Part shown: positions 1 through 64,000 of the stretch, piece after piece
How the letters are laid out: every line of letters starts with the position of its first letter
How positions within the stretch are numbered: the stretch's first letter is position 1
NCBI GenBank assembly: GCA_964475835.1
Contig: CAYYYL010000002.1
Location: 49,910-113,909, forward strand
Origin: an uncultured Verrucomicrobiota bacterium
GTDB lineage: Bacteria; Verrucomicrobiota; Verrucomicrobiia; JABWAM01
DNA length: 64,000 bases
Reading direction: 5' to 3'
Notes under the pieces: model-generated
Databases searched by the model: none
What the model was told of the DNA's origin: nothing
The model's input: the letters and a program-made list of their open reading frames with translations, nothing else
Made by a program: the position numbers and the translations under genes

Positions 1-383
1 AGGGCTTGTTTCCAGGCTTCAAGGCCGGGAAATGCCGGAAGCACGGAGGGATGGATGTTGATGACACGGTTTTCGAATTCGGAAAGGAAGGGGGCTTTTA
101 AAATCCGCATGAACCCTGCGAGAACCACGAGATCCACCTTGGCATCCTTGAGCGCTTGCACGTATTCGCGCTCGATTTCCGGTTCCAGTTTGGTCCGAAA
201 CTTTCCAGGGGGGATGTGGCGTGCTGGAAATTGATGTTCCCGGGCGAGATCAAGGATTCCGGCTTCTGCCACGTCCGAGATGACGATGGGAATTTCGACC
301 TTCAAGAGGCCCTGTTGAACGGCGTCTGCGATCGCCGCGAAGTTGGATCCTTTGCCGGATCCTAGAATGCCAATGCGTTTCAT
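1..383 (-). CDS. purN: Phosphoribosylglycinamide formyltransferase (PurN). The C-terminus is cut by the window edge. The N-terminus reads MKRIGILGSGKGSNFAAIADAV...
   Basis: I translated the minus strand from the ATG at 383. The GILGSGKGSN nucleotide-binding start and the HPSVLPAF motif are typical of PurN (GAR transformylase). The gene is absent from the ORF track because its stop lies outside the window. Confidence 0.75.
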   Translation of the reverse strand, partial: MKRIGILGSGKGSNFAAIADAVQQGLLKVEIPIVISDVAEAGILDLAREHQFPARHIPPGKFRTKLEPEIEREYVQALKDAKVDLVVLAGFMRILKAPFLSEFENRVINIHPSVLPAFPGLEAWKQA

Positions 384-395
384 GGTCGGATGAGC

Positions 396-893
396 TTATG
401 ATTTAAGCCGTTTCAAAGTGTTGGTGGTGGAATAGCCCCGCCATATGGGCAGAAGGGCGATTTTTCCACCTCCCGCCTCCACCGCACTGCGCTCCTCGGG
501 ATTTAGGGTGTCCAGTTTGTAGTCGCCGCCCTTGACGTAGATTTCCGGTTTCAAGCGGCGGAGAATGGGGGTGGCGCGTTTGGTGCCAAAGATTACGACA
601 AAATCCACGCATCCGAGGCCCGCAAGTACGCGGGCGCGGCTTTGTTGGTTGTTCACAGGGCGTCCACGGCCCTTAAGCTCGCGGACGGAGCGATCCGAAT
701 TGAGTCCTACGACAAGACAGTCTCCGCAGGATTTCGCGGCTTCCAAATAATTCACATGTCCGACATGGAGGATGTCGAAACATCCATTGGTGAATACGAT
801 TTTTTGTTTGTGATGACGGAGTTGGGCGAGGGTTCGTTCAAGGTGGGAAAGGCGAACGACTTTTCTGGCAGAACTGTTTTTGGATGTTCTCAC
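396..893 (-). CDS. rfaE: D-glycero-beta-D-manno-heptose 1-phosphate adenylyltransferase (RfaE domain II / HldE cytidylyltransferase-like)
   Basis: 165-aa ORF with the IVFTNGCFDILHVGHVNYLEAAK nucleotidyltransferase (HxGH) motif characteristic of RfaE/HldE domain II. Confidence 0.8.
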   Translation of the reverse strand: MRTSKNSSARKVVRLSHLERTLAQLRHHKQKIVFTNGCFDILHVGHVNYLEAAKSCGDCLVVGLNSDRSVRELKGRGRPVNNQQSRARVLAGLGCVDFVVIFGTKRATPILRRLKPEIYVKGGDYKLDTLNPEERSAVEAGGGKIALLPIWRGYSTTNTLKRLKS

Positions 894-915
894 AGGGGAG
901 TAATTTTCTTAATCC

Positions 916-1455
916 TCAATTGTTTGAGTAACGGGGTGTGGATTTGAGGGGGGATTCGTTTTTTCTTGTCCTGGCCCGCGTTTCAGCATGGGGCGGGGCG
1001 TTGGAAAAATGTTCCTGAAGGGCCTTTGTGCGATGGGTGAAGATTCGGTGAATCCAGGGGCGGAAAAAGAGGCGATTGATCCATTTCCCGAGAAATCCCA
1101 TGGGAAGATGGTAGAGGACACACTCGGTGATTCGGGTTTGATTGGGGGCCAGGGCTTCAAAATAGTAGTCATGCTCCCATGACCGAAGGAAGCTTCGCTG
1201 CCACATGTAGGCGATGTGTCGTTTGGGACTGAAGGAGTGAACATACGACTTCCATTCCACGGGAATCCCCAGGATGCGTGCTTGAAAGTGTATGGAGGAT
1301 CCCTGGGTCAGGTGTCGGGAGGTTCGATGGATGATCTGGAGGTTGAGGGATGGGGGAAGGACTCCAGCAATCTGGTCGGTATCGGTAAAATAGTGGAACA
1401 CCTTGTCAACGGGACCATGGAGAACTATTTTTTCGGTGTAGCTGCACAGCGACAT
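916..1455 (-). CDS. SRPBCC (START/polyketide-cyclase-like) family protein
   Basis: 179-aa ORF with an SRPBCC-like composition (VLHGPVDKVFHYFTD...). No signal peptide. The assignment rests on family resemblance only. Confidence 0.45.
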   Translation of the reverse strand: MSLCSYTEKIVLHGPVDKVFHYFTDTDQIAGVLPPSLNLQIIHRTSRHLTQGSSIHFQARILGIPVEWKSYVHSFSPKRHIAYMWQRSFLRSWEHDYYFEALAPNQTRITECVLYHLPMGFLGKWINRLFFRPWIHRIFTHRTKALQEHFSNAPPHAETRARTRKNESPLKSTPRYSNN

Positions 1456-1510
1456 AAAGAGTTGAGAACGTTATGGTAAAAGACTACAGATTTCCAAGGA
1501 AAGATTTTTT

Positions 1511-2185
1511 ATGCCTGAAGTGGTGATCGCCCCCTCAATCCTTGCAGCCGACTTTGCCCGCTTTGGCGAGGAGGCCAAACGCACGGAATCGGCCGGTGCG
1601 GACTGGCTTCATGTGGATGTCATGGACGGCCATTTCGTTCCAAACATCAGTTTTGGACCGGCGGTTACTGCGGCACTCCATCGTTCAACAAAACTCCCCC
1701 TGGATGTGCATCTCATGATTGAGCGTCCGGATCTTTATCTCGATGCCTTCGTCAAGGCGGGGGCCTATTGCATCAGTGTGCATGTGGAAGCTAAGCATCC
1801 CGTTCGCGACACGCTCGCCCGCATCAGGCGGGCCGGGTGCCGTTGTGGAATCGCTTTTAACCCCGCCACGCCCACGGCTAGCGTTGAGAATTTTCTTGGG
1901 GATGTCGATCTGGTGCTCTGCATGACTGTGGTGCCTGGATTCGGAGGGCAGGCATTCATGCCTGAAGTTTTGTCGAAGGTGAAATCCCTTGCCTCGCACC
2001 CGGCCAGGTTGAAAAATCGGTACCAAATTGAAGTGGATGGTGGAATAGATGAAGAAACCGCAGCTTTAAGCGCGGAAGCCGGAGCCGATGTGTTTGTGGC
2101 GGGAACCTCCCTCTATAAGGCCTCCGATCTCACCCGGGCTATTTCTTCGATGCGCGAACGCGCGGCAGCCGAGCTTGTTGATTAA
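1511..2185 (+). CDS. rpe: Ribulose-phosphate 3-epimerase
   Basis: 224-aa protein with full-length Rpe signatures: SILAADF, HVDVMDGHFVPN, and DGGI near the C-terminus. Confidence 0.92.
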   Translation: MPEVVIAPSILAADFARFGEEAKRTESAGADWLHVDVMDGHFVPNISFGPAVTAALHRSTKLPLDVHLMIERPDLYLDAFVKAGAYCISVHVEAKHPVRDTLARIRRAGCRCGIAFNPATPTASVENFLGDVDLVLCMTVVPGFGGQAFMPEVLSKVKSLASHPARLKNRYQIEVDGGIDEETAALSAEAGADVFVAGTSLYKASDLTRAISSMRERAAAELVD

Positions 2186-2205
2186 TTCCGTATTTCTACA
2201 TAAGA

Positions 2206-3093
2206 ATGTTTCTCATTATTGATTTTTTGAATGTTGCGTACCGGTCGTTTTATGCGATTCGTGAGTTGTCGACATCAAAAGGGGTTCCCACCAATGCGGT
2301 TTATGGATTTATCCAGTGCATGCGCCGGTGGATGGCGGAGGTGAAGCCTTCTCACTTGGCGATCGTATTCGATGCGGAGACGCCCCAGCGTCGTCTCGAC
2401 CTGCTGCCGGAATACAAATCCACGCGCCCACCGACTCCGGAGTCCTTGATTCCCCAGCTTGCAAGATTATCGAAGTTGATGCCCATGCTTGGTTGGCCGA
2501 CGGCATTTGATTCACTTGAGGAGGCGGATGATCTAGCAGCGGGGATCGCGCTAAAAGCGGCGAACTTGGGGCATGAGGTTCGCATCGGGTCCAACGACAA
2601 GGATTTCTTTCAGATTGTAAGTCCGCGCATCAAGGTTTTGCGGAGCACCCCCAAGGAAACGGTTTTGGCGGATGAGGCGTGGGTGAAGGCGCGTTGGGGA
2701 ATTGACCCCTTGCAAATGGCGGATTTTTTATCACTCCAGGGCGACGCTGTGGACAATATTCCTGGAGCCCCGGGGGTGGGGGAAAAAACGGCGGCTGATT
2801 TGATCCAGCGATTTGGTTCCGTGGAGGGGGTGCTTGCCTCCATGGATCAGATCACCAAGCCAAAATTGAAGGAATCCCTTCAATCCCATGCGGATGCGCT
2901 TCGCCGAAACCTGAAATTGATCCGATTAAATCCTGATACCAGGGTTCCTCCTTTGGATGATTTTCGCTTGAAACCGCCGCAGTATGACCTTTTATTACCT
3001 GAACTGGCGGAATTGGAGTTCAAAGGCTTGTTGGCCCTGTACACCAAGGAAAGCGAAAAAACATCCGACTCGCGACAGGCCATGCTTTTTTAG
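2206..3093 (+). CDS. Stand-alone 5'-3' exonuclease (Pol I N-terminal-domain-like, FEN family)
   Basis: 295 aa with the LIIDFLNVAYRSFYA start, NAVYGF, and a helix-hairpin-helix region (GIPGAPGVGEKTA), typical of 5'-3' exonucleases. Confidence 0.8.
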   Translation: MFLIIDFLNVAYRSFYAIRELSTSKGVPTNAVYGFIQCMRRWMAEVKPSHLAIVFDAETPQRRLDLLPEYKSTRPPTPESLIPQLARLSKLMPMLGWPTAFDSLEEADDLAAGIALKAANLGHEVRIGSNDKDFFQIVSPRIKVLRSTPKETVLADEAWVKARWGIDPLQMADFLSLQGDAVDNIPGAPGVGEKTAADLIQRFGSVEGVLASMDQITKPKLKESLQSHADALRRNLKLIRLNPDTRVPPLDDFRLKPPQYDLLLPELAELEFKGLLALYTKESEKTSDSRQAMLF

Positions 3094-3143
3094 CAGTTGC
3101 TGCACCGCGTCTCATCCGCCGAGCCAACCCTGCTGTTGCCATT

Positions 3144-3734
3144 TTGTTCATGCTGCCATCCAACGCTATTTGCCTCACTGGTGGGATTGCCACGGGAAAG
3201 ACCCGTGTGGCGGAGTGGTTGCGTCGGAAGCGATGGGCCGTGATTGATACAGACCAGATTGTTCATGAGCTTTATGCCCCTGGGCAGGACCTTCCCCCAC
3301 TTATCGAAAAGGAGTTTGGAAAAGAAGCTCGCGGTGCGGATGGAAGTGTGGATCGAAAGGCTCTTGGGCGGATCGTTTTTGAGAATCCCCAGGCATTGGA
3401 GAAACTAAATAAAATCGTTCATCCGCGGGTGCGCGAACGATGGATGTCGCTTGCCATTGTGGCTTCCTCCCAGTCCTCCCGGGTGATTGTGGTCATTCCA
3501 CTGGCCTATGAGACGAATGCTCAAAGGGAGTTTGCCGCCACATGGGTTGTAGCCTGTTCCGGAGCCCATCAGCGATCACGATTGAAGAAACGAGGGTTTA
3601 ACGATCGTGAAGTGGAGCATCGCATTTCCTCCCAGTGGCCTCTTCAACAGAAAATCGACCTGGCGGACCGGGTGATCTGGAACGATCACGCATGGAACCT
3701 TGTCGAACAACAAATGACCCTATTGGTGGATTGA
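3144..3734 (+). CDS. coaE: Dephospho-CoA kinase
   Basis: 196 aa with the P-loop LTGGIATGKT followed by VIDTD and a CoaE-like layout. Confidence 0.85.
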   Translation: MFMLPSNAICLTGGIATGKTRVAEWLRRKRWAVIDTDQIVHELYAPGQDLPPLIEKEFGKEARGADGSVDRKALGRIVFENPQALEKLNKIVHPRVRERWMSLAIVASSQSSRVIVVIPLAYETNAQREFAATWVVACSGAHQRSRLKKRGFNDREVEHRISSQWPLQQKIDLADRVIWNDHAWNLVEQQMTLLVD

Positions 3735-3735
3735 T

Positions 3736-5160
3736 ATGTCTGAACAACAACCCTCTATTCCTCCCTCGCCAAAACCGGAGTCGAATTCCTCCAGTGCTCC
3801 TTATCAGGGTAAACCCGATCGCCATGGGGGACGAAGGGGGCACCATCGTGGGCGTTGGCGTCGATTCCGTCCGCACCGGGAAGAAATTCGTCAGGAGCCA
3901 CCCCCGGAATCCCTCAATCTCGCGGACTGGATGGATCTTGCGCCCGAAGTGTTGGAAGCCAGGGCGAGGGAAAATGGATTGGAGTTGAAATCGGGAATTT
4001 CGATGGAGCAATTGCCCCGGGAATTGGTGCGTGCGCAGGCTGCCAAACTCGCTTTGATCATGGTGGAGGGAACGCTTGAATTGGGAAAGGGAGGAGGGGG
4101 ATTCCTTCGGTCCAGCGAAGTGAGCTATCAGTCACGCCCGGTGGACCCTTATGTTTCTCCCCCTTTGATCAAGCGGTTTGCACTTTTGCCGGGGGATTTT
4201 GTAAGCGGACTTGCCCGACCTCCCCGGGATCGGGAGCGTGGACCGAACTTGTTGAATGTCGACCTGATCTGGAATCAACCTCCCCAACGGATTCAGGGAC
4301 GGAAGGCGTATGATGAACTCACACCCCTCTTTCCTCAAAAGCGTCTGGTTCTGGAAAATGGCCCGGCTTCCGTCAGTATGCGTGCCCTGGACCTGTTGGC
4401 TCCCTTGGGTCGGGGGCAGCGCGCCTTGATCGTGGCCCCCCCCAGGGCTGGGAAAACCATTCTACTCCAACAGGTGGCGGAGAGCATTGAAGCCAATGAT
4501 CCGGATGTAACGGTTATCGTCCTCCTTCTCGATGAACGCCCTGAGGAGGTTCACAACATGAAGCGGGTGGTGAAGGGTGAGGTCGTCGCAAGCACCTTTG
4601 ATGAAACCGTGGACCGGCATGTGCGCGTTGCGGATCTTGTGATGGAAAAAGCCCACCGGCTTGTCGAAAACGGACGTCATGTGGTGGTTCTGATGGATTC
4701 CTTGACCCGCCTTGCCCGAGCGTGCAACGCCCTTTCCCCCTCCCGCGGGAAATTGATGTCGGGAGGCGTGGAATCGGGAGCCCTGGCAAAACCCCGGAAA
4801 TTTTTCAGCGCAGCTCGGAATACGGAGGAGGGTGGGAGTCTTACCATTGTAGCCACGGTCCTCGTCGAAACAGGAAGCCGGATGGATGACATGATTTTTG
4901 AGGAGTTCAAGGGGACGGGCAATATGGAGGTCTACCTTAGTCGCGATCTCCAGGAGCGGCGGATCTATCCTGCCATTCATATCGAAAAAAGCGGGACCCG
5001 CCGGGAAGACCTCCTGTATCATCCCGATGAGTTGATCCGAATTCAGGCTTTGCGTCGTGCTTTATCCGAGCACCCCCCCTTGGAAGCCATGGAAGAATTG
5101 ATCGGACAGCTCAAGGCAACAGGGTCAAATGCCGAGCTCCTCATGCGATTAAAACTTTGA
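3736..5160 (+). CDS. rho: Transcription termination factor Rho (with an N-terminal basic/low-complexity extension)
   Basis: 474 aa. The Rho ATPase core is conserved: the Walker A APPRAGKT motif, the [11 protein letters not shown]-loop region, and the C-terminal RREDLL. The start is 2 bp after the coaE stop, so the two genes are probably co-transcribed. Confidence 0.95.
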
Positions 5161-5372
5161 CTGGTGAGGACTGAAGACGTTGAGTTTTAAAGTGTAAGCA
5201 CTTACATTGCTTGCATTTTTCCGCTTGTCACCGAAATTAAATAAGCCAAAAGAATCTCATTTTTCCCCATCCGAAAGGAAACGCTCGCCCGGGAAAATCA
5301 ATTTTTGGGTTTTTTTCAGGAAAGGGTTTGCAGCGGTTATTTCGGGCCATAAAAAGCCGATCTTAAATAAGG

Positions 5373-6159
5373 ATGAGGCTGCTTTTTTCAAAGACCTTTT
5401 TCTTGGGATTCTTTTTTGCAAGGGGTTCATTCCTTCGGGTGAAACCTTTGGGTGCATTTACCCTGGTGGAGGTTCTCGTCGTGGTGGCGATTGTCATGGT
5501 GCTTACCAGTTTTCTGATGCCCGCTTTAAATCGGGCAAGGGAGAGCGGGCGTGGAGTGGTGTGTATGTCCAATTTGCGGCAACTGGGTCTTGCGTTTGAG
5601 CTTTATGGAGAAGAATACGGGCGATATCCCTATGGGCAGGAGATCAACATTTTCACTGGCTTAAAAAACGGCAAGGCGTCTGCCTGGCATGTACGGCTTG
5701 CGCCGTTCCTTGAAAAGGTAAACTATAATTATGCCGGTGGATTCACCGGTCAAACCTTTGTCATGAGCTGTCCCACCGCACTTGCAGCTGGAATAGGAGT
5801 TCCGGGTGCTTGGCAATACTCCTCCAATCCCCAACTTCTCAATACAGATGAGATATCAGAGTTTAATGAGAGCAGTTGCAATTGCACTTTTCCCCGAACC
5901 TTCCGTACCTTGAGCGAACGGGTGTTCAGGTGGATCGACGTATTGGGCGCACCAGTATAATGTGGATGATCCTGCGGATGGTGTAGCGGATCCAGGAGAT
6001 AACACCGACACTGTGGATAATTGGAAAAGGATTCGCTGGCGGCATGCGGGTGATCAACGGGCCAACATTCTGTTTTTGGACGGACATGTGGAGTCGATGA
6101 AAAAAGAGGGGCTTCGATACAAGCACTTCCAGCTATCCGAAGGCTGTATTCTGCCCTGA
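5373..6159 (+). pseudogene. Prepilin-type N-terminal cleavage/methylation-domain protein (DUF1559-like, H-X9-DG class), split across two reading frames by a frameshift at about 5914-5960
   Basis: Frame 0 (5373..5960) encodes the prepilin leader and hydrophobic helix GAFTLVEVLVVVAIVMVL plus the body. Frame +1 is open from 5914 and, through 5962..6159, encodes the family's C-terminal motif ...NILFLDGHVESM. A 1-nt indel would restore a single ~262-aa protein. Confidence 0.5.
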
Positions 6160-6192
6160 CACCCTGCTAGCAGCTTTTTGAGAGGAAGAAGA

Positions 6193-6999
6193 TCAGGACG
6201 GCACTCTGCCATTCCAATCGCGTCTGGGGAATAAATTGTAGAGGTCAACCTCGATTAAATAAACGAGTGGATTTTTGCGGCGCAGGATTTCTCGTCGTTC
6301 GACGTGGGCGTTGTACTGGCCCACCAGATAACTTTCCGAGGACATGTCCGCTCTTGGGGAAAGCTGATGGGTTTCCTTCAATTTTATGACGCCTTGTTTG
6401 TGCGTTTCAAATAATTGGGAGGATGTCGCTTCGGGAATACTTTTTAAAAACGTCTGGGGACGCCGCATCGCGTAGCTGATTCCATTCATAACTCGGTTGG
6501 TGGTCGATAAAACCACATCCTTTTCAAAAAAGCTGAATATCACACATCCCATCGGAAACACTTTGGTTTTTTGGAAGAGTTGGTTGATTTCCACCACGCA
6601 ACGTTGCTCGGCATGGGCCATCAACCGCGCCATTCCTCCTGTCTTGGAAAAGTCCGTGGAAGTAGTGTAGTCGAGTAGAAATCTGAATCCGAGAGTTTCA
6701 AATTCACGGGTGAGCCTGTCAAATTCGGTCCGATTTAGCATGGGAAAGTTTTCAATTCCGGTGGAAAAAAATTCAAGTTCCACGGGGATGGCCTGCAGGA
6801 TCCGGGAGCGGATATGATAACAGGCGTAAATGATGGCGAAAAGGGCGCTAAAGGAGAGAAAAAGAATGGAAAACAGGTTCCACCTCGGACTTTCAAACGC
6901 AATTCGCACAATAAAATATGCGATCGACCCGCAAAGGACTCCGTAAAAAAGCGGAATGGTGAAGTAGCAGGTTCGCTTGACCATGACTCCATGAAGCAA
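6193..6999 (-). CDS. Hypothetical membrane protein (two N-terminal transmembrane helices plus a cytoplasmic domain of unknown function)
   Basis: 268-aa ORF with hydrophobic segments FTIPLFYGVLCGSIAYFIV and LFSILFLSFSALFAIIYA. Same strand as nadA and leuS and tightly spaced with them. Confidence 0.45.
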   Translation of the reverse strand: MLHGVMVKRTCYFTIPLFYGVLCGSIAYFIVRIAFESPRWNLFSILFLSFSALFAIIYACYHIRSRILQAIPVELEFFSTGIENFPMLNRTEFDRLTREFETLGFRFLLDYTTSTDFSKTGGMARLMAHAEQRCVVEINQLFQKTKVFPMGCVIFSFFEKDVVLSTTNRVMNGISYAMRRPQTFLKSIPEATSSQLFETHKQGVIKLKETHQLSPRADMSSESYLVGQYNAHVERREILRRKNPLVYLIEVDLYNLFPRRDWNGRVPS

Positions 7000-7031
7000 A
7001 AAGGAACGACCAGTTCAAGCTCCCCTTCAGA

Positions 7032-8045
7032 TTATGCTGTCAAATCGAGCATTCGCTGGATGGGGGGAAGGGCGTTTTTCCGGATGGACTCTTCAACGTT
7101 CACTTCAGGGGAAAGGGTTTCAAGGGCGTGGTGCACTTTTTCCAGGGTATTCATCTTCATGAAGCCGCAATCGTTGCAGGCGCAGGTGTCCGTGGGGCCG
7201 GCGATAAATGTCTTCCCGGGAATTTCCTTTCGCAGGCGGTGGAGCATTCCAGATTCGGTAACGATGATGAAAGTGTTCGCCCGACTTTCCCTGCAACACT
7301 TGATCATTCCCTCGGTGGAACAGACATGATCGGCAAGAAGCCGAACGGAGCGGGGGCATTCGGGGTGGGCCACCACGACGGCTCCCGGGTGTTGGGCTTT
7401 GAGTTTTTCGAGGCTTGCATGCGTAAACATCAGATGGACATGGCAGGCCCCGCGCCACAATTCCATGTTTCGTCCGGTTTTCTCCATCACCCATTGGCCG
7501 AGATTCTCGTCGGGCAGGAAAAGGATGGGACGATTCCTGGGAGCATGCTCCACCACCTTTACCGCATTTCCACTGGTGCAGATGATGTCGCATTGGGCCT
7601 TCACGGCTGCAGTACAATTGATGTAGGCAATGATGTAGGTGTCCGGGTGAGCCTCCCGATATTTTGCGAGTTCTAAGGCATCGCATGAATCTGCAAGCGA
7701 GCAACCTGCGTGCAAATCGGGGATCAAAACTTTTTTACTGGGATTTACGATTTTGGCCGTTTCCGCCATGAAATGGACCCCGCAGAAAAGGATCACATCT
7801 GCGGTGGTTTTCGACGCGCGATAGGAAAGGCCGAGGGAATCACCCACGTAGTCCGCCACGTCCTGGATGTCTGAGACCTGATAGTTGTGGGCCAGGATGA
7901 CGGCCTTTCGCCGTATCTTGAGTTCCACAATCTCCTTTTGGAGCTGACTTGTGAGCTCTGAACCTCTTCCTGGGCGGACATCGAGTCCATCCAGGGAGGA
8001 TGCTCCGAGAGGGGAAGTGTTGGAGGACCTGGTTGAAGTGGACAT
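7032..8045 (-). CDS. nadA: Quinolinate synthase A
   Basis: 337 aa with multiple conserved NadA blocks (ILAHNYQ, VHFMAET, HPEC, TESGM) and the cysteine ligands. Confidence 0.9.
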   Translation of the reverse strand: MSTSTRSSNTSPLGASSLDGLDVRPGRGSELTSQLQKEIVELKIRRKAVILAHNYQVSDIQDVADYVGDSLGLSYRASKTTADVILFCGVHFMAETAKIVNPSKKVLIPDLHAGCSLADSCDALELAKYREAHPDTYIIAYINCTAAVKAQCDIICTSGNAVKVVEHAPRNRPILFLPDENLGQWVMEKTGRNMELWRGACHVHLMFTHASLEKLKAQHPGAVVVAHPECPRSVRLLADHVCSTEGMIKCCRESRANTFIIVTESGMLHRLRKEIPGKTFIAGPTDTCACNDCGFMKMNTLEKVHHALETLSPEVNVEESIRKNALPPIQRMLDLTA

Positions 8046-8064
8046 GGGTCAATGATAGCAGATT

Positions 8065-10710
8065 TCAGCCAACGACCAGGTTCACAAGTTTCCCGGGAAC
8101 GATGATCCACTTTCGAATGGTCTTATCCTTGATGGAGTCCTGGACGCGTGGGAGCGCTTGAATCTTCTGACGGAGTGTCGCTTCGTCAAGTTCCCGGGGG
8201 ATGCGGAGTTTTTCCCGTAACTTGCCATTCACTTGCACGACCATTTCCACTTCGCTTTCCACGAGATGTCGCTCGTCGTAGGGGGGCCATGCCTCGTAGG
8301 CCAGGGTGTCCGTTCCTCCCGTTTTCTGCCAGAGTTCCTCTGCGAGATGGGGGGCAAAGGGTGCGAGGAGAAGGAGGAAGGGTTGAACGATGCGACGGGG
8401 ACGATTGTTCCACGTCATGGCTTCATTCACAAAGACCATCAAGGCAGATATGGCGGTGTTGAATGCCATGCCGTCGAGATCAAGGGTCACTTTTTTAATG
8501 GTCTTGTGCAGAGTGATCCATTGCGCTGCGGTGGGTTCAGCGTTGGAGATTAGGGGGTGCAATCGGATGTGGTCCATCGCGGAAGCAGCCTTGCCGGGAT
8601 CATTGCCAATCAGGGTGAGTTCCTGATCGAAGTCCTCAACACTCGATTCGTCTGTAAACAAGCGCCAGACACGACCGAGGAAACGATAGACTCCTTCCAC
8701 ACCGTCCATGCTCCAGGGTTTGGTTTGTTCAAGGGGTCCCATGAACATTTCATAAAGTCGCATGGCATCGGCGCCATATCCGGTGATCACGGTGTCCGGA
8801 TTGACAACATTTCCCCGGGATTTGGACATTTTTTGACCGTCCTCTCCGAGAATGAGCCCTTGATTGACAAGTTTGCAGAAAGGTTCCGGGGTTGGGACAT
8901 GTTTCAGGTCGTAAAGAACCTTGTGCCAGAAACGTGCGTAAAGGAGATGGAGCACGGCATGCTCGGTGCCGCCGACATAGAGATCGACGCCACCCGTTTT
9001 TTGATCCTGCCCCGCGGACAGCCAGTAGGTGGATTTTGCCTGGTCACAAAACATGGTGTTATTTTGTGGATCAAGATAGCGAAGATAGTACCAACAAGAT
9101 CCCGCCCACTGAGGCATGGTATTGAGTTCGCGTTGGGCTCCATCAGAAAGGCGAACCCAGTCACCCGCTTTGGAAAGCGGGGGTTCTGTGGTCCCTGTGG
9201 GTTTGAAATCGGCCAGTGCGGGCAATTCCAGCGGCAGATCGCTGTCGGACAGGGGGTGATGCTTCCCTTCTTTCCAAACGATGGGAAACGGTTCCCCCCA
9301 ATAACGCTGTCGGGAAAAAAGCCAATCACGAAGTTTATATTGAACCGTGGGGGTTCCGAGGCCCCGTTCGGAAAGCCATTCAGTGATTTTCTTTTTCGCA
9401 TCCGCCGTGGTAAGTCCGGTGATGGGGCCTGAGTTGATGCTGGTGCCATCGCCGGAGAAACACGTTTCACTGGGAGAACCCCCTTTGACGACCTGGATGA
9501 CCCTCAGGCCATATTTTTGGGCAAACTCAAAGTCCCGGTCATCGTGAGCTGGAACGGCCATGATAGCACCGGTTCCATATCCCATCATCACATAATCGGC
9601 GATCCAGATGGGAATGGCTTCATTGTTGACGGGATTGATGGCATAAGCGCCTGTAAAAATGCCTGTTTTATCTTTGGCCAACTGCCGGTCCTGGTCCGAC
9701 TTGGACGCGCAGCCCTTTTGGTAGGAAAGCACCGCGGTACGTTGGTCCTCGGTGATGATCTGATCCACAAGAGGGTGTTCGGGGGCGAGCACCATAAATG
9801 TCGCGCCAAAGAGCGTGTCGGGACGAGTTGTGAAAACTTCAACTTTGGACGTTGCCCCTTGAACCTTGAACTCCACTCTGGCTCCTTCGGAACGGCCAAT
9901 CCAGTTGCGCTGAAGCAATTTAATGCCCTCTGGCCAATCCACCAGATCAAGTTCGGAGATCAGTCGGTCCGCGAAACTGGTGATGCGTAGCATCCATTGG
10001 CGCATGGGGCGACGTTCTACGGGAAATCCGCCCACTTCACTCTTTCCATCCACAACCTCCTCATTGGCAAGAACCGTGCCGAGTTCGGGACACCAGTTCA
10101 CAGGGACTTCCGCGACATAGGCAAGACGGACCGAGTCCGGGTCCTTTCCCTTGTAGGTGTCGATGGGCTCGGCCCTCCGGGTTGCGGGGTTAAACCAGGA
10201 GTTGTAGATTTTGAGAAAAATCCATTGAGTCCAGTGGAAGTATTTGGGATCGGTGGTGTCGACTTCCCGTTCCCAGTCATAACTGAACCCGAGGGCTTGG
10301 ATTTGCCGTCGAAAGTTGGTAATGTTGGTTTCCGTGGTCAACCGTGGATGCTGTCCAGTTTTGATGGCGTACTGCTCGGCGGGAAGGCCGAAGGCATCCC
10401 ATCCCATGGGATGGAGTACGTGTCGCCCCCTCATTCGTTGATAGCGGGCGAGAATGTCCGTCGCGGTGTATCCTTCCGGATGTCCGACGTGAAGCCCGGC
10501 GCCCGAGGGATAGGGGAACATGTCGAGGATGTAGTACTTGGGAGCGTAAGGAGTGTCAGGAGTAGGAGCGTTGGCTTTGCCGTGACGCTTTCGAAATGGG
10601 TGATTTTCGGGCAGAGGGGTCCCCGGATCAAAGGCGCGAAACGTCCGGCCTTTCAGCCATGCCTTCTGCCACTTCGGTTCGATCAGATGAAACGGATATT
10701 GTTTGCGCAT
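8065..10710 (-). CDS. leuS: Leucine--tRNA ligase
   Basis: Class I aaRS with the [16 protein letters not shown] motif and KMSKS (QKMSKSRGN). The ORF track offers a TTG at 10725. The ATG at 10710 ([18 protein letters not shown]) fits the usual LeuS N-terminus better. Confidence 0.95.
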
Positions 10711-10811
10711 GAAAATGCTCCGCAAAGCTTTTTAAATCGGATGAAACAAAGCTTTTCAGGAGTTGTGACGATATTGTATTTTTTGGGGAGGATGCAAGTT
10801 CGATGAAGTTC

Positions 10812-11085
10812 GAAGCTATCTCATGAATAAAGTGGGTGGCGCGAAAGGCTGTTTTGGCCGAATCCAAGGCGACGAGGCTGGAGAATCCCCTCAGTGGGCT
10901 TTGACTGCCGAGTCAACGCTGGAAGCGGCCAAAATAGCCATCGCCCAAAGGGTTGCGCAGCTTTTGGGCGGCGGCGGCGTTGCGCTCGCGCTCCGAGATC
11001 GCTGCGGATATCGCAGCGACTCGCACGCTTGGCCGACGCCCAAAATTTGCAGCAACGCCACCCATTTTATTCATGAGACAGCTTC
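10812..11085. repeat. 274-bp element bounded by 30-bp imperfect inverted repeats (28/30 matching) with a palindrome-dense GC-rich core. It may be a MITE-like insertion or a structured regulatory/ncRNA element.
   Basis: The left arm (10812-10841) is gaagctatctcatgaataaagtgggtggcg. The right arm (11056-11085) is cgccacccattttattcatgagacagcttc, and its reverse complement matches the left arm at 28 of 30 positions. The core holds several hairpins: ttgactgccgagtcaa (10901-10916), cgcccaaa...tttgggcg (10943-10970), and tcgctgcg-gatat-cgcagcga (10999-11019). Both arms contain TCATGA, and the rdgB start codon lies inside the right arm. Confidence 0.6.
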
Positions 11086-11693
11086 TTATTCTGGCTACGG
11101 GCAACGCCCACAAGGCTCGTGAATTTGCAGAAATGCTTGGTTCATGGGAGGTTCTTACGTTGAAGAACATTGGTTTCCAGGGGGATATTCTCGAGAATGG
11201 ACGAACGTTCGAAGAAAACGCCCAAATCAAAGCGGCATCCGTAATGGATTTTCTGAAGCAAAATCCGGTTTGTGGTGGGGGAGTCTCCGTGGTTTGTGCG
11301 GACGATTCGGGGCTTGAAGTGGATCATTTGGGGGGGGCACCCGGGGTTCTTTCCGCCCGATTCGCCGGGATCCCGTCCAATGACGCTGCCAACACGTCGA
11401 AACTTCTGGAAGCACTCGCGGGTGTTGCGGGTGTGAACCGGACGGCGCGATTTCGTTGTGTGATCGCAGCTGCAACGCTGGGGATGAATGCTCCCGAAAA
11501 AATATTTTCAGGGTCTTGCGAGGGAAAGATAGGATTCCAACCCAAGGGGACCCATGGATTTGGGTATGACCCTGTGTTTTTTCCAGAGGGATTTTGTCAT
11601 ACTTTTGCCGAAATCCAGTCGGACGAAAAAAACCGGATCAGTCATCGATCCAAGGCTGTGGCGGCGTTTAAAAAGTGGCTTCAAACCTTATGA
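11073..11693 (+). CDS. rdgB: Non-canonical purine NTP pyrophosphatase (dITP/XTP pyrophosphatase, RdgB/Ham1 family)
   Basis: The protein reads MRQLLILATGNAHKAREF..., with GFGYDPVF and the C-terminal HRSKA, all typical of RdgB. The ORF-track start at 10953 adds 40 residues of GC-rich repeat-element sequence. The ATG at 11073 is preferred. Confidence 0.85.
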   Translation: MRQLLILATGNAHKAREFAEMLGSWEVLTLKNIGFQGDILENGRTFEENAQIKAASVMDFLKQNPVCGGGVSVVCADDSGLEVDHLGGAPGVLSARFAGIPSNDAANTSKLLEALAGVAGVNRTARFRCVIAAATLGMNAPEKIFSGSCEGKIGFQPKGTHGFGYDPVFFPEGFCHTFAEIQSDEKNRISHRSKAVAAFKKWLQTL

Positions 11694-12232
11694 AATTCAC
11701 CCTCCTCCTTTCGATATGGTTGGGTTTGGCGTTAACGCTCCTGGCACGGGATTTTCCGAACAAGGGGAAGGAGGACATGTATCTCATGTACATGAAGTTC
11801 GCTTCTGACAGTAAAATTGAAGGAACGCGTCTCCGGGATCGGGCGAAACACGAGCCCGAGGATCTGGCAGCTCTGGATAAGGAAGGGGCCGAACTTTGTT
11901 TTAAAGATGCTGAGCTGGCGGAGAAGGCTGCTATGGCGGTGAGGAAGGCGAATTTTCGGGATAAAAAAGAAGCCGACCTGGCCCATGAGGAAATTCTTGA
12001 GAAGAAGAAGGCTCTTGCAAAGCGGATCGAGGAGTTGAAGCGATCGAAAGTCGCTAAAAAAGAACCTCCGAAGGTGGATCCTGTAAATTCCAAAATCGCT
12101 GCAACCCCAGAACCCCTTCGTGAAGGAGAGGTGGAGATGGGGGAATATGGGGAATATGCCCGGACGCCCGAGGAAGTGGATCGTTGGTTGAAGGAGGAGG
12201 ACATCAAACCGAAGCCTGTTTCAGACAGGTGA
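11690..12232 (+). CDS. Secreted K/E-rich coiled-coil protein of unknown function
   Basis: Signal peptide MKFTLLLSIWLGLALTLLA followed by a highly charged, helical low-complexity body. The start ATG overlaps the rdgB stop (ATGA), which suggests translational coupling. Confidence 0.5.
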   Translation: MKFTLLLSIWLGLALTLLARDFPNKGKEDMYLMYMKFASDSKIEGTRLRDRAKHEPEDLAALDKEGAELCFKDAELAEKAAMAVRKANFRDKKEADLAHEEILEKKKALAKRIEELKRSKVAKKEPPKVDPVNSKIAATPEPLREGEVEMGEYGEYARTPEEVDRWLKEEDIKPKPVSDR

Positions 12233-13624
12233 GATAGGCTGGGATGGGGGGAGAGAGTCCACCGCCTGGGGAAGGAGGAATCCAAAGTCCTGAGCGATTT
12301 GTGTCAGTCCTTGTTGTTGCCGCATCGTTTTGGGAGGTGGGATGTTGAGTTCGTAGGCTGCCTGTTTCGAAATACGATGGGCCTGTGAGACGGGTAGCCG
12401 TTCGTAGTGCTGTAGAATCTGATAGACAAATTCCGGATCAGAAGACTGGGCCTGTGCCATCCCGAATGGGAGAATCACATTGGTCACGATTTCCAGCCAG
12501 CGATCCCGTCCTAAAAGTGAAACAGGTTTTCGCAATACCGTTCCATTCCGGGAGTATCGGAACGACCAGAATGCGTGGGTGATTTTTGGAGGAGAAAGAT
12601 GGTGGGGGAGGTCCGTAAGGATTTGCAGGAACCAGGCGGCAACGCACGGATGGGGGTGGGTGAGAATGGCCAGGGCCGCCAGGCGTCGCTGGGGGTGATT
12701 TGCGGGTCGAACCTGGGCGAGACGAAGAGGATGTCTCGCCCCCTCGGAAAGGAGAATTTCAATTCGGTCCTCGAGAGAAGTTTGTTGTGTTAGCTTTTTC
12801 CAGGATTGACGGCGGGCGATTTCACGAAAGGCGAATTTATTGTGCTTGTAACCGAGTGCTTCACTCAGAACCTGGTAGGCAGTTTGAGAGGGATCAACGT
12901 CATCCATTTCCTTTCGAATACGTGCCGCTTTTTGCTCGAGTCGATAGACCCCTGCAGATTCCACCTGAAGGAGAATCTCGTCCCTGGTAAGGTGGCTGAG
13001 CCATTTTTGTGGCTGCACCCGGGTCGGGGGCATGGGATAACGATCGGGATCAAGGGATTCCAGGAGTTCGCCTAGAGAGGATTGCAAATAAGGATGCAAT
13101 GCCAATTGAGGAACCACATGGCCCTGGGAGGTTTTGATTTCCTTTGCATCCACTGCCTCCCAAAGTGACACATCCAGGATGACGTGATCATAGGCATGAT
13201 TGAGTGAATGCCGATGATCCTTCCATCCTGTGGAGTGAAGATGAATTTCGACATCTCCCATCCATGTTTGATTTCCGATCCGGATTTTTGCATTTCTGAA
13301 ATCCGGTCCGCCTTCCGAATTCCAGTTGCCGGGTGAAAGAATTTCAAGCGATTCACCGCTTAGGGTTCTTAAGCGATGAGTGTCAAAAATCTGATCGGCC
13401 CAGATGGCTTGAACGAAGCGTTCTGTCAGGGGGATGGGATCGTAAAAGGGTGCGGATTCGCGCAATCGTTGTATGGAGGGGAAGGTTTGCTCGCGAAGCT
13501 GTTGATAGGCAAGGGATGTTGGGGATTCGCTGGGTGAGCCCATGGTGAAGACAAAAGGCGAATTGTTTCCCTTTGGCAACTCCTCTTTTTCAAATTGAAG
13601 GGGGCGAATGATCGTTTGACGCAC
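12221..13624 (-). CDS. Conserved hypothetical protein (DUF2851-like, from memory of that family)
   Basis: 467-aa cytoplasmic ORF. The start may instead be the internal MGSPSES at 13543. Its 3' end overlaps the preceding gene tail-to-tail by 12 bp. Confidence 0.5.
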   Translation of the reverse strand: MRQTIIRPLQFEKEELPKGNNSPFVFTMGSPSESPTSLAYQQLREQTFPSIQRLRESAPFYDPIPLTERFVQAIWADQIFDTHRLRTLSGESLEILSPGNWNSEGGPDFRNAKIRIGNQTWMGDVEIHLHSTGWKDHRHSLNHAYDHVILDVSLWEAVDAKEIKTSQGHVVPQLALHPYLQSSLGELLESLDPDRYPMPPTRVQPQKWLSHLTRDEILLQVESAGVYRLEQKAARIRKEMDDVDPSQTAYQVLSEALGYKHNKFAFREIARRQSWKKLTQQTSLEDRIEILLSEGARHPLRLAQVRPANHPQRRLAALAILTHPHPCVAAWFLQILTDLPHHLSPPKITHAFWSFRYSRNGTVLRKPVSLLGRDRWLEIVTNVILPFGMAQAQSSDPEFVYQILQHYERLPVSQAHRISKQAAYELNIPPPKTMRQQQGLTQIAQDFGFLLPQAVDSLPPSQPISPV

Positions 13625-15520
13625 CCCCTATTTTTTGAGACCGTACGGCACGCGAACGCCTGGCAGAAACCTGCTACCCGTGGCGCGTTCACAGAAAGAG
13701 AATTCCCGTTGGATACGGTATCCGTTCATCGCCCCCGTAATGTAGATTGGAAACGTGCCGCAGCTCTCCTTTATGGAGATTGGGGAACGAGCAAGGCCTA
13801 CGTCATTGGGCTCGCATTTGTTGCCGCCCAATATTCGTCACTTCCCATTATTTTGGCCGTGTGCGCCCTGACGGCTGTGGTGGCCTACAACTATCTCATT
13901 ATTTGCAATCACTTCCCGGATGGAGGGGGGGTGTATTCGGCAGCGCGAGATCAGAGCCGGTTGCTTGCGGTGATCGGAGCTCTGTTGCTTGTCGCAGATT
14001 TGACGGTTACCGCATCCCTGAGTGGATGGAGTGCCTTGCGGTATCTTGGTTTGAATGAACACGTGGGGCTCGCCACGGTGGTTCTGATTTTTGGTGTGGC
14101 GGTGATGAACGCATTTGGTCCAAAGCACAGTGGGAGTATTGCGTTTCTTCTGGCCATCCCCATGGTCCTTGTCGTGTTGCTGATTGTGGGGTTGAGCCTT
14201 CCCTTCCTCACAACCGTTCATCTTGAACCCAGTCATTCCTCCTTTTCTCATACATGGGTGGCTTTTGCCGGCGTCATCCTGGCCCTGAGCGGGGTGGAGG
14301 CCATAGCCAATCTGACGGGGGTGATGAAATTGGATCCGGGATCGACTCCTGACGAGCCCAGAGTAAAGAAGACGGCGCGCCTGGCCATTCTTCCCATCGC
14401 TGCGGAAGTTGTTTTGGGAACCGCCTTGCTGGGATGGGCGATGCTCTCATTGCCTCATGAGAATCAGGACATGTTACTCGCGCATAAAGAGGACATGCTT
14501 CGTTTTTTGGGTGAGTTTTACGGGGGCATCCATTTTGGTCCCGTGGTTGCACGGATTTTGGGGATTGTCATCGGAGCGATTGTGGGACTTCTTCTTCTGA
14601 GCGCCGTTAATACCGCCGTCGTGGCCTTGATCGGGTTGACCTACATGATGGGGCGCGATGGGGAGATGCCCCGACAGTTAACCCGGCTGAATCGTTATGG
14701 GGTTCCATGGATTCCCCTGCTGATTGCCACCTTGTTGCCGATTGTCGTGGTGCTCCTAACCTCGAATTTCGACGCGCTTGCCGCTCTTTATGCTATTGGG
14801 GTTGTCGGCGCCATCACCCTCAATCTCGGATCTTGCACCTTCAATAAAAAGTTAAAGATGCACTGGTACGAACGGATTTTGATGGGATTTACCGCGTTGA
14901 TTCTTCTTTTCATTGAAATCACGATTGCAAAGACCAAGCCTGACGCGCTCTTTTTCGCCCTCTGGATCCTGATTGTCGGCCTTTCCCTCCGGGCCTACGC
15001 CCAGAAACGGGCCGGATTGCAAACGCTGCTGGTGCACAAGGATGTGGCGGCTGTTTTTTCACCGGAAGCCATTGCGAACATGAAACTCAATGTGGACGAA
15101 GGCCAGAAGGTGATGGTGGCCGCACGGGGGTTGACCCCGGTGGTTCGTTACGCCCTGGAAGAGGCACATTTGCGAAAAGGCGCCCTGTATGTGCTCTACG
15201 TAAAGGAGCTGGCGGTGGCGATTCCCTCCAATGTGATCACAGGCATCGCTCCCCGCTGGCAGGACGACAGTCAGGCTGCTGCGATCATCTACGGGGTGAA
15301 GGATCTAGCCAAGAAACACGGTGTTCCGGTCATTCCTCTGTATGCAGTCAGTGAAGATCCGGCGGTCACCATTGTGGATCTTGCGGCGACCATGGGAATC
15401 GATTTTCTCATGCTTGGGGCCTCGAATCGACGTTTCATGACCCAACTCCTGAAGGGGGATGTTATTGCCGAGGTTGCACGCGATCTGCCGGACAATATCC
15501 AGCTCGTGATTCACGGTTAG
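13595..15520 (+). CDS. APC-superfamily permease fused to a C-terminal universal-stress-protein (UspA) domain
   Basis: About 12 transmembrane segments with APC-like GGGVYSAARD. The C-terminal ~150 aa (LYVLYVKE...GASNRRFMTQLLKGDVIAEVARDLPDNIQLVIHG) is a Usp fold. The exact start is uncertain because the ATG at 13595 overlaps the neighbouring gene's 5' end. Confidence 0.6.
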   Translation: MKGANDRLTHPLFFETVRHANAWQKPATRGAFTEREFPLDTVSVHRPRNVDWKRAAALLYGDWGTSKAYVIGLAFVAAQYSSLPIILAVCALTAVVAYNYLIICNHFPDGGGVYSAARDQSRLLAVIGALLLVADLTVTASLSGWSALRYLGLNEHVGLATVVLIFGVAVMNAFGPKHSGSIAFLLAIPMVLVVLLIVGLSLPFLTTVHLEPSHSSFSHTWVAFAGVILALSGVEAIANLTGVMKLDPGSTPDEPRVKKTARLAILPIAAEVVLGTALLGWAMLSLPHENQDMLLAHKEDMLRFLGEFYGGIHFGPVVARILGIVIGAIVGLLLLSAVNTAVVALIGLTYMMGRDGEMPRQLTRLNRYGVPWIPLLIATLLPIVVVLLTSNFDALAALYAIGVVGAITLNLGSCTFNKKLKMHWYERILMGFTALILLFIEITIAKTKPDALFFALWILIVGLSLRAYAQKRAGLQTLLVHKDVAAVFSPEAIANMKLNVDEGQKVMVAARGLTPVVRYALEEAHLRKGALYVLYVKELAVAIPSNVITGIAPRWQDDSQAAAIIYGVKDLAKKHGVPVIPLYAVSEDPAVTIVDLAATMGIDFLMLGASNRRFMTQLLKGDVIAEVARDLPDNIQLVIHG

Positions 15521-15617
15521 CAGGCTGCTGATTCTGCTTGCAAGGTTGTCAGGAACACAAAAGACTTGTTCTTTCAGCCACTGTTGATTATCCACAAAAT
15601 TCTCGAAATCTTCATCC

Positions 15618-16556
15618 ATGATCCAGGTTGAAAATCTTGTTAAACGATATGCGGGATTTCAGGCAATTCACGGCCTGACCTTTTCGGTTCAGCGTGGCGA
15701 GATCGTGGGCTTTTTGGGGCCGAATGGAGCGGGGAAAAGCACCACGATGCGGATTCTTTCCTGTTTTCTTCCGGCTACTTCAGGGCGCGCGAGTGTTGCG
15801 GGTTTTGACATTTATGAGCAATCCCTGGAGGTGAGGCGGCGCATCGGATACATGCCCGAAAATGTTCCTCTCTATCCGGAAATGCGGGTTTCGGAGTACT
15901 TGAATTTTCGCGCAGCCTTGAAAGGTGTTCCCGGCTCCCGGAGGAAGTCCCAGGTGGAACTGGTTAGCGAGAAGTGCGGCATCAAGGATGTGTCACGCAA
16001 GCTCATTGGGCATCTTTCCAAGGGCTATCGCCAGCGAGTCGGGCTTGCGGATACACTGGTCCATAATCCTGAGTTGATCATTCTCGATGAGCCCACGATC
16101 GGACTGGATCCCAATCAAATACGTCAGGTCCGTGAGCTGATCAAGGAGTTGGGAAAATCCCACACCGTCCTTCTCTCAACTCACATTCTCCCTGAAGTGG
16201 AAATGACATGCTCCCGCGTGGTGATCATCAACAAAGGGCGCATCGTCGCGAGTGATTCAACGGAAAAGATCAAGAAGCTGCGTCTTGGGGGCGGGGAAAC
16301 CGTGTTGGAGGTGAAGGTGGATGCGGCAGCCCTCGAGCAGTCGTTGAAGGATGTGGCAGGGCTCGATCATTTGAAGATCGCCTCGATGGAAGATGGCTAT
16401 GCGTCCGCAGTGCTCTATCCCAAGGGGGAAGAGGATCTCCGGGAGGTGGCTTATCAGCGCATCAAGGATCGCGGTTGGAATCTCCGGGATCTCACACGGC
16501 GAAGGCAGACTCTTGAAGATGTGTTTGTGCAATTGACCACCGAGGATGATGAGTAG
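15618..16556 (+). CDS. ABC transporter ATP-binding protein (ABC-2 / GldA-like)
   Basis: Walker A GPNGAGKST, the signature LSKGYRQRV, and Walker B ILDEPT. Confidence 0.9.
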   Translation: MIQVENLVKRYAGFQAIHGLTFSVQRGEIVGFLGPNGAGKSTTMRILSCFLPATSGRASVAGFDIYEQSLEVRRRIGYMPENVPLYPEMRVSEYLNFRAALKGVPGSRRKSQVELVSEKCGIKDVSRKLIGHLSKGYRQRVGLADTLVHNPELIILDEPTIGLDPNQIRQVRELIKELGKSHTVLLSTHILPEVEMTCSRVVIINKGRIVASDSTEKIKKLRLGGGETVLEVKVDAAALEQSLKDVAGLDHLKIASMEDGYASAVLYPKGEEDLREVAYQRIKDRGWNLRDLTRRRQTLEDVFVQLTTEDDE

Positions 16557-16566
16557 GGGTTGATGT

Positions 16567-17316
16567 ATGAGAAATATCTGGATCTTGTTTAAGAAGGAGT
16601 TGATGGGGTTTTTCCTGTCGCCAATTGCCTACATTGTGGGGGTTTGTTTTCTTGCGATTACGGGTTTCAGTTTTTACACCGTGGTGGTCCTGCTCAGCGA
16701 ATCGAGCAGCGAGTATCAGCCGGTTCAGATTTTTCTCAGCGGCTTCTTTTCGTGGATCTGTCTTCTGGTGGTGACCCCGGTGATCACCATGCGGCTTTTT
16801 GCCGCGGAAAAGCAGTCCGGAACCATTGAATCCATGATGACCACCCCCGTGCGTGATCTTGAGTATGTTCTGGCGAAGTTTTTTGGTGCTTATTTTTTCT
16901 TTGTTCTGCTCTGGCTTGCGACAGCCCATTGTGTGTATGTCCTGCGTCATTTTGCAAAGGATGCCACACCCCTGGATCTTGGCCCTGTCATTGGCGGGTA
17001 CATGGGCATATTACTTGTAGGAGCCTTGTTTGTTTCGATTGGTTGCATGGCTTCAGCGATGACCAAAAACCAGATTATCGCTGCGGTGGTGACATTTGCT
17101 CTGACCGGAGGATTATTTTTTGGAGGGCTTTTTTTCTATCTGAACGCTGCGGACAAGCATCGCGATTTTTTTGAGTCATTTTCAATGCTCGCCCATGTTC
17201 AGGAGATGGCGACCGGATTGGTAGACTGGCGAAGAATTGTGTTTTACGTGACCGGCACCTGTTTTTTTCTTTTCCTGACCCACCGGATTGTGCAGGCGCG
17301 GCATTGGAAATCGTAA
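16567..17316 (+). CDS. ABC-2 type transporter permease (GldF-like)
   Basis: 249 aa with six predicted transmembrane helices, immediately downstream of the ATPase. Confidence 0.8.
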   Translation: MRNIWILFKKELMGFFLSPIAYIVGVCFLAITGFSFYTVVVLLSESSSEYQPVQIFLSGFFSWICLLVVTPVITMRLFAAEKQSGTIESMMTTPVRDLEYVLAKFFGAYFFFVLLWLATAHCVYVLRHFAKDATPLDLGPVIGGYMGILLVGALFVSIGCMASAMTKNQIIAAVVTFALTGGLFFGGLFFYLNAADKHRDFFESFSMLAHVQEMATGLVDWRRIVFYVTGTCFFLFLTHRIVQARHWKS

Positions 17317-18837
17317 TTGTTGAATCATCATATGGAAAAGAGTTCGGCTCCTAAACCGTGGTTGATCAGCGCCAATGTGGTGATTCAGATCGTGCTGGTG
17401 ACAGCGATTTTTGTGATCGCCAATCTTGGGATCTATTACTGGCATCCCAAACGTGTGGACCTGACCCAGGCCGGCTATTTTAAACTTTCCGACAAGACCC
17501 GGCAGTTGTTGGCCAGTCTTAAAAAGCCGGTTGAAATCATTGTCTTTTTCCAACCCAACGCCCAGGAGCCTGTGACGCAGCAGGTGTACCAATATATTCA
17601 GGGATTGCTCAAAGCGTATGATGATGAGGCTCCAAGGCAGAAAGGGGTGTCCATGTTGAAAGTTCGTTATGTGGATCCCGATCGTGACCCCGTGAGCGCC
17701 GAGCGTCTTTCCAGTCAGTACAATGTCAAGGTGCCGAATGTGGTGGTTTTTGTATATGAGGATCGAAGCAAGTATGTGCAGGTTGGGGACCTTGTGGAGT
17801 TTGCCCGTCCTTCGGGGCCTTTCGGTGGTGGAAGCGATCGTATCCGGGCGTTTCGTGGAGAACAGCAGTTCAGCTCCGCCCTTCAAAATGTGTGCGAGGC
17901 AAAACAGCCCAAGGTCTATTTTCTGCAGGGACATGGAGAGGGTGATCCTGATGAGTTTGAGGCCCGAAAAGGGTTTTCAAATATAGCAACCTATGTTCGT
18001 CGCGATAATCTTGTGGTTGAAAAATTGAACCTTGTCGAAAAACAACAGATTCCTTCAGATTGTGATGTGCTGGTGGTGTGTGGTCCCAACCGGTCCTTTT
18101 CCGAATTGGATTTGAAGGTGTTGCAGGACTATCTTTCACAAAATGGAAGAGCGATGTTCCTGCTTGATGCGCTTCAAAATGACACGGGACTGGAACGGCT
18201 TCTTCGGGATTTCGGGGTTCAGATTGGAAATAATGCGATTCTGACCCAGACCCGGGATCTTCTTGGAAGATCGGCTCTCGTCTTGTCGGCCCCCTGTTCG
18301 GAATATGGAAATCATCCCATCACCCAGGGATTGAAGGACCAGAGCGTGAGCTCGCTTTTCCCTGCGGCGCGTTCGGTTGAAAAGGTTCCAGGAGAGTCCG
18401 CCCACAAGCAGCAGGTGACCGTTCTGGTGGAAACTTCGAAGTCGTCCTGGGGGGAAACGGATCTCGCCAATTTGCGTCAGGACAAGGCTCAATTTGATGA
18501 GAAAGACCGCAAGGGACCTGTACCGGTCGCGGTCGCTGTCGAACCTGCGGCCGCTGGGGAGATGGAGCGGGAGGGGATGCGGATGGTTGTGTTTGGTTCG
18601 AGTGGATTTATTCGCAACGGGAGCCTGAGTGGCGGGAATGTGGACTTGTTTCTCAATGCCATGAACTGGCTCCTGAAGCGTCAGCAGCTGATAGGAATTG
18701 CTTCAAAGACCCCCCAGGAATTCAGCTTGAATCTCGATCCCTCACAACGAAAGGGGATCATGATCACCGAAGTTTTTCTCATTCCGTTTGGGGTCGCAGT
18801 CCTCGGATTTTTTGTCTGGTTGAATCGGCGGAAATAA
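17317..18837 (+). CDS. GldG-family ABC transporter auxiliary component
   Basis: 506 aa with an N-terminal TM anchor, a large extracytoplasmic domain and a C-terminal TM segment. GldG-like proteins sit in this position after ABC-2 permeases. Confidence 0.7.
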   Translation: MLNHHMEKSSAPKPWLISANVVIQIVLVTAIFVIANLGIYYWHPKRVDLTQAGYFKLSDKTRQLLASLKKPVEIIVFFQPNAQEPVTQQVYQYIQGLLKAYDDEAPRQKGVSMLKVRYVDPDRDPVSAERLSSQYNVKVPNVVVFVYEDRSKYVQVGDLVEFARPSGPFGGGSDRIRAFRGEQQFSSALQNVCEAKQPKVYFLQGHGEGDPDEFEARKGFSNIATYVRRDNLVVEKLNLVEKQQIPSDCDVLVVCGPNRSFSELDLKVLQDYLSQNGRAMFLLDALQNDTGLERLLRDFGVQIGNNAILTQTRDLLGRSALVLSAPCSEYGNHPITQGLKDQSVSSLFPAARSVEKVPGESAHKQQVTVLVETSKSSWGETDLANLRQDKAQFDEKDRKGPVPVAVAVEPAAAGEMEREGMRMVVFGSSGFIRNGSLSGGNVDLFLNAMNWLLKRQQLIGIASKTPQEFSLNLDPSQRKGIMITEVFLIPFGVAVLGFFVWLNRRK

Positions 18838-18861
18838 CATTCCCAAAATGTTGGTCTGACC

Positions 18862-20667
18862 ATGAAATTCAAAAGCACCCTCATTTTACTTCTCATCGCC
18901 ATGATCTCGGGCGGGGGGCTCTATTTTTTGATAAAAATCAAAAAAGTTCCGACTACGGAACAGCGAGTGGAACAGGAGCGTCATGTTGTTCAATTGAAGG
19001 CGGGGGAGGTCTCCGCCATTGAAATTCAGGGGTTGGACCGTAATTTTCAGTTTGAGAAGCGGGATGGAAAGTGGTTTTTCGTCAAACCCCTACAGGTCAG
19101 GGCAAACGGGGCCGAGCTTGAGGGGTTGCTTTCAACCATTGAGTTTCTGCAGAGCCGACGAATGCTTATGCCCGAGGACCTTGCCGAGGCCAAACGAACA
19201 TTGGGGGATTATGGACTTGAAAAACCCAGGTTTCTCGCCCGGCTGACGGCCCGTTCGGGTGAGGTTGTGATTCATGTGGGCAACGAAGCAAGGCAGGGGG
19301 ATGCCCTCTATATTCAAATTGATGGAAACCCTTCCGTTTACCTGGTCTCCAAGGACCTTGCAAAGCGTCTGGATAAGAAAGTGGAGGACTACCGGGAGCG
19401 TGCATTGTTCGATTTTCCTGAATTGGAGGTTGCGCGCATGGAGATCCGGAATGGGAGTGCTTTTTGTGAATTTAACAAAACAAATGGCATCTGGAGGATC
19501 ACCCAACCCCTTGGGGCACGTGCGGATGCTTCCAGGGTGAACGAGATGATTCGTCAATTGGCGGCCTTGCGTGCGGTTGATTTTTTAAGCGAAGATCCGG
19601 CTGCTGCAAAGGAGTATGGTTTGGAAGATGCCACCCAGCAGATCTCGGTGGGCCTGGAGCGCGGGGATGTCCCGCACGTCCTCATGCTGGGGGCGAGGCT
19701 CAAAATGGATGACAAAAAAGTGGCGGCGCGGGTAAAGGGGCAGAATTCCATTATTTCCATCCCCGCCACGTATGCAATGGGACTTGCCGCCCCTCTGGCC
19801 GAATTTCGTGATCACACCCTGGTGACCTTCAATCCGCCGGAGGTCACTTCGATTGAAGTGCGGACACGTCAGATTGGTTTTAGTCTCGAAAGGCAGGAAT
19901 CCGGATGGAGGCTTGTACGTCCTGATAACCGACCTGCCGATGCCGAAATGGTGGAGCGTTTTCTCTCCCGTCTGGCGTCCCTTCAAATCAAGGAATTCGT
20001 GGCCGATGTGTCAACGGATGTTGAAAAGTACGGCCTGAAACCGGCGCTTTCCTCCATTGCGGTCAGGGGAAAGTCCCTGACGGATGTCGGCGCCACCAAT
20101 GAAACCGTTTTTCTCGACCTGGCTCTTGGAAAAAGCGACTCAGGACGGAAAATTGTTTATGCCCAGGGGGGAGGGGAGTCGTCCGTCTACGGTCTGGATG
20201 AAGCTGTGGTGAATGAATTTCCACGTAGTACGGTCGAATTGCTTTCGCGTGTTCTGTTCCAAATCAACAAGGAGGAGATTGCCTCCATTCAGCAAAAGCG
20301 AGGAAAGGTTGTTCAAACGTTGCAAAAAGAGGCCTCGGGAAGCTGGAGAATACAGGAAGCCCCACAGGCTGTGCTTGACGAAACGGCCCTTCAGACCTTT
20401 CTCAATCAATTTGAACGTTTCAGTGTTCAGCAAATTGTGGGAACTGCTTTGAATTCCACAATCAAACAATATGGGCTTGATAATCCCTTGTGCACCCTTT
20501 TGATCAACCATCCGGTTGAAAACAAAACTTTGACGGAGGAGATTTTGGTTGGCCGTGATACGTCTCAGAAGAAGTTTTATCTTTTGTGGAAGAATCAACT
20601 CATGGTGTGTGAGATTTCTCCGGAAATGCACCAAATCCTTTCCCGTGACTGGTTGAAGGTGAAGTGA
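18862..20667 (+). CDS. DUF4340-like protein (the usual partner of GldG modules)
   Basis: 601 aa with an N-terminal TM segment and a repetitive domain organisation, in the position that DUF4340 proteins usually occupy after gldG. Confidence 0.6.
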   Translation: MKFKSTLILLLIAMISGGGLYFLIKIKKVPTTEQRVEQERHVVQLKAGEVSAIEIQGLDRNFQFEKRDGKWFFVKPLQVRANGAELEGLLSTIEFLQSRRMLMPEDLAEAKRTLGDYGLEKPRFLARLTARSGEVVIHVGNEARQGDALYIQIDGNPSVYLVSKDLAKRLDKKVEDYRERALFDFPELEVARMEIRNGSAFCEFNKTNGIWRITQPLGARADASRVNEMIRQLAALRAVDFLSEDPAAAKEYGLEDATQQISVGLERGDVPHVLMLGARLKMDDKKVAARVKGQNSIISIPATYAMGLAAPLAEFRDHTLVTFNPPEVTSIEVRTRQIGFSLERQESGWRLVRPDNRPADAEMVERFLSRLASLQIKEFVADVSTDVEKYGLKPALSSIAVRGKSLTDVGATNETVFLDLALGKSDSGRKIVYAQGGGESSVYGLDEAVVNEFPRSTVELLSRVLFQINKEEIASIQQKRGKVVQTLQKEASGSWRIQEAPQAVLDETALQTFLNQFERFSVQQIVGTALNSTIKQYGLDNPLCTLLINHPVENKTLTEEILVGRDTSQKKFYLLWKNQLMVCEISPEMHQILSRDWLKVK

Positions 20668-20674
20668 CCTTGTT

Positions 20675-21931
20675 TCAGTTCGGACGGGGTGTCTGGGGTG
20701 GATTCCTGATCTGGTTTTTTCCCGACGTAAGGTGTCGAAAAAGTGTGGCTGCAAGGATTTTGTGGCCAAAAGGGAGAAGGTGGGGATCGTTTTCGAAGGA
20801 AATTTTTTGATGACTTGATGCGGCTGCGTTTTGAAAGGTGCTCACTGTATCAAGCAGGGGGACCTGTCGCTTTCGGGCAAGTTCCGCGAGCCATTTGCGC
20901 AAAGGGGTGTCGTAGATCTGTCCCATGTGAAAACCAAGTCCACTGCGCCCCGGCCATTCCGTGCCGTTGATTTGAAGCCCGTAAGGATAGTAGAGCAAAA
21001 TGACTTTCACGTGATCACGTTGAGCGGCTCCTATGAGGCGCGTCAGGTAGCCCTCCGTTCGTTTCCAGTGCTGGGTCCAATCATAACCCGGGCGAAGATG
21101 TCCAAAACGATCCGTGTCGATATCCCCAAAGCGGATCTGCTCGGGATTCCATTTGTCGGCGAGCAAAGCTGAAAGTTGGGAGTGAGCGAGAAGAAAACCT
21201 TTTGTACGCCCCCAAATAGTGCTTTTTTCCAGGTTCAGGCGGTCGAGTTGATGTCTGGGGGATTCCTGGTTCCGGGATTGACCCAGGAAAAACGCGTAGT
21301 GCGTATCCTTGAAACCAATCACTTCGTTCTGTGGGCCAAATACGGTGTCCTTTTCGTAGTAGTAGTCATCCTGAAGATCGGAGTTGTCGATGGCGATGAC
21401 GATGGTATCCGGTTGAAAGCTGCGAACACGGTGTTCGTAGAGCTGCCAGTAAAGCAGAGGGGAGTAGCTTGTCTGGCCGAAGTTGTAGATCTCCCACGCT
21501 TGTCCCTTGGTTTCATTCGAAAGAAGGGTCTGAAGTTGTGCGGGATAGGTTTCGTCGTCGCTGACAAATAGCCCCTCGGTAAATGAGTCGCCGAGAATGG
21601 CGATTCGGTGGGTGCCCGGTGCTTTTGCTCTCTGAAACTCCACGCTGCCCCGGAACCCAAGTTCGTTGGTGGTGTAGCGGTAGGGATGGTTTTCGAGTTG
21701 TCCGGTGGTGTTTCGTTTTGGAAAAACGGTATGATGAAATACGGGGTCGAAGTCCTTCAATCGAAGGGTTTGCTCCTTTTGATCAAGATCATGCTGGGCA
21801 TTTTTTATCTGCTCCTCAAGGGGAGGGGCTAGGGCATGGGGAGCCATCCAACGGATTCCACACTCGAGGAAAAGGATCGCTCCGACGGATGCGAGTCCTG
21901 CGAGAAGTGTTTTTTGAAGAGCTTTCCGCAT
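20675..21931 (-). CDS. SGNH/GDSL-type hydrolase family protein with an N-terminal membrane anchor
   Basis: 418 aa. The block RIAILGDSFTEG contains the catalytic Ser. The protein is distantly paralogous to the partial CDS at 63264. Confidence 0.6.
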   Translation of the reverse strand: MRKALQKTLLAGLASVGAILFLECGIRWMAPHALAPPLEEQIKNAQHDLDQKEQTLRLKDFDPVFHHTVFPKRNTTGQLENHPYRYTTNELGFRGSVEFQRAKAPGTHRIAILGDSFTEGLFVSDDETYPAQLQTLLSNETKGQAWEIYNFGQTSYSPLLYWQLYEHRVRSFQPDTIVIAIDNSDLQDDYYYEKDTVFGPQNEVIGFKDTHYAFFLGQSRNQESPRHQLDRLNLEKSTIWGRTKGFLLAHSQLSALLADKWNPEQIRFGDIDTDRFGHLRPGYDWTQHWKRTEGYLTRLIGAAQRDHVKVILLYYPYGLQINGTEWPGRSGLGFHMGQIYDTPLRKWLAELARKRQVPLLDTVSTFQNAAASSHQKISFENDPHLLPFGHKILAATLFRHLTSGKNQIRNPPQTPRPN

Positions 21932-21952
21932 CGAGGACCTTGGGGAACTGAA

Positions 21953-23800
21953 TCACACTTCCTGGAACTGCAGATCGTAAAGTTTTCGATAGAGCTTACC
22001 CCGGGCTAAAAGCTCATCGTGCCGACCCTTTTCAACGATCCGCCCGCGTTCCATAACGACAATCTGATCGGCTTTTTGGACAGTCGAAAGTCGGTGCGCG
22101 ATGACCACAACCGTCCTGCCTTCGATTAATTCGTCGAGGGCTGCCTGGACGAACCGTTCGGATTCCGTGTCAAGCGCGGAGGTGGCTTCATCGAGGAGAA
22201 GAATGGATGGGTTCCTGAGAATAGCACGGGCAATGGCAATGCGTTGTTTCTGTCCTCCTGAAAGTTTGACTCCCTTGTCGCCAACGACGGTGTCGTAACC
22301 CATGGGCTGGGTGAGAATGAATTCGTTGGCAAAGGCCCGGCTTGCGGCTTCAACGATCTGCTTCTCGGTGGCTCCGATGCTGCCGTAACGGATGTTGTTC
22401 CGGATGGAGTCATTGAAGAGGATTGTATCCTGGGTTACGATGGCCATCTGTTTGCGCAGGGATTCGAACGTGACTCCTCGGATGTCGTGCCCATCGATGA
22501 GGATGTGCCCCGAAATAGGGTCGTAGAATCGAAGCAGTAAACTGAGGAGGGTGCTTTTTCCTGCCCCACTAGGCCCGACAAGGGCCAGGGTCTTTCCGTG
22601 GGCAATATCGAGGCTGATGTTTTGGAGAACTGGGTGGTCATCATAGCGGAAAGAGACATCCTTCAATTGAATGTCATTCCGGATTGGAGGAAGCTGAATG
22701 GCGGCGGGGGCTTCCTTGACCGTGGGTTCGGTGTCGAGGATGGCAAAAATTCGATCCGTGGATGCCAGACTCTTTTGGATGGTTGTGTGCAGTTTGCTCA
22801 GGTTTTTGATGGGGGTGTAGAGCGCGAAAATACCGAAGAGGAGGCCTGCAAGGGTTCCCACAGGCATATGGACATGATAGGCATAGTAGAGCGCTGCCAT
22901 CACACCAAACGATGCAACAATTTCGATCAGGGGATTGAGGATGTTGATCGAACGAACGATGCGCATTTGATACGAAAACTGTCGGTAACAGGTTTGCCAG
23001 AATTTTTCGCACTCCTGTTTTTCCATTCCAAAGCCCTTGACCACGCGGACGCCGGTAATGTTTTCGTGGAGATGGGAGAGGATTTCCCCCTGATTTTCCT
23101 GCGAGAGCTTGCTTGTTTTCCGAACCTTTCGACCATAGATGGCGATGGGGAGGATGCAAAGTGGGGCCAGGACCACGGCCGAAAGGGAGAATCTCCAGTC
23201 CGCCTGCAGGATGGCCCATCCCACCACCACAATGGTGAAGGGGTGTTTGATGGAATCCGCGATGACCGTGGTGATCGCGGATTGGGCCTGCTGGCAGTCA
23301 TTGACGAGTCGGGAAATCAGATCCCCCACGTTCGATTTATTGTAAAAATCGAGGGATAACTTTTGCGTGTGAACGAAGACTTTCTGACGAATATCGGTGA
23401 TGATTCTCACGCCGACCCAGCTCAAAAGGTAGTTGCTAAGGTAATCGGTTAGGGCGCGTAGGATCATGGTGGCGGGCACCAGAAGAACGGTGGCGATGAT
23501 TTTTGCCTGGGATGGGGTCTCGCCAAAAAGAGTGTTCCACAGGGAAAGCAGTCCGTTCACGAACCGATCGATGAGGGCGTTTTTCCCAAAGCCAAAAAGG
23601 GCCTCGGTGTGGTTTTTCGGCGAGGAGGGGGGGAAAACCGTAGAGAAAATCACGGGAATTCCCTGAACCAGGAGGTAGTTGGTCCATGAATTGAGCATTC
23701 CGAACAAGATGCCACCGGCAAAGCGCAGGCGATGGGGTTTGAGGAAGCGGATGAGCCGCAGCCAGTTCTGCATGTCCCGAGATGGTGAGGTGGAAGGCAT
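21953..23800 (-). CDS. msbA: ABC exporter with fused transmembrane and ATPase domains (MsbA-like lipid A/lipid flippase)
   Basis: 615 aa with six transmembrane helices, Walker A GPSGAGKST, LSGGQKQRIAIARA, and LLLDEATSALD. Confidence 0.85.
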   Translation of the reverse strand: MPSTSPSRDMQNWLRLIRFLKPHRLRFAGGILFGMLNSWTNYLLVQGIPVIFSTVFPPSSPKNHTEALFGFGKNALIDRFVNGLLSLWNTLFGETPSQAKIIATVLLVPATMILRALTDYLSNYLLSWVGVRIITDIRQKVFVHTQKLSLDFYNKSNVGDLISRLVNDCQQAQSAITTVIADSIKHPFTIVVVGWAILQADWRFSLSAVVLAPLCILPIAIYGRKVRKTSKLSQENQGEILSHLHENITGVRVVKGFGMEKQECEKFWQTCYRQFSYQMRIVRSINILNPLIEIVASFGVMAALYYAYHVHMPVGTLAGLLFGIFALYTPIKNLSKLHTTIQKSLASTDRIFAILDTEPTVKEAPAAIQLPPIRNDIQLKDVSFRYDDHPVLQNISLDIAHGKTLALVGPSGAGKSTLLSLLLRFYDPISGHILIDGHDIRGVTFESLRKQMAIVTQDTILFNDSIRNNIRYGSIGATEKQIVEAASRAFANEFILTQPMGYDTVVGDKGVKLSGGQKQRIAIARAILRNPSILLLDEATSALDTESERFVQAALDELIEGRTVVVIAHRLSTVQKADQIVVMERGRIVEKGRHDELLARGKLYRKLYDLQFQEV

Positions 23801-23843
23801 GGAATGAATTACCAGGGGATTCTGTCGTTTTTAGAAGGGGCGC

Positions 23844-24182
23844 ATGTTGGAATCATCTGGGATTGAAATTGTGCCATCAAAGCTGCATCATGAGAAGATG
23901 GTAATTTCCAAGGAAGAGTCTTTATTGAAGCAGATCTGGAGTGCATGGCTCAAGTTCGGACATTGGATAGGGGAGGTCATGAGCTGGGTATGGATGCCCC
24001 TCTTCTACTATCTGATTGCCATGCCCTTTGCGCTTGGGGTGAAGATTTTTTCGGATCCCCTGAAGGTGCGCGGGGAGGAAAAGAAAAGTTACTGGACCCC
24101 AAAAGCCCTTCCGGAATTGAACCTTGCATGGGCCAAAAGTCAGGGGAGCATCGTGCTTCCATCCAAGGAGTCTGAATCATGA
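23844..24182 (+). CDS. Small membrane protein of unknown function, paired with the carbamoyltransferase
   Basis: 60-112 aa depending on the start (MVISKEESL at 23898 is a possible alternative), with one or two hydrophobic helices. Its stop overlaps the carbamoyltransferase start by 4 bp. Confidence 0.4.
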   Translation: MLESSGIEIVPSKLHHEKMVISKEESLLKQIWSAWLKFGHWIGEVMSWVWMPLFYYLIAMPFALGVKIFSDPLKVRGEEKKSYWTPKALPELNLAWAKSQGSIVLPSKESES

Positions 24183-25957
24183 GTGTTATCCTGGGTTTGT
24201 CAGCATTTTATCACGACTCTTCCGCGGCCCTTGTTCGCGATGGGGTGTTGGTTGCTGCGGCGGAAGAGGAGCGTTTTTCCAGAAAAAAGCACGATCATGC
24301 GTTTCCCTCACTGGCGGTTGATTTCTGCCTTAGGCAGGCAGGACTTCAAATGGAGGATGTGGATCATGTGGTTTTTTACGAGAAGCCTTTTACAAAATTC
24401 GAACGTATCTTCCAGACTTCCTTGGCTACGTTCCCAAAGGGGGTTGCGGTGTTTCGGGCAGCCATGCAGACTTGGCTTCTCGACAAACTCTGGATCAAGG
24501 CGATCATTCGAGAGCACCTGGGGATCGATCGTGATAAGGTTTTGTTCTGCGATCATCATCTTTCCCATGCCGCGAGTTCCTTTTATTGCTCCCCGTTTCA
24601 GAAGTCGGCTATTCTCACTGTGGACGGGGTGGGTGAGTGGACCACCTCCGCAAAAGGGGTTGCCGACGGAAATGACATTCATCTCCGGAGTGAAATGCGT
24701 TTTCCCCATTCATTGGGGCTTCTGTATAGCGCGTTCACCGCGTTTCTGGGTTTCGAAGTCAACGAGGGCGAGTACAAGGTGATGGGAATGGCTCCTTATG
24801 GGGAGCCGAAGTACATTGACAAGGTTTGGGAATTGATGGACCTGGCGGAGGATGGTTCGTTTCAGCTCAAGATGGAGTACTTCAAATTCCCGTATTCGCT
24901 AAAAAACACCTATAATCGTAATTTTGTCCGGCTATTTGGAAAGCCTCGCACTCCGGAAACGCATTTCTTCACAAAGAATACGGGATTTCCCTCCTATTTT
25001 GGAGCGAAGCCGGGAAATTATGCCGAGCTTGAGCGCGAGAACCAGCACTATGCGGATATTGCCTCAAGCATTCAGAAGGCCGTCGAAGAAATTGTGGTTC
25101 GAATGGCCCGTTCGCTTCACAAGGAAACGGGCCTGACTGATTTGTGCATGGCGGGGGGGGTGGCTCTGAACAGTGTGGCCAACTGCAGAATCCTTCGGGA
25201 ATCAGGATTCAAGAGGCTCTACATCCAGCCGGGGGCTGGGGACGGTGGGGGGGCGATCGGTGCGGCTCTGCATCTTGCCCATCAAGTTCTGCAGGAGCCC
25301 AGGACTTTTGTCATGAGTCATGCCTATTGGGGGGAATCCTTCAATGACGACCAGGCTGCGGAATTTTTCCGTTCAGAAAACATTCCCCACGAGCTGGTTA
25401 AAAATGAGGACGAACTCGTTTCACGCACGGTGGATGCTTTGAAAAACAAGAAGGTGATTGGCTGGCACCAGGGCAGGTTTGAGTTTGGGCCCCGAGCCCT
25501 GGGAGCACGCAGTATCCTGGCTGATCCACGAACCGCCGAGATGAAGGATATCGTCAATACGAAGATCAAATTCCGCGAGCCCTATCGGCCCTTTGCTCCC
25601 TCCATCCTTGCCGAATCTGCCGAGGAATATTTTGATTTTCCGGGTATTTCCAAACAGGAGGCCGCCAAGTTTATGTTGCTTGTGGCGCCTGTAAAAAAGG
25701 AGAAGCAGGAGGTGATTCCCGCTGTCAGTCATATGGGGACCGGAAGGCTTCAGACCGTGTTCAAGGAAACGAATCCACGATACTACAAATTGATCCAGGC
25801 GTTTGGCCAGGCCACAGGGGTTCCCGTTTTGATGAATACCTCCTACAACCTCAGGGGAGAGCCCATCGTGACCACCCCGGCAAACGCTTTTCGGACCTTC
25901 AAAGCCAGCGAAATGGATCTTCTGGTTGTGGGGAACCATCTGGTCTGGAAGGCATGA
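24179..25957 (+). CDS. Carbamoyltransferase (NodU/CmcH/HypF-like family)
   Basis: 592 aa. The N-terminus ILGLSAFYHDSSAALV and the CDHHLSHAASSF metal-binding motif are typical of NodU/CmcH carbamoyltransferases. Confidence 0.85.
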   Translation: MSVILGLSAFYHDSSAALVRDGVLVAAAEEERFSRKKHDHAFPSLAVDFCLRQAGLQMEDVDHVVFYEKPFTKFERIFQTSLATFPKGVAVFRAAMQTWLLDKLWIKAIIREHLGIDRDKVLFCDHHLSHAASSFYCSPFQKSAILTVDGVGEWTTSAKGVADGNDIHLRSEMRFPHSLGLLYSAFTAFLGFEVNEGEYKVMGMAPYGEPKYIDKVWELMDLAEDGSFQLKMEYFKFPYSLKNTYNRNFVRLFGKPRTPETHFFTKNTGFPSYFGAKPGNYAELERENQHYADIASSIQKAVEEIVVRMARSLHKETGLTDLCMAGGVALNSVANCRILRESGFKRLYIQPGAGDGGGAIGAALHLAHQVLQEPRTFVMSHAYWGESFNDDQAAEFFRSENIPHELVKNEDELVSRTVDALKNKKVIGWHQGRFEFGPRALGARSILADPRTAEMKDIVNTKIKFREPYRPFAPSILAESAEEYFDFPGISKQEAAKFMLLVAPVKKEKQEVIPAVSHMGTGRLQTVFKETNPRYYKLIQAFGQATGVPVLMNTSYNLRGEPIVTTPANAFRTFKASEMDLLVVGNHLVWKA

Positions 25958-26049
25958 TGTTTTCGCACTGTTTTGGGTGGATGCTCCCTTGTTTTTTGGA
26001 TGGACAGAAGCATTCGTACCTTTCATAAAGGTAGGCTCCGCATCCCCTT

Positions 26050-26574
26050 ATGGAACACCGCCATACCCTTTCCATTTTAGTTGAGAATAAATTCGGCGTC
26101 CTTGCCCGGATTGCCGGTCTTTTCAGTGGTCGAGGATTCAATATCGATTCGCTGAACGTGGCTCCCACGCAAAATTCCAAGTTTTCAAGAATGACTGTGG
26201 TGGTGCGTGGAGACGATAAAACCCTGGAGCAACTGACGCGCCAACTGGAAAAGCTGATCAACGTGATCGAGGTTCAGGATTTTCTTCATGATGAGGCGGT
26301 CGAACGGGAACTCGTACTCGTTCAGATCAAGGCCGACTCCCGGAGCCGAAGTGAAGCGATGCAGATTGTGGACATTTTTCGTGCAAAAATTGTGGATGTT
26401 CAGCCTGATTCCATTCTTGTGGAAACCACCGGGGCCCAGCGAAAGATTGATGCTTTTCTTCAGATGATCGAACGATTTGGAATCATCGAAATGACCCGGA
26501 CTGGGCGCGTGGCCATGAAGCGCGGGGGAACGGGTTTTGTTCGCCATTTGAGTAAACCTAAAAAAACAGACTAG
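26050..26574 (+). CDS. ilvN: Acetolactate synthase small (regulatory) subunit
   Basis: ACT domain start [31 protein letters not shown] with an IlvH/IlvN-like C-terminal domain. Confidence 0.9.
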
Positions 26575-26576
26575 CC

Positions 26577-27602
26577 ATGCCTGCAAAAATCTACACGGAC
26601 AAAGACGCTAACCTTAACCTGTTGAAAAAGAAAACGGTCGCGGTGATCGGTTTCGGAAGCCAGGGCCACGCTCACGCTTTGAACCTCAAGGAAAGCGGTG
26701 TCCGGGTCCTAATTGGACTCTACAAGGGGAGTAAGTCGATTCCGGTTGCCAAGGCAAAGGGATTCAAGGTTCTCACCACGGCGGAGGCGGTGAAAGCGGC
26801 GGACGTGATTTTTGTGGCAGTGCCGGATTTGAAGATCGCGTCCGTTTACAAAGCGGACATTGCTCCTAATCTGACGCCGGGGAAGACCTTGCTGTTCAGT
26901 CATGGGTTTGCCATTCATTTCAAGACCATCGTTCCTCCGAAGAATGTGAATGTGATCATGGTGGCGCCCAAGGGTCCTGGACACATCGTTCGTCGTCAAT
27001 ATCAGGAGGGAAAAGGTGTTCCCAGTCTGATCGCGGTGTATCAAAACGCCACCCGGGATGCCAAGCAGATCGCCCTGGCATGGGCGAAGGGTATTGGGGG
27101 AACCCGTGCTGGCGTGATTGAAACGACATTCAAGGAGGAAACGGAAACCGATTTGTTTGGTGAACAATGCGTTCTTTGCGGCGGCACATCGGCTCTGATT
27201 CAGGCAGGTTATGAGACCCTCATTGAAGCGGGCTACCAGCCTGAAATGGCTTATTTTGAATGCCTTCACGAGCTGAAGCTCATCGTGGATCTCATCAATG
27301 AGGCTGGTATCAGCGGCATGCGCTTTTCCATCTCCGAGACGGCGAAGTACGGGGATGTTCGCACCGGCCCCCGCATCGTGACGAAAAAGGTGAAGGGCGA
27401 AATGAAAAAGGCCCTCAAGGAGATCCAGAACGGAAAATTTGCCCGTGAATGGATTCGGGAATCGCGCACGGGAATGAAGCGCTACAAGAGCCTTCTTGCC
27501 CGTGGCCAGCGTCATCCGATTGAAAAGGTTGGGGAGCGGCTTCGTGGTTTGATGCCCTGGATGAAGAAGCGCCAGATCAAGGGTGTTCAAGCCGCCTACT
27601 AG
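26577..27602 (+). CDS. ilvC: Ketol-acid reductoisomerase
   Basis: [17 protein letters not shown] Rossmann motif plus class I KARI domains. Starts 3 bp after ilvN. Confidence 0.95.
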
Positions 27603-27646
27603 CATCTTGGGAAATTCGTGAAGAATTCGCCTACAATTCTTCATGC

Positions 27647-28474
27647 ATGAGTGCCCTCGGCATCATTGCTGGGAATCGCAAGTTCCCTCAAATCTTCGCG
27701 AAGGAGGCCCGGCGAACGGGATCCCACAAGCTCATTGCTGTTGCGTTCGAGGGGGAGACAGAGAAGGAGATTGAGCGTTACGTCGACTGCGTGGAATGGG
27801 TCAAGCTGGGGCACCTTGGCAAGTTGATTGATGCGTTCAAAAAACACGAAGTGAGGGACGTGGTCATGGTCGGCCAGATTGCCCCCCGAAACCTTTTCGC
27901 CAGCCTACGGCTGGACCTTCGCATGACGATGCTTCTTGCCCGGCTGAAGAGGCGAAATGCGGAAACCATTTTCGGGGCCGTCGGCGAGGAGCTGGCACGG
28001 GATGGATTGAATCTTGTACCTCACGCAGCATTTTTGGAGCGCTTGATTCCTAAACCGGGACTATTGACCCAAAAAAAACCGACCTCCGGGGAGCGGGAGG
28101 ATTTTGCCTTTGGATTTCAGCTCGCCAAAAAAATGGCAGCTCTGGATATTGGTCAGACGGTGGTAGTCAAGCGGGGAACGGTACTTGCTGTTGAAGCATT
28201 TGAGGGAACGGATCGGGCGCTCCTTCGGGGTGGGGAGTTGGGGCAGGGGGATTCAGTGGCCGTCAAGGTGACCAAACCAGGTCAGGACATGCGTTTTGAT
28301 ATCCCTTGCATTGGCCCACAAACCATCGAAACCCTAAAAAAATCAGGGATAACCGCGATGGGAATTGAAGCCGGGCGGACATTGCTGCTCGAAATGGAGG
28401 AATTACTTGAGTCTGCTAACGATGCCAGGATTGCCATTGAAGCGCTTTCGGAGGAAATGATTTCAAATGAATAA
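27647..28474 (+). CDS. lpxI: LpxI-family UDP-2,3-diacylglucosamine hydrolase (DUF1009-type)
   Basis: 275 aa. The N-terminus LGIIAGNRKFPQ and the block GQTVVVKRGTVLAVEAFEGTD resemble LpxI. Confidence 0.65.
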   Translation: MSALGIIAGNRKFPQIFAKEARRTGSHKLIAVAFEGETEKEIERYVDCVEWVKLGHLGKLIDAFKKHEVRDVVMVGQIAPRNLFASLRLDLRMTMLLARLKRRNAETIFGAVGEELARDGLNLVPHAAFLERLIPKPGLLTQKKPTSGEREDFAFGFQLAKKMAALDIGQTVVVKRGTVLAVEAFEGTDRALLRGGELGQGDSVAVKVTKPGQDMRFDIPCIGPQTIETLKKSGITAMGIEAGRTLLLEMEELLESANDARIAIEALSEEMISNE

Positions 28475-29384
28475 ACCCATCCGGGTCGGTGTGATTGGAG
28501 TTGGTTATCTGGGCAAGGAGCATGCCCGTATCTATTCCCAACTCAAGGACTGTGAACTTGTGGGTATTGTGGATTCGAGTGCGAAAACGGCGGAGGCTAT
28601 TGCGAAGAAGCTGGGGTGCCGGGTTTTTCCATCCCTTGAGTCACTTTCAGAGCAGGTGGATGCCGTAAGTGTGGTGGTACCCACGACTGCTCACCGGGAG
28701 GTGGCCCGGGTTTTTTTGGAACAGGGAAAGGATGTTTTTATCGAGAAACCCATCGCCGCGACGACACAGGAGGCGGGGGAGCTTGTCCGCCTTGCCCAGT
28801 CCAAAAATGTGTTACTCCAGGTTGGGCACATCGAACGCTTTAATCCCGTGCTTTCCTATCTTGAAAAAAATCTGACCAATCCCCGATTCATTGAGGCCCA
28901 CCGTCTTTCCCCTTATCCCGCGCGGGGAACGGATGTGAGTGTGGTACTGGATTTGATGATCCATGATCTGGATGTGATTTTCCATCTGGTCGATGCACCT
29001 TTGGAGTCTTTTGATGCGGTGGGGGTATCCGTGCTCAGCCCGAGCGAGGATATTGCCAATGTGCGTCTGAAGTTTTCGAACGGATGCGTGGCCAACATTA
29101 CCACGAGTCGGATCAGCCCCGAAAAAATGCGCAAGATCCGTGTGTTCTCGGAAAACAGTTACATTTCCCTGGATTATCAAGCTCAGGAGGGGCTCGTTTA
29201 TTGGAAGGAAGCCGGGACGATCAAAAGGGAGAAAATTCCTGTGACAAAGGGTGAGCCGCTTCAATTGGAGCTTTCCTCCTTCATCGAAAGCGTTCGTCAT
29301 CGCTCAGAACCCAAGGTTAGCGGACACCAGGGAAAACGGGCTTTGGATGTCGCCGTTGCGATTGTGGAGCGGATCCGCGGCTGA
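28467..29384 (+). CDS. Gfo/Idh/MocA-family NAD(P)-dependent oxidoreductase
   Basis: IRVGVIGVGYLGKEHA Rossmann start, followed by EKPIA. Confidence 0.8.
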   Translation: MNKPIRVGVIGVGYLGKEHARIYSQLKDCELVGIVDSSAKTAEAIAKKLGCRVFPSLESLSEQVDAVSVVVPTTAHREVARVFLEQGKDVFIEKPIAATTQEAGELVRLAQSKNVLLQVGHIERFNPVLSYLEKNLTNPRFIEAHRLSPYPARGTDVSVVLDLMIHDLDVIFHLVDAPLESFDAVGVSVLSPSEDIANVRLKFSNGCVANITTSRISPEKMRKIRVFSENSYISLDYQAQEGLVYWKEAGTIKREKIPVTKGEPLQLELSSFIESVRHRSEPKVSGHQGKRALDVAVAIVERIRG

Positions 29385-29397
29385 TTTCCCGCGAAAA

Positions 29398-32300
29398 TCA
29401 GTAACTGGGAACTGCGTTTTGGGCGATCAGTTGGGCTGCTTCCGTGAGACCGTTCAGACGGGCCAGCGAGGCTTCGGCCTGTTTGCGTGCGCGTTCCTGC
29501 TTCGGATGACGGATATGGCGGTATCCTGTAACTTTTTCCGGTGCCTTCAAAATTTCCAGCCAGAGTTGATATTCGCCCATGCTGGAATAGTGAAAACGGG
29601 GAAGAAGGTTTGCATACCATTCACGAAATTCACGTTCCGCACGATGCCACGCAGGAAGTAATCCTCGGAGAAACTTCAGTCGTTTCATGATATTGAGCTG
29701 CCAATTTTGCGTCCGAATATCGAACTCGATTTTAAATCGTCCGATGTCAAAGCGAGGACGGTTAATGTGGCTGTAGGTCATGCGATCGCCACGGGATGGG
29801 TCTACATCGTAGCGTTCCCGGTCACGATCAAGCTTTTCAGGATTCGTGAGAAGGTGTGCTACGAAGATTTCATCCTTGATCAGCATAACTTTGGCTAGGT
29901 TCCAGATGACCGCCCGGGTGGCGGCATGGTTGTATTCCGCGGAATCCCTGGAGAAAACGACTTTCACCTGGTCCAGATACCGTTTGGCATACGCTGTATT
30001 ATCGAACCAGATCAAATCAGCGACACGCGTTGCGATGTCACGCAAATCCCCTTCAGAAAGGAGCAGGGTTTTGGCCGCCTGTTCCATGAGGTGTTTATAG
30101 TCTGCGGCGGCACGTCGGCGGTTCGGATGGAATTTTGCCAGATAATCCGCCTTCCGTTCCACAAGATCCGCATATCGCATGGAAGAGCGGTCATCGGAAA
30201 ATTCATGAGGGTTGAGCACGGTCTTCCGGCCAAACTGAAACGCTTTGATGTTTTCGCGGGCTGCACCACCCATGGTTTGCTCAATGGCCCAGATCAGGCT
30301 TTCGAGTTTTAGAGGAAGCAGGCCGCGTTGATAGGCTGCTCCGAGAAGCATGACGTTGGCGAAAAGTTTATTTCCAAAATATTTTTCCGAAAGTCGCGAG
30401 AAATTATGGCCAAAGTACTTTTCCCGCCGCGTGTAACATTGCATGGTCGCCTCAAGCTCCGAGGGATCAAAATCGTCCCGTCCGAGAAGTGTGAGGATGG
30501 TGGGGGTTTTTTCCGTATTCAGGACAGCCGTGGTGTGGGCAGGGCTTCCCACTCTCTGGTTGTTAGCGGGATCAATTCCACGCACTGCTTCCAAAACGTC
30601 TATTCCGAGAATCAGATCCGCTTTGCCGTAGGGAATCACATTGGAGGTCAAGGCGCCTTCTAGAAGATAGGAGATCTGCGAATAAACCCCGCCGTTGCGA
30701 ATGGCGAGTCCCTTTTTGTCGCAGAATAGAACGCGATAGCCTTCCTTAAAACCTGCCCGAACGAGCGTTGCGGTTGAGACTCCAATGCCCATGCCACCAA
30801 CTCCAGCAAGGTAAGCGTGCCAGGCTTCTGATACGGAAACTTTGTCGAGGGGCTCGGGAATGTGATCAAAGTCGATAAGTTCAAGCCGCGGGGCAGGAGG
30901 AGTCTTTCGATGAACAACAACCTCCTCAAAAGACGGACAGGCTTTGGTTTTGGCGCACGCCGTATCCGCGACGCACCAGGATAGGTCTGTCTGGACCTTA
31001 ATTCCATAAGGCGTATCGGCGAAGGTCAGGCCCGGGCATCCCGTGGCTTTGGTGCATTCGAGGCAGTTTTCACAAACTTCGGGAGTGATGTTGACGTGGC
31101 GCTTCTTCCCAATGAAACCCTGACTTTTGATGGTCTTGCGTTCTTCACGCATTTCCCGGCGGTGAAAGGTGATGCCACATTCCTTGTCGGCGATGATGAT
31201 TTTGACCCCATCCCGAAGGATGGTTTCCTCAAGGGCTTTGCGATAACTGTCACGATAAGCGGGATTGACTCGGAGCACTTCGGCAGGGCCCTCTCCGAGC
31301 ATGGCATCGAGGATGCGGTCCATGTTCTGCTGAAACTGGGGATCACCCAGGAGATCGACATCCTCGCCAGGAGTCGTCTGATGGCCTGTCATGGCGGTGG
31401 TCTGATTATCGAGAATGACGTAGGTGATATCTTGTCCCGACCTGATGGAGTTGGATATTGAAACCTGCCCGGAGTGAAAAAAGGTGGAGTCGCCCATGAA
31501 GACGACCTGTTTATTCGTGATGAAGGGATCGATGCCGGCGCCGGTTGCTCCGCCGAGGCCCATGCCTGAATAGTTGTGCATGAGCTCCTTGTTGGGTTCG
31601 AACATGAGCATGGTGTAGCAGCCCGTATCCCCGTGAAAGAGAAGATCCACGGGATCCTTTCGATGAACCCGGCGCATGTACCAGGCGTTTCGGAAATCTT
31701 TTTTGATCTCCAGTAAAACGCTCGAGGAATCGCGATGCGGGCAACCGGGGCAGAAACTGGGAGTTCGGTCGGGGAGATCCACGTCGAACGTTTTTGTTTG
31801 GCGGATTAGGGAAAGTTCCCGTTCCACACGGGGAGCGGCATCCGCAGCCCCGGTCTTCAGGAGGACAGGGCCCAGGAGTTCGATCAACATGGAGGGACTC
31901 AGTCCAAGGGTTGAGGGGATGGATCCTCCACCAGGCAGTTCCTTGCCCCAGACCGTCTTCAGCTCCGGGATCAGGTTCCGTGCGTGAAGGGAATTCACAA
32001 TGGAGGTAATCTGTTCTTGGAGGAAACCACGACGTTCCTCGACGACGATCATTTGCTGAACCTGAGAGGAAAATCGTTCAATGACGTGAGGGTCCAGCGG
32101 ATAAGTCAGTCCAAGTTTGAGAATGGGAAAACGGCCCTTAAGTCCCATTTCAGAAAGCGCATGTTCAAGGTAGCAATAGGCAAGTCCGGAAGTAACGAAT
32201 CCCACGGAGGCGTTTTCCTTGGGGTAGAGTAATCGATCCACTCCGAGAGCCGCCGCGGCCTGCCAAAGTTGAAGCCGGCGGTCTTCAAGTTGCTCCTCCT

Positions 32301-33000
32301 TCATTCCCGTTCGAGGCGGAAGAAGAACCGTTTGGTCCACAGGGATGCTTGCGGTGTGAATCTCTCCTGGGTTGGCGGTACTGACATCCGGGCGATGATT
32401 CTTATGGACGCGAACGGATCCTCCGCCATCCGCCTGATTCGTCGTCACAAGGTAGGCGATGTAAAAACCTGAAGCACGGGAGAGCTTGAAACCGGTACTG
32501 ATCCAGTCCTTCAGCTCCTGTGGGTCACTGGGCTCGATCACTGGCATAAAGAGGTGCTTGGCAAGGAATCGCGAATCCGCAGGCACCTGGGTCGAATCAC
32601 TCCAGGGATCGTCCCCCAGGACAATGAGTGCCCCACCGTTTTTATGGGCGCCGGCAAGGTTGCCCAAAGCGAGGGCATCCGCCGCCACATGAACCCCCAC
32701 GCTTTTCATCACCGCGATGGAACGAAGTCCCATCATCTGAGTGCCGTTTACCATTGCCACGGCGAGCGCTTCGTTATTGGCAATGGTGGCCCGGATGCCG
32801 TGGGATTTCGGGATTTCGCGAATGGATTCAATGATGTCAAAAAAGCCGGCAACAGGGGAACCCGGATAACCGGTCCATAAATGGGTTCCTCCCTCGACTT
32901 CAAGCAGTCCTTTTACAAGGAGTTCACACCCTGTAAAAACCTCAACGCCATCCTCTTTTAGAAATCGCGGATCGGTCTTAGCCGCAAGGCTTTTCGACAT
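29398..33000 (-). CDS. Indolepyruvate:ferredoxin oxidoreductase family protein with fused alpha and beta halves (2-oxoacid:ferredoxin oxidoreductase)
   Basis: About 1200 aa. It has a TPP-binding region (GDSTFFHSG) and a 4Fe-4S ferredoxin region (CENCLECTKATGCPG). The ORF-track start at 33318 is extended. The ATG at 33000 (MSKSLAAKTDPRFLKEDGVE) matches the family's N-terminus. Confidence 0.8.
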   Translation of the reverse strand: MSKSLAAKTDPRFLKEDGVEVFTGCELLVKGLLEVEGGTHLWTGYPGSPVAGFFDIIESIREIPKSHGIRATIANNEALAVAMVNGTQMMGLRSIAVMKSVGVHVAADALALGNLAGAHKNGGALIVLGDDPWSDSTQVPADSRFLAKHLFMPVIEPSDPQELKDWISTGFKLSRASGFYIAYLVTTNQADGGGSVRVHKNHRPDVSTANPGEIHTASIPVDQTVLLPPRTGMKEEQLEDRRLQLWQAAAALGVDRLLYPKENASVGFVTSGLAYCYLEHALSEMGLKGRFPILKLGLTYPLDPHVIERFSSQVQQMIVVEERRGFLQEQITSIVNSLHARNLIPELKTVWGKELPGGGSIPSTLGLSPSMLIELLGPVLLKTGAADAAPRVERELSLIRQTKTFDVDLPDRTPSFCPGCPHRDSSSVLLEIKKDFRNAWYMRRVHRKDPVDLLFHGDTGCYTMLMFEPNKELMHNYSGMGLGGATGAGIDPFITNKQVVFMGDSTFFHSGQVSISNSIRSGQDITYVILDNQTTAMTGHQTTPGEDVDLLGDPQFQQNMDRILDAMLGEGPAEVLRVNPAYRDSYRKALEETILRDGVKIIIADKECGITFHRREMREERKTIKSQGFIGKKRHVNITPEVCENCLECTKATGCPGLTFADTPYGIKVQTDLSWCVADTACAKTKACPSFEEVVVHRKTPPAPRLELIDFDHIPEPLDKVSVSEAWHAYLAGVGGMGIGVSTATLVRAGFKEGYRVLFCDKKGLAIRNGGVYSQISYLLEGALTSNVIPYGKADLILGIDVLEAVRGIDPANNQRVGSPAHTTAVLNTEKTPTILTLLGRDDFDPSELEATMQCYTRREKYFGHNFSRLSEKYFGNKLFANVMLLGAAYQRGLLPLKLESLIWAIEQTMGGAARENIKAFQFGRKTVLNPHEFSDDRSSMRYADLVERKADYLAKFHPNRRRAAADYKHLMEQAAKTLLLSEGDLRDIATRVADLIWFDNTAYAKRYLDQVKVVFSRDSAEYNHAATRAVIWNLAKVMLIKDEIFVAHLLTNPEKLDRDRERYDVDPSRGDRMTYSHINRPRFDIGRFKIEFDIRTQNWQLNIMKRLKFLRGLLPAWHRAEREFREWYANLLPRFHYSSMGEYQLWLEILKAPEKVTGYRHIRHPKQERARKQAEASLARLNGLTEAAQLIAQNAVPSY

Positions 33001-33075
33001 ATAGATCCGATTATGCCACGCGCCGAAATGGATGGCAAACAGGATATTCATTGTAAGAGTAAATAACTGGACAGT

Positions 33076-34410
33076 TTGACATATGAACGAACTTTCCCTA
33101 CAGAAGTCTCTATGAGGGAACGACTTCGAGACGGAACTCTTATTGCCCTGGCACTGTTGACCTTCCTTGCGCCACTCAAGTTTAATTTGCCGGTCATTTT
33201 TTATCGTAAGGAAAACTGGCCGAGCACCCTGGCTGAGTGGGTTTTTATGGCATGGCCAAACCTCCTTTTTTATGGGGTCTGGCTTCTCGTCCTTTTTATG
33301 GGATGGAGTACCTTCCACCGTGCGGACTGGCAGGGGAAGTGGATGCGATGGGCATGGATTTTTGCGGGGGGGCAGGTTCTGGCGACGTTGGCGAGTACGG
33401 ATTCAGTGATGAGCTGGTTCGTTCTCCTCCTGATTTTCAGTCTGGTATCGGGGTTCTGGTTTGGGGGGGTATTAATCGACAGTTCAAAGAAACGGGACTG
33501 GATGCTGTTGGCCTGGACTCTTGCGAGTTTGATGGTCGTCTGGAAGGGGGTGTCGGATGCAACAGGTGGATTGGAAGCCACTCGACAGTATTTGAGGGAT
33601 CATCCCGAAATCGCGGCGGAGAACCCGGGGTTGTGGCATAAGGTTGAAAGTGATCGGATTTTTTCCACATTCGTTTATCCAAATGCTCTGGGAGGATACC
33701 TCATTAGTGCGGGGTTCATGGTTGTGGCCTGGGCTTGGGCCCGGGCGCAGGGATCGAGAAGGGCACCCGTTGTTCGGTATGGCGTGGCTACCACGGTATT
33801 GATTCTTCTGGGTTATTGCCTTTGGAAATCCGGTTCCAAAGGATCTTATGCGGTTTTGGTGATCACGCTGGCCATTGCCCTGAGTTTACGGGTGGTACAG
33901 ATGAAAAAAGTGGTGATGTTCCTGACAATTCTTCTTCTTTTATCATCCGTTTTTTTTGCCGTCGGATATGGCCGGACGGCGGTGGAAAAGGGAAAAAAGA
34001 CCCTGGAAGCCAGGCTGGACTATTGGAATGCAGCCGCAAGGATAGGATGGGATCACATTTTTTTTGGCACGGGCCCTGGCACGTTTGGAGTTTGGTATGG
34101 AAAATACAAACCCCGGGAAGCGGAGGCGTCGCAACTCGCTCACAACACGTATCTGCAAATGTGGTCGGACAGCGGAATTGTGGGATTTGTGACCTTTATC
34201 CTGTTCCTTCCAGTGGCCCTGGGCAAAAACGCCTTGCGGTGTATGAGGCTGGGCTCATTTTCAGATGCATGCATTTGGTGTGCCTGCGTTGCCTTTGCGA
34301 TTCACTCCCTTGTCGATTTTGATTTCTATATGGTCGGAAATGCGTGGCCCGTTTTTGTGATGCTGGGTTATCTTTGTCGGCGGTCTCATGCCCCCCTTGC
34401 AAACGCTTGA
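33076..34410 (+). CDS. O-antigen ligase (Wzy_C)-like polytopic membrane protein
   Basis: At least 10 transmembrane helices. The periplasmic loop AHNTYLQMWSDSGIVGF matches the O-antigen-ligase signature. An alternative start is the ATG at 33112. Confidence 0.6.
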   Translation: MTYERTFPTEVSMRERLRDGTLIALALLTFLAPLKFNLPVIFYRKENWPSTLAEWVFMAWPNLLFYGVWLLVLFMGWSTFHRADWQGKWMRWAWIFAGGQVLATLASTDSVMSWFVLLLIFSLVSGFWFGGVLIDSSKKRDWMLLAWTLASLMVVWKGVSDATGGLEATRQYLRDHPEIAAENPGLWHKVESDRIFSTFVYPNALGGYLISAGFMVVAWAWARAQGSRRAPVVRYGVATTVLILLGYCLWKSGSKGSYAVLVITLAIALSLRVVQMKKVVMFLTILLLLSSVFFAVGYGRTAVEKGKKTLEARLDYWNAAARIGWDHIFFGTGPGTFGVWYGKYKPREAEASQLAHNTYLQMWSDSGIVGFVTFILFLPVALGKNALRCMRLGSFSDACIWCACVAFAIHSLVDFDFYMVGNAWPVFVMLGYLCRRSHAPLANA

Positions 34411-34547
34411 ACTGCAAGGTGATCCGATTGGAGGTGCGGCTTTTTTAATGAATAACGGTTTTTTGAATTTCCTTTCCCCTGTTGGATTGACAGAAGTCTG
34501 AAGTCGGACAAGATTAGAAGCTTACATCGGGCATAGGGCCGTCCGGC

Positions 34548-35711
34548 ATGCAACAAATGAAAACCTTTAAGCTTTCCAATCTCGAAGCCAATCGCACCGT
34601 GCGCGGGACAGGAACGAAGGGGCGTTCCCGATCCGCTGCCCTGGACGGGGTGTTTCCAACTGGGCAGACCACGCTGCGAAGCACGTTTCGATATAAGATC
34701 ATTCGAAAGCTGGGGGATGGGGGAGCGGGATGTGCTTTTCTCGCGCATGAATATGACTCCCTTGATTCGTTTCGAGCTGTTGCACTCAAAATGCTGCATA
34801 CGCCTGAGGACGCCGCACTGAAGGAAACCTTCGTGCTTGAAGCCAAAATGATGCGGCTGATGAATCACCATAATATCGTCCAGGTTTATGGGTTCGAGCG
34901 GGGGACGACACGTTTTCAAAAAATTCTCTCCACGCTTGGCATTGCCGAGGCCTACGAAGCCTTCATGATCATGGAATATATTCCAGGATTTAATCTTGAG
35001 GGATTCGTTCGTCTTCACCAGCAAAAGAAAATCCGGGTTTTTCCCCAAATCGCCGCCTATATCGCTTCGCGTGTGGCTCGCGGAATCGCGTACGCGCACG
35101 ACTTCAAGTATCCAGGAATTTCCGCCCACGGGGTGATTCACCGCGACATCACGCCCACCAATGTCCTGATTCAAGAGGATGGACCTGTCAAAATCACCGA
35201 CTTTGGAATCGCCTATCCCTACGATCCCACCAGTCGAAATCCCACCATCTGTGGCACCCTGAATTACATTGCCCCGGAGGTACTTTCCGGTGCGAAACCG
35301 ACCCGCGGGTCGGATGTTTATGGTGTCGGTCTTCTTCTGGAGCTCATGTTGACCGGGCATCCCCGGTATTCCATTTCCGGTCAACCCGCCTCCTCGGTCG
35401 CGGTTCGTGAGCAAAGGGAGCGGATTCAGAAATATGCATTCGATCCTAAGATGTTTGATCGGGTTCCAACGCGGCTCATGGAAATTTGTAAAAACGCCAC
35501 CACCACTCGCCCTGAGATTCGCTATCAGGCGGCAAATGACCTGGCTCTGGATCTGGAGCTTTTTTTGAGGGATTTTGACTGTGTGCTGAGTCCCCAACAG
35601 ATGGAGCTCTATATCGATTGTATCCAGTCCCCTCTGCCTGGCGCTTATCGGAAGAGGGAATTTATTATGATTTGCGGCAAGGAAACCATCGACTTTCAGC
35701 CTTTCGTCTGA
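34548..35711 (+). CDS. Hanks-type serine/threonine protein kinase
   Basis: Glycine loop LGDGGAGCAF, the VALK lysine, the catalytic loop HRDITPTNVLI, DFG, and the GTLNYIAPE activation segment. Confidence 0.85.
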   Translation: MQQMKTFKLSNLEANRTVRGTGTKGRSRSAALDGVFPTGQTTLRSTFRYKIIRKLGDGGAGCAFLAHEYDSLDSFRAVALKMLHTPEDAALKETFVLEAKMMRLMNHHNIVQVYGFERGTTRFQKILSTLGIAEAYEAFMIMEYIPGFNLEGFVRLHQQKKIRVFPQIAAYIASRVARGIAYAHDFKYPGISAHGVIHRDITPTNVLIQEDGPVKITDFGIAYPYDPTSRNPTICGTLNYIAPEVLSGAKPTRGSDVYGVGLLLELMLTGHPRYSISGQPASSVAVREQRERIQKYAFDPKMFDRVPTRLMEICKNATTTRPEIRYQAANDLALDLELFLRDFDCVLSPQQMELYIDCIQSPLPGAYRKREFIMICGKETIDFQPFV

Positions 35712-35718
35712 GCCCCCC

Positions 35719-36564
35719 ATGGTCCGCTCCTCGATTTTCTATGAAATGCACATGCATACGCCTCTTTGCAGGCACGCCACCGGGGAGCCTGAGGAGTATG
35801 CAGAGGTGGCCTTTTCGCGAAATCTAAAGGGGATGGTGGTGACGTGCCACAATCCTTTGCCTGGGGGTTGGGGGGCTGCCAGTCGAATGAGGCTCGAGGA
35901 ATTTTCCATCTATCAGGAAATGGTGTTGCGCACCCGCAAAACATGGGAAGGACGGGTTGATGTCCGACTGGGCCTGGAATGTGATTACGCGCCGGAGCTC
36001 GAACCCTGGCTCCGAAAACAACTTGATGGTGTAAGCTTCCACCATGTGCTTGGGTCAGTCCATCCCCAGATTCCTGATTACATGGACGCGTACTTTCGGG
36101 GCGACTGGTTTGCGTATCAGAAGACCTATTTTGATCACCTCGCAAGATCTGCGGAGTGCGGGTTGTTTGATACGCTTGCGCATCCCGATTTGATCAAAAA
36201 TTTATCACCTGAGGAATGGCGCTTGGATCGCATTGCTCCATTCATTCTGGAGGCGCTGGATCGCATCGCCCCGACGGGGGTGGGAATGGAATTGAACACG
36301 TCGGGGCTGAACAAGGCGATTCGAGAGATGAATCCCTGTCCCTGGATGCTTCGTGAAATGCGGGCCCGTTCCATACCGGTTACGATTGGAGCGGATGCTC
36401 ATCATCCGGGGAGGGTGGGGAGCCATTTTGAGGAGGCTCTTTCCATGCTGGAACAGGCAGGTTACGAGAGAGTGGGAATCGTTCTGGATCGCCAGCGAAT
36501 CGAGTTTCCCCTGGAAAAGGTCCGGCGTAGCCTTCAACCGATCAGTGCGTCAACTGTTTCGTGA
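35719..36564 (+). CDS. PHP-domain phosphoesterase of the HisJ/HisK histidinol-phosphatase family
   Basis: The N-terminal [19 protein letters not shown] matches the HisK H-x-H-T..C.HA.G..EEY motif. It lies 8 bp downstream of the kinase. Confidence 0.65.
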
Positions 36565-37900
36565 GTTGGTTGATCGCCTGCTTCAGGCCGCTGTCAGTTT
36601 TGAGACGTTCGTCCACCAGCCTGCATGCGTGGATGACGGTGCCATGGTCCCGTCCGCCGAACACCTCGCCAATTTCGTTCAGTGAGGAACGCGTCATGAT
36701 GCGGCAGAGATACATCGCCACCTGGCGGGGGAACGCGATGTTTGCACTCCGACGCTTGCTAGTCATATCCGCGAGACGAATGTCAAAATATGCTGCAACG
36801 CGTTTCTGAATGGTTTCCGCAGTCAATGCCTGCTTGCTCTCCTCAATCAAAATATCCTGAAGCTCGTCCTCCACTTCAGCGACTGTCAGCGGGCGGGCTT
36901 TGAGTTTCGTGGAAAACCAGACCTTGGCCCAGGCACCCTCGAGACGACGCACATTCGTTTTGATGTGATGAGCGAGAAATTGAAGGATTTCGTCAGGAAT
37001 GGGGACCTGGCTGTGTTCCTGTTTCCTCCGAAGAATGGCGAGGCGGGTTTCCTCATCAGGAAGTTGAAGTTGAACCGTAAGACCCCACTCAAAGCGTGAC
37101 ACAAGGCGTTGTTCGAGGTTTGAAATTTCAGTTGCAGGCCGATCACTTGAAAGCACGATCTGTTTCTGGGCTTCGAAAAGAGTGTTGAAGGTGTGGAAGA
37201 ACTCCTCCTGCATCTGATCCCCACGACCTAAAAAGTGAATATCATCCACCAATAGAATATCGCAATTCCGGTATTTTTTCCGAAATGGAACAAACCGTTT
37301 GTTCTGAATTGCATCCACAAATTCATTTACGAAACGTTCCGTGGAAACATAAGCGATCTGACACGATTTATTCTGGCTTACCAGATGGTGTCCGATGGCA
37401 TGCATGAGGTGGGTTTTCCCCAGTCCCGTGGCTCCGTAGATGAAGAGGGGATTGTAAGCCCGGCCAGGAGACTGGGCCACAGCGGAACATCCGGCATGGG
37501 CATACTGATTGCTCGGACCCACGACAAAGTTGTTGAAGGTGAAGGCTGGGTTGAGAATGTTGCGCTCAACGGACGGCTTCATGCGGGCCGGAGCCGGGGT
37601 GGGCGTCCAACTTTCCGCAGGTGGTGTTTTGGCGCTAACAACCTCGGTATCCTCATTGCGGATGAAGCGAAAGGTCATTGCTTTTCCGGAAATGGCGCTC
37701 AGCGTGTCCCTTAGAAGATCGCCGTAATTGTCCTCCAACCAGTAGCGATAGAGATTGGAAGACGCCTGGAGGCAAATGCAGTCGTTTTCGATGTGAGAAG
37801 CTCGGATGGGGTCAAACCAGCGTTTAAAAACTTGCGGGGCAACAACTTCGTTGAGCCGTGTGGCGGTGCGTTTCCAAAGATCCTGCGGGGAAGATTCCAT
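36542..37900 (-). CDS. dnaA: Chromosomal replication initiator protein DnaA
   Basis: 452 aa. Walker [11 protein letters not shown], Walker [10 protein letters not shown], sensor motifs, and the domain IV DNA-binding helix-turn-helix ([10 protein letters not shown]). Confidence 0.95.
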
Positions 37901-38668
37901 GGTCGATTCGCTAGTTATTCACAACAGGATGAGATTTCCCGAGTTGGTTGATGGGGGTGAAACAAAAAGGGCAGAAGGGTGGTACAGGGATGGAGATGAT
38001 GTCGATTGAGGCAAAAAAGGGATGGTGTTGCTGGCAAAAAGGTCGATATTTCCCTTAACAAAATGAGACCATTCCGGAAATTAGGCTTCCGAAGGGAAGC
38101 ATTTCCCAAAGAATAAGCTGAAAAGGGGAAGGATGGGAGTGAGTACCAACGGAAGATGCAGACTTTGACATCCGGCTGGGTTGGGGAGTTTTCAACAAGT
38201 TATTCACAGGGTTGGTTTGAACTCACTTTTTCCGCTTCGCGGCCATTTTAGTTCCAACTTTAGTTCCAACTTTTTTCAGCACAAGATTTTTTTGATCTCG
38301 AAGAAAATTTATTTCGTAAACTTGCAGTATGATTTCTTGCGGGCTCAACGGGAATAGAGAAGGCGTAAAAAAAAACCAAGCAAAATTGATTCAATTTGGA
38401 GATTTTCTATGTTGACGAAAAAAAATTAAATTGTGGGAAAGGATGGGCTGTTTTTTTCTAGGGGATGAAGAAGTTTAAAAGATTTTATATTTATGATTTA
38501 ACCGGTTCCGTGTGGGAGTCTTGATTTTGGGTTCCCTTCGGCCGGAATTAAAGATGAACGGAAGGGCAAAACGAAAGTGGCAAGGCAGTCAAGAAATGAA
38601 CATTGTCTTGGCGGTTGGGGAGGGGGTATATTGAAACTGGATTTCATTTTTTGAAGTGGTGTTATTTT
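37901..38668. other. Candidate chromosomal replication origin (oriC) or dnaA regulatory region
   Basis: This is the longest non-coding stretch in the window (~770 bp) and lies immediately upstream of dnaA. It is AT-rich, especially at 38290-38500. Two identical 11-mers AGTTATTCACA at 37913-37923 and 38198-38208 each contain TTATTCACA, which matches the E. coli DnaA box (TTATCCACA) at 8 of 9 positions. There is also a 12-bp tandem repeat and several A and T tracts. Confidence 0.45.
38248..38271. repeat. Perfect 2 x 12-bp tandem repeat (TTAGTTCCAACT) inside the candidate origin
   Basis: Read directly from the sequence. Confidence 0.9.
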
Positions 38669-39235
38669 ATGCAACCCAAGAAAATTCTTGTGCTAACGAT
38701 TTGCTTCATTGTGATGGGTATTGCTTTGGGGTCTGTCGTCTACCGTCTTTTCCCTAAAAAAATTTCCAACCGCCACGTGAGTGAAGCCATGGGGAAAATA
38801 TTTGCGGTTGAGGTCTCGAAATATTTGGGTGATGGGAGTGTCTGCGTGGTGATTCTTGAGCGTCCTGGAAAGTCTCAAAATGATACGTTTCTGGAAGCGT
38901 TGAATGGGACTTCGATTCGTCTTGAGGGTGTTGAGAAAATTGTTCCCGATGAAATGGGATTATACGGACGTGGGCCGTTTTCAAAGGAAATGTTTCTTCA
39001 GTTTTTGAGCGCCCACCCCAATGTTTCAGCCATTGTTTCCTTAATCGGCCCTCCCAACGACCTTGAACAGATTTCGCCCCAACCCAATCGACCCAAGTTG
39101 ATGGTTTTCAGTAATCGCACGGCACAACTTGAAGACCTTATTCGTGCGAACTTGGTTCAGATGGCCATGGTGCCCAAAAACAACGGGGGAACTGAATACG
39201 AAGTCCTTACCGAAAGCTCCCTTCGGGACAAGTGA
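38669..39235 (+). CDS. Hypothetical membrane-anchored protein (N-terminal TM/signal anchor, 188 aa)
   Basis: MQPKKILVLTICFIVMGIALG signal-anchor. The ORF-track start at 38603 would place coding sequence inside the AT-rich origin-like region, so the ATG at 38669 is preferred. Confidence 0.4.
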   Translation: MQPKKILVLTICFIVMGIALGSVVYRLFPKKISNRHVSEAMGKIFAVEVSKYLGDGSVCVVILERPGKSQNDTFLEALNGTSIRLEGVEKIVPDEMGLYGRGPFSKEMFLQFLSAHPNVSAIVSLIGPPNDLEQISPQPNRPKLMVFSNRTAQLEDLIRANLVQMAMVPKNNGGTEYEVLTESSLRDK

Positions 39236-39259
39236 GGCGAGGAGGCTTTGCGGTTTTCC

Positions 39260-40186
39260 CTAGGGCATGTGGGGATTTTTGTTTGGCGGAGGCAGGTAGT
39301 CACTATTGGGCCACCCGCCAAACCAACCATCGTCAATTTTATCGATATCCTGGACTGGATTAAGGGATTGGACGTGGCCGTCACAGTAGACGTAGTTATC
39401 GACTCCTGGCCTTGCCACCACAGGGCGCCACTGGCCCCCTGGGCTTAGCTTTGTGGTATCGTCCCAAAGGGTGTCCACTCCGCCATGAAAACCGGCAGGG
39501 CCTGTCATTTCATAGCCCCAAGCATCAAATGGAAGGGTCCTTAAACTAAAAACATTCGGAAAGGTTCCCAAGGGGTGCCATGTCCCACCGAACGCATTAC
39601 ACGTAAAAGCAATCCGACGGCCGGGATCAGGAACCAGAGTGCCAGCTGGCTGGTGAACCTCGGGGTGGGCCATAGGATTCGGCCAGGTCGGGAAATCCGG
39701 ATAGTTTGGAAAAGGAAGAATTAGGGTGTTGTTATATGCATATCCCTGAAGGTCGTTTTTTACCCCCTTGTAGAGCTCGACGACAATGGGACAAACAAGA
39801 TTGTAAGGGATTCGATGTTCAAATCCGCCAGGAACAGACCAATTAGCAACCTGACATCCCAAATAGGGAGCCAATCTTGTGTTGATATCCTGGTATGAGA
39901 TGGGGGTAGGCCCGTGTGGCCATTGTTGAGGATCCGCCCAGTTGCTATCACGATCCAAAGGGTAGCAATCATGATTTGCCACCCGGTACATATTTAGGGC
40001 AGCCCCCCAATTTTTAAGATTGCTGACACAAGTTATCCGCTTCGATAGAGTTTTGATTCGGCTGAGCGCTGGAAACAGGAGTGAGACAAGGACGCTAATG
40101 ATGGTTAAAACAACCAGGAGTTCCATGAGCGTGAAGCCCCTTGAACCGAACTTTTCAGACTTTTTTGTCAACGAGATGGGTTGCAT
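39260..40186 (-). CDS. Prepilin-type N-terminal cleavage/methylation-domain protein (DUF1559-like)
   Basis: GFTLMELLVVLTIISVL leader and helix, with the C-terminal NYVYCDGHVQS motif. Confidence 0.75.
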   Translation of the reverse strand: MQPISLTKKSEKFGSRGFTLMELLVVLTIISVLVSLLFPALSRIKTLSKRITCVSNLKNWGAALNMYRVANHDCYPLDRDSNWADPQQWPHGPTPISYQDINTRLAPYLGCQVANWSVPGGFEHRIPYNLVCPIVVELYKGVKNDLQGYAYNNTLILPFPNYPDFPTWPNPMAHPEVHQPAGTLVPDPGRRIAFTCNAFGGTWHPLGTFPNVFSLRTLPFDAWGYEMTGPAGFHGGVDTLWDDTTKLSPGGQWRPVVARPGVDNYVYCDGHVQSLNPVQDIDKIDDGWFGGWPNSDYLPPPNKNPHMP

Positions 40187-40377
40187 GGTAATTGACGCCC
40201 TTCCGAAAGGTAGTCCAAGTTCTTCAAAAACGCCACAGAAACAATCGCACCTACAGCCAAGTCATAAGTGAGGCTTTATCAAGGTTTTGCGCCCCCCCGA
40301 GTTGCAACTTGGACGACTACAGGTTAGATCTAGTATGCTCCTTGTACATAAATGCTGTGGCGTGAACTTGTTTTAAA

Positions 40378-42390
40378 ATGTTTAACATGATTTTTGCCTC
40401 CCGTTTTCTTTGGATTTGTCTGGTGCGTTTGCCTGTTCTGCTGCTTGGCATGGTTGTTATTGGATTGACTGGTTGTGTTCAGACCCAGACGGGGGGGGAT
40501 TCGGTTCCTACCCAACCCAGGCCTTCGACCCAGCTCCACCCCGAATCTTCCAGGTTTGTTCAATTGCAGTTAAATAAAGGAGGATGGTGGTTTGTTCGGG
40601 GCGGGGACTCTTTTCTTTCGCGTGGGGTAAATGTGGTTGAACCTAGTGAGCCGTCTCCCCGTGATTCCGGGAATTGTTACAACGTACTCCCAAAATTTGA
40701 CGGATCGGAGGATGCCTGGGCCGAATCGACGGTGGATCGCTTGCGATCCTGGCATTTTAACACGGTTGGAGCGTGGTCAAACGAGGCCATCTATAAACAG
40801 GAGATATACCATACGCGTGTGGTTTGGTTTGGGGGCTATGGCGGAAGTAACGATCAACGGTTGATCGACGTTTTTTCAGAGGAATACCGGGAGCGGCTCG
40901 AAAAAACGGCTCTTGAACAAGTTCAGCCGTTTCGGAACGAGGAATGGTTGATCGGTTACTTTATAAATAATGAACTTCCCTGGTATGGAGATCGTGCATG
41001 GAAGACTTCCAGCACCACCTCCCTGGTGACTCGATATATGGAGCTTTCTGCGGGAGCCCCGGGAAAGCGGGCGGTGGTTCGATTCCTTCAGGATAGTTAC
41101 AAGGGAAATTGGGAGGATTTCAGGGCGGATTGGAGCACTAACGCCAAGGACTTTTCCTCCCTTCTATTTGAGCGGAATCTTCAGCCCCGAAACAGCCGGA
41201 GTTCGGTGGCTGTTTTCGGATGGGCGGGGGAGGTTGCTGAACGCTATTTCCTGCTTTGTGAAAAGGCAATCCGTGCACACGATCCACAGCATTTGATTTT
41301 AGGATCGCGGTTTTCGATGGAGGCACCGGCGGCCGTTCTCAAGGCCTGTGCGGGGCATTCGGATGTTATAAGTGTGAACCACTATCGCCAATCAGGGCAT
41401 ATCGATCAAGATCGCCTTCAGCGTCTCTACGCTTTGACCCAGCGCCCCATTCTGATCACCGAATTCTCGTGGAGAGCGACTGAAAACGGGTCTGACTTGA
41501 AAAATATCGAAGGGGCGAGTGTCACGGTTCCAACCCAGGAGGATCGGGCGGCAGCGTGCCGCGAGTATCTGGGGGAATTGGTGCGCGAACCCTATATTAT
41601 CGGCTATCATTGGTTTCAGTACCATGATCAACCTCCGGCTGGACGTTATTTTGATGGGGAGGATTCTAACTTTGGTCTCGTCGATACGCGCGATAGGCCT
41701 TATGAGGCTGTGGTTGATGCCTTAAAGGAAATCAATCGTGGAGCCGAGAGGCGGCACGGAGAGAGTCGGATCGCTCTTCCAATGGAAAACCTTGGGGCCA
41801 TCATTGACTATCGTCCGGTCCGGGTGCCCCCTCCCTGTGAGGATGGATCTTCACCGGCCTTTATTTCGTTGCGGTACCTGGATTATGCGTCTGAAGTCAT
41901 GCCCTATGGGGACTCCCATGGATCGGTGGTGAGCGTCAAACCTTTTGAAGGGAATGGTCGTTCCCTGAAATTTGAGTCAGGAAATGGTTGGGGTGCGGGT
42001 GTAATCATACGTCCCCCGTTGCGCTTCCGTTCGAAATCCAATGCAGCAGATTTCCGTGGGGCTCAAAGAGTGGTCGTAACCGCGAAGGCACCCCGAGGAG
42101 CCTTGTTTCATTTGGAGGTGATGGAATCCGGGGCGGATACTCGGGGACGCGATGTTTATGAAGGGGAGCGGGGGGCGGATGGGGAACTTTTCATGTCGAC
42201 GGATGTCGAGGGAGATGGCACATGGAAGGACTATATTTTTGAGTTTCAAGCCATGGAAATTCATGACCACTACGGAAACGACCACGGAAATCGCACGGTT
42301 GACACCCAGGCCCTCCAGGAGATTCACCTGGTTTTTCCAAAGGATCAGTCGGACACCACCCTGGATGTCCGCTCAATGAAGCTCGAATGA
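40378..42390 (+). CDS. Glycoside hydrolase lipoprotein, clan GH-A (beta/alpha)8-barrel-like, with a C-terminal beta-sandwich domain
   Basis: Lipobox GLTGC. Candidate acid/base motif FINNELPW and candidate nucleophile ILITEFSW, with spacing typical of GH5/GH2-like TIM-barrel hydrolases. The specific GH family is not assignable by eye. Confidence 0.55.
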   Translation: MFNMIFASRFLWICLVRLPVLLLGMVVIGLTGCVQTQTGGDSVPTQPRPSTQLHPESSRFVQLQLNKGGWWFVRGGDSFLSRGVNVVEPSEPSPRDSGNCYNVLPKFDGSEDAWAESTVDRLRSWHFNTVGAWSNEAIYKQEIYHTRVVWFGGYGGSNDQRLIDVFSEEYRERLEKTALEQVQPFRNEEWLIGYFINNELPWYGDRAWKTSSTTSLVTRYMELSAGAPGKRAVVRFLQDSYKGNWEDFRADWSTNAKDFSSLLFERNLQPRNSRSSVAVFGWAGEVAERYFLLCEKAIRAHDPQHLILGSRFSMEAPAAVLKACAGHSDVISVNHYRQSGHIDQDRLQRLYALTQRPILITEFSWRATENGSDLKNIEGASVTVPTQEDRAAACREYLGELVREPYIIGYHWFQYHDQPPAGRYFDGEDSNFGLVDTRDRPYEAVVDALKEINRGAERRHGESRIALPMENLGAIIDYRPVRVPPPCEDGSSPAFISLRYLDYASEVMPYGDSHGSVVSVKPFEGNGRSLKFESGNGWGAGVIIRPPLRFRSKSNAADFRGAQRVVVTAKAPRGALFHLEVMESGADTRGRDVYEGERGADGELFMSTDVEGDGTWKDYIFEFQAMEIHDHYGNDHGNRTVDTQALQEIHLVFPKDQSDTTLDVRSMKLE

Positions 42391-42449
42391 TGTTTGCCTG
42401 GGCATGAGTTTGCCTCTAAGGTCTGCCCTTTCAACTCTCTGGTGATGCC

Positions 42450-43580
42450 ATGAAAAAAATCCCTACGAAACTGGATCGTGAATCCAATCGTTTTTTGCAT
42501 TCGCAGTTGAAGTCGATTTTATTGACGCAAATTCGCGAGCAAAACTGGAAGCCGGGGGATCGACTTCCCTCTGAAGAACAGCTCAGCAAGAAATACAGAA
42601 TTAACCGGGCAACCATTCGACGGGCGTTGAAGGATTTGATTCAGGATGGGCTGATCTATCGGGTGCCGGCGACGGGGACCTTCGTTTCCGATCCCAAAAC
42701 GATGGATCCAGAGTTCGTTCGAGTGGGGAAGGGGGCTTCCAATGTTGCTTGGCTGATGAAAACTCAAAAAGGACTGGTGCTTGGGCCCTTTCATACGGAG
42801 ATGTTCGATACGGCAAATCTTGAGCTTCGAAAGCTCCGTTACCGTTTGGTGTTTTTTTCCGTGGATGACCCTGCAAACCAGGGCAAGGTCCTTCAACAGA
42901 TTAATCAGAAGGAATTTGCAGCCGTCGTCCTCGTGGGCGGGCTTCCCGAGAATTTTATTGAAGCTGTAGCCAAACTTGAGATCCCATCCATCTTGCTCGA
43001 CAATCATTTGCGGCAAACTCGCATGGACAGCGTTCTTCCAGACAATCAAGCCGGGGCTTACGATGCGGTTCGACTGCTTCTGGATCATGGGCACCGTCAA
43101 ATAGCCTGTATTCGAGCCCCTTTAAATGAGGCAGCCTCGCGGGAGCGTTTTCAGGGATACGTTCATGCCTTGATGGAGGCCGGGCTTTCGTACAATCCCG
43201 ATCTTGTCGCCGAGGGGAATTTTCAGGTGGATGGCGGAGAGCGGGCCATGGCGCAGATTCTTGATTGTAAAAAAGCCGATCGGCCAACAGCCGTCTTTTG
43301 TTTGAACGATGAGATGGCCATTGGGGCGATGAAGTGTATACGTCAGCGGAAGATGGAAATCCCCAGGGATATTTCGGTCATAGGATTCGATAATGTGGAC
43401 TGGGCCGCTCATTCCATCCCCCCTCTGACAACGATCGAGGTCCCCAAAAGTCAGTTGGTAAGGATGGCTATCAAGCTGCTCGTGCAACGAATGAAGGCCT
43501 CCTTGGATGTGCCATGCAAACTCCTTCTCCCCACTTCGATTGTCACCCGCCAGTCCGTTGCACCCTGTCTTACAAAATAA
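42450..43580 (+). CDS. Hybrid transcriptional regulator with a GntR-type winged-HTH N-terminus fused to a LacI/periplasmic-binding-protein-like sugar-sensor domain
   Basis: GntR HTH (LPSEEQLSKKYRINRATIRRALKDLIQDGLI), followed by LacI-type sensor blocks (VVLVGG, CLNDEMAIGAMK, DISVIGFDN). Confidence 0.8.
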   Translation: MKKIPTKLDRESNRFLHSQLKSILLTQIREQNWKPGDRLPSEEQLSKKYRINRATIRRALKDLIQDGLIYRVPATGTFVSDPKTMDPEFVRVGKGASNVAWLMKTQKGLVLGPFHTEMFDTANLELRKLRYRLVFFSVDDPANQGKVLQQINQKEFAAVVLVGGLPENFIEAVAKLEIPSILLDNHLRQTRMDSVLPDNQAGAYDAVRLLLDHGHRQIACIRAPLNEAASRERFQGYVHALMEAGLSYNPDLVAEGNFQVDGGERAMAQILDCKKADRPTAVFCLNDEMAIGAMKCIRQRKMEIPRDISVIGFDNVDWAAHSIPPLTTIEVPKSQLVRMAIKLLVQRMKASLDVPCKLLLPTSIVTRQSVAPCLTK

Positions 43581-43588
43581 TGATTTTC

Positions 43589-45472
43589 ATGAAAACATCC
43601 CTGCGATTGACCGTTGTGACGATTGGTGCCTTGCTGACAGCCATCCAGGCTTTTGCCTGGGAGGATTCGACCGGGGAAAAGTCGCGTTTGACCCTTGCGG
43701 TACCCGGAAGTGCCGAAATGGTGGATTATGAAAAATTTGGTGAATTTCGAAATGTAGGTACGGAAAAGTTTTGTTACGTGATCAAAGATCGAAAGGGTTT
43801 GGCGGAGCAGGTGGGAGAAGGGGTGGATCCATGTCAGGCCCTGACAAAGGACCCCGTTTACCTTGAATTGAAAAAAAAGAAGGCTTTTCCGGGTCCTCAT
43901 TGGGACTATACGGATCACGCGAATCTTCCGCTGCGTTTCTATGCCTGGGCCGGAGCAACCGAGGATGGAGGCGTTCGACAATATTACACCGCGAAGGCTC
44001 TTGAAGATAATGGTCTGTTGATCCAGGCTCTCAGAGGATATTATGCGGTGGTTCTGCTCTATCCAAGGGCGGTGGGCTGGTCTTTTTGGAAATCGCCCCT
44101 TTATATGTCCCGAATGGCGTTGGATCGCATCGAATTTCTTCTACGGAAGCATCCCGAACTTCACCTGGCTCTCAAGGACGCTTATGTGAAAGTGGAGAAT
44201 GGTTTCGATGATGATGTTGCCAATGATCGTATCCTGGTGAATCCCGGACATTGGGTGAAGGAGTCTCCAACTCCCGTTGTGCCGGATCTGAAATCTTTGA
44301 AAATAGTGAAGAAAATCGGGGGGCCCAACGTCGAATTGGTACAATACGAAAATATGCACTGGCAGCTCTTAAAGGATGGCAAGCCTTTCATGATGCGGGG
44401 CATGGACTATGTGCCGACGCCTGTGGGCATGGGCAATCATACCGAGGGTTATGATGTGAATGGGTCGTGGCAGCTTGCTGATTCGAATCATAATGGGAAA
44501 ATTGATGCCATCGAGGAGTCCTGGATCGATACCAATGGGAATGAGGTTCAGGATCCTGATGAACCATGGACGACAGACATGCAGATCCTTCAGGACATGG
44601 GGGTGAACACGATTCGAATCTACAACCATGTGTTCAATAAAGATCTATTAAAACGGTGGCATGAGAAAAACGGGACCATGTTCCTGATTGGCGATTTCGC
44701 TGGAGCCTATGCAGCCGGCTCGGGTGCCACATGGGAGGCGGGAACGGATTACAGCAACCCGGAACAGGTGGAACGACTCATGGCGCTGATCAAGAAGATG
44801 GTTCTGGATGTGAAGGATGAGCCCTATGTGCTGATGTGGGTTTTGGGAAATGAGAATGTCTATGGAGTGGCGAATAGCGCAAAAAGGGATCCCGTCACCT
44901 ATTGGAAATTCATCAATCGAGCAGCGGAAATGATTCACGAGCTGGATCCCCATCATCCCGTGGCTGTCAGCAGTGGGGATCTCTATCTTTTTGACTCCTT
45001 TGTCGCAAATGCTCCCGCCGTGGATGTCTATGGCTGCAATATCTATCGGGGGAATGGCGGCATGGGGAAAAGTTTTTGGAGAAGCATTTTTGAGTTTAGT
45101 GGAAAACCGGTTTTTATCTCCGAATTCGGCTGTTCCGCCTACGCCAACGGCAGGACAAAGGAGGAGGTGGAGAATTTTCAAAAGGACTACCATCAGGGGA
45201 ACTGGGAGGATATTGAGTTCAATAAGGGCGGAGGTCTTGGGTATGGGAATGCGTTGGGAGGCATGGCTTTCGAATTTTGTGATGAATGGTGGAAAGCGGA
45301 ACACCTTCCCATGGAGGCTCATGATGTTCGGTCCGAACATCCAGCTCCTTTTTGTGACGGAAATAATTACGAGGAATGGTATGGACTCTTTTCCGTGGGA
45401 ACTGGGAAAAATAGTCCCTTCATGCGGCAGCCTCGGGCAGCTGTCGATTACTACAAAAACACCTGGAAATGA
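43589..45472 (+). CDS. Secreted glycoside hydrolase, clan GH-A TIM-barrel-like
   Basis: Signal peptide MKTSLRLTVVTIGALLTAIQAFA. Candidate acid/base WVLGNENVYG and candidate nucleophile FISEFGCSAY. The start codon overlaps the regulator's stop. Confidence 0.6.
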   Translation: MKTSLRLTVVTIGALLTAIQAFAWEDSTGEKSRLTLAVPGSAEMVDYEKFGEFRNVGTEKFCYVIKDRKGLAEQVGEGVDPCQALTKDPVYLELKKKKAFPGPHWDYTDHANLPLRFYAWAGATEDGGVRQYYTAKALEDNGLLIQALRGYYAVVLLYPRAVGWSFWKSPLYMSRMALDRIEFLLRKHPELHLALKDAYVKVENGFDDDVANDRILVNPGHWVKESPTPVVPDLKSLKIVKKIGGPNVELVQYENMHWQLLKDGKPFMMRGMDYVPTPVGMGNHTEGYDVNGSWQLADSNHNGKIDAIEESWIDTNGNEVQDPDEPWTTDMQILQDMGVNTIRIYNHVFNKDLLKRWHEKNGTMFLIGDFAGAYAAGSGATWEAGTDYSNPEQVERLMALIKKMVLDVKDEPYVLMWVLGNENVYGVANSAKRDPVTYWKFINRAAEMIHELDPHHPVAVSSGDLYLFDSFVANAPAVDVYGCNIYRGNGGMGKSFWRSIFEFSGKPVFISEFGCSAYANGRTKEEVENFQKDYHQGNWEDIEFNKGGGLGYGNALGGMAFEFCDEWWKAEHLPMEAHDVRSEHPAPFCDGNNYEEWYGLFSVGTGKNSPFMRQPRAAVDYYKNTWK

Positions 45473-45589
45473 CGCTTTACGCTTGATTTCTTGACAAAAA
45501 ACCAATAACAACATAAGACTGGCCGGATCCTGGTCCTATCAAAACCAGATTTCGGTTCAAACATTGCATCCACCAAGTAACATCCAACC

Positions 45590-46192
45590 ATGAAGAAACA
45601 ACTCAAACAGATCGCGCTCGTTCTGGTAACGAGCTTCGCAGCCACGCATCTTTTCGCACAGGAAGCGCCACTTCCTGTACAGAAACTTCCTTTTTCCGTT
45701 TATTCGGACATGGGTGATCATTTTATTCCCTCCGGATGGATGGGGGATTATGGTGACCTCAAGCTTGCGGATAGCGAAAAGACAAATCCGGCTCAAGGAA
45801 CCAAATGCATTAAAATCACCTATACGGGCAAAGCCACCGGCGGCCAGAAGTGGGCTGGAATTTACTGGCAGGATCCCGCAAATAACTGGGGAACCACGAA
45901 AAATGCCGGATATAACCTCACTGGCGCCAAATTGGTAAAGTTTTTTGCCCGTGGGGAAAAGGGCGGGGAAGTTGTTGAATTTAAATCGGGTGGAATCTCT
46001 TCCGGGGACTATCCTGATAGTTACAAGGCCGATGCGCCCGCGACAACGCTGACGCAGGAGTGGAAGGAATATGAAATCGATCTCGCGGGTCAGGATCTCT
46101 CCCACGTGATCGGTGGATTTGTGTTTGCTCTGAATAAGGACAAAAATCCTGATGGAGCCGTCTTTTTCCTCGATAACATTCGTTTCGAGTAA
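45590..46192 (+). CDS. Secreted ~200-aa beta-sandwich (carbohydrate-binding-module-like) protein, paralogue A
   Basis: Signal peptide MKKQLKQIALVLVTSFAATHLFA. About 40% identical to the next gene, sharing the blocks LPFSVYSD...SGWMGD, IYWQDPANNWGT and VIGGF...FLDNIRF. Confidence 0.55.
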   Translation: MKKQLKQIALVLVTSFAATHLFAQEAPLPVQKLPFSVYSDMGDHFIPSGWMGDYGDLKLADSEKTNPAQGTKCIKITYTGKATGGQKWAGIYWQDPANNWGTTKNAGYNLTGAKLVKFFARGEKGGEVVEFKSGGISSGDYPDSYKADAPATTLTQEWKEYEIDLAGQDLSHVIGGFVFALNKDKNPDGAVFFLDNIRFE

Positions 46193-46208
46193 TTGACCGA
46201 AGTTTAAA

Positions 46209-46242
46209 CGCACCGCCGGCTTCGCTGGCGGTGCGTTTTTTT
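46209..46242 (+). terminator. Rho-independent terminator
   Basis: Perfect 9-bp stem cgcaccgcc / ggcggtgcg with the 9-nt loop ggcttcgct, followed by seven Ts. Confidence 0.8.
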
Positions 46243-46245
46243 GTT

Positions 46246-46848
46246 ATGGGGAGCATTCGTAGGACGGTCTGTTGTCTCTATACGGGCCTGATGTTGATGC
46301 AGGTTGATGCTGTCGACGTTCGTCGGTATCCCCAGAAAATGCCGTTTTCTGTTTTCAGTGATCAGGTGGACAATTTTTCCCCTTCGGGATGGATGGGGGA
46401 TGTTGAGGATCTGCATTTAAATCTCCGTTATACGAGTGATCCTGGTGAGGGAAAGGTGTGCCTGCAGATCATCTACAGGCCAAAAAATGGGGTGGGAGCC
46501 GGGTGGGTGGGGGTTTATTGGCAGGCTCCAGCCAACAATTGGGGAACCTCAAGGGAGGGCGGGTACGATCTGACTTGGGCCAGGAAAATCCGATTTAAGG
46601 CCAAAGGGTCGCGGGGTGAGGAGCTGATCCGATTTAATGCGGGTGGAATTACGGGGCCCTATCCTGATACTTTTAAAACCAGCATGCAGACCGTTACGTT
46701 GACGACAGCTTGGAAGGACTATGAAATTTCGCTGACGAGTCAAAATCTTGGCCGGGTTATTGGAGGTTTCTGTTTCACCATCCCCAAAGACGGAAATCCC
46801 GAGGGGTGCGTTTTTTATCTGGATGATATCCGATATTCCACGTTTTGA
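46246..46848 (+). CDS. Beta-sandwich (CBM-like) protein, paralogue B
   Basis: Shares the paralogous blocks MPFSVFSD...SGWMGD, VYWQAPANNWGT and VIGGFCF...YLDDIRY. The ORF-track GTG at 46231 lies inside the terminator, so the ATG at 46246 is preferred. The N-terminus is a weak, non-canonical signal peptide. Confidence 0.5.
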   Translation: MGSIRRTVCCLYTGLMLMQVDAVDVRRYPQKMPFSVFSDQVDNFSPSGWMGDVEDLHLNLRYTSDPGEGKVCLQIIYRPKNGVGAGWVGVYWQAPANNWGTSREGGYDLTWARKIRFKAKGSRGEELIRFNAGGITGPYPDTFKTSMQTVTLTTAWKDYEISLTSQNLGRVIGGFCFTIPKDGNPEGCVFYLDDIRYSTF

Positions 46849-46911
46849 GGGCTGGTTGCGGTGGGGGCTTTTGAGTGTTAAATTCTGTCAATTCCACATT
46901 TTGCGGATGGC

Positions 46912-47592
46912 ATGACTTTTTTTCATCAGCTTCAGCTCCTTTTTGAGCGAACCTATTCTGGCATTGGGGTGGATCTGGAAGCGTGTCTTATTGGAAGGCA
47001 TCGTTGTCTTGAACTTTCACGGATGGCCCCGGATCGGGCAGCCGAGCTTAGCATGGATGGACGAACTTTTCTTCGGATCGTCGATGGGAGGCTCCATGTG
47101 GCCATTTGGTATGATCCATCCATTATCCGGATGCTTGAAGATCATCATCCGTTTCGTGAGTTGAGTAGTGCGAACATTCGAGCGCTCATCGTGTTTATCG
47201 AGGAGTTGAACCATGCGGTTCACGCGGGTTTGCTTTTTCTAGAAAGCCGGTTTGACCAGAAGGACGGGGAGCTTGCGGCAAACTTGGAACTGCAGTCCAG
47301 GATTGATACCTACTTTACACTGGAGGTGATTTGTCGAGCCCTTCATCGAGAGCGGGCTTTAAGTTGGAAGGAGCGAGACTGGATTGAAACATCTCTGTTC
47401 GATCAGGAATCTTTTGAGTACACAGACCCGCGTTTAAAAGCGCGGTACGCCAACTCAAACTATCTTGCCCGAAAATGCGTGCGACATTTGAGTCGACTTT
47501 CCAAGACGGACAGAATTCAGGCTATGCGTGAGTTTCGGGTTAAAACCTTTCGGGAAAAGAGGGAGTGGATCGAAGCCTGTTCGAAGTTTTGA
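46912..47592 (+). CDS. Hypothetical cytoplasmic protein of unknown function
   Basis: 226-aa ORF with no signal peptide or transmembrane segment and no motif I can assign. Confidence 0.4.
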   Translation: MTFFHQLQLLFERTYSGIGVDLEACLIGRHRCLELSRMAPDRAAELSMDGRTFLRIVDGRLHVAIWYDPSIIRMLEDHHPFRELSSANIRALIVFIEELNHAVHAGLLFLESRFDQKDGELAANLELQSRIDTYFTLEVICRALHRERALSWKERDWIETSLFDQESFEYTDPRLKARYANSNYLARKCVRHLSRLSKTDRIQAMREFRVKTFREKREWIEACSKF

Positions 47593-47676
47593 CTCACAGC
47601 CAAAAAGCGGTTGCCTTCGAATTATATTACTTAGAATAAGTATTGTGCGACATTAGTTTTCCCTGAAAGCAAGCGC

Positions 47677-50600
47677 CTATGCCGGCTTGGAGATCTTTTT
47701 TATGCGCCACTGTTGAATCGACAAGAAAATGACTGGGGTTACGAGAAGGATATGAATGAGGCTAGAGATCATGCCCCCGATTACGGGTGCGGCAATGGGA
47801 CGCATGATTTCAATGCCGGTTCGTTCGTTGGAGAAGATGGGAAGCATGAGTGGGACAAGGCTTGCGAGGACCGTGGAAACAGTCATCACCTTGGGGCGCA
47901 TGCGCAGAGCCGCCCCTTCCAAAATTGCTTCCATGAGTTGGGGACGTGTTAAATGACCTCCCTGGGCCTTGGAATGGCGTTTAACAGCCTCCTCAAGGTA
48001 GATGACCATGACCACCCCTGTTTGGACTGCGGTTCCAAACAGTGCGATGTAGCCCACCCACACCGCCACTGAAAAATCATAGTTCAACATCCATTGAAGG
48101 AAGACTCCCCCTGTCAGAGCGAAAGGAACGGCCAGAAGAACGTGGGCGGCTTCAAGGAAGGATCGATAGACCATGTACAGAAGCACAAAGATGATCATGA
48201 TGACGACCGGGCCCACGATAAAAAGGGTCCGATGAACCCGGAGGAGATTCTCGTACTCGCCTCCCCATGAAATGGTGTACCCGGGAGGAAGGGTGATCTG
48301 ATTGATTTTCTGTTTTGCCTCTTCAACAAAACCGCCAAGGTCCCTGCCTCGAACATTGCATTGCACAAAAACACGCAGTTGTCCGTTTTCACTCGAAATC
48401 ATGGATGGACCCGTGGAGGAGTGAATTTCCGCCACTTTTCCAAGGGGAATGGATGCCCCATTCATGGAGGAGACCAGAATGTTTGCAATGGCCTCCGGAC
48501 TGTCCCGTAATTCCCGGGCATAACGAAGTCGCACGGGAAACCTCTGTCGACCTTCAATGGTGGTAGTCAGGTTTCGACCTCCAATGGCGGTCTCAATGAC
48601 ATCCAATACCTCGTCCATTTTAACTCCATAACGGGCGAGATCGTTGCGCTTGAGCTCAATTTCCAGGTAGGGGCTCCCCACCCCGCGTTCTGCGTAAATG
48701 TCAGCGGCACCGGGAATTGTTCGCAGGAGGCCTTCGACCTCGATGGCTTTTGCCTCGAGTGTTTTGAGGTCATCGCCAAATAATTTAACGGCGATTTGGG
48801 TGCGCACACCGGTGTTCAGCATCAGCACCCGATTCTGAATCGGTTGCAAAAAAGCGGGAGTGAATCCCGGTATGTGACTGACGGCGTCGGTCATCTCCGC
48901 TATCAGGCTGTTCTTGGTCACGCCGGCACGCCAGAGATGCTCTGGTTTCAATGTGATGGTGGTTTCGATCATGGAGACGGGCGCTGGGTCGGTCGCTGTT
49001 TCCGCCCGCCCCAATTTTCCCACGACCTCCTCCACTTCAGGAAACTGATGAAGGATGCGGTCCTGTTCAGCCATCACCTTTTGAACCTCGGTAATGGAGG
49101 CGCTTGGAATGGTGGTGGGCATGAAAAGCAAGGCTCGTTCGTTAAGTGGGGGCATGAATTCCACCCCAAAACGGGTTGCCAGAAATGCCGCGCTTAAAAA
49201 AAGTGCGCCGGCGATTCCGAGAGTTGCGGCCCTGTGGTTCAATGCAAGGCGCAGAATGGGTAGATAAATGCGAAGCAGGATTCGCATGAGGGGATTTTCG
49301 TTTTCGTCATGAATCTTTCCCCTTACGAGAAGGGTGCAGAGCACCGGTACCAGGGTGACGGCGATGGCGGTGGAGGCGATCATCGCAAAAGTCTTGGTGA
49401 AGGCCAGGGGGTGAAACAGCTTTCCCTCCTGCCCTGTCAGGGCAAATACTGGAATGAATGCGAGGATGATGATGGCCATCGAATAGAAAATGGGACGGAC
49501 AACCAATTTCGTGGCATCAAGGGTGATTTCTACAATATGAGTTCGTAGAAAACTATTTTTCTCAGAATCGCTTGCATGAGGGATTTCCCTCCGGATGCGA
49601 ATGTGGGCTTCCCTCATCACACATTCCGTGACAACGATCCCTGCGTCGACCAGAACGCCGATGGCGATGGCAATTCCGGAGAGGCTCATGATGTTGGATG
49701 TAAGGCCAAATTGTTTCATCATCACAAACGCCATGAGGATGGAGAGCGGGAGCGGAATGGTCACAATGGCGATGGATCGGAAATGGAATAGGAAGATGAT
49801 GTGGGCAAGCGTCACCAGGATGATGGCCTCCAGAAGGGCAAAACGAAGGGTCTGAACCGCTCGGGCGATCAATTCACTCCGATCATAAAAGGGGCGAATC
49901 TCCACTCCCTCCGGAAGCCCCCGCTGAATTTCACTGATTTTGGCTTTCACGCGATCAATCAGCTCACTTGTGCTCACCCCGTAGCGGGCAACGACGATGC
50001 CGCCGACGATTTCCTCGCCATTGCGATCCAGGGCGCCGCGTCGGAATTCAGGGCCCAGTTGGACGCTTGCCACATCCCGTACCAGAACCGGTTGGCCATC
50101 CCGATAGTCCACAAGGACCCGTTCGATGTCTTCCGTGGAGTGAAACAAGCCAAGTCCGCGAACCAGAAATTCCATCCGGTTTTGCTCGATCACATTTCCC
50201 CCGACGTTGTTATTTGATCCCATGACGGCTTCCGCAACCTGTTTCAAGGTTACGTTGTACGAGCGCAATTTATTGGGATCGACGTCAATCTGGTATTGGC
50301 GGACAAACCCACCAACCGAAGCGACCTCCGCCACGCCGGGGACCGAATTGAGTTGGTAGCGTACAAACCAGTCTTGCAGGCCCCGCAACTCACCAAGGTC
50401 ATGCCCCTTCCCCATGGCTGATGCTCTGGAAGTGTCGAGGTAGTACTCATAGATCCAACCCAAGCCCGTGGCGTCGGGGCCAAGAGTGGGTGTGACCCCT
50501 CTCGGGAGGGACCCTCCAAGCGTGCCCAGTTTTTCGAGGACGCGTGCCCGTGCGAAATAGGTGTCCACGCTGTCTTCAAACACAAGGGTCACCATGGAAA

Positions 50601-50868
50601 AACCGAAGTTGGAATTCGCCCGTATGCTTTTTACTCCGGCCAGGCCCCGAAGATTGACGCTGAGGGGGTAAGTGACCTGGTCCTCGATCTCCTGGGCTGC
50701 CCGGCCTGGCCACTCGGCGAAAACAATGACCTGGTTTTCACTCAAATCCGGAATCGCATCAATGGGGGTATGATAAGCCGCCCAGATCCCCCACCCTGTA
50801 AGCAGAAGATAGGCGATCAGGACCAGGAAGCGATTTCGCAAAGACCACTCAATGAGTTTCTGGATCAT
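47677..50868 (-). CDS. cusA: CusA/CzcA-family heavy-metal efflux RND permease
   Basis: Twelve-TM RND architecture. The N-terminus [23 protein letters not shown] and the conserved [16 protein letters not shown] are typical of CusA/CzcA. The ATG at 50868 is preferred; it leaves a 4-bp gap after cusB. Confidence 0.9.
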
Positions 50869-50872
50869 GGAG

Positions 50873-52318
50873 TCAATGGGTGTGACCCTGGCTGGTTGTG
50901 GAGGGGGGGATCGTTGGTTGGGAGGCATCCTGGGAGGTTGCAGGGGCGCTTCGCAATTGCGCCTGGGCATCAATCAGGAACGCGCCCGCAGAAACGATGG
51001 TCTCTCCATCTTCCAATCCTTCAAGGATCTGGGTGTAGTGAGTGGTCACGGTCCCGATCCTTACATTTCGCTGAACAAAGAGACCGCTTTCCTTGCGAAT
51101 ATAGACAACGTGGCGGGTTCCTAGATCGAGGATGGCTGAATTCGGAACACTCAGAACCTGCTCCCCAAGGGGGATTTCCAGGTTGCCTGTCGCGCTTAAG
51201 TTAGGCAGGAGGCGATGATCCTTGTTCGGGACCGTGAAGCGGACAGGAACCGTCCGGCTGTTGGTGTCAATGGCGCGGCTGATGAAGGAAAGGGTTCCGG
51301 GAAAGGTTTCACCAGGAAATGATTTTGTAGTCAAACGGACTTTCTGACCTGTGCGGAGGAGGCCCAGATCGGGTTCAAAAACCTGGCCGTTGAACCAGAG
51401 TTCATCCAGGGGAACAATATGGTAAAGAACCTGGTCGATCTTTGCCAGTTCACCGATGTGCACCATGTTTCCGACGATGGACCCCGAAATGGGAGAGCGG
51501 ATGATGACTTCCGGTTTAGCTGTTTTCTCACTTTTTAATCGTTCGAGATCCTCCGGGGTAAAACCGATACGTTCGAGACGTTCCTGTCCAACGGCGATGA
51601 CCGAATCCAGAAGTTCCCGTTCGTAAAAGGTGCTCATCCAGCGATCCCTTACTGCCCGAAGGTATTCTTCCTGCAATTTGAGGGCTTCGGTGGAATAGAT
51701 GGAGACAAGCGGATCTCCGCGTTTGACTTCGGTTTGATTGAAATCGACAAACTGCTTTTCAATCCTCCCCTCCACAAGGGGGACAATATCCCGATGTTGA
51801 TTCAAATCGTAACCCAAGGTTCCAAAAATCAGCAGCTCCCGCGAAAGTCTGCGTTTTTGAACCTCTTCGGTTCTTACGGCTGCCTGACGAATGCCTTCCT
51901 CGGTGAGCCTTACTTCGGTCATAATCGACTCATGTCTCCCGACCGAGTCATAAACGGGAATAAGATCCATTCCGCAAATCGGGCACTTGCCCGGGTGGTC
52001 GGAATGGATTTGGGCATGCATGCTGCAGGTATAGTGGGTAAGTTTGCGTTCCTGCTTTTCAGGTTGAGGACTTGTCTGGCTGGGAGCGGATTGCATCCGG
52101 ACGGCGACCAGATCCATTCCGCAGATGGGACAGCGGCCGGGTTTTTCTGAGCGGATCTGGGGGTGCATGCTACAGGTGTAGTAGGTGACATCGTTTGTGC
52201 CCTTGGTGGAGTTTGTGGTTGCAGCAGGTGCGTTGGATTGAGAGCAGCCTTGAAGGAGTAGAATCGCGCCCAGCAATAAAAGGCCCACGGAGGATCGGAT
52301 CCAGGGTAAGTTTTTCAT
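50873..52318 (-). CDS. cusB: RND efflux periplasmic adaptor (CusB-like membrane fusion protein), lipoprotein, with two tandem N-terminal Cys-rich metal-binding-like repeats
   Basis: Lipobox LLLQGCS. Two repeats, [25 protein letters not shown] and [25 protein letters not shown], followed by the MFP beta-barrel/lipoyl domains. The ATG at 52318 is preferred over the long ORF-track extension. Confidence 0.8.
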
Positions 52319-52323
52319 AAGGC

Positions 52324-52980
52324 TTAAAATTGAGCTGCGATCTGCATTCCCAGAACGGGATGCCACTCCCAGTCGGTTTCGCCACGTTCGTCCAGGCGCA
52401 TCCAGTAGACCTGAGCCTCCCAATGGCGGACAATCGGCACTCCCACTCCCACAGCGAGTTGGTTTTCCATGAAGCGGCCCTCCTGGATGGAATAGAGCCA
52501 CTTTTCCGAAACAAAAGGATCGATCTGGATCGATCCGATTTTCCATGAAGTTCCAAAGGAGGTCTGATTGCTGTAAACCGCCTGCCAGGTTTCGGACTCA
52601 TCCTGCGGGACCGGAAATTCCATGCGGAAGCGGTTGGAAAGACTCCAGTCTTTGATGGGAATATCCATGGTGGCGGAAAAACTCGGTTTGTGGGTTGTTT
52701 CGTCTTCCTCACCAAATCGCTGGTCCTGTTCGTAGGCCATCGCGAAGGTCCAGCGTGGCGAGTAACGCCAGACCAACATGGGTTCGATCTCATCATAGAT
52801 GGGATCTGAAATGTCCTTTTCGACACGGCCCTGGGCCCGCAGGCTGAGGTCAAGGGAGGAAGCGACAACCTGGGTCCAGGAAGCTTCGGTCCATAGCTGC
52901 CAGTCCCCGTCCGCAGCGTGTAGTTTTGGAAGAAGCGCCAACAGGAGGCTGATAAAAAGCGTTGAGCTGAGGTGTTTCAT
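52324..52980 (-). CDS. Small secreted beta-barrel-like outer-membrane protein candidate (possibly DUF2490-like) in the position where an outer-membrane factor would be expected
   Basis: Signal peptide MKHLSSTLFISLLLALLPKLHAA. Alternating amphipathic beta-strand pattern. C-terminal ...AAQF with a terminal aromatic residue, as in OMP beta-barrel signatures. Confidence 0.45.
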   Translation of the reverse strand: MKHLSSTLFISLLLALLPKLHAADGDWQLWTEASWTQVVASSLDLSLRAQGRVEKDISDPIYDEIEPMLVWRYSPRWTFAMAYEQDQRFGEEDETTHKPSFSATMDIPIKDWSLSNRFRMEFPVPQDESETWQAVYSNQTSFGTSWKIGSIQIDPFVSEKWLYSIQEGRFMENQLAVGVGVPIVRHWEAQVYWMRLDERGETDWEWHPVLGMQIAAQF

Positions 52981-53453
52981 TGCAGAAATTCGAGGGGACA
53001 GGTGGCTGCCACGGCATCGCCGAATTTTTTCAGGAATTGGGCCCGCTGTTCCGGAGTGAGCAGTTGGGAGACAGCAAGAATGTGCTGCATGGTAAGTTCA
53101 TCCGTCGCATGCTGCGCCTCGGACATCTCCCTTTGCAGGGCGCTCATGGCGGCAGCATCCGTGGCTCCGGCCTGAAACATATGGGCGATTTTCATTCGAG
53201 CTGAGCAGTGGCGCTGGCAACATTCCTTCACATTTTGGTGGTAGTTGGTTTCAAGCGCTTCGATTTTGGATTTTTGTTCCTTCGAGAGCTGTAAATCCGC
53301 GAACAAGGCTTCGGATTTCATCGAGGTGGGCATGGATTGAGCCATCCGGTCGGTGAGGTCCCGGGCTTTCCAACCGAGGAGCGCCAGACAGGAGACGCCA
53401 ATAAGAAGGAGAAAAAGGGTTCCTCCCAGCCATTGCTTGGTTTTCGATTTCAT
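52977..53453 (-). CDS. Periplasmic LTxxQ-motif protein (Spy/CpxP/ZraP-like stress or metal-binding family)
   Basis: Signal/TM anchor MKSKTKQWLGGTLFLLLIGVSCLALLG. Motifs LSKEQKSKI and LTPEQRAQF. The body is helical and His/Met-containing. Confidence 0.55.
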   Translation of the reverse strand: MKSKTKQWLGGTLFLLLIGVSCLALLGWKARDLTDRMAQSMPTSMKSEALFADLQLSKEQKSKIEALETNYHQNVKECCQRHCSARMKIAHMFQAGATDAAAMSALQREMSEAQHATDELTMQHILAVSQLLTPEQRAQFLKKFGDAVAATCPLEFLQ

Positions 53454-53827
53454 GGGTGATTTTTGTCTTCGAGTTTGAGATAGGTTCCGGCAAGTGAAGC
53501 CTCCCCCAGCGGGCGAGCCAGCTCAGATTGCCAGGTTTGGGTGGCCACGAACTTCGAGTGCTTGTTCAGGCGGACCCATTGAAAACCGGTCATCAATAAA
53601 ACAAGGGAGGCTGCAAGGGGGAAAAGGAGTCTGGGCTCGGGAAACCACTCCGTCCATGAAGGGATGACCCGGGAACGCTTTCCATGGATCTCCCTCATGA
53701 TATTCCGGACTAGGATGCCTTCGTTGCGTGGCGGGCGTGGCTGCCAGGCTTTGAGGAGATCGGAAAGCGAATCGTTGGGTTTCATGGGCTCTATAGGTAT
53801 AACGAACGGACCCATCAAATCCCTCAA
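53450..53827 (-). CDS. Putative anti-sigma factor (single-TM membrane protein)
   Basis: 125 aa with one TM helix (LLFPLAASLVLLMTGF) and a position downstream of the ECF sigma. The assignment is by context only. Confidence 0.4.
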   Translation of the reverse strand: MRDLMGPFVIPIEPMKPNDSLSDLLKAWQPRPPRNEGILVRNIMREIHGKRSRVIPSWTEWFPEPRLLFPLAASLVLLMTGFQWVRLNKHSKFVATQTWQSELARPLGEASLAGTYLKLEDKNHP

Positions 53828-53881
53828 AAAAACAACCCGCTCCCCAAAGGAGAGCGGGTTATTAACGAAGTGACAGAAGAA

Positions 53882-54124
53882 TCAGCGGATTGAAACACAA
53901 GTAGCGCGGACAGATCCTCCCTTGCTGGAGTAAACCACAACCATTTTTGGTTCGCCGCATTTTCCACAGCACGAATGCCGGGAAGCACAGCTCTGTTCCT
54001 TAAGAGTTGCGGAGCATCCTTTTTGGTGTTTCTTAGACCCCATGGGACATTGGGAAGCATCTCCCGCAAAGGAGACTCCGGCGATGGTGAGAAGAAGGAC
54101 GATGGCGAGTGAGATGGATTTCAT
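53882..54124 (-). CDS. Small secreted cysteine-rich protein (80 aa; seven Cys in a ~60-aa mature region)
   Basis: Signal peptide MKSISLAIVLLLTIAGVSFA, then GDASQCPMGSKKHQKGCSATLKEQSCASRHSCCGKCGEPKM.... Located between the ECF sigma and the anti-sigma candidate. Confidence 0.45.
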   Translation of the reverse strand: MKSISLAIVLLLTIAGVSFAGDASQCPMGSKKHQKGCSATLKEQSCASRHSCCGKCGEPKMVVVYSSKGGSVRATCVSIR

Positions 54125-54172
54125 AGATGAGACAAGTTCATCATATGAATGAAAAAAACACAAGAGAGAGGT

Positions 54173-54763
54173 TTAATCCGGAAGGAACGGACGCAGCTTG
54201 CTCCGAAGAGCCTGTCGGGCACGGTAGATTTGCATTTCAATCTTTTTGGGCGATCCTCCCAGGATCGCAGCTATTTCGCGATGTCCAAAACCCTCGTATT
54301 CCGCAAGGACAAACGCGGTCCGCTGATCCGGAGGAAGTCCGGCAACGGCCTTTTCCACGGCATCGGATAATTCGTTTTGAGCGACCCCGGGATCGAGAGC
54401 ACCATGGACTTCACTTAGGGTGGCATAGATGTTGCCACTGGGATCGGGAAGTACCGGATTTCTTGCTCTTCGCCGAAGGGCATCCACAGCTTTGCGTACC
54501 CCAATTTGGAAAAGCCACGACTGGAATGTTCCACTCGGCTGGTATCGAGGAAGGGATCGGTATCCCTGGATAAATGTCTCCTGAGCGACGTCCCGGGCCT
54601 CATCCCAATCAAAAAGCATGCGGTAGAGGGTGGCCTGCAATCTTCCTCCAAATGTTTCAATGAGTAATTGGAAGAATGAGTCGTCTCCCCCCTTCACTCG
54701 CCTGATCCAATCCTGAATTTGCGCCTCGGATGGTGCGGCATGTTCACTGGGATCGGAATTCAT
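54173..54763 (-). CDS. ECF-family RNA polymerase sigma-70 factor
   Basis: Sigma region 2 (ARDVAQETFIQGYRSL) and region 4 (RTAFVLAEYEGFGHREIAAILGGSPKKIEMQIYRAR). Start taken at MNSDPSEH (54763). Confidence 0.85.
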   Translation of the reverse strand: MNSDPSEHAAPSEAQIQDWIRRVKGGDDSFFQLLIETFGGRLQATLYRMLFDWDEARDVAQETFIQGYRSLPRYQPSGTFQSWLFQIGVRKAVDALRRRARNPVLPDPSGNIYATLSEVHGALDPGVAQNELSDAVEKAVAGLPPDQRTAFVLAEYEGFGHREIAAILGGSPKKIEMQIYRARQALRSKLRPFLPD

Positions 54764-54856
54764 CCAAACGGCACCATTCCGAAAACCTGCATTGAAATCA
54801 ACGAGATCCGTTTCGAAGTTGGCATTTTGAAAATTCACGAGCATCCTCTTCGAAGG

Positions 54857-56140
54857 ATGAAGTTTATCTGGAGAATGGCTGCTGTCGTGGGGATTTTGAC
54901 CGCTGTTTTAGCGGGAATCCTGGCGGGGTGCCATCGAACTCCCCCCGTACTGCTTCATGTGGCGCTCTGGTTGCCGGACGAGGAGCTTGAGGCACTGACC
55001 AAACAAGTAGAGGAGTTTCAACGGGAGCATCCTTCCGTGCGGGTGGAGATCATGCGTTTGCGAAACGGCGAGGAGGCGCGGCAGAATCTGTCGTCCGGGG
55101 CTGCGACAGGGGTTCTTCCCGATATCTGTATGTTGTCGGCCCGGGATCTGGTCTGGTGGGCTAATTCCCAGACTCTTGCGGACTTGACGCCATTTCATCC
55201 TGATACCCATGCCTTCCATCCCGATCTCCTCACTGCATTTTCGCGAGGGGGGAAGCTTCTTGCGATCCCCTGTGGCTGGTCCACTTCCCTGCTCTACTAC
55301 AATCGGGAAATTTTTCAAAAACAAGGAGTGCCATTTCCCCGTGGGTTCTGGCATTGGACGGACCTTTTGACCGCAGCCCAGGCGCTGACATTGGTTAATG
55401 AGGATGGAAAGGTGTTTCAGCATGGGTTGGAGCTCGATCCTGAAATGGGATCCTGGGCGCCCTTTGTCTGGCAGAATCGTGGAGAAATGATTCGGTCAGA
55501 TGGGAGCTGGTGCCTTACGGATCCGCAATTTCTCCAATCCAATCTCCGAGCGATTGATTTTTACGCGGGCCTTGTGCGAGAGCATCGTGTGGCGGCGCTG
55601 GATCGTGATGCCAGTCACCATTTGTTCCTGGAACAGAAATGTGCGATGACCTTGGGACCGCGGAGTCTTGGTCGTGAATTGGCGCTTCAGTCCCGGTTTG
55701 AATGGGATGTGGCTCCCCTTCCACGCGGGGAATGTTTCGCGGATCTCCTGGATGCATGGGGTTATGCCCTCTCCAGTCAGTCCCCTCATCCTACCGAGGC
55801 GTTTGAGCTGATTCAGTTTCTCACCCGGGAAACGGCTCTGGCGACCATGATGCAGCGAGGCTATGTGGCTCCCCCTCTGACAAATCTTTTCGCCTCCCGT
55901 TTGTTTTTGGATTTCCCCGGCATTCACCCTGCGAACAATCAAGCGTGGATCGACAGCCTTCCCATCAGCCGGGTGCCCGCCTTTGCCAGCAACATGCAAA
56001 AGGTGGGTGAGATCATGTCGGGAGAAATGCTCGCCCTGATGTCTGCCACCAATGTGAGCGCCCGAAGCGCGTTGGAACATATGGAGGCACGACTAGAAGA
56101 GTTGACCTTGTTAAGCGCACCCTCTAAATCCAGCCCATGA
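54857..56140 (+). CDS. ABC transporter substrate-binding lipoprotein (family 1, sugar-type); orphan with no adjacent permease or ATPase
   Basis: Lipobox LAGCH, with an SBP_bac_1-like composition and length (~427 aa). Confidence 0.65.
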   Translation: MKFIWRMAAVVGILTAVLAGILAGCHRTPPVLLHVALWLPDEELEALTKQVEEFQREHPSVRVEIMRLRNGEEARQNLSSGAATGVLPDICMLSARDLVWWANSQTLADLTPFHPDTHAFHPDLLTAFSRGGKLLAIPCGWSTSLLYYNREIFQKQGVPFPRGFWHWTDLLTAAQALTLVNEDGKVFQHGLELDPEMGSWAPFVWQNRGEMIRSDGSWCLTDPQFLQSNLRAIDFYAGLVREHRVAALDRDASHHLFLEQKCAMTLGPRSLGRELALQSRFEWDVAPLPRGECFADLLDAWGYALSSQSPHPTEAFELIQFLTRETALATMMQRGYVAPPLTNLFASRLFLDFPGIHPANNQAWIDSLPISRVPAFASNMQKVGEIMSGEMLALMSATNVSARSALEHMEARLEELTLLSAPSKSSP

Positions 56141-56535
56141 AAGACTCCCTTATCCTTTTTCTGCCAGCATTGGTCTTGATCCTTACGGCTTGTGATGTGA
56201 AGGGGCCATCGACAGCCCCTGCGGCATCTACAAGTTCCTCGACACCATCCGGGAATCGCCCGACGGTTTATACCAATTCCGAGTCTGTGGTGGATGCCCC
56301 GGCGAATTACGTGGGTGCGGTGCTTTCGAAAAAACTGGAAACCGAATCCCGCATGGAGCTGCTCAATGTACGACGGGCGATTGATTCCTTTCGGGAACAG
56401 GAGGAGCGTCCTCCAGTCTCTCTAAATGAACTTGTGGAGAAGGGTTATTTGAAGGTGGTCCCCCAACCTCCTCGGGGTCAGAGTTTTCACTACAATTCCT
56501 CGGATGGATCTGTCCGCTTGGTTCCCGCTTCCTGA
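56137..56535 (+). CDS. Small lipoprotein of unknown function
   Basis: Lipobox LILTACD. 132 aa. Overlaps the upstream gene by 4 bp. Confidence 0.45.
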   Translation: MKDSLILFLPALVLILTACDVKGPSTAPAASTSSSTPSGNRPTVYTNSESVVDAPANYVGAVLSKKLETESRMELLNVRRAIDSFREQEERPPVSLNELVEKGYLKVVPQPPRGQSFHYNSSDGSVRLVPAS

Positions 56536-56544
56536 CACGATTTT

Positions 56545-57888
56545 GTGAAGGAGACTCTGCCGAAATCCATTGGAAACGCTTATGGATTTCAGGCGTTCAA
56601 CACCATTTCCTGGCAGATCTGCCTGGGAACCCCCCTCATCCTGTTTGCAAGGGAATTGGGGGCAAGTTCCACGACCATTGGCATCCTTTCCGGACTGACC
56701 CCTTTGTTGACGGTGGCCCAGCTTCCCGTAGCTCAACATGCCGAGGAGTTCGGATATCGCCGACTCATGCTTCTGGGGTGGTCCACCCGGGTCATTCTTC
56801 TCGGATTTCTCTGTGTTTTGCCAATCCTTCATCCTTATCTGCCGGCGGACACCACGGTGAATCTGCTTTTAGTTGTGATGTTCTTTTTCAATTTGATGCG
56901 AGGGGTGGCCTCGGGGGCATGGTTTCCCTGGATCACTTCTCTCGTTCCGGAATCCTTGCGAGGAGCCTATCTTACCCGGGATCGGGTTTTTATCAATTTC
57001 GCCACCATTCTGGCTCTCGCGATCTCGGCTGGGTTGCTGAAAAAGCATCAGGACATGCACCACTATGCTTTGGTATTTCTCGCCAGTTTTGCCGCTGGCG
57101 TGGCAAGTCTTTGGTTTTTGAACCGCATTCCGGAAGCACGGAGGACTGTGTCTGAAGAAACGAGTCAGACGGGGTTTCGATGGACCCAGGTGTTTCAATA
57201 CCGTGAATTTCGGAGAATCCTTTTTCTCAATGCCATGGTTCAGTTTGCCATTTCCGCAAATGGTCCCTATGTGATCCTATTCCTGAAAGACAAAGCGGGT
57301 GCTGGGGAGGGAACGATTCTTGCCCTTACAGCGGCCTCCGCGGCAATGGCCATGGCGGCGCTTTTTATTGCCGGTAGAAATCTGGATCGAAGTGGCAGCA
57401 AGCCCTACCTGATTCTTGTGGTGTTCTGGTGGATGATATATTTTTTGCTCTGGGCGTTGACGGCCTCCGGCTGGCTTGTTCATCGGCGCGAATGGGCCAT
57501 GGCGCTTCTCGTGGTAAGTGGTTTTTTTGGATGCATTTATGAACTCTCATTCACGCGGTTGTTGATGAATACGATTGGGGACCGCGTGGGGCGCGCCCAT
57601 TTTTATGCGGTTTACGGAGTGATTGTGAGCATTCTCATTGGGGTGATGCCCATTTTCTGGGGGGTAATTCTAGACTGTCTGCGCGACATGGAGTGGAGGA
57701 TTTATGGATGTCCGATGGACGGCTTCACTCTCTTCTTTGCCAGTGAATGGTTGATGATCTTTGTGGTTGCGGTCATTCTCCTGCGTGTGAAGGAACCGAA
57801 ATCGCATTCGACAAGAGTCGTGATGTATGAAATTTTTGTAACGCTTCCTGCCCGGGGGCTTTCCTTCCTTTTTCAACGGTTTCGATGA
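56545..57888 (+). CDS. MFS-family transporter
   Basis: 447 aa with about 12 transmembrane helices in a 6+6 arrangement separated by a loop. Confidence 0.7.
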   Translation: MKETLPKSIGNAYGFQAFNTISWQICLGTPLILFARELGASSTTIGILSGLTPLLTVAQLPVAQHAEEFGYRRLMLLGWSTRVILLGFLCVLPILHPYLPADTTVNLLLVVMFFFNLMRGVASGAWFPWITSLVPESLRGAYLTRDRVFINFATILALAISAGLLKKHQDMHHYALVFLASFAAGVASLWFLNRIPEARRTVSEETSQTGFRWTQVFQYREFRRILFLNAMVQFAISANGPYVILFLKDKAGAGEGTILALTAASAAMAMAALFIAGRNLDRSGSKPYLILVVFWWMIYFLLWALTASGWLVHRREWAMALLVVSGFFGCIYELSFTRLLMNTIGDRVGRAHFYAVYGVIVSILIGVMPIFWGVILDCLRDMEWRIYGCPMDGFTLFFASEWLMIFVVAVILLRVKEPKSHSTRVVMYEIFVTLPARGLSFLFQRFR

Positions 57889-59117
57889 TTTCAAACCTTC
57901 CATCCCCCCTTTTCATTGCCCTGCGGTATTTACGTCCTCGGCGCACGTTTGTCTCGGTGATCACGGTGATCTCTGTCATCGGAGTCATGCTGGGGGTGAT
58001 GGTATTGATCCTGGTGATATCGGTCATGAGCGGTTTTGACCGGGAGCTTCGGCAAAAGGTGCTTGGGTTGAACTCTCATCTGACGATCACCTCGGGGGCG
58101 ACCATTCGGAATTGGGAGGAAATCTCCCGCCAGGTGGAGGAGCGTCCCCATGTGCGGGGGGTGGCACCCTTCATTGTGGGGCCTGTGCTTGCGAAATTTG
58201 CCGGACGTGTTTTCACCCCGTATCTCAAAGGTGTGGATGCGGCGCGTGAACCGCACGTGAGCGATCTTTCCCGTTACATCATCAAAGGCAAGTTTGATCT
58301 GGAGGGGGAAAAGGTGGTGATCGGCAGCGAGCTTGCCCGGCGCTACGGTGTCTTTGTGGGGGATAAGATCACGATCTATTCCCCCAAAGGTTTTGAGGAT
58401 CGGAAGGTGGCCTATCTTCCAGGGGAACCTGTGGTTACGGGAATTTTTGAAAGTGGAATGTTCGAATATGATGTCGGATTCATCTTCTGTTCACTGGAAA
58501 CAGCGCAGGACCTTTACGAACTCCGCTCCTCGGTGCATGGTCTTGCGGTTATGACAGACAGCCTGGAGACCGTGGACAGGGTTCAGCAGGATCTTAATTC
58601 CACTTTGAAGCTCCCCCTTCGTGCGAGCACCTGGATGGAGCTGAATCGACGGTTGTTTTCGGCGATCGCTGTGGAAAAGAATATGATGTTTTTTCTTCTA
58701 ATCTTCATCATCATTGTCGCGGCATTCGGTATCATGAGCACATTGATCACGGTTACGGTTCAAAAGACGAGGGAGATCGGGGTGCTGAAATCCATTGGAG
58801 CGACCCCCGGAAATATTTTATCCATTTTTTTGGCGCAAGGTTTGATCGTGGGAGCCATCGGAACAAGCCTTGGGCTCGGCCTGGGATTGACCCTTCTCCA
58901 CTATCGAAATCCGTTTTTGGAATTCCTGCGGCGCGTAACGGGATTTGAGCTTTTCCCGCGTGAAATCTACAATTTCGACCAGTTACCCGCGCAGATTAAT
59001 CCCCAAGATATCCTGCTGATCTGTGTCTCTGCCTTTTTAATTTGCACTTTGGCGGGGCTGTTTCCAGCGTGGAGAGCCGCTAAATTGGAGCCGGCACGCG
59101 CGCTGCGAGATTTTTAA
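57885..59117 (+). CDS. lolE: Lipoprotein-releasing system permease (LolC/LolE, FtsX-like)
   Basis: The N-terminus FIALRYLRPRR, four transmembrane helices and a periplasmic MacB-like domain are typical of LolC/E. Confidence 0.85.
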   Translation: MISNLPSPLFIALRYLRPRRTFVSVITVISVIGVMLGVMVLILVISVMSGFDRELRQKVLGLNSHLTITSGATIRNWEEISRQVEERPHVRGVAPFIVGPVLAKFAGRVFTPYLKGVDAAREPHVSDLSRYIIKGKFDLEGEKVVIGSELARRYGVFVGDKITIYSPKGFEDRKVAYLPGEPVVTGIFESGMFEYDVGFIFCSLETAQDLYELRSSVHGLAVMTDSLETVDRVQQDLNSTLKLPLRASTWMELNRRLFSAIAVEKNMMFFLLIFIIIVAAFGIMSTLITVTVQKTREIGVLKSIGATPGNILSIFLAQGLIVGAIGTSLGLGLGLTLLHYRNPFLEFLRRVTGFELFPREIYNFDQLPAQINPQDILLICVSAFLICTLAGLFPAWRAAKLEPARALRDF

Positions 59118-59143
59118 CAGCCTGCAAAATCTGCGCGATTAAA

Positions 59144-59803
59144 ATGGGGCATCCATGCAATAAAGCTCGACCTTTTTGGGAAATTTTCCTTAAGAATGGG
59201 CCCGCTCCACGTGGCATTTGCGATGCTCATTATTTCCTTGAGGAACTTTTTGTGCCAGGACTTCCCCAAACATTAACGGTCTGGTTGGTGCTTTTCCTAG
59301 GCGTAGCCCTGTCCATGGGTTGGGCTGGTGAAGGAGAGGATTCAGAGACCCGTGCCGAGAAAACGGCGCGTATGCTGAACTCGCGAAAGATTCTGGTGCG
59401 GGTGACCTATTATGGGCCGGATGCGAAGTGGGGAAATCAAATTGCATCCACGACAAAGCGTCGGGCTGAGCAGGGCCGTACGGCCGCGGTGGATCCCAGC
59501 TTAATTCCGTATGGGAGTGTTATTCACCTTCCCGGAATTGGCCAATTGGTGGCGGAGGATACCGGGACGGATGTTATTGCCCGCAAAGCGAGTGAGAGTC
59601 ATGGAAACATTCCGGTCATCGATGTCTATGTGGAGGAGCCTGCTGAGGCGGAGAAGCTTTCCCGGGAGATGCCGGAAACGATGATGGTTACGATTACGAC
59701 CGAGAACGAAGTGGGTGTGCCCGATATTCTGCCGAAAAAAAGGAAGTCTCCCCCACCCGCCCCGCGTCTGGAAATTGTTCGTCCCCAGCCCGATATGGCC
59801 TGA
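59144..59803 (+). CDS. 3D (Asp-Asp-Asp) domain-containing protein (MltA/YuiC-like cell-wall-binding domain)
   Basis: The block RVTYYGPD...VDPSLIPYGSVIHLPGIG...AEDTGTDV...IDVY is a 3D domain. The likely start is the GTG at 59252, which gives the signal peptide LTVWLVLFLGVALSMGWA. Confidence 0.55.
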   Translation: MGHPCNKARPFWEIFLKNGPAPRGICDAHYFLEELFVPGLPQTLTVWLVLFLGVALSMGWAGEGEDSETRAEKTARMLNSRKILVRVTYYGPDAKWGNQIASTTKRRAEQGRTAAVDPSLIPYGSVIHLPGIGQLVAEDTGTDVIARKASESHGNIPVIDVYVEEPAEAEKLSREMPETMMVTITTENEVGVPDILPKKRKSPPPAPRLEIVRPQPDMA

Positions 59804-59917
59804 AGGCCCGGAGAGATGTCTCTGAGGAGGGCGATTCTGATTCCTCCGGTCTTATTCCGCTTCCCGATATTGTTTGCCCCAAGGACTCACATTTGCTAGG
59901 CTGAACCACCCTATTCT

Positions 59918-61705
59918 ATGAGCAAGAAGACCCAAACGCCGCGCCAAAAGACGGCTTCCAAGCCGTCTTTAACATCCCGGGGACAATTGACCTCTGGAGC
60001 GGACATCGTCGTCCAGGCATTGGAGCGCGAGGGGGTCGAGGTGGTGTTTGCCTATCCCGGGGGTGCAAGCATGGAGCTTCACCAAGCGCTGACCCGTTCC
60101 AAGTCGATACGCACCATTCTGCCACGGCATGAGCAGGGAGAGATTTTTGCCGCTGAAGGCTATGCCCGCGCGAGTGGCAAGGTGGGGGTTTGCCTGGCAA
60201 CCAGCGGTCCTGGGGCGACGAATCTTGTGACCGGGATTGCCGATGCTTTCATGGATTCGATTCCCCTTGTGGCGATCACCGGACAGGTGAAGGCTGAATT
60301 CATTGGAAAAATGGCCTTCCAGGAAACCGACGTGTTGGGGATGACGCTTCCTATTGTGAAGCATAGCTATCTGGTGATGGATGTGAACGATATTCCCCGG
60401 GTGATCAAGGAGGCCTGCCATATCGCTCAAACAGGGCGTCCCGGACCGGTGTTGGTGGACATTCCGAAGAATGTGCAGCAACTGAAAACGCAGCCTGTAT
60501 TTCCCGAGACTGTGGATCTCCCGGGCTATCAGCCTTTTTACAAGGCGGATCCTGTGGCCATTCAGGAAGTCATTGGCCTGATCTCAAAAGCTAAGCGCCC
60601 CATGATCTATTGCGGGGGCGGAATCATTTCAAGTGGTGCCTCCAAGGAGTTGCTTGAATTTGCGGAGAAGACGCAGATTCCTGTGGCTACGACCCTTATG
60701 GGGATTGGGGCATTCCCGGAGACACATCCCCTCTCCCTCAAGTGGTTGGGAATGCACGGCACGGTTTATGCCAACAATGCCGTGAACGAAGCGGATCTGC
60801 TTCTGGCCATTGGAGTGCGGTTCGATGACCGGGTCACGGGCAAGGTGGAGAAATTTGCAGAACATGGAACGATTGTGCATATCGACATCGATCCATCGGA
60901 GATTGGCAAGAATAAGCCGGTGGCACTCCCCATTCTGAGTGACGTGAAATACGCGTTGCAGCAGCTTAACAGGGCACTGTCCCGCGTCTCGACGGATGAG
61001 CTTCGCTCGCGCTTTTCCGATTGGACGCAACAGATTGAAGCGTGGCGTGCAAAACACCCCCTGACCTGGAAGGAAAATAAAAATGATCCTGAGGAAATCC
61101 AGCCCCAGGCCGTCATTCGGATGCTTTGTGAGCTCACCCAGGGCGATGCGATCATCACCACGGGGGTGGGACAGCATCAGATGTGGAGCGCCCAGTTCTA
61201 TGACTTTGTGAAGCCCCGCACGTTTTTGACCTCGGCGGGGCTGGGAGCCATGGGATTTGGCTATCCGGCCGCCCTTGGAGCCAAGGTGGCATGTCCGAAT
61301 CGTCAGGTGATCGATATTGATGGGGATGGAAGCTTTCTGATGAATGTGCAGGAATTGGCCACGGCGCACATCGAAGGGATTGCAGCCAAGGTGGTGGTGT
61401 TGAACAACCGGCATCTCGGCATGGTGGTGCAATGGGAAGACCGGTTCTACAAGGGGAATCGGGCCCATACCTTCCTCGCGGATCCCAAGCATCCGGATCG
61501 GGAATACCCTGATCTGGTCAAGATCGCCGAGGGTTTTAATCTCCCCGCCCGCAAAGTGACCCGTAAATCCGAGCTCCGCGACGCGATTCAGGAGATGTTG
61601 GATTCGAAAACCGCCTTCCTTCTTGACGTTCGAGTGCCCTATACCGAGCACGTGTTGCCCATGATTCCTGCTGGGGCTACCTATAAGGATATTGTCACGG
61701 AGTAA
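59918..61705 (+). CDS. ilvB: Acetolactate synthase large (catalytic) subunit, biosynthetic type
   Basis: TPP enzyme with [15 protein letters not shown] and the [15 protein letters not shown]-binding motif. Confidence 0.9.
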
Positions 61706-61836
61706 ATTTGGATTGTCATTTTGTCCGCCATTTTGTCTGGTTTTGACAAAAGTTCGTTTGAATTGAGGGAAGTTTTTCCTTCAAAATGAAGTCATCCCCT
61801 TGGCATGGGGGCTGCTTTTAAGGAGGACATCCCTCC

Positions 61837-62316
61837 ATGAAAACCATCCTTCTTCCCATCCGTCTGAGTGCCAACACCCTTTCCCTCCTTGAATGTGCGG
61901 AGCGTATGTGCTCCGAAATGCAGGCCGGGCTTGTATTTCTTTATGTGGTTCCGAAGCAATCCTATGACAATGGGACATTTGCTCCGAAAACCGATGTGCA
62001 TCAGCGGGTAGTACAGGAAGCCAGAGTGATTTTAGAGCAGCTTTCCCGGAAAGCCATTATTCATGGAATTCGCTCCCGTATTGTGGTGATGGATGGAACT
62101 CCGGGTGAAGCAATTCTTCAGGTGGCTCGTCAGACTCGCGCGTCGATGGTGGTCTTGGAAAAAGATGGATGGGTGCAGGGAAATGTGGTCGAAAAAATCA
62201 TTCACCAGTCCCCCTGCCCTGTCCTGACCTGGAGTGAATCCTCCACCCAGGTTGCGTCCAAGCCTGTTTGTCTCCCGGCGATCCCGGCGCACCGGCACGC
62301 ATTGGCGGCTGCTTGA
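61837..62316 (+). CDS. Universal stress protein (UspA family)
   Basis: 159 aa. The N-terminus MKTILLPIRLS and the C-terminal block VVLEKDGW...VVEKIIHQSPCPVLTW fit a Usp fold. A good AAGGAGG ribosome-binding site precedes it. Confidence 0.7.
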   Translation: MKTILLPIRLSANTLSLLECAERMCSEMQAGLVFLYVVPKQSYDNGTFAPKTDVHQRVVQEARVILEQLSRKAIIHGIRSRIVVMDGTPGEAILQVARQTRASMVVLEKDGWVQGNVVEKIIHQSPCPVLTWSESSTQVASKPVCLPAIPAHRHALAAA

Positions 62317-62347
62317 TTCCAGTCCGTTTCCCATCCATCATGGCGGG

Positions 62348-63244
62348 GTGAGTCGTCATCTCAGCCTTATCATCGCCCTGTTGTTTGTGTGGACGCCGTG
62401 GTCATTTTCAGCTTCAGCGGCTATGAAGCCGCGTTCCAGGGACACTGCGGCCTTGCAACTGGCTCTGGATAATGCGGGTTTTTCTCCGGGGTTGATTGAT
62501 GGGGTTGCGGGACCGCGCACCAGGATGGCTCAACAGCTTGCGCAGGAGGCCGCTCAATCCCTCGAGGCCTCCGGCAGTCCCTGGTGTGAGTGGCAGGTTC
62601 CCGAGCATTTTTTGGATGAGGTTGCCTTGATTCCGAAAACATGGTTGGAGAGGTCTCAATCCACGGGCATGTGGCATGAAACCCCGTTGGAAAAGATCAG
62701 TGAAACCTTTCATGCCTCCCGTGCTTTTCTCATATTTCTCAATCCTCAGATACGCGATTGGGGACAGGTGCAGGAGGGGCATTTCCTCACGGTCCCAGAT
62801 CTTCACCTGCAAAAGGCCGGGCATGCCGATCATCTTCGGATTTCGATTTCCCGAAAAGTAGTTCTGGCCTGTGATAATCAGGAGAAGATTTTGGCATCCT
62901 TTCCCTGCTCCATTGCAGCAAAGAAGGAGAAACGTCCAAAAGGGCGGCTTGAAGTCTGTTCCATCATTCTTCACCCGGACTACGTTTTTGATCCGGCGCT
63001 CTTCCCGGAGCTTCCCGAAGCGAGAACGTTAAAGACAAAACTCATCATTCCTCCTGGGCCTAATAATCCTGTTGGAGAGATGTGGATCGGACTGAATTTA
63101 AAAGGTTATGGAATTCATGGCACACCCTATCCTGAGGAAATTGCCCGAACGGAAAGCCACGGTTGTTTTCGTTTAACCAATTGGGATGCCATTCGATTGG
63201 GCGAAATGATCCGAACAGGAACTCCCGTGGCTGTAGAGCCTTGA
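62348..63244 (+). CDS. L,D-transpeptidase (YkuD domain) with an N-terminal peptidoglycan-binding-like domain
   Basis: Catalytic motif HGTPYPEEIARTESHGCFRLTNWD. I chose the GTG start at 62348 so that the signal peptide SRHLSLIIALLFVWTPWSFSASA is included. Confidence 0.7.
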   Translation: MSRHLSLIIALLFVWTPWSFSASAAMKPRSRDTAALQLALDNAGFSPGLIDGVAGPRTRMAQQLAQEAAQSLEASGSPWCEWQVPEHFLDEVALIPKTWLERSQSTGMWHETPLEKISETFHASRAFLIFLNPQIRDWGQVQEGHFLTVPDLHLQKAGHADHLRISISRKVVLACDNQEKILASFPCSIAAKKEKRPKGRLEVCSIILHPDYVFDPALFPELPEARTLKTKLIIPPGPNNPVGEMWIGLNLKGYGIHGTPYPEEIARTESHGCFRLTNWDAIRLGEMIRTGTPVAVEP

Positions 63245-63263
63245 TAAGGACCCTTTTCATCCT

Positions 63264-64000
63264 ATGAAAGGATTCAAGATATTTGTGCTCGTCCTGTTTG
63301 GATTGGTTGTCGGGCTGGGCGTTGCCGAGGTTGCGGCTCGATTTCTGTTGCCTCCCCCCACCCGGCAAATCGCCCTTTTACGAATGCGTGCGCCCGATCT
63401 TCAAATGGATGCGGGAACAGATCTCAAAAAGCCTGATTACAATCCCTTCATCCAGCGGCGACCCCATTCAAACTGGGTATGCGATGGCATTCATCCAGAG
63501 CTAATGAACAATGAGGGATTTCGCGATGAGGATTTTGTTCGTTCACGAATTCCTGGAAAACGAAGGATCGCCCTCATCGGGGATTCTTTTGTGGAAGGCT
63601 GGATGGGGCCTCGATCCGTGGCCTTTCCCCGTGTCGTCCAACAAGTCCTTGGAAGTTCCTTCGAGGTCATGAATTTTGGTCTCGCGAACCGCTCCCCTCT
63701 GCGTTACCTCGCACTCTACGATCAAATTGTTCGAAAGTATCAACCGGACATGGTTCTCGTCTGTCTCTATCAAAACGACCTTCAGGAGGACCGAGATCTG
63801 CTTCCTTATGCGACCTTGGACGAACGTGGGGTTCCGATAAAATTTGATTATGTTCGTTATTTCCAGGACACCCCGCGCATGCCTCAAACACGGTGGGAAC
63901 GGCGACGCGATCGCTGGCAATGGCTTGCATGCCAGCATAGCAGACTATTTCCCTACATTGCGGTCTATTTTTCTGTAAACCCGGAGTTCAGGCACCGAAT
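63264..64000 (+). CDS. SGNH/GDSL-type hydrolase with an N-terminal membrane anchor (3' end beyond the window); paralogue of 20675..21931
   Basis: I translated it myself: MKGFKIFVLVLFGLVVGLGVAEVAARF...RIALIGDSFVEGWMG.... It is open to the window edge, so it is absent from the ORF track. Confidence 0.6.
   Translation, partial: MKGFKIFVLVLFGLVVGLGVAEVAARFLLPPPTRQIALLRMRAPDLQMDAGTDLKKPDYNPFIQRRPHSNWVCDGIHPELMNNEGFRDEDFVRSRIPGKRRIALIGDSFVEGWMGPRSVAFPRVVQQVLGSSFEVMNFGLANRSPLRYLALYDQIVRKYQPDMVLVCLYQNDLQEDRDLLPYATLDERGVPIKFDYVRYFQDTPRMPQTRWERRRDRWQWLACQHSRLFPYIAVYFSVNPEFRHR

Follow-up and report, generated by a model that had tools for sequence, protein, structure and literature searches.

A 274-bp MITE-like element with a conserved Y-shaped fold at the probably rebuilt 5′ end of rdgB in an uncultured Verrucomicrobiota bacterium

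The 274-bp unit between leuS and rdgB (positions 10812–11085) in the window, a 64-kb stretch of genomic DNA from an uncultured Verrucomicrobiota bacterium, is very probably an old copy of a small, non-coding and non-autonomous family of MITE-like elements that gave rdgB its present 5′ end. It represents one copy of an undescribed and apparently widespread MITE-like family of Verrucomicrobiota. Mobile elements of this type are already known; the family itself is previously undescribed, and its Y-shaped fold is unusually well conserved. A preliminary description of this DNA had offered three explanations, a MITE-like non-autonomous mobile element, a structured cis-regulatory RNA or attenuator, and an unannotated small ncRNA, the first of which is supported. 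The element has no real coding capacity at its size, is bounded by terminal inverted repeats and is found at unrelated, non-orthologous loci, at one of which it splits a PDDEXK_3 gene. Moreover, the orthologous site is empty in relatives, and in the genome of Verrucomicrobiia bacterium STC_78 the element is multicopy and flanked by 4-bp target-site duplications.

The element was delimited by its inverted repeat, its fold and its homology to other copies. No strand is assigned to it or to its parts, and "plus" denotes the orientation in which hairpin A comes first. Its two terminal inverted repeats, located at 10812–10841 and 11056–11085, comprise 30 nt each and are spaced by 214 nt; 28 of the 30 positions pair (93% complementarity; arm sequence GAAGCTRTCTCATGAATAAARTGGGTGGCG). 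This arm pair is the strongest local inverted repeat of the window; of the other well-matched local repeats, the two strongest (20 nt, 85%; 19 nt, 84%) are also contained in the 274 bp. A second occurrence of the arm sequence was not found in the window, the expectation from shuffled sequence being 0.00. The left arm, recognized by inverted-repeat search and folding, aligns with the termini of other copies and provides the 5′ strand of the closing stem, while the right arm provides the 3′ strand. TCATGA is present in both arms (10821–10826 and 11071–11076), and the right arm includes the rdgB start codon (11073–11075) together with codons 2–4.

In the predicted structure, the element adopts a Y-shaped fold composed of a 28-pair closing stem formed by the arms, two hairpins of about 105 nt each (A and B) and a mini-hairpin at the junction, giving 108 pairs in total. 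Hairpin A (10841–10944) contains, in its apical part (about 10863–10925), the segment of highest conservation in both the family and the superfamily. The junction mini-hairpin (CC AAA GG, 10945–10951) is kept across families as GCCC and GGG separated by 3–4 nt. Hairpin B (10952–11056) is variable in sequence and retains its pairing via compensatory changes; it holds an 8-bp stem TCGCTGCG/CGCAGCGA around GATAT (10999–11019). The folding energy of the 274 nt amounts to −162.8 kcal/mol for the plus strand and −156.7 kcal/mol for the minus strand, with z-scores of −11.86 and −11.84, respectively, and none of 200 shuffled sequences was as stable. With DNA parameters, −100.2 kcal/mol (z = −11.4) was obtained. 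Hairpins A and B were also considered as duplicates of one unit, a candidate that was rejected, as their local alignment scores no better than shuffles. The arms with their pairing and spacing, the GATAT hairpin and the TCATGA palindromes had been noted in the preliminary description and were confirmed throughout, and the comparison with shuffled controls proposed there gave z-scores of about −11.9 on both strands. The "GC-rich core" mentioned in the same place turned out to be only modestly so, with a GC content of 58% against 52% for the window.

ORFs in GC-rich repeats are frequently called by gene callers, and a spurious 99-codon ORF on the plus strand (10823–11122) was therefore searched as a protein and used as a handle for other copies. 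This query retrieved 10 database relatives with 48–78% identity, whose contigs carry the same DNA element of about 274 bp at unrelated loci. One copy is flanked by a hypothetical gene and an FkbH-like gene (locus L034), another exactly fills the gap between adk and map within a ribosomal-protein operon (L035), and a third has a sigma-70 gene on one side and a phosphoribosyltransferase gene on the other (L036). In species-representative genomes, a back-translated scan detected nine copies on nine contigs of the MAG Verrucomicrobiia bacterium STC_78 (JAQUAF01), and another Verrucomicrobiota MAG contributed a single copy. A further, diverged copy (L045) is separated by 950 bp from a copy of STC_78, resulting in at least 10 copies on nine contigs for STC_78. 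The window element displays full-length homology to the 13 other copies (E = 1e-31 to 1e-100). Copies measure 273–277 bp, or as much as 295 bp where an extra hairpin is present, with exactly 274 bp in nine of the 14, and their GC content ranges from 56 to 62%.

Within the window, neither blastn nor single-sequence nhmmer nor the family and superfamily HMMs detected a second copy (best non-self E = 0.99). The BLASTN-type search advised in the preliminary description thus gave no further copy in the window; the copies elsewhere, including at least 10 in STC_78, were reached through the ORF query, the back-translated scan and profile searches. For the window's own genome, the test for multiple copies covers the 64 kb, which hold one copy, and the multicopy evidence is that from STC_78. 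The exact arm pattern gave no match in the genome contig collection; its 21 metagenome and three viral matches are all single-arm, do not extend and represent chance. By blastn, the element found only chance matches of 28–33 nt in plasmids and nothing in phages, and tblastn of two family "ORFs" against plasmids returned nothing. Searched against 1.84 billion representative proteins, a profile of the "ORF" matched 111 clusters, the majority over the hairpin A part only. In addition, a second, larger family was encountered (150 matches to P0159), in which loci L047 and L048 show the same Y of about 273 nt with the termini GAGACTGTCTGAAAAATAA. In a text search of the literature, comparable MITEs were not found described for Verrucomicrobia.

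Signatures of transposition are found among the STC_78 copies. These share a 30-bp terminal repeat, GAGGCTCTTGCAAAACTACGATGCTTGGCG (terminal 16-mer GAGNNTSTYKNAAAA), of which the two ends are identical or differ in 1–2 bases, and the ends match at 22–24 of the 24 terminal positions compared. The target-site duplications of 4 bp are perfect in six of nine copies (TCAT, CTAC, TGGA, TACA, CTTC and CATA), the chance of a perfect 4-bp flank match being 1/256 per copy. Among the remaining copies, the flanking repeats agree at three of four positions in two and at two of four in one. Furthermore, the copy at locus L039 splits a PDDEXK_3 gene, with the N-terminal half abutting the left edge of the element and profile positions 59–117 abutting the right edge. 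The 4-bp duplication in young copies points to insertion via a 4-bp staggered cut, which would be made by a transposase of presumptive type acting in trans. Matching terminal repeats 200–3500 bp apart, as would mark an autonomous partner, were searched in the window and the examined loci and correspond only to the elements themselves.

No target duplication is recognizable at the window copy (left flank GTTC, right flank TTAT), and the copies at L035 and L036 lack one as well. Old insertions are expected to look like this, since the target duplications of MITEs fade with age (PMC10969869). The window copy is considered old because of its arms, which match at 28 of 30 positions, and the lack of a clean target duplication. 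The signatures of mobility come from other genomes, and the arm sequence of the window copy was matched nowhere else.

The gene rdgB (11073–11693, plus strand) encodes a Ham1-family NTP pyrophosphatase, and its first 13 nt are derived from the element. In the protein translated from ATG 11073, the match to the Ham1 profile starts at residue 5, which supports the earlier assignment of the right-arm ATG as the rdgB start. The divergently oriented leuS (8065–10710, minus strand) has its ATG at 10710, so that 362 bp lie between the two start codons. In several relatives, leuS and rdgB are also arranged back to back. Inspection of these spacers, whose alignment had been suggested in the preliminary description, showed that the element is absent from them and that they measure 27 bp (L005), 45 bp (L032) and about 0 bp (contig P0006). 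The window element is therefore a lineage-specific insertion. A 669-bp leuS–rdgB spacer in L001 was considered as related and rejected, its content being unrelated (a small ORF and a hairpin with z = −1.8). Besides the window's own, the closest RdgB proteins are only 56–62% identical, and there is therefore no close sequenced relative.

Directly to the left of the element, ATG AAG TTC (MKF, at 10803, plus strand) is probably a remnant of the ancestral rdgB start, judging by its sequence and the N-termini of relatives. It opens a frame of seven codons, MKFEAIS (10803–10826), which ends with the stop codon TGA at 10824–10826 inside the left arm. A GGAGG motif 11 nt upstream of ATG 10803 (10787–10791, plus strand) resembles a Shine-Dalgarno sequence and may have served as one. 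On the right side, the sequence continues after two bases with ATT CTG GCT ACG GGC AAC, and taking out the element together with 2 nt yields MKFILATGN. The RdgB proteins of relatives start with MKFLLATSN (L032), MKLILATRN (L005) and MKIILASGN (L001 and L003). The present N-terminus of the window RdgB reads MRQL-LILATGN, its first four codons being contributed by the element.

Judged from this arrangement, the element would most likely have entered rdgB behind its third codon and thereby replaced the start codon. The ribosome binding site and ATG AAG TTC would have been left on the left side, and the ATG of TCATGA in the right terminal repeat would then serve as the rdgB start. The preliminary description had placed an insertion in the leuS–rdgB promoter region; the insertion is upheld, but the MKF remnant and the GGAGG motif left of the element make it most likely that it hit the first codons of rdgB rather than a promoter. 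An exact pre-insertion junction with a 4-bp duplication was tried and fails, as the frame is restored only by removing the element plus 2 nt. Since a 4-bp duplication cannot rebuild the junction, later small changes must be assumed. Elements closely border coding sequences at other loci as well: in L035, the adk stop codon lies within the left terminal repeat and the map ATG 4 nt past the right end, and in L036 the downstream ATG is found 2 nt past the element.

Conservation of the fold was analyzed in an alignment of 14 copies. RNAalifold returned the same Y with 102 pairs, 51 of which show compensatory double changes. On this structure, 96.6% of the cells are paired compared with 86.1% in shuffles, and the observed value was reached by none of 500. 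Control structures in which one side was slid by 1–3 columns gave at most 14 pairs with double changes. In helices 3, 7 and 10, the last two of which belong to hairpin B, the number of pairs with double changes is 7, 9 and 9, respectively. When the two families and the diverged member were folded jointly, the Y was retained, with double changes in 70 of 104 pairs. The closing stem is nearly wholly different between subfamilies, yet complementary in each of them: GAAGCTATCTCATGAATAAAGTGGG in the window, CAGGGTGTTGAAAAACTATGATGCG in the subfamily of L034 and L035 (version of L034) and GAGGCTCTTGCAAAACTACGATGCT in STC_78. Such covariation of the terminal repeats could reflect co-evolution with a transposase; hairpins A and B, however, behave likewise. 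The most conserved sequence is the apex of hairpin A, GGAGAATCCCCnnAGnGGGCTTTGACTGCCGAG, which surpasses the termini. Since a transposase needs only the termini, the covarying internal hairpins and the conserved apex go beyond plain MITE biology. The complete secondary structure has thus been kept by compensatory change far beyond the needs of a transposase-binding end.

A tentative and not very likely interpretation of this conservation is that the Y fold itself, with its fixed length of about 274 nt, its three-way junction and its near-invariant apex, is the unit that functions in these mobile structured elements, which would form a widespread and undescribed superfamily. Such a unit would move, or be kept, as folded ssDNA or RNA, with a dedicated protein recognizing the apex, and the terminal "inverted repeats" would represent a closing helix instead of transposase-binding ends. 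If true, the element would belong to a novel class of selfish bacterial nucleic acids defined by their structure and would not be an ordinary IS deletion derivative.

Unlikely, too, is that the element is primarily a functional structured nucleic acid, either an RNA or an ssDNA intermediate, whose dispersal is incidental and whose selected function resides in the Y fold and the apex of hairpin A. It could then act as a protein-binding, processing or catalytic module, the terminal repeats simply closing the helix. This is what the pairing statistics would favor, both within the family (51 of 102 pairs with double changes and 96.6% paired cells, beyond all shuffled and slid controls) and across the two families with the diverged member (70 of 104). 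The length fixed at 273–274 nt points in the same direction, as does the nearly invariant apex of hairpin A, the sole part common to most of the 111 distant clusters. However, no asymmetry between the strands is apparent, neither in G-U versus A-C pairs nor in folding energy. Both strands fold about equally well in the 14 copies, the plus strand being more stable in 10 of them, usually by 2–7 kcal/mol, and in the window fold only 5 of the 108 pairs are G-U. The orientation to neighboring genes is mixed: beside co-directional neighbors both directions occur, and copies also lie between divergent and between convergent genes. Rare G-U pairs, equal folding of the strands and mixed orientation therefore argue against a conventional strand-specific RNA. 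For the same reasons, the stand-alone small ncRNA listed in the preliminary description is not supported as the origin of the element, given the missing strand preference and the mixed orientation to neighbors.

Further points against the structured nucleic acid as sole explanation are the 4-bp duplications and the insertions into coding genes, which indicate DNA transposition. The Rfam scan called for in the preliminary description found no family for any copy: there was no match at E ≤ 1 in 9500–12500, and at the gathering threshold the whole window and the 13 loci with other copies gave nothing but one tRNA elsewhere. To our knowledge, near-perfect 28-bp helices are also atypical of functional bacterial RNAs. 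The symmetry of the strands fits selection at the level of the DNA, of a single-stranded intermediate or of RNA transcribed from either strand, and the element could be a functional structured nucleic acid and a MITE at once.

As for rdgB itself, all effects of the element on its expression are what we infer from sequence and predicted fold. In a transcript starting upstream of the element, the leader would comprise the entire Y fold, and the start codon would lie in the 28-bp helix. The earlier proposal that pairing of the arms in an mRNA would sequester the rdgB start is sound in terms of the predicted structure, in which ATG 11073 sits in the 28-pair closing stem; nothing in the data speaks for a regulated switch. 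Ribosomes translating the seven-codon remnant may enter the left arm and thereby open the helix and expose the start. A comparable long-range coupling is known from RNA phages. Alternatively, rdgB might be poorly expressed, or transcribed from an unrecognized promoter inside the element; a scan for sigma-70 promoters in the region 10400–11400 gave no sites.

That the structure evolved in place, as a locus-specific leader or attenuator of rdgB or as a promoter structure of leuS and rdgB in which pairing of the arms regulates the start, is highly improbable, although the start codon does lie in the right arm and would be buried by the fold. The same element occurs beside unrelated genes and inside genes, and it is absent from the leuS–rdgB spacer of all relatives examined. 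In addition, a fold of about −160 kcal/mol is presumably too stable for a reversible switch. The cis-regulatory RNA or attenuator considered in the preliminary description was consequently dropped as the origin of the element, which is not tied to rdgB, has mixed orientation and shows no strand preference.

We regard as scarcely credible that the element is a REP/REPIN-type palindrome moved as ssDNA by a RAYT (Y1/HUH) transposase. It is hairpin-rich, folds on both strands and is dispersed between genes, as such palindromes are, but insertion of REP/REPIN sequences is not known to produce direct repeats of the kind observed (PMC3184786), and at the STC_78 copies these are perfect over 4 bp in six of nine and agree at three or two of four positions in the other three. 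Moreover, the unit measures 274 bp with 30-bp terminal repeats, not 20–40 bp, and no RAYT gene was noticed near any copy when the flanks were viewed unsystematically.

A small protein-coding gene cassette based on the 99-aa ORF can practically be dismissed. In its favor, database relatives of the ORF (10 close, more than 100 distant) share invariant residues, as if conserved as proteins, and one frame is open in most copies. Against it, variable columns fall about equally on the three codon positions (47/52/52 in 14 copies, without third-position bias), 1-nt indels distinguish the second halves of copies, all six frames are nearly stop-free (only 0–3 stops in each), there is no Pfam match, and base pairing fully accounts for the conservation. 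The apparent "protein" conservation is a by-product of conserved DNA. A second spurious ORF of 105 codons (10913–11230, minus strand), which lies antisense to the right-hand portion of the element and to the start of rdgB, has no Pfam match either, and the preliminary description was correct in taking both predicted ORFs for artefacts. Consequently, the more than 100 "protein" clusters in the databases are translations of a palindromic DNA repeat and are not to be handled as proteins.

The reading as a MITE-like element is in line with the bacterial MITEs described so far, such as the Correia/nemis elements of Neisseria and QMITE2 of Coxiella (PMC10969869, PMC3184786). These are likewise small and non-coding, with terminal inverted repeats and short direct repeats that fade with age; they are also multicopy and mostly intergenic, form very stable stem-loops in transcripts and can create gene fusions or new gene ends. 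In contrast to these AT-rich elements, the family described here is GC-rich (56–62%) and has no known cognate insertion sequence. It also differs in forming a three-way Y with two long covarying hairpins and in its internal sequence being conserved above the termini. Searches of Rfam, plasmids and phages revealed no sequence similarity to described families.

A known parallel in the selection for a fold is bcr1 of the Bacillus cereus group. In PMC3184786 (citing Okstad 2004 and Klevan 2007), bcr1 is presented as a mobile repeat of about 155 bp with short direct repeats and a non-conserved genomic distribution. It shares its architecture and the kind of evidence with the 274-bp element. It comes from a different phylum and differs in length (155 versus 274 bp) and in the size of the direct repeats (5 versus 4 bp), with no evident sequence relationship. 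Transcription is known for bcr1. With bcr1 as the known parallel, the family lends itself well to the question of why certain bacterial MITEs are under selection for their fold.

Insertion into genes offers a further comparison. The Rickettsia palindromic elements (RPE) insert in protein-coding genes and are read through in the product (PMC10969869). They differ from the present elements in being about 100–150 bp long and mostly in frame, while the latter are mostly intergenic, and 274 plus 4 bp is not a multiple of three. Some copies of the second family are read through within real genes: a DUF5615 domain is split in frame at profile position 22/23, residues 1–69 of RecA are followed by the element, and further read-through ORFs comprise a response regulator and a 23S_rRNA_IVP protein. 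The likeness to RPE extends to the window copy, which supplies four codons of RdgB. The rdgB locus would thus represent a clean example of a MITE rebuilding the 5′ end of a housekeeping gene, with the putative old ribosome binding site and start still visible 270 nt upstream.

Adjoining the left edge of the 274-bp MITE-like element between leuS and rdgB, a GGAGG motif and the codons ATG AAG TTC, the first three of a short frame, can be observed at window positions 10787–10826. These codons agree with the N-terminus of RdgB in relatives (MKF...). The remnant start opens a frame of seven codons, which is terminated by a TGA within the left arm of the element, and the present rdgB ATG is located 270 nt downstream of the remnant ATG in the same frame. 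In L001, a relative with leuS and rdgB back to back, the two genes are separated by a spacer of 669 bp (4332–5000), which harbors a GC-rich hairpin of 100 nt (4551–4652) and, on the minus strand, an ORF of 64 codons. This spacer bears no relation to the element and displays a fold that is not exceptional (z = -1.8).

Due to an additional mini-hairpin of 16–21 nt (CCCGC...GCGGG) inserted in hairpin B, two copies from the Verrucomicrobiia MAG STC_78, in loci L037 (3981–4275) and L041 (3975–4264), are extended to 295 bp and 290 bp, respectively. In locus L039 (3778–4417), a copy interrupts a PDDEXK_3 gene; since the two halves of this gene remain one base out of frame once the element and one duplication are removed, it probably represents a decaying pseudogene. 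On the contig of locus L045, the main copy is accompanied at a distance of about 950 bp by a second and far more diverged superfamily member, which lies on the minus strand (2756–3024) and was detected by the superfamily HMM with E = 3.5e-8.

A second family of the same superfamily, represented by copies in L047 (10035–10307) and L048 (3303–3599; L049–L056 are the same locus), shares the Y architecture of about 273 nt but differs in its termini (GAGACTGTCTGAAAAATAA). This family is larger than that of the window element, and the spurious frame through it has 150 database relatives. Some family-2 copies are incorporated into real genes by read-through, as found in the proteins P0165, P0309, P0142 and P0312. 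Among such read-through products, a DUF5615 domain is interrupted at profile position 22/23 with its frame preserved, residues 1–69 of RecA are followed by a copy in one protein, a response-regulator receiver domain precedes the element in one, and the tail of one 23S_rRNA_IVP protein derives from it.

The 705-residue protein P0238, which consists of 11 tandem 64-residue repeats, shows weak similarity to the portion of the profile that corresponds to hairpin A (E = 6.7e-4) and may be a tandem array of a very distant or unrelated repeat. The 21–23-mer CCACCCATTTTATTCATGAGA is common to the right arm of the window element and several metagenome contigs (L010–L013, L017, L019 and L020), three of which come from one sample. 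Outside CCACCCATTTTATTCATGAGA these contigs have nothing in common with the window, and the match is probably a conserved piece of some unrelated gene or repeat. Elsewhere in the window, an 86-nt direct repeat (51954–52039 and 52101–52186; 73% identity, starts 147 nt apart) is probably a duplication internal to a gene.

Follow-up and report, generated by a model that had tools for sequence, protein, structure and literature searches.

Does the long non-coding gap upstream of dnaA in this uncultured member of the Verrucomicrobiota open the chromosome for replication, or does it serve the expression of dnaA itself? The window, i.e., the whole 64-kb stretch of DNA that was analyzed, contains a minus-strand gene (36542–37900, 452 amino acids) that is dnaA beyond doubt. 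Its product scores 522.6 bits against TIGR00362, with a cut-off of 343.9, and matches each of the three Pfam domains DnaA_N, Bac_DnaA, and Bac_DnaA_C. Domain IV aligns with those of E. coli (1J1V) and B. subtilis (8BTG) and largely keeps the signature (KRR, RDH, and HA), with the substitutions P423N and T435G (E. coli numbering). The non-coding gap (37901–38668, 768 bp) separates dnaA from a divergent plus-strand ORF beginning at 38669 and is the longest among the gaps between the listed ORFs of at least 150 amino acids. The GC content of the gap is 0.41 overall and 0.31 in 38272–38500, and the lowest-GC 200 bp of the window are located inside it (38301–38500, GC 0.30; next lowest 0.40), in agreement with the initial annotation, which described an AT-rich non-coding region of ~770 bp on the 5' side of dnaA. 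The remark that dnaN is not adjacent to dnaA also holds, as tblastn with the DnaN of a relative detected no dnaN in the whole 64 kb (best E = 2.4).

The same annotation proposed the gap as oriC. In such a case, DnaA would open the AT-rich DNA at 38250–38500 and load the helicase, and the dnaA promoter would be embedded in the origin. The position next to dnaA, the lowest-GC stretch of the window, and the orientation of the conserved boxes, which read away from the A/T tract as in unwinding modules, point in this direction. In some bacteria, among them Pseudomonas and Campylobacter, a box cluster upstream of dnaA is itself the origin or forms part of it. In H. pylori oriC1, the box cluster upstream of dnaA is likewise part of the origin (PMC3479198). 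Meanwhile, the literature search yielded no experimentally defined Verrucomicrobiota origin that would contradict the proposal. Nevertheless, the gap shows no skew switch, few boxes, no DnaA-trio array, and a lineage-specific AT-rich stretch, and a functional oriC at this place is considered quite unlikely.

Strand composition and other origin signatures

The plus-strand GC skew amounts to +0.109 on the left of the gap and +0.078 on the right in the 64-kb window. None of the 60 sliding 5-kb windows has a negative value, and the cumulative GC skew climbs monotonically except in four single 1-kb bins. The plus-strand skew is positive for the genes on either strand (+0.103 and +0.090). At the third codon positions, the skew is +0.161 for the plus-strand genes and +0.232 for the minus-strand genes on the left, and +0.171 and +0.177, respectively, on the right (SE 0.016–0.026). 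Within 37.9 kb on the left and 25.3 kb on the right, no change of sign exists in the bulk sequence, at the third codon positions, or in either gene orientation, and this stands against an origin in the gap. When skew does not depend on gene orientation across tens of kilobases, it marks replication-strand bias; hence, the uniform skew implies that a single fork direction crosses the whole window, which leaves no point of fork divergence in it, and an origin at 38.3 kb would need the opposite sign on the left. The gene-strand bias also runs in the same direction on both sides, with the plus-strand genes forming the majority on the left (18 of 30) and on the right (14 of 20), which again argues against the gap as an origin. 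The initial annotation suggested a skew check across the full replicon; within the 64 kb, the skew has no switch at the gap or anywhere else, and, judging from the strand composition, the replication origin is located outside of this stretch.

The other signatures expected of an origin point the same way. Clustering of GATC of the E. coli type was considered and rejected, as GATC is depleted in the gap (1 versus 5.4 expected), and the accompanying search for parS found none. A scan of 30 proteins of the window detected none of the usual origin-proximal genes. The two perfect TTATCCACA sites (6012 and 15588) were inspected as other origin candidates in the window and discarded as isolated single boxes, one being situated in an apparent coding sequence and the other 22 nt before the start of an ABC transporter. 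Furthermore, the orphan-dnaA loci of the relatives show no skew switch at dnaA in any case, which also weighs against the origin reading.

DnaA boxes and the conserved layout upstream of dnaA

The 768-bp gap contains two exact copies of TTATTCACA and one copy with 2 mismatches, and so small a number of boxes (two good and one degenerate) also tends to disfavor an origin. In the sense orientation of dnaA (minus strand), the start-proximal box is an exact TGTGAATAA (37915–37923), which ends 14 nt before the ATG. The distal strong box (38200–38208) is also an exact TGTGAATAA on the minus strand and forms the first half of a tandem pair, the second half being the degenerate minus-strand box TGTTGAAAA (38189–38197) at a distance of 11 bp start-to-start. 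The 11-mer AGTTATTCACA occurs at 37913–37923 and 38198–38208, exactly where the repeat was claimed to be. All boxes and the promoter-like hexamers are located on the dnaA sense strand, 14–384 nt upstream of the ATG; the tandem pair begins 38–50 nt past the −10 hexamer, and the further box stands immediately before the start codon at the 14-nt distance given above.

Such repeats might be chance matches in an AT-rich spacer with no DnaA-related function. Judged from the 64 kb by themselves, the repeat of the 11-mer is indeed not significant, since 13 of 100 shuffles had at least two matches at no more than one mismatch, and therefore its weight derives from conservation in the relatives. The 9-mer TTATTCACA satisfies the relaxed box pattern TTATNCACA in full, and four matches to TTATNCACA were found in 64 kb versus 1.05 expected, a number reached in 1 of 100 shuffles. 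Both copies of TTATTCACA in 64 kb fall within the gap, i.e., within 1.2% of the sequence, and at two homologous positions the 9-mer does not vary among the window and the seven related loci, in gaps whose remaining sequence cannot be aligned. This conservation effectively refutes the chance reading, which is hardly credible. The likeness to a DnaA box noted in the initial annotation is borne out by the fit to TTATNCACA and by the two invariant positions, and the 11-mer repeat very probably represents a true DnaA box.

The comparison set consists of the dnaA loci of the window and of seven relatives (L001, L002, L033, L034, L036, L037, and L039), whose DnaA proteins are 62–88% identical to that of the window (L033, 88%; L001 and L002, 74–75%; L039, 62%); L001 and L002 were the best matches in a scan of one genome per species, and a protein search added closer relatives. 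In the alignment of these eight sequences (A3), a common layout is present in the orientation of dnaA whatever the neighboring genes, and the rest of the gap cannot be aligned. It runs from an A/T tract through promoter-like hexamers, a GC-rich block, the tandem pair, and a leader to the proximal TGTGAATAA. The A/T tract occupies a homologous place in all eight (40–60 nt, 72–85% A+T). Following it, the promoter columns CTTG, 16 nt, and T-A-n-A-n-T are invariant in the eight genomes, with ungapped spacing. After the −10 hexamer comes, in each of the eight, a CGCG-rich block of 11–15 nt, and ~25 purine-rich nucleotides connect this block to the tandem pair.

The tandem pair has the form TGTGAATAAC-yTGTnnAnAA, in which TGTGAATAAC, followed one base on by TGT, is invariant in 8/8 sequences of A3. 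In each of the eight, its boxes are placed 11 bp apart start-to-start and 258–330 nt ahead of the start codon. The second box of the pair is TGTGAAAAA, TGTGGATAA, TGTGAAGAA, or TGTGAATAA in the relatives and carries 2–3 mismatches in the window and L033. The leader after the pair is ~300 nt long, C-rich, and unconserved. At its end, the proximal TGTGAATAA starts 13–28 nt before the start codon, in the same orientation, in 7/8 genomes (the window and six relatives); in L002 this distance is uncertain, as the start codon is unclear, with the listed ORF starting within the box. The two box sites are separated by 301–306 bp in six of the eight genomes, by 285 bp in the window, and by 245 bp in L037. 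It may be speculated that so nearly constant a spacing, despite the unconserved intervening sequence, hints at cooperative binding or looping.

The neighbors of dnaA differ among these genomes: GT9 and dnaN in L001 and L034, a 670-aa protein and a PHP gene in the window and L033, HAD in L036 and L037, YicC/ASL in L039, and others in L002. Because of these differences, the upstream module belongs to dnaA and not to a chromosomal site. Simultaneously, L033, an independent assembly with 12% DnaA divergence, is syntenic with the window on both sides of dnaA, which shows the dnaA junction to be neither a misassembly nor recent.

A putative autoregulated dnaA promoter

The gap probably serves as the dnaA promoter together with a long 5' leader, under negative autoregulation by DnaA, rather than as a site at which the chromosome is opened. 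Transcription would begin several bases past a minus-strand promoter of the sigma-70 type (approximately 38284–38257), apparently preceded by the A/T tract and followed by the GC-rich, discriminator-like block. DnaA is predicted to bind the tandem pair (38208–38189), ~50 nt downstream of the −10 hexamer, as well as the single box (37923–37915) at the start codon. Bound DnaA would hinder RNA polymerase, possibly via DnaA–DnaA contacts joining both sites, so that the expression of dnaA would drop as free DnaA rises. The true origin would then lie beyond the 64 kb, most likely next to the unlinked dnaN. In E. coli, B. subtilis, Vibrio harveyi, Streptomyces, and mycobacteria, DnaA boxes are established mediators of dnaA autoregulation (reviewed in PMC8203912). 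By analogy, boxes that are co-oriented with the gene and placed past its putative promoter and beside its start codon fit repression.

The putative dnaA promoter (38257–38284, minus strand) consists of the −35 hexamer TTGTGC (38284–38279), a 16-nt spacer, and the −10 hexamer TAAAGT (38262–38257). The two hexamers match the E. coli consensus at 7 of 12 positions and are not called by a simple consensus scan, which does call the aligned promoter of L033 (TTGAGC-16-TAGAAT). As the hexamers of the window are weak and uncalled, we infer the dnaA promoter from its conservation. Directly upstream of the −35 hexamer, an A/T-tract region resembles an UP element (38285–38330, minus strand). Directly after the −10 region, the GC-rich block GGCCGCGAAGCGG (38232–38244, minus strand) resembles a discriminator; a role of this block as a stabilizing 5' hairpin was rejected, since it is no stabler than shuffles in the eight genomes (z from −2.0 to +0.7). 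A perfect 12-bp tandem duplication (38247–38271, unstranded) spans the −10 region. This repeat, also claimed in the initial annotation, is present in the window at 38248–38271 as described, and it corresponds to an insertion of 11–12 nt relative to all seven relatives; therefore, it is lineage-specific and not a conserved element.

Other parts of the gap are conserved narrowly or not at all. The minus-strand block TTGCTTGGT9ACGCCTTCTCTATT (38353–38387) is shared only with the closest relative, L033, being identical at 28/31 positions in the homologous place, and is missing in the other six. The recurrence of AAGGATGGG proposed earlier is real, with copies at 38129–38137 and 38439–38447, but the positions given for it (38120 and 38436) were off by 9 and 3 nt. 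Within the window the repeat extends to a 13-mer with one mismatch; it is not seen at the homologous positions of the relatives and is thus taken as chance. A structured RNA or riboswitch in the leader was considered and rejected, as no Rfam family reached the gathering score and the fold does not differ from shuffles (z = −0.04); at E ≤1, the gap has no Rfam match besides a spurious HIV frameshift hit. A conserved upstream peptide was rejected as well, since the matches among the relatives compared are all short and fall on the conserved DNA blocks, and no ORF in the gap is conserved among them.

The basal unwinding rule (PMC8287927) comprises a box with no more than 2 mismatches, a spacer of 0–16 bp, and at least three NAN trios, which were counted on the strand complementary to TTATCCACA, the orientation being set from the B. 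subtilis scaffold oligos. Under the published rules, a DnaA-trio array is absent within 16 bp of either box of the gap. A basal unwinding system at the tandem pair was rejected, since the pattern is lacking in the window, and the pass of L033 under a permissive rule is unconserved. As in the known basal system (PMC6669920, PMC8287927), the pair has two boxes in the same orientation that read away from A/T-rich DNA. Compared with that system, the window has no run of at least three trios within 16 bp, of its two boxes the one closer to the A/T tract, not the distal one, is the stronger, and ~75 nt of promoter and GC-rich sequence intervene.

The same arrangement tells against the gap as an origin. 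More than 60 nt, with the promoter hexamers and the GC-rich block, separate the nearest box from the beginning of the AT-rich DNA, and this box is ~75 nt from the A/T tract versus at most 16 nt in unwinding modules; the intervening promoter elements and the missing trio array add to the difficulty. Furthermore, the AT-rich extension beyond the A/T tract, to ~38500, is specific to the window. The unwinding element proposed at 38290–38500 thus finds no backing, since its AT-rich tract is unconserved in the relatives, even in L033 with its 88% identity.

The dnaN loci of relatives and comparison with known systems

In L001 and L034, dnaA is followed by dnaN, with more boxes and an AT-rich segment in the 250-bp gap between the two genes. 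Where dnaN was retrieved from the closest relatives, it is unlinked from dnaA. The loci L041 and L042/L043, retrieved with DnaN as the probe, have the order GT9, a ~700-bp gap, and dnaN, with no dnaA. The GT9–dnaN gap of L042/L043 contains 7 boxes at no more than one mismatch in ~700 bp, and that of L041 contains 5 boxes, in addition to which the tandem pair overlaps GT9 at its 3' end; the tandem-pair motif known from upstream of dnaA is also present at the far end of the GT9–dnaN gap. Approximately 100 nt before dnaN, a conserved module GCTATTTACwTTATTCACA-N8-9-ATGATGATG-AT-rich is located, in which the box is TTATTCACA. This module is homologous to the dnaA–dnaN gap of L034 (86% over 37 nt) and passes the basal unwinding rule; the rule-compliant unwinding module of the clade stands before dnaN. 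Box clusters beside dnaN, which the initial annotation named as counting against its proposal, were found in the closest relatives with a dnaN locus retrieved and are better than that of the gap. To judge from these sequences, the region upstream of dnaN is a better candidate origin than the gap in this clade. The DnaN proteins of L041, L042, and L043 are 90–91% identical to P0133 (an NCBI-only protein), which is plausibly the DnaN of the window's own genome, encoded on a contig other than that of dnaA.

The skew of the relatives with respect to the dnaN-side location is suggestive for L034, L001, and L042 and negative for L041; the change in L042 is only flat-to-positive, and L041 has no sign change. 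It is small in amplitude and confounded by the C-bias of the coding strand at third positions; being weak and confounded, it is not relied on as an origin locator.

This lineage appears to have split an ancestral two-part origin of the form GT9-[boxes]-dnaA-[boxes + unwinding module]-dnaN. In this scenario, dnaA would have moved off with a copy of the upstream half (promoter, tandem pair, and proximal box), and the old site would have collapsed to the ~700-bp box-rich region before dnaN, with the tandem pair kept. The gap might then be the detached, dnaA-linked half of the ancestral origin and act mainly as a DnaA reservoir or regulatory site, titrating or modulating DnaA besides or instead of controlling dnaA transcription. 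The order GT9-[boxes]-dnaA-[boxes + AT-rich]-dnaN in L001 and L034 is consistent with this possibility, as is the retention of the tandem pair upstream of dnaN in L041 and L042 even though dnaA is gone, which implies that the pair has a role for which no dnaA promoter is needed. A cluster upstream of dnaA that binds DnaA without unwinding also occurs in H. pylori (PMC3479198). However, the box count that can be set beside DnaA-titrating or DnaA-modulating loci of the datA/DARS type is three, a small reservoir, and the boxes are co-conserved with the promoter elements and the position of the start codon, for which transcriptional control is the simplest explanation. Moreover, we know of no precedent for action between origin halves across tens of kilobases or more. 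Such a function of the gap is considered unlikely. It is very unlikely that the dnaA-linked copy still takes part in the control of initiation, either as a weak or conditional second origin or by acting from afar on the dnaN-linked origin as its partner or titrator.

The preferred reading, an autoregulated dnaA promoter, agrees with known systems in several respects, but there are also differences. In the case of E. coli, the dnaA promoter region (dnaAp1 and dnaAp2, with a DnaA box between them) is located together with dnaA apart from oriC (PMC8287927), as is proposed for the window. DnaA boxes in this region mediate autorepression (PMC8203912); boxes are likewise present there in the window, and a box is located downstream of the putative promoter. 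Compared with E. coli, the window has a single apparent conserved promoter, a tandem pair with the second site ~285–306 bp away, TTATTCACA as the preferred box, and no GATC/SeqA layer, GATC being depleted.

In the case of B. subtilis, the two-part oriC has its counterpart in the order upstream boxes, dnaA, boxes plus AT-rich DNA, and dnaN of L001 and L034, whereas in the lineage of the window the dnaN-side half with the unwinding module is not beside dnaA. The boxes of incA and incB flank the dnaA promoter (PdnaA) of B. subtilis, and the dnaA–dnaN operon is reportedly autoregulated by DnaA (Ogura et al. 2001, cited in PMC8203912). The number of boxes in the gap is much below that of incAB. In the case of H. 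pylori oriC1, the cluster upstream of dnaA binds DnaA and unwinding takes place in a second sub-region, which gives a precedent for separating DnaA binding from the unwinding site (PMC3479198). The two parts of the H. pylori origin flank dnaA and cooperate, whereas the window contains no second part within 36.5 kb downstream of dnaA.

Overall, the element in the gap is judged to be an ordinary regulatory region of a well-known kind. A literature search on Verrucomicrobiota origins found no study of one, and for this reason the clade-specific details are new. For annotation, proximity to dnaA together with a couple of boxes and AT-rich DNA is insufficient to call an origin, and a self-regulated dnaA promoter fits the same evidence better. 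For this uncultured clade of Verrucomicrobiota, the preferred box TTATTCACA and the fixed layout of promoter, box pair, leader, and box provide a testable model of dnaA control. If the dnaA-linked copy still acts in initiation, the clade would serve as a natural experiment on whether a bipartite origin needs its two halves linked.

Spacing and shared sequence upstream of dnaA

In six of the eight genomes, namely L033 (the closest relative), L001, L034, L002, L036 and L039, the tandem DnaA boxes of the distal pair are separated from the start-proximal box by 301–306 bp; the corresponding distance is 285 bp in the window (37915–38208) and 245 bp in L037. Despite its similar length, the interval between the two sites is not conserved in sequence. 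A constraint on the length of this interval is possible, which raises the question of DNA looping. In addition, a 31-nt block, TTGCTTGGTTTTTTTTTACGCCTTCTCTATT, is located at 38353–38387, approximately 100 nt upstream of the putative -35 element, and matches L033 at 28 of 31 positions in the homologous place, and is absent from relatives more distant than L033.

Genes around dnaA and strand skew

Two genes within 38669–40186, a 188-aa ORF without a family match and a gene for a 308-aa prepilin-type N-methyl-domain protein, are situated between the non-coding region upstream of dnaA and a 670-aa gene. Because both are missing from L033, they look like a lineage-specific insertion adjoining the non-coding region. 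On the other side, the 3′ end of dnaA overlaps a convergent gene of the PHP/histidinol-phosphatase family (35719–36564) by 23 bp (36542–36564), thereby leaving no space for an origin element downstream of dnaA, and the same arrangement of the two genes exists in L033. In L002, the gene downstream of dnaA has REP-like palindromes repeated on both sides of it (11350–11440 and 12040–12115), as GTAGGAGCCGCTGTCAGCGGCG and as the complementary sequence.

The amplitude of the skew differs between the window and its close relatives. The window has a strong, orientation-independent skew of about 0.17–0.23 at third positions, whereas the whole loci of L033, L041, L042 and L034 display only a weak replication-type skew, and in addition their third codon positions carry an excess of C on the coding strand.

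Isolated boxes elsewhere in the window

Two perfect TTATCCACA boxes, each isolated, are located at 15588–15596 and 6012–6020. The former, 22 nt ahead of an ABC-transporter ATPase gene starting at 15618, conforms to the permissive box-spacer-trio rule, by criteria that are at chance level. The latter sits in sequence resembling the C-terminal portion of a DUF1559-type protein. The DUF1559 (SBP_bac_10) ORF of 195 aa ends at 5960, and the C-terminal motif usual for the family (..LFLDGHVESM..) seems, when read by eye, to be encoded in the following 230 bp; this gene (5373–6190) could be frameshifted or interrupted.

Tandem-pair motif and DnaA domain IV

The tandem-pair motif TGTGAATAAsTTGTGrAnAA, typical of the module upstream of dnaA, also exists in L041 (9300–9320) and L042 (9293–9312), at or just past the 3′ end of GT9, on the dnaN-distal side of the region upstream of that gene. 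In both of these genomes dnaA has left the GT9–dnaN locus. In the window DnaA, alignment of domain IV (36545–36904, minus strand) to that of E. coli DnaA (1J1V) shows a base-contacting segment that reads SLNEIG..., with the substitutions P423N and T435G (numbered as in E. coli). These two substitutions may be linked to the preference of the clade for TTATTCACA over TTATCCACA.

Follow-up and report, generated by a model that had tools for sequence, protein, structure and literature searches.

A candidate beta-1,3-glucan utilisation locus of an uncultured Verrucomicrobiota bacterium, and a widespread family of small CBM-like proteins linked to its long hydrolase

Background

Among the closest known systems are the beta(1,3)-glucan loci of Bacteroides (Dejean et al. 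2020, PMC7157763), which encode the enzyme BuGH158 together with surface glycan-binding proteins. The GH158 fold consists of a (beta/alpha)8 barrel and a C-terminal eight-stranded Ig-like domain (PMC13195107). GH157, GH158, and subfamilies 2 and 3 of GH50 are all beta-1,3-glucanase families. Within GH50, Fsa16295Glu of 'Fervidibacter sacchari' is a beta-1,3-endoglucanase of subfamily 3, and PaBglu50A belongs to GH50_2; in Aga50D, Glu534 is the acid/base and Glu695 the nucleophile (PMC11079163).

Here we compare with these systems a locus of an uncultured Verrucomicrobiota bacterium, analysed within a stretch of 64,000 nucleotides (the window). The main point, absent from the preliminary description of this DNA, is the linkage of a family of small proteins without a Pfam model to a long hydrolase.

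Results

Gene layout

The five ORFs described previously are all present at the coordinates given then. The features of the locus are as follows (positions in the window).

39260-40186, minus strand: prepilin-type (DUF1559/H-X9-DG-like) pseudopilin gene, transcribed away from the hydrolase operon; may be co-regulated with it
40324-40339, no strand assigned: candidate half-degenerate operator TTAGATCTAGTATGCT in the divergent intergenic region, from a positional weight matrix (PWM)
40378-42390, plus strand: hydrolase 1, ORF of 670 aa, GH50-like lipoprotein; (beta/alpha)8 domain at approximately residues 58-459, C-terminal domain of ~210 aa
42450-43580, plus strand: regulator, ORF of 376 aa; GntR winged-helix HTH (residues 18-79), LacI/GalR-type periplasmic-binding-protein sensor (residues 113-370)
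43514-45472, plus strand: hydrolase 2 as ORF, 652 aa
43580-45472, plus strand: hydrolase 2, secreted, "long"; signal peptide, ~250-aa alpha/beta domain with TPR-like helices, (beta/alpha)8 barrel
45491-45519, plus strand: promoter-like site for small protein A (TTGACA, 17 nt, TAAGAC), read from the sequence
45590-46192, plus strand: small protein A, 200 aa, signal peptide ending AQE
46206-46245, plus strand: intrinsic terminator, 15-bp stem and U-tract (hairpin 46206-46238)
46231-46848, plus strand: small protein B as ORF, 205 aa, opening at GTG 46231
46246-46848, plus strand: small protein B, likelier extent; secreted CBM-like protein, divergent paralogue
46912-47592, plus strand: conserved 226-aa ORF without signal peptide; membership in the locus uncertain

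The public calls for the hydrolases are shorter than the ORFs: P0391 (667 aa) corresponds to a start of hydrolase 1 at 40387, and P0123 (630 aa) to a start of hydrolase 2 at 43580, where it overlaps the regulator stop codon in TAATG. The GTG of B falls within the terminator stem, and the in-frame ATG at 46246 is the likelier start. The 226-aa ORF has a syntenic orthologue in a relative, L006 (E = 7e-79); nothing above cut-off was found for it in Pfam or NCBIfam, and scanning of loci L090-L094 detected no counterpart. The gene order of the locus was found again in relatives, and the pair of hydrolase and small protein recurs across phyla. Thus the grouping is not due to chance.

Small proteins A and B

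A and B are indeed paralogues, although their identity is 45% over 196 residues (E = 3e-67), not ~40% as first described. B retains all 30 residues invariant in the family, with R and N at the nearly invariant positions E130 and K132. A B-type orthologue with the identical C-terminal STF is present in L006. The signal peptide of B had been noted as weak; its hydrophobic core is weaker than that of A (Kyte-Doolittle maximum 2.01 versus 2.54). Predicted structures of both proteins have, with high confidence, a CBM-like beta-sandwich/jelly-roll fold, and no enzyme family matches them. This agrees with the initial suggestion of non-catalytic, CBM-like proteins.

The family comprises ~3,400 clusters at 50% identity. 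It reaches its highest abundance in Omnitrophota, where one of its bearers is the predator Ca. Velamenicoccus archaeovorus. Neither Pfam nor NCBIfam has a model that matches it. A search of PDB with the family profile produced no solved relative, nothing scoring below E = 0.02, with CBM30 at E = 0.5. Judged by these Pfam, NCBIfam, and PDB profile searches, the family belongs to no existing CBM family, although a recent one lacking both a Pfam model and a structure might include it. Fusions to GH17 catalytic domains are seen in three proteins (P0249, P0258, P0254), and in P0326 the domain occurs with a GH2_C-type barrel and a T9SS sorting domain. It is thus found, as CBMs are, as a discrete module within carbohydrate-active enzymes; A and B themselves are free-standing. 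A lipobox-like motif is present in 21 of 115 family members, and in several aligned members it is followed by a long low-complexity linker, as in surface glycan-binding proteins. A and B belong to this large, widespread family of sugar-binding type.

The link of the family to the long hydrolase is seen across Omnitrophota, Elusimicrobiota, and further lineages. Of 64 loci where this could be tested, 41 have the gene of the long hydrolase immediately upstream of the small-protein gene, and 44 of 65 have one for a short GH158-like hydrolase immediately downstream. The cassette of Ca. Velamenicoccus archaeovorus is accompanied by ABC permeases, a GH116 beta-glucosidase, a ROK protein, and a LacI regulator; that of locus L004, by a sugar-binding protein and two permeases. 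The cluster in the window encodes neither a transporter nor a cytoplasmic glucosidase. A nearby solute-binding protein (54719-56140) has 20% identity to that of the cassette and is not its orthologue. The locus had been called PUL-like; in the Bacteroidota sense this does not hold, as no SusC/SusD or TonB-dependent receptor family was found among the window ORFs scanned.

Hydrolases

Both large proteins are of the clan GH-A type, as proposed initially, and the catalytic glutamates required for this are aligned, present, and invariant in both.

Hydrolase 1 is GH50-like by sequence. The best PDB match by phmmer is Aga50D (4bq2, E = 3.9e-40, 344 residues at positions 111-454), followed by other GH50 structures (E = 1e-37 to 4e-11), including 6xj9, 5z6p, and BpGH50 5t3b; this similarity links the catalytic domain to GH50. 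E199 (NNE) aligns with Glu534 of Aga50D, the residue changed to Q in 4bq4, and E362 (ITEF) with Glu695, the Glu of IGEF. Both are invariant among 75 homologues, giving the glutamate pair of clan GH-A. The lipobox LTGC is present, consistent with the earlier assignment as a lipoprotein, and lipobox-like motifs occur in 61 of 109 homologues. The C-terminal domain is probably CBM-like: its profile matches that of the small proteins with probability 58% and E = 1e-4 (hhalign).

Hydrolase 2 is a distant GH158/GH157-like enzyme. The match with GH158 catalytic domains (E = 4e-13) is distant and covers only ~130 residues. E447 (GNE) and E537 (SEFG) align with the catalytic Glu of GH158 (GH158 numbering: PMC13195107) and are invariant among 26 homologues. 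The structural model has a ~250-aa domain ahead of the barrel. No Ig-like domain follows the barrel in this model; the remaining ~50 residues form one short strand and one helix. As the relation to GH158 is distant, the Ig-like domain is missing, and the N-terminal domain is unexplained, the specificity could differ. GH157 and GH158 are the top structural matches, closer than GH72.

Regulator and candidate operator

The regulator has PF00392 (E = 3.8e-16), PF13377 (E = 5.3e-39), and PF00532 (E = 6.2e-25). In PDB it matches the sensors of RbsR, PurR, and CcpA, and the AraR C-terminal domain 3tb6 (E = 8.5e-15). Over its full length it shares 38% identity with the UBP3-cassette regulator of L002. 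The hybrid GntR-LacI architecture reported previously is therefore confirmed; however, it is not novel, being the known AraR type.

Comparison of relatives yielded the candidate operator (A/G)TACTAGTA(T/C). Strong TACTAGTA palindromes were observed at promoters in five independent relatives. The motifs ATACTAGTAT or TACTAGTA are confined to loci with the GntR-type regulator and are always intergenic; 759 kb of control loci contain no match. The PWM was built from seven sites of relatives, which score 16-21. No site of such strength occurs anywhere in the window, the best score being 8.5. Upstream of 40378, one of the two places where an operator search had been suggested, lies the degenerate site 40324-40339 (score 7.8, rank 4 of ~64,000 positions). 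It includes CTAGTA at 40330, the only copy in the 64-kb window, and in L006 the half-site CTAGTATG has been retained ahead of the orthologous gene. As the site is weak, we regard it as a candidate operator of the GntR-type regulator. At the other place, upstream of A, the palindrome has decayed.

Expression of A and B

The strong terminator between the paralogues, noted before, has a 15-bp stem with 10 G-C pairs, a 3-nt loop, and a U7 tract (-29.9 kcal/mol, z = -5.1 relative to shuffles, none of 200 folding as well). In L006 an analogous hairpin followed by a U8 tract is found after the first small-protein gene (-25.9 kcal/mol, z = -6.1). The block GATTTCTTGACA is kept at the equal position upstream of that gene. 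The promoter-like site of A scores below the threshold of the consensus scan and should thus be considered a candidate. With this TTGACA-type site and a strong terminator of its own, A is probably made in excess. The start of B is 8 nt past the stem, so B must rely on read-through and is probably made only in this way. Differential expression, as suggested earlier, is therefore plausible on sequence grounds.

Divergent prepilin gene

The gene upstream on the opposite strand had been assigned to DUF1559 prepilins. The prepilin N-methylation motif is present (PF07963, E = 6.7e-7; TIGR02532, E = 6.5e-7). However, PF07596 was not found at E <= 0.1, and the match to the H-X9-DG model TIGR04294 (E = 0.03) is below the cut-off. 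Homologues (E = 1e-13 to 1e-20) adjoin the cassette in L090 (seven paralogues, with faint or weak PF07596 matches) and L093 (two). The syntenic relative L006 has no counterpart. The gene was initially treated as a mere neighbour, and it does adjoin the operon; but in L090 the prepilin paralogues carry the candidate operator of the hydrolase and small-protein genes. Copies of it lie there ahead of three DUF1559 transcription units and also of both regulator genes, the long hydrolase, and one small-protein gene. In the window and in L093 the DUF1559-like genes are divergent from the operon and adjoin it.

These two arrangements raise the possibility that in PVC bacteria DUF1559-type pseudopilins, hydrolases, and free CBM-like proteins form one sugar-controlled regulon, a pilus-assisted apparatus for beta-glucan capture or export, with the small proteins a new phylum-spanning CBM family whose free form would be the primary glucan receptor. 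We consider this extension rather unlikely. If true, it would give the greatly expanded DUF1559 family its first concrete function.

Discussion

We believe that the locus is a sugar-responsive glycan-utilisation cluster, the likeliest substrates being beta-1,3-glucans of laminarin, curdlan, or callose type, possibly mixed-linkage ones; the substrate, left open in the preliminary description, may be narrowed accordingly. The polymer would be cut by the membrane-anchored GH50-like lipoprotein and the secreted GH158/GH157-like retaining hydrolase. The non-catalytic jelly-rolls A and B, once exported by Sec, may bind glucan or oligosaccharides outside the cytoplasm, holding glucan at the cell and offering it to the enzymes in the manner of free-standing CBMs or surface glycan-binding proteins. 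The AraR-type regulator, encoded in the same apparent operon, would sit on the TACTAGTA-centred palindrome over the promoter -10 regions until a breakdown sugar binds it and the operator is released. A would then be supplied in excess from its own promoter, and B by terminator read-through.

Several observations count against this reading. Homologues of hydrolase 1 in other genomes mostly stand alone, and the GH50 enzymes characterised to date are mostly agarases. The cluster has no transporter or cytoplasmic glucosidase gene, hydrolase 2 is distant from GH158, and the window has no strong operator. It may be that this locus, though of the kind proposed, acts on another polysaccharide: an agarose/porphyran-type galactan, for example, or a mannan, or a glucan with beta-1,4 or beta-1,6 linkages. 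The likeness to beta-1,3-glucanases would then reflect clan GH-A ancestry alone. This seems improbable, as three independent lines lead to beta-1,3 linkages: the GH50_2/GH50_3 likeness, the GH157/GH158 structural matches, and the GH17 fusions. The GH116 enzyme of the Omnitrophota version points to glucosides, and many of the cassette loci belong to MAGs from groundwater and other non-marine settings, an unlikely place for agar. A further point against the main reading is that the small proteins are conserved across phyla (~50% identity) to a degree unusually high among CBMs that scavenge nutrients. One could suppose that the cassette serves to remodel or turn over beta-glucan that the cell itself has in its envelope or outside it (as matrix, capsule, or sheath), with the long hydrolase a transglycosylase like the fungal GH72 Gas/Gel enzymes and the small proteins structural glucan-binding parts of a matrix or adhesin. 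However, the regulators have sugar-sensing LacI-type domains, typical of catabolic operons; in Omnitrophota the ABC sugar importer, GH116, and ROK genes are contiguous with the cassette; no glucan synthase was seen adjoining it in the loci inspected; and GH157/GH158 rank above GH72. Self-remodelling is thus quite doubtful.

The abundance of the family in Omnitrophota, with a known predator among them, might suggest attack factors that degrade walls of prey or host cells. In a 2026 preprint (bioRxiv 10.64898/2026.06.07.730766), the GH2-annotated genes that flank giant proteins of predatory Omnitrophota are interpreted as machinery directed at cell walls. In L004 proteins of 776 and 1430 aa are encoded upstream of the cassette. 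But beta-1,3-glucan is not known as a wall polymer of bacteria or archaea, sugar-sensing repressors control the cassette, which is also linked to sugar import and a beta-glucosidase, and the window comes from a PVC bacterium whose gene content is ordinary, no giant protein being encoded nearby. We therefore find this highly improbable, and utilisation of beta-1,3-glucan is retained as the preferred reading.

Comparison with known systems

The PDB profile and Pfam searches detected no sequence relation between the small proteins and the type-B modules of CBM4, CBM11, CBM30, and CBM8 or the laminarin-binding module X584 (8qx6). Unlike these, the domain usually stands alone in a secreted protein or lipoprotein, or forms tandem copies of itself. 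Typical CBMs are far less conserved.

The regulator has the same chimeric architecture as AraR of Bacillus subtilis, with a GntR-family N-terminus and a LacI/GalR-type effector domain. As in AraR, it would control a glycan or sugar operon through a palindromic operator overlapping promoters. However, the sensor match is at the family level only, weaker than those to RbsR, PurR, and CcpA, and the candidate operator presumably differs from the AraR box.

Hydrolase 1 was set beside Fsa16295Glu and PaBglu50A by their published descriptions. Like them, it lacks the CBM-like domain that precedes the barrel in agarases, so that its GH50 barrel begins close to the N-terminus, and it comes from a non-marine, non-agarolytic source; the catalytic glutamates are at nearly equal positions, 192/354 there (PMC11079163) and 199/362 here. 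Unlike them, it is a lipoprotein with an extra ~210-aa C-terminal domain and belongs to a PVC-wide group.

In contrast to the Bacteroides BuGH158 loci, the window locus has no SusC/SusD pair or TonB-dependent transporter, its regulator is of AraR type rather than a hybrid two-component system, and its putative binding proteins, each a single jelly-roll of 20 kDa, have no sequence relation to the Bacteroides surface glycan-binding proteins (PMC7157763). Hydrolase 2 is only distantly GH158-like, with its additional N-terminal domain and no Ig-like domain. What the two would share is a GH158-type endo-glucanase beside non-catalytic glycan-binding proteins and a sugar-responsive regulator, and the overall logic of binding, cutting, and importing the glucan (PMC7157763).

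Gene organisation of the locus

The locus at 40378-46848 is the form found in the PVC group of a widely conserved cassette, which combines a long GH158-like hydrolase with free CBM-like proteins and another hydrolase. All ORFs claimed for it in the preliminary description were found on the plus strand, and a prepilin-type gene indeed lies upstream on the opposite strand.

Genes of the locus and of its upstream flank
36542-37900, minus strand, dnaA
39260-40186, minus strand, prepilin-type gene (ORF)
40378-42390, plus strand, GH50-like first hydrolase (ORF, 670 aa)
42450-43580, plus strand, regulator (ORF, 376 aa)
43514-45472, plus strand, long second hydrolase (652 aa as open frame)
45590-46192, plus strand, small protein A (ORF, 200 aa)
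46231-46848, plus strand, small protein B (205 aa as open frame)

In public records the second hydrolase is called at 630 aa (P0123), which matches a start at 43580. The regulator stop overlaps this start in the sequence TAATG (43578-43582), which suggests translational coupling of the two genes. The same genes overlap by 4 nt in a similar style at 6048-6051 of L002, a homologous locus, and judging from this layout the repressor and the long hydrolase appear to be coupled in two distant lineages.

Small proteins A and B are paralogous, with 45% identity (89/196 residues, E = 3e-67), slightly above the ~40% reported initially. The strong terminator placed between them was confirmed: positions 46206-46238 form a 15-bp stem in which 10 pairs are G-C, with U7 behind it (-29.9 kcal/mol, z = -5.1); 0 of 200 shuffles fold equally well. 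A generic scan for sigma-70 promoters and terminators gave no excess over shuffles except for this one strong terminator. Since the GTG codon at 46231 falls within the terminator stem, the in-frame ATG at 46246 is the likelier start of B.

The dnaA gene, with 35719-36564 on the plus strand next to it, lies ~2.5 kb upstream of the locus. The cumulative GC skew climbs smoothly through the whole window with no turning point, and thus dnaA may not mark a replication origin. No tRNA genes were found in the window. Other genes of the window include an ABC-2 transporter operon (15618-20667, plus strand: ATPase, permease, ABC_transp_aux/DUF7088 protein, DUF4340 protein) and a fused oxidoreductase of 1306 aa with TPP_enzyme_C, POR and DUF6537 domains (29398-33318, minus strand).

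Conservation of the cassette

Gene neighbourhoods were counted in 80 loci from species-representative genomes; the window's own locus is not among them, the best match being 60%. Most of these loci belong to Omnitrophota (including Ca. Velamenicoccus archaeovorus), Elusimicrobiota and Endomicrobia, with one MAG each from Caldiserica, Chloroflexota and UBP3. The long hydrolase gene is directly 5' of the small protein gene(s) in 41 of the 64 testable loci, and a short (~430 aa) GH158-like hydrolase gene is directly 3' in 44 of 65. Any GH158-like gene occurs within 10 kb in 61/80 loci, and a LacI- or GntR-type regulator in 23/80. The V. archaeovorus cassette is contiguous with genes for two ABC permeases, a TPR protein, a GH116 beta-glucosidase, a ROK protein and a LacI regulator, and that of another locus, L004, is accompanied by a sugar-binding protein and two permeases. 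This context is a catabolic signature. In public annotation of Omnitrophota, Elusimicrobiota and further phyla that are mostly uncultured, the cassette genes are labelled 'GH2', 'beta-glucuronidase' or 'hypothetical', and in the literature searched they appear only as passing 'GH2' flanks.

The window cluster contains neither the short hydrolase nor any transporter. The solute-binding protein at 54719-56140 was considered as the missing importer and rejected, having 20% identity to the cassette solute-binding protein. It is of the sugar type (SBP_bac_1/8) and is followed by an MFS transporter (54719-57888, plus strand), with no adjoining ABC permease genes.

In a close relative (L006/L007, JGI metagenome 3300020939) the gene order is dnaA, GH50-like gene, regulator, long hydrolase, four small-protein genes, a 225-aa ORF and an RND pump. 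Its small-protein paralogues are separated by hairpins, of which the first carries a U8 tract. Synteny with L006 includes the dnaA-PHP-kinase neighbourhood and the heavy-metal-type RND efflux pair directly downstream of the window locus (47677-52546, minus strand), namely an AcrB/CusA-like pump of 1098 aa and a CusB/HlyD-like adaptor with two HMBD metal-binding motifs. A cytoplasmic-looking ORF of 226 aa with no family (46912-47592, plus strand) has a syntenic counterpart in L006 (E = 7e-79); none was detected in the scan of L090-L094. The prepilin gene and a membrane-anchored ORF of 210 aa (38603-39235, TTG start, no family) are missing from L006, where dnaA is followed by ~0.9 kb of mostly non-coding sequence with a single called gene of 45 aa and then by the GH50-like gene. 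At 38603-40186 the two genomes thus seem to differ by an insertion or a deletion.

Glycoside hydrolases

The first hydrolase matches Aga50D (E = 3.9e-40, residues 111-454) and three other GH50 structures. E199 of its NNE motif aligns with the position occupied by Gln in 4bq4, an inactive mutant of Aga50D, and E362 of the ITEF motif with the GH50 nucleophile position. The catalytic glutamates predicted at the outset thus align with the Aga50D pair, Glu534 and Glu695 (PMC11079163), and both are invariant across 75 homologues. The non-agarases of GH50_2 (PaBglu50A) and GH50_3 (Fsa16295Glu) are beta-1,3-glucanases (PMC11079163). Fsa16295Glu resembles the first hydrolase in layout, having Glu192/Glu354 and no N-terminal CBM-like domain (PMC11079163).

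The first hydrolase carries the lipobox LTGC, and lipobox-like motifs occur in 61/109 homologues. Homologues of the same length come from MAGs of Phycisphaerae, Spartobacteria, Kiritimatiellae, Lentisphaerota and Verrucomicrobia, and from these closest named homologues the window can be assigned to the PVC superphylum. Its C-terminal domain of ~210 aa has no family match. The profile of this domain aligns in register with that of the small proteins (hhalign probability 58%, E = 1e-4); comparison of single sequences gave a probability of 0.8% and no link, and kinship of the two is only suggested by the profile-profile alignment. The GH50-like gene was rejected as a member of the conserved cassette: it is present only in the window and in L006/L007, and elsewhere such genes stand alone among housekeeping genes. 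It is a lineage-specific addition.

The long hydrolase is distant from known families (GH158(Pro), E = 4.4e-13; BuGH158, E = 7.6e-6), with weak Pfam matches to GH72 and GH2_C. Here, too, the expected catalytic glutamates were found: E447 and E537 fall on the positions of the published Glu143 and Glu229, and neither varies in the family alignment. The solved GH158 enzymes have a C-terminal Ig-like domain, whereas the long hydrolase has none and carries at its N-terminus a conserved alpha/beta domain of ~250 aa with TPR-like helices. Because of these two differences we do not file it as a GH158 member.

Small CBM-like proteins

Proteins A and B have no sequence match in Pfam, NCBIfam or PDB, and no tie at the sequence level to any solved CBM was found. 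Their family is very large, with >1,000 homologues in a word-indexed search and 3,368 cluster representatives (50% identity) in an exhaustive profile search, 1,015 of them below E = 1e-30. Members from different phyla are ~50% identical and share motifs such as PSGWMGD, WAGIYWQxPANNWG, FWARGEKGGE and FYLDDIRYE. B retains all 30 invariant residues, the nearly invariant E130 and K132 being replaced by R and N. L006 contains a B-type orthologue, hence the A/B split is older than that speciation.

Tandem arrays of the domain exist as well, reaching eight copies in one protein (P0243, 1745 aa), and it is also part of multidomain enzymes. Of ten proteins sampled, three have a catalytic domain of GH17, a family active on beta-1,3-glucan, and one has a GH2_C-type barrel. 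Thus the domain, free-standing in the window, behaves elsewhere as a true CBM. A lipobox-like motif is present in 21/115 family members, and several aligned members add a long linker behind it, as in surface glycan-binding proteins.

Copy number varies, from two in the window and four in L006 to 6-7 in L090. An ORF with this domain exceeds 1 kb in 45 of the 80 species-representative loci, consistent with two fused copies. The tandem copies and long ORFs were noted in P0243, P0244-P0251 and loci L008-L087.

Regulator and candidate operator

The regulator was described as a GntR-LacI hybrid. The fusion is real, with a GntR winged-helix domain (residues 18-79) and a LacI/GalR-type sugar-binding domain (113-370); the architecture itself is not new, since the AraR-type chimera is already known.

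The candidate operator is a 10-bp palindrome ATACTAGTAT with core TACTAGTA. The regulator would bind DNA such as GGTATACTAGTATAGT, and the candidate site in the window is TTAGATCTAGTATGCT. In 1.42 Mb of collected loci ATACTAGTAT occurs only with a GntR-HTH regulator (L002/L003/L012, L006/L007, L090), and the core alone gives one additional match, L064. A metagenome scan for GntR-type regulators yielded mostly generic LacI-family loci, used as a negative control, and three new informative contigs, L092-L094. The palindrome or its core recurs in L092 and L094, and there were 0 matches to ATACTAGTAT in 759 kb of unrelated LacI-family loci. All candidate sites in GntR-type loci are intergenic, and several overlap the -10 box of a TTGACA-type promoter.

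L090 (JGI 3300009873) comes from a PVC relative, with 59% identity between its long hydrolase and that of the window. It encodes two regulators, the long hydrolase, a short hydrolase, six or seven small-protein paralogues and seven prepilin paralogues of the DUF1559-like type. Sites with scores of 12.5-17.5 stand before three prepilin transcription units, before the long hydrolase and the second regulator, and before one small-protein gene; the first regulator has a weaker one (8.5). The prepilin paralogues, tandem or divergent, occupy positions 1-6700 and adjoin the cassette on its upstream side; TACTAGTA-type sites are found among them at 82, 1942 and 4705. These genes and sites are the basis for a lead, namely that prepilin genes may belong to the regulon. 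In L093, where the regulator is 68% identical, two prepilin genes are divergent from it.

The window has no strong candidate site, and a perfect palindrome is absent. With up to two mismatches ATACTAGTAT has 4 matches in the window against 4.3 expected, none of them in the locus. Of the two regions proposed for an operator, that upstream of 40378 contains a weak site, whereas upstream of A (45590) the palindrome, perfect in L006, is decayed. The weak site, TTAGATCTAGTATGCT at 40324-40339 (score 7.8, rank 4 of ~64,000), is the best in the locus and falls within the 191 bp that separate the divergent prepilin and GH50-like genes. Its CTAGTA is the sole copy in the CTAG-poor 64-kb window, and a half-site is kept at the same place in L006. 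It is probably a weakened operator, and it likewise hints that the prepilin genes may belong to the regulon. The counts of CTAGTA, TACTAG and ACTAGT in the 64 kb are 1, 1 and 0, ~15.6 each being expected at uniform composition; given this avoidance, a CTAG-centred operator would stand out sharply in this genome.

Proposed function

We have high confidence in a glycan locus with CBM-like binders and moderate confidence in beta-1,3-glucan as its substrate. The cluster would be sugar-controlled and serve beta-1,3-glucan use. Two enzymes would depolymerise the glucan, one anchored and GH50-like, the other secreted, retaining and GH158/GH157-like. Free jelly-roll proteins would bind polymer or oligosaccharide outside the cytoplasm, and a breakdown product would free the AraR-type repressor. 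A would have its own promoter and strong termination, and B would depend on terminator read-through. Substrate, binding, localisation and regulation are all things that we infer here, and we consider the scheme as a whole somewhat better than an even bet.

One possibility is that the cluster remodels an endogenous glucan. This would be consistent with the GH72/Gas similarity, with the very high conservation of the small proteins and with the lack of a transporter in the window cluster. However, the importer, beta-glucosidase and sugar-sensor context of the cassette argues against remodelling, and equally against an attack on prey walls, which might be envisaged in Omnitrophota. Less probably than beta-1,3-glucan, the cluster may serve another polysaccharide.

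If the small proteins of the proposed glucan-use cluster do bind beta-glucan, they would constitute a new CBM family of ~3,400 sequence clusters, a marker of glucan use in dark-matter phyla and a compact, highly conserved binding scaffold. With the predicted operator and the possible tie to DUF1559 pseudopilins, the regulation becomes open to direct test, as does a PVC gene family that has long lacked an explanation.

Comparison with known systems

A CAZyme gene cluster with non-catalytic binders is a well-known kind of system. New here is, first, the CBM-like family, which is very large and conserved and has neither a Pfam or NCBIfam model nor a relative of solved structure; second, its pairing with the distinctive long GH158-like hydrolase, which looks obligate and spans several poorly known phyla; third, a predicted operator of the GntR-type regulator; and fourth, the possibility that DUF1559 pseudopilins belong to the same regulon. 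Laminarin and other beta-1,3-glucans rank among the most abundant glycans on Earth. What is known of the bacterial machinery for their use is mainly the Bacteroidota system of the Sus type, whereas the window cassette is built differently.

Follow-up and report, generated by a model that had tools for sequence, protein, structure and literature searches.

A candidate family of small secreted proteins with a conserved C-terminal hairpin in an ECF sigma factor and CusBA efflux module of Verrucomicrobiae

What is encoded by a short, cysteine-rich open reading frame that lies between the gene of an ECF sigma factor and that of its candidate anti-sigma factor, and are its cysteines the reason for its presence there? 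The first-pass annotation of the window, by which we mean the whole 64,000-nucleotide stretch of DNA analysed here, proposed a secreted mini-protein acting as a periplasmic thiolate-based metal sensor or chaperone, or as a ligand for the anti-sigma factor. We describe below the genes around this reading frame, its relatives in other genomes and the readings of its function that these comparisons leave.

The sigma factor, sensor and efflux genes around the mini-protein gene

The neighbouring genes confirm the proposed position of the mini-protein gene between the sigma factor and the anti-sigma candidate, and continue into a heavy-metal efflux operon:

54173–54844, minus strand: ECF sigma factor gene (Sigma70_r2, Sigma70_r4_2), upstream of the mini-protein gene
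53450–53785, minus strand: anti-sigma candidate of 111 aa (P0001), a single-pass membrane protein encoded downstream of the mini-protein gene
52977–53453, minus strand: membrane-anchored periplasmic sensor of the Metal_resist/LTXXQ type (CnrX-like; Pfam PF13801 at 3.3e-14)
52324–52980, minus strand: DUF2490 protein with a signal peptide (Pfam PF10677 at 2.4e-14)
50873–52318, minus strand: CusB-like periplasmic adaptor, a lipoprotein (HlyD_D23 and two HMBD domains; NCBIfam CusB, RND_mfp)
47677–50868, minus strand: CusA/CzcA-family heavy-metal RND pump (TIGR00914, 1088 bits against a cutoff of 701)

The sigma factor, whose closest solved relatives are AlgU and RpoE, probably starts at M28 (ATG at 54763) to give a protein of 196 aa, because a lipoprotein gene begins divergently at 54857 and the orthologue in locus L015 aligns from M28. 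The 111-aa candidate matched no Pfam or NCBIfam model; by inspection, a cytoplasmic N-terminal part of ~50 aa leads into a single transmembrane helix and the periplasmic tail is short, and the alignment of its family across six loci begins at MKPNDSL. It forms a conserved pair with the Metal_resist sensor in every locus compared, and we infer its anti-sigma role from this pairing together with its architecture. The sensor gave weak full-length matches to CnrX (3zg1) and NccX (4clv), and its residues C79, H82, C83, C152 and P153, which form a CxxHC motif and a C-terminal CP, are invariant in six orthologues. The DUF2490 gene occupies the position held by the outer-membrane factor (OEP) in L095 and L096, and the CusB-like adaptor, which by inspection starts with MKNLPW and carries an LLQGC lipobox, has two N-terminal HMBD metal-binding domains. 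The mini-protein gene thus lies in a heavy-metal module, as seen from the adjoining CnrX-like sensor, the CusB adaptor with its two HMBD domains and the CusA/CzcA-family pump.

The locus resembles CnrYXH of Cupriavidus metallidurans in combining an ECF sigma factor with a small single-pass anti-sigma factor that has a ~45–50-aa cytoplasmic domain, a membrane-anchored Metal_resist-family sensor and an adjoining HME-RND pump driven from an ECF promoter. It differs in that the Cnr locus has no mini-protein, the window sigma factor is closer to RpoE/AlgU than to CnrH, and the gene order is another one, with a terminator splitting the window locus. The metal site of CnrX is made up of His42, His46, Glu63, His119 and Met123 (PMC6851896), whereas the invariant residues of the window sensor are those of CxxHC and CP.

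An unannotated reading frame and its predicted product

The mini-protein gene and the parts of its product are as follows:

53882–54124, minus strand: mini-protein gene, 80 codons and a TGA stop, unannotated in the source assemblies
54065–54124, minus strand: Sec-type signal peptide, residues 1–20, from inspection of the translation, with predicted cleavage between SFA and GD
53954–54064, minus strand: variable, probably disordered segment, residues 21–57, with low AF2 pLDDT and unalignable among family members
53885–53953, minus strand: conserved C-terminal β-hairpin, residues 58–80 (EPKMVVVYSSKGGSVRATCVSIR-COOH), the signature of the family

The reading frame extends from an ATG at 54124 to a TGA at 53884–53882 and encodes a product of 80 aa, MKSISLAIVLLLTIAGVSFA (signal peptide) followed by GDASQCPMGSKKHQKGCSATLKEQSCASRHSCCGKCGEPKMVVVYSSKGGSVRATCVSIR (mature part). 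A longer version starting from a TTG (54163) was not supported, as the L015 orthologue begins at the equivalent ATG. Translation bears out the earlier description of the peptide: the mature part of 60 aa contains seven cysteines (positions 26, 37, 46, 52, 53, 56 and 76, including a CC and a C-x2-C in the form CGKC), two methionines and two histidines. The signal peptide is likewise as clean as had been claimed: its n-region is basic, its hydrophobic core spans 15 residues and its cleavage motif reads S-F-A. Inspection of the N-terminus revealed neither a lipobox nor a twin-arginine motif. Six of the seven cysteines, including the CC and CGKC, fall in the segment of residues 21–57, which is rich in Cys, His, Lys and Ser. 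Seven cysteines in 60 residues represent a strong enrichment over the 0.86% found in 12,126 codons from long reading frames of the window (binomial P about 9e-7). An AF2 model built from a four-sequence alignment without L015 was of low confidence (mean pLDDT 52.7). It contained no helices and a single hairpin, formed at the C-terminus by strands at residues 60–66 and 72–78 (pLDDT about 65–71), and the pLDDT of residues 20–50 was below 50.

A short reading frame of this kind could have arisen by chance in the 3′ untranslated region between the sigma factor gene and its terminator. Within the window sequence alone it does not exceed chance expectation, an 81-aa reading frame overlaps it in a different frame, and its codon-usage score of −0.01, although the best of the six frames, is only borderline coding (0.36 ± 0.13 for in-frame gene windows and −0.56 ± 0.23 for off-frame windows). 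Three gene-calling pipelines passed over the gene or its L015 orthologue. The exact protein is absent from a collection of 15 billion proteins in which neighbours from the same NCBI contig are present, and no gene is called at this position in the Logan contig L001; we rejected that contig as a second genome, since its DNA is 100% identical and therefore carries no comparative information. The gene also lacks a Shine-Dalgarno sequence, but so do all 13 window genes checked, which comprise those of the operon and its neighbours.

It is comparison with other genomes that argues for a real gene, through the L015 orthologue and a C-terminus that has stayed constrained despite saturated synonymous change. 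The L015 reading frame (88 aa, 4589–4855) lies in the same operon and slot, retains the start, frame, stop position and signal-peptide character of the window gene, and is separated from the sigma factor gene by the same 48 nt. BLASTP aligned the last 29 residues of the two proteins at 62% identity (E = 5e-10). Over the last 23 codons pN is 0.20 and pS is 0.77, the latter reflecting saturation of synonymous change, and this comparison shows that the C-terminus evolves in the manner of a coding sequence under purifying selection. The overall pN of 0.45 indicates that the middle region is fast-evolving. In L095 and L096, gene callers did recognise more distant members. We also rejected the reading as a non-coding RNA, since no Rfam family matched the region above noise: a scan of the whole window gave nothing above gathering thresholds, and the sole match, at 23 bits to the rnk leader (gathering score 55), was centred on the terminator. 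Taken together, a chance reading frame is highly improbable, and the frame very probably encodes a real secreted protein of a new family linked to this module. In three assemblies, standard gene calling overlooked this small conserved gene.

Relatives of the mini-protein and the fate of its cysteines

Searches with the single sequence recovered no relatives. No homologue was found by a word-indexed search of 5.8 billion proteins with the window protein, and an exhaustive phmmer search of 1.84 billion representatives with the mature peptide yielded no family member. Its sole match (P0006) was rejected as a spurious multi-stretch match to a 360-aa tandem-repeat translation. A pattern scan of metagenomes with the single sequence produced no member, tblastn of the mini-protein against plasmids returned nothing, and nothing meaningful emerged from Pfam and NCBIfam scans or from a profile search of the PDB, the best Pfam match (CUT_C, E = 0.045) remaining below the cutoff. 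A genome-contig scan with the sigma factor gave only two unrelated ECF sigma factors of 25–27% identity. Searches of billions of proteins thus failed to place the protein, and it was by tracing orthologues of the neighbouring sigma factor that its relatives were exposed.

The five sequences compared (window, L015, L095 and two from L096) appear to represent a very small, previously undescribed family that is restricted to the Verrucomicrobiae lineage. The L015 protein is 88 aa long, that of L095 is 106 aa and the tandem copies of L096 are 89 and 94 aa. All five have a total length of about 80–106 aa and, by inspection, an N-terminal Sec-type signal with MK(K/S), a hydrophobic core and an xFA motif followed by G, S or D. 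Every one of the proteins ends in the motif GK[MT]xV[VI]YSx[KR]GGxxRxTxVx[VI]R, in which K60, G69, V77 and R80 are invariant, whereas the region of residues 21–57 does not align between members. Reciprocal HMM searches among 11,031 stop-to-stop reading frames showed that the window and L015 group and the L095 and L096 group are each other's best non-self matches: the window and L015 HMM found L096 at 1.2e-5, and the profile of mature L095 and L096 proteins found L015 at 4.2e-4 and the window protein at 0.012. The link between the two groups has modest E-values and rests on about 22 residues together with genomic context.

In the window, L015, L095 and L096, the mini-protein genes lie within a cluster of sigma factor, anti-sigma candidate, Metal_resist sensor and CusBA genes, and we regard the family as an accessory component of this ECF-sigma, single-pass anti-sigma, CnrX-like sensor and CusBA efflux module. 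The family was located in only four or five genomes; in L013, just the start of a reading frame of this type is seen, after a sigma factor gene and a promoter and before the contig end. The association is not universal, as L008, L009 (with a sigma factor 56% identical to that of the window) and L010 contain neither mini-protein gene nor module after the sigma factor gene.

The proposal that the protein is a conserved thiolate metal sensor or chaperone was not upheld. Homologues do exist, but their cysteine pattern is essentially unconserved: the mature proteins contain 7, 4, 3, 0 and 0 cysteines, only the CC aligns between the window protein and its nearest relative in L015, and the conserved part of the family is the C-terminal hairpin. 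The two L096 paralogues have no cysteines and few histidines or methionines, so metal binding cannot be the core function of the family. A better candidate for a periplasmic thiolate sensor is the neighbouring CnrX-like protein, because the invariant CxxHC and C-terminal CP are located there.

These counts also raise the possibility that the mini-protein has no metal chemistry, its cysteines being structural disulfides or the outcome of neutral drift in a fast-evolving, low-complexity linker, and that it has another envelope role under ECF control, for example as a small structural, protective or pump-associated subunit. The periplasm is oxidising and favours disulfides, and the cysteines of the mini-protein may simply form these; their absence from both L096 paralogues and variability elsewhere, the divergence of the middle region and the lack of a detectable relation to any metal-binding family all fit such a role. 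We nonetheless consider this reading doubtful. Seven is an odd number of cysteines, leaving at least one thiol unpaired, and every instance of the mini-protein lies within a heavy-metal module. The L015 tail, with four cysteines and five histidines, has a histidine run (AHHHKHKK) where the window protein has cysteines, and the slot in related genomes is recurrently occupied by secreted proteins with cysteine clusters, a pattern more suggestive of selection for metal ligands than of drift. In L004 the slot holds a 107-aa secreted protein with eight cysteines, and in L011, L095 and L096 it holds DUF3347 proteins with a CPM motif and C-terminal cysteine clusters; L095 has, in addition, a further gene behind an ECF promoter that encodes a Cys/His-rich stretch.

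Neither kind of slot protein could be assigned to the family. The L004 protein lacks the hairpin, and its score with the family HMM (E = 0.22) comes mostly from the signal peptide; the CPMGKK that it has in common with the window protein (CPMGSKK) was treated as a convergent or chance motif. The DUF3347 proteins (PF11827) resemble the mini-protein in being secreted, in their CPM motif (QCPMG in the mini-protein) and terminal cysteine clusters and in their slot upstream of the anti-sigma candidate, which in L011, L095 and L096 is behind an ECF promoter, but they are about 160 aa long and helical. Membership was rejected, as the mini-protein has no Pfam match and the L011 DUF3347 protein reaches E = 4.9 with the family HMM. 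L095 and L096 carry both a mini-protein and a DUF3347 protein, and the two are thus not simple substitutes.

Transcription signals and possible roles of the hairpin

Three non-coding features flank the mini-protein gene:

54125–54172, minus strand: spacer of 48 nt from the sigma factor stop to the mini-protein start, aligned with L015
53824–53863, minus strand: intrinsic-terminator-like hairpin with a 15-bp stem, a 3-nt loop and then U7, beginning 19 nt past the mini-protein stop
53797–53825, minus strand: ECF-type promoter motif GAGGGATTT-N12-CGTTATAC, from the pattern GRGGGWTT-N13-CGTT

The spacer contains a block conserved with L015, TCTTGT.TTTT..TCA...ATATG.TGAA....TCTCA.CTATG, and has no sigma-70-like site and no match to the ECF motif by position-weight scan. 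The terminator is highly stable (dG −29.8 kcal/mol, z −7.3, with none of 200 shuffles as stable), and L015 has at the same place a hairpin of different stem sequence followed by U8 (dG −37.2, z −5.4). The promoter motif directly follows the T-run of the terminator, 11 nt before the ATG of the anti-sigma gene, and its pattern has a single match in the 64-kb window. In 620 kb of sequence it matched 12 times (8 distinct sites) where 0.38 matches were expected, and all 12 matches lie on the coding strand in front of module genes. A mini-protein gene follows the motif in L013 and L095, as do both copies in L096; in the window and L015 it is the anti-sigma gene that follows, in L004 the cysteine-rich gene for 107 aa and in L011 that of the DUF3347 protein. 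Two arrangements are therefore found. In L013, L095 and L096, the mini-protein gene is directly behind the ECF-type promoter of the module, whereas in the window and L015 it is behind the sigma factor gene and is closed off by the strong terminator, after which the promoter serves the anti-sigma, sensor and efflux operon. Because it is not behind the ECF promoter, the window gene may not be metal-induced. ECF sigma factor, mini-protein, terminator, ECF-type promoter, CnrY-like anti-sigma factor, thiolate-type CnrX-like sensor and CusBA pump together make up a compact, experimentally tractable module in a poorly studied phylum.

As a tentative model, which we hold with less than even confidence, the hairpin serves as a docking element and the Cys/His tail as a metal-binding arm. 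The product would be exported by the Sec route and act as a periplasmic accessory protein, in which the signal peptide is followed by a variable, disordered middle and then by the β-hairpin, whose last residue is an Arg with a free carboxylate. This hairpin would dock on a conserved partner of the module by β-strand addition. The partner would most likely be the periplasmic face of the anti-sigma and sensor pair, with the CusB adaptor and the DUF2490 protein as second choices. The tail, which is disordered, would be a payload specific to the lineage; in the window (seven Cys, two His and two Met) and L015 it could form a soft-metal capture arm for Cu(I)/Ag(I), possibly also Zn/Cd, that buffers periplasmic metal or passes it to the sensor or pump. 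The same role appears to be filled in the slots of sister operons by DUF3347 proteins or by a separate cysteine-rich protein. A docking hairpin with a freely evolving tail of metal ligands is a simple design and, if confirmed, would reveal a way in which lineages adjust the handling or sensing of periplasmic metal; if the mini-protein is only a lineage-specific accessory, the outcome is a useful correction of annotation and nothing more.

The other role first proposed, that of a signalling ligand, would make the mini-protein a periplasmic modulator of the ECF pathway that tunes sigma release, its hairpin and free carboxylate binding the periplasmic tail of the anti-sigma factor, the CnrX-like sensor or a protease, and its Cys/His tail rendering this modulation metal- or redox-dependent in the window lineage. 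A precedent exists in Pseudomonas aeruginosa, where the small secreted proteins MucE and DimA switch on the AlgW/MucA/AlgU pathway: their C-termini stimulate AlgW, which then cleaves MucA (PMC3819740, PMC12780092). Although it has no sequence similarity to these proteins, the mini-protein resembles them in being Sec-exported, about 60–90 aa long and poorly structured, a build that in MucE and DimA goes with a low-confidence or disordered body (PMC12780092, PMC3819740), and in being genetically tied to an RpoE/AlgU-like ECF sigma factor, for which AlgU and RpoE are the closest solved relatives. The extreme C-terminus, functionally critical in MucE and DimA, is the only element conserved throughout the family, and expression from the regulon of the sigma factor itself, known for the AlgU-dependent mucE (PMC3819740), has its counterpart in the mini-protein genes behind the ECF promoter in L013, L095 and L096. 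In the window and L015, apparent co-transcription with the sigma factor before the terminator fits a component that is needed before induction.

Several observations make a ligand of this kind possible but rather unlikely. Activation by MucE and DimA requires a C-terminal aromatic tripeptide, WVF or WTF (PMC12780092), whereas the mini-protein terminates in a 22-residue hairpin with V-S-I-R (V-x-[VI](I)-R in the family), and a C-terminus of the form V-x-[VI]-R is not the aromatic WVF, WTF or YxF needed by the PDZ domains of AlgW and DegS. We noticed no PDZ protease among the genes called beside the sigma factor in loci fetched by protein look-up. The anti-sigma and sensor pair is similar to CnrY/CnrX, in which a conformational change passes on the signal and proteolysis plays no part (PMC6851896). 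The tandem duplication in L096, where each copy has its own promoter, suggests a need for dosage that is more typical of a stoichiometric effector, and L004 and L011 have the module and no mini-protein gene in the stretch seen.

A more far-reaching and improbable version would cast the hairpin mini-proteins as periplasmic co-sensors of a new class that take part in ECF signalling, a protease-independent counterpart of MucE and DimA. The hairpin would insert into the complex of CnrX-like sensor and anti-sigma factor, competing with or completing the periplasmic tail of the latter, and the tail, exchangeable and in this case an antenna for metal or redox state that is rich in thiolates, would set the stimulus of the pathway. 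If this were true, a different tail on a 60-aa protein would be enough to give an ECF switch a new specificity, with no proteolysis involved.

The family, though new, is of a known general kind. The CopQ/CzcJ/MmrQ family of Cupriavidus and Ralstonia is recognised by its RDXXTDG repeats, three or four in number and set apart by spacers of fixed length (PMC2864759). Both families consist of small, lineage-restricted proteins that carry a signal peptide and whose genes lie in or close to loci for heavy-metal efflux, with metal-responsive control, paralogues and unassigned functions, but they belong to different phyla, none of the five mini-protein sequences has an RDXXTDG repeat by inspection, and their signature is a single C-terminal hairpin.

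In the Cus, Sil and Pco systems, the small secreted proteins CusF and SilE/PcoE, periplasmic metal chaperones and metal sponges, share their loci with a CusCBA-type pump. Both SilE and PcoE lack a fixed fold and hold metal by residues scattered along the chain, His and Met rather than Cys, and CusF is a folded β-barrel with a Met/His/Trp site. The proposed Cys/His tail would resemble SilE and PcoE in being a disordered metal-binding body, and differs from them and from CusF in that its metal ligands are not conserved across the family; no Pfam or NCBIfam match to CusF (E up to 1–5) or SilE/PcoE was found. Membership of the CusF family was rejected on this ground and because AF2 shows one hairpin and not a β-barrel. 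Copper storage proteins (Csp, PF03860) are Cys-lined four-helix bundles and bacterial metallothioneins have a conserved Cys array; membership of either was rejected, as there was no Pfam or NCBIfam match and no helices were predicted. A true Csp gene follows the sigma factor gene in L095.

Coding status of the mini-gene and its relatives

The first-pass annotation had described a Cys-rich ORF with a signal peptide, here called the mini-gene, in the slot between an ECF sigma gene and an anti-sigma candidate, and both the composition and the neighbours are as described.

54173–54844, minus strand: ECF sigma gene, upstream of the mini-gene
54124 (ATG) to 53884–53882 (TGA), minus strand: mini-gene, 80 residues

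By inspection, a classical Sec signal peptide occupies residues 1–20 (MKSISLAIVLLLTIAGVSFA) of the mini-protein; its cleavage motif is S-F-A, and neither a lipobox nor a twin-arginine motif is present. The mature protein of 60 residues has cysteines at positions 26, 37, 46, 52, 53, 56 and 76, including a CC and a CGKC, together with two Met and two His. Cysteine is strongly enriched (7 of 60 mature residues versus 0.86% in long window ORFs; binomial P about 9e-7).

The window sequence by itself cannot decide whether the mini-ORF is a gene. An 81-aa ORF in a different frame overlaps it, and it is preceded by no Shine-Dalgarno sequence, as is the case for all 13 window genes checked, including those of the operon. 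Its codon-usage score (−0.01) is lower than in 80-codon windows of real genes (0.36 ± 0.13) and higher than in windows read off-frame (−0.56 ± 0.23), with its own frame scoring best of six. This borderline signal probably accounts for the mini-gene going uncalled. L001, a Logan contig of identical DNA, has an uncalled 357-nt gap at this position. A 15-billion-protein collection includes the neighbouring proteins encoded on the 184-kb NCBI contig but not the exact mini-protein, whichever possible start is used. Searches with the mini-protein only found no match.

Relatives were found through the neighbouring genes. The sigma factor belongs to an orthologue group of 48–61% identity, some members of which are labelled Verrucomicrobiae. 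Contig L015, whose sigma factor is 61% identical to that of the window, has a matching operon of sigma, an 88-aa ORF, a 128-aa anti-sigma candidate, Metal_resist, DUF2490 and CusB with two HMBD domains. The 88-aa ORF starts 48 nt past the sigma stop, the same spacing as in the window, and its stop aligns with that of the window ORF; its product begins with a signal peptide. The C-terminal tails (...MCCRVSKEKKMTVVYSSKGASVHSTTVSVR in L015 and ...SCCGKCGEPKMVVVYSSKGGSVRATCVSIR in the window) are 62% identical over 29 residues (E = 5e-10), and across the last 23 codons pN is 0.20 and pS is 0.77, with synonymous sites saturated. The low pN beside a saturated pS indicates protein-level purifying selection; on this sequence evidence the mini-ORF is a gene, and a non-coding ORF is very unlikely.

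A C-terminal fragment at the edge of contig L007 prompted retrieval of longer flanks for contigs L095, with one family member of 106 aa, and L096, where two members lie in tandem (89 aa, and 94 aa but called as 108 aa). In reciprocal profile searches of all sequence compared (11,031 stop-to-stop ORFs), each subgroup gave the other as its best non-self matches; these cross-subgroup E-values (1.2e-5 to 0.012) are modest but are reinforced by the architecture, the motif at the extreme protein end and the gene context held in common. Contig L013 has the upstream synteny of the window (divergent lipoprotein gene 41% identical), and an ORF, MKKTSLIPGLAIGLSF..., opens after its sigma gene just short of the contig end. 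Pfam, NCBIfam and PDB searches gave no relative for any family member, and those that had been called are singletons annotated as 'hypothetical protein'. The mini-protein is thus the founder of a new small family, although secreted accessories of this kind, small, restricted to a lineage and belonging to a metal-resistance or ECF locus, have precedents (PMC2864759).

MucE/DimA, CopQ/CzcJ, CusF, DUF3347, Csp and metallothionein were considered as identities of the mini-protein, which lacks every one of their testable defining features. The mini-genes of the window (53885–54124, minus strand) and L015 (4589–4855) were missed by the callers behind the NCBI, Logan and JGI records, so protein-database searches are blind to part of the family; the more distant L095 and L096 members were called. 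The L096 paralogues (1312–1638 and 1737–2006), each behind a separate copy of the ECF promoter, contain no cysteine, and share with the L095 member an N-terminal G-W-(N/D)-Y motif that is absent from the window and L015 proteins.

Sensor, pump and transcription signals of the module

Downstream of the mini-gene lies the remainder of the module.

53785 (ATG), minus strand: anti-sigma candidate, an orphan single-pass membrane protein of 111 aa, true start from a six-sequence alignment
52977–53453, minus strand: Metal_resist/LTXXQ membrane-anchored protein, the CnrX-like sensor
52324–52980, minus strand: DUF2490 with signal peptide, followed by a CusB-like lipoprotein with two HMBD domains and a CusA/CzcA-family pump

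About 50 N-terminal residues of the anti-sigma candidate are cytoplasmic; a single transmembrane helix links them to a short, conserved tail in the periplasm. The Metal_resist protein always comes next; its matches to CnrX and NccX are weak but full-length, and together with the anti-sigma candidate it has the CnrY/CnrX build described previously (PMC6851896). Whereas CnrX has a His/Glu/Met Ni/Co site, the sensor here has CxxHC (C79, H82, C83) and a C-terminal C152-P153, invariant in 6/6 orthologues (the window; L015, 5300–5761; L004, 9450–9938; L011, 6301–6786; L096, 2917–3387; L095, 3006–3479). These residues point to a soft-metal, thiolate-based version of the CnrX type of sensor. The mini-protein had been proposed as a periplasmic thiolate-based metal sensor or chaperone, or an anti-sigma ligand; compartment and context hold, but the conserved candidate for thiolate-based periplasmic sensing is this neighbouring protein. 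An outer-membrane factor (OEP) occupies the exact DUF2490 position in L095 and L096, so DUF2490 may be the outer-membrane partner of the CusBA pump. DUF2490 also lies between sensor and cusB in L015 (5737–6408) and L011 (6912–7592).

A terminator-like hairpin begins 19 nt past the mini-gene stop (15 bp, then U7; dG −29.8 kcal/mol, z −7.3), and a hairpin with U8 and an unrelated stem sequence is in the same place in L015 (z −5.4). The T-run of the window terminator passes straight into GAGGGATTT-N12-CGTTATAC (53825–53797, minus strand). The motif GRGGGWTT-N13-CGTT, at fixed spacing, has 12 matches (8 distinct sites) in the 620 kb compared versus 0.38 expected, every one on the coding strand before a module gene.

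Sites of the promoter motif
Before the anti-sigma gene: window 53797–53825 (minus strand); L015 4919–4947
Before mini-genes: L013 5183–5211; L095; L096, both copies (1280–1308, 1663–1691)
Before the Cys-rich 107-aa gene: L004 8605–8633
Before the Cys/His-rich 157-aa gene: L095
L095 sites: 1674–1702 and 14327–14355

A position-weight scan added a variant site before the L011 DUF3347 gene (5364–5408). The two-block form of the motif resembles ECF promoters, and we infer that it is the target promoter of the module sigma factor. A longer form reads GRGGGWTT-N13-CGTT(T/A/G)(T/A)(A/G)C with a T-rich stretch ahead.

The placement of terminator and promoter gives the window a layout of two units: sigma and mini-protein, the terminator, then P_ECF, anti-sigma, sensor, DUF2490, cusB and cusA. 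The window mini-gene seems to be expressed together with sigma, not via the ECF-type promoter; three of the other contigs, L013, L095 and L096, have the mini-gene directly behind this promoter.

Read from its listed start (54844), the sigma ORF would open only 12 nt from a divergent lipoprotein gene, which has an LAGC lipobox and starts at ATG 54857. The L015 alignment points to M28 as the real start (ATG 54763, 196 aa), which would give a divergent promoter region of 93 nt (54763–54857). The 48-nt sigma/mini-gene spacer (window 54125–54172, minus strand; L015 4541–4588) contains a conserved block, TCTTGT.TTTT..TCA...ATATG.TGAA....TCTCA.CTATG, which stands out against the saturated synonymous sites of the flanking genes. 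No promoter consensus fits this block; it might serve in translation initiation or as a regulatory RNA element.

Conserved hairpin and variable cysteines

In every family member a signal peptide precedes a variable, hydrophilic middle, and the protein terminates in GK[MT]xV[VI]YSx[KR]GGxxRxTxVx[VI](I)R. The expected conservation of the Cys pattern was not found: the mature proteins contain 7 (window), 4 (L015), 3 (L095), 0 and 0 (L096) cysteines, CC is the sole Cys match between the window and L015, and Cys of the window protein is replaced in L015 by a run of His, AHHHKHKK. An AF2 model from a four-sequence alignment has low confidence (mean pLDDT 52.7, residues 20–50 below 50) and forms a hairpin from residues 60–66 and 72–78 (pLDDT about 65–71). 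The family signature is therefore a C-terminal β-hairpin with a free Arg carboxylate, and the Cys-rich stretch is a lineage-specific feature of a fast-evolving, probably disordered linker.

The gene directly upstream of the anti-sigma candidate varies by locus.

Occupants of the slot
Mini-protein: window, L015
107-aa secreted low-complexity protein, 8 Cys: L004
DUF3347 with CPM motif and terminal Cys cluster: L011, L095, L096

The 107-aa protein has CPMGKK and the window mini-protein CPMGSKK. Such recurrence of unrelated secreted Cys/His/Met-cluster proteins around the sensor argues for selection. On this circumstantial evidence, the abundance of Cys and His in the tails of the window and L015 proteins seems to reflect selection for soft-metal binding and not accident.

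We tentatively propose, as a model somewhat short of probable, that the hairpin docks on a conserved partner in the module and that the tail is a lineage-specific payload, in the window a thiolate-rich metal capture arm that would buffer metal or pass it to the sensor or pump. The main rival keeps the docking and makes the mini-protein a signalling ligand in the manner of MucE/DimA (PMC3819740, PMC12780092); however, its C-terminus is non-aromatic, the module looks CnrYX-like and non-proteolytic, and the mini-gene is duplicated in tandem in L096, all of which count against this rival. In a third reading, the cysteines have no metal role.

The L004 protein (8700–9023, behind an ECF promoter; annotated hypothetical, MCC7519059.1) has repeated S/A-C-P and a final TCPMGKK, and is possibly a periplasmic metallothionein-like protein. 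In L095, the gene directly after sigma (10692–11042) encodes a true Csp copper-storage protein (PF03860), and a second ECF-promoter gene (14363–14854) encodes a membrane or secreted product with a Cys/His/Asp-rich stretch (CHHHSDDSDTDSHSHNDSH ... VCCESVK); together, these two genes point to copper as the stimulus of the sigma group.
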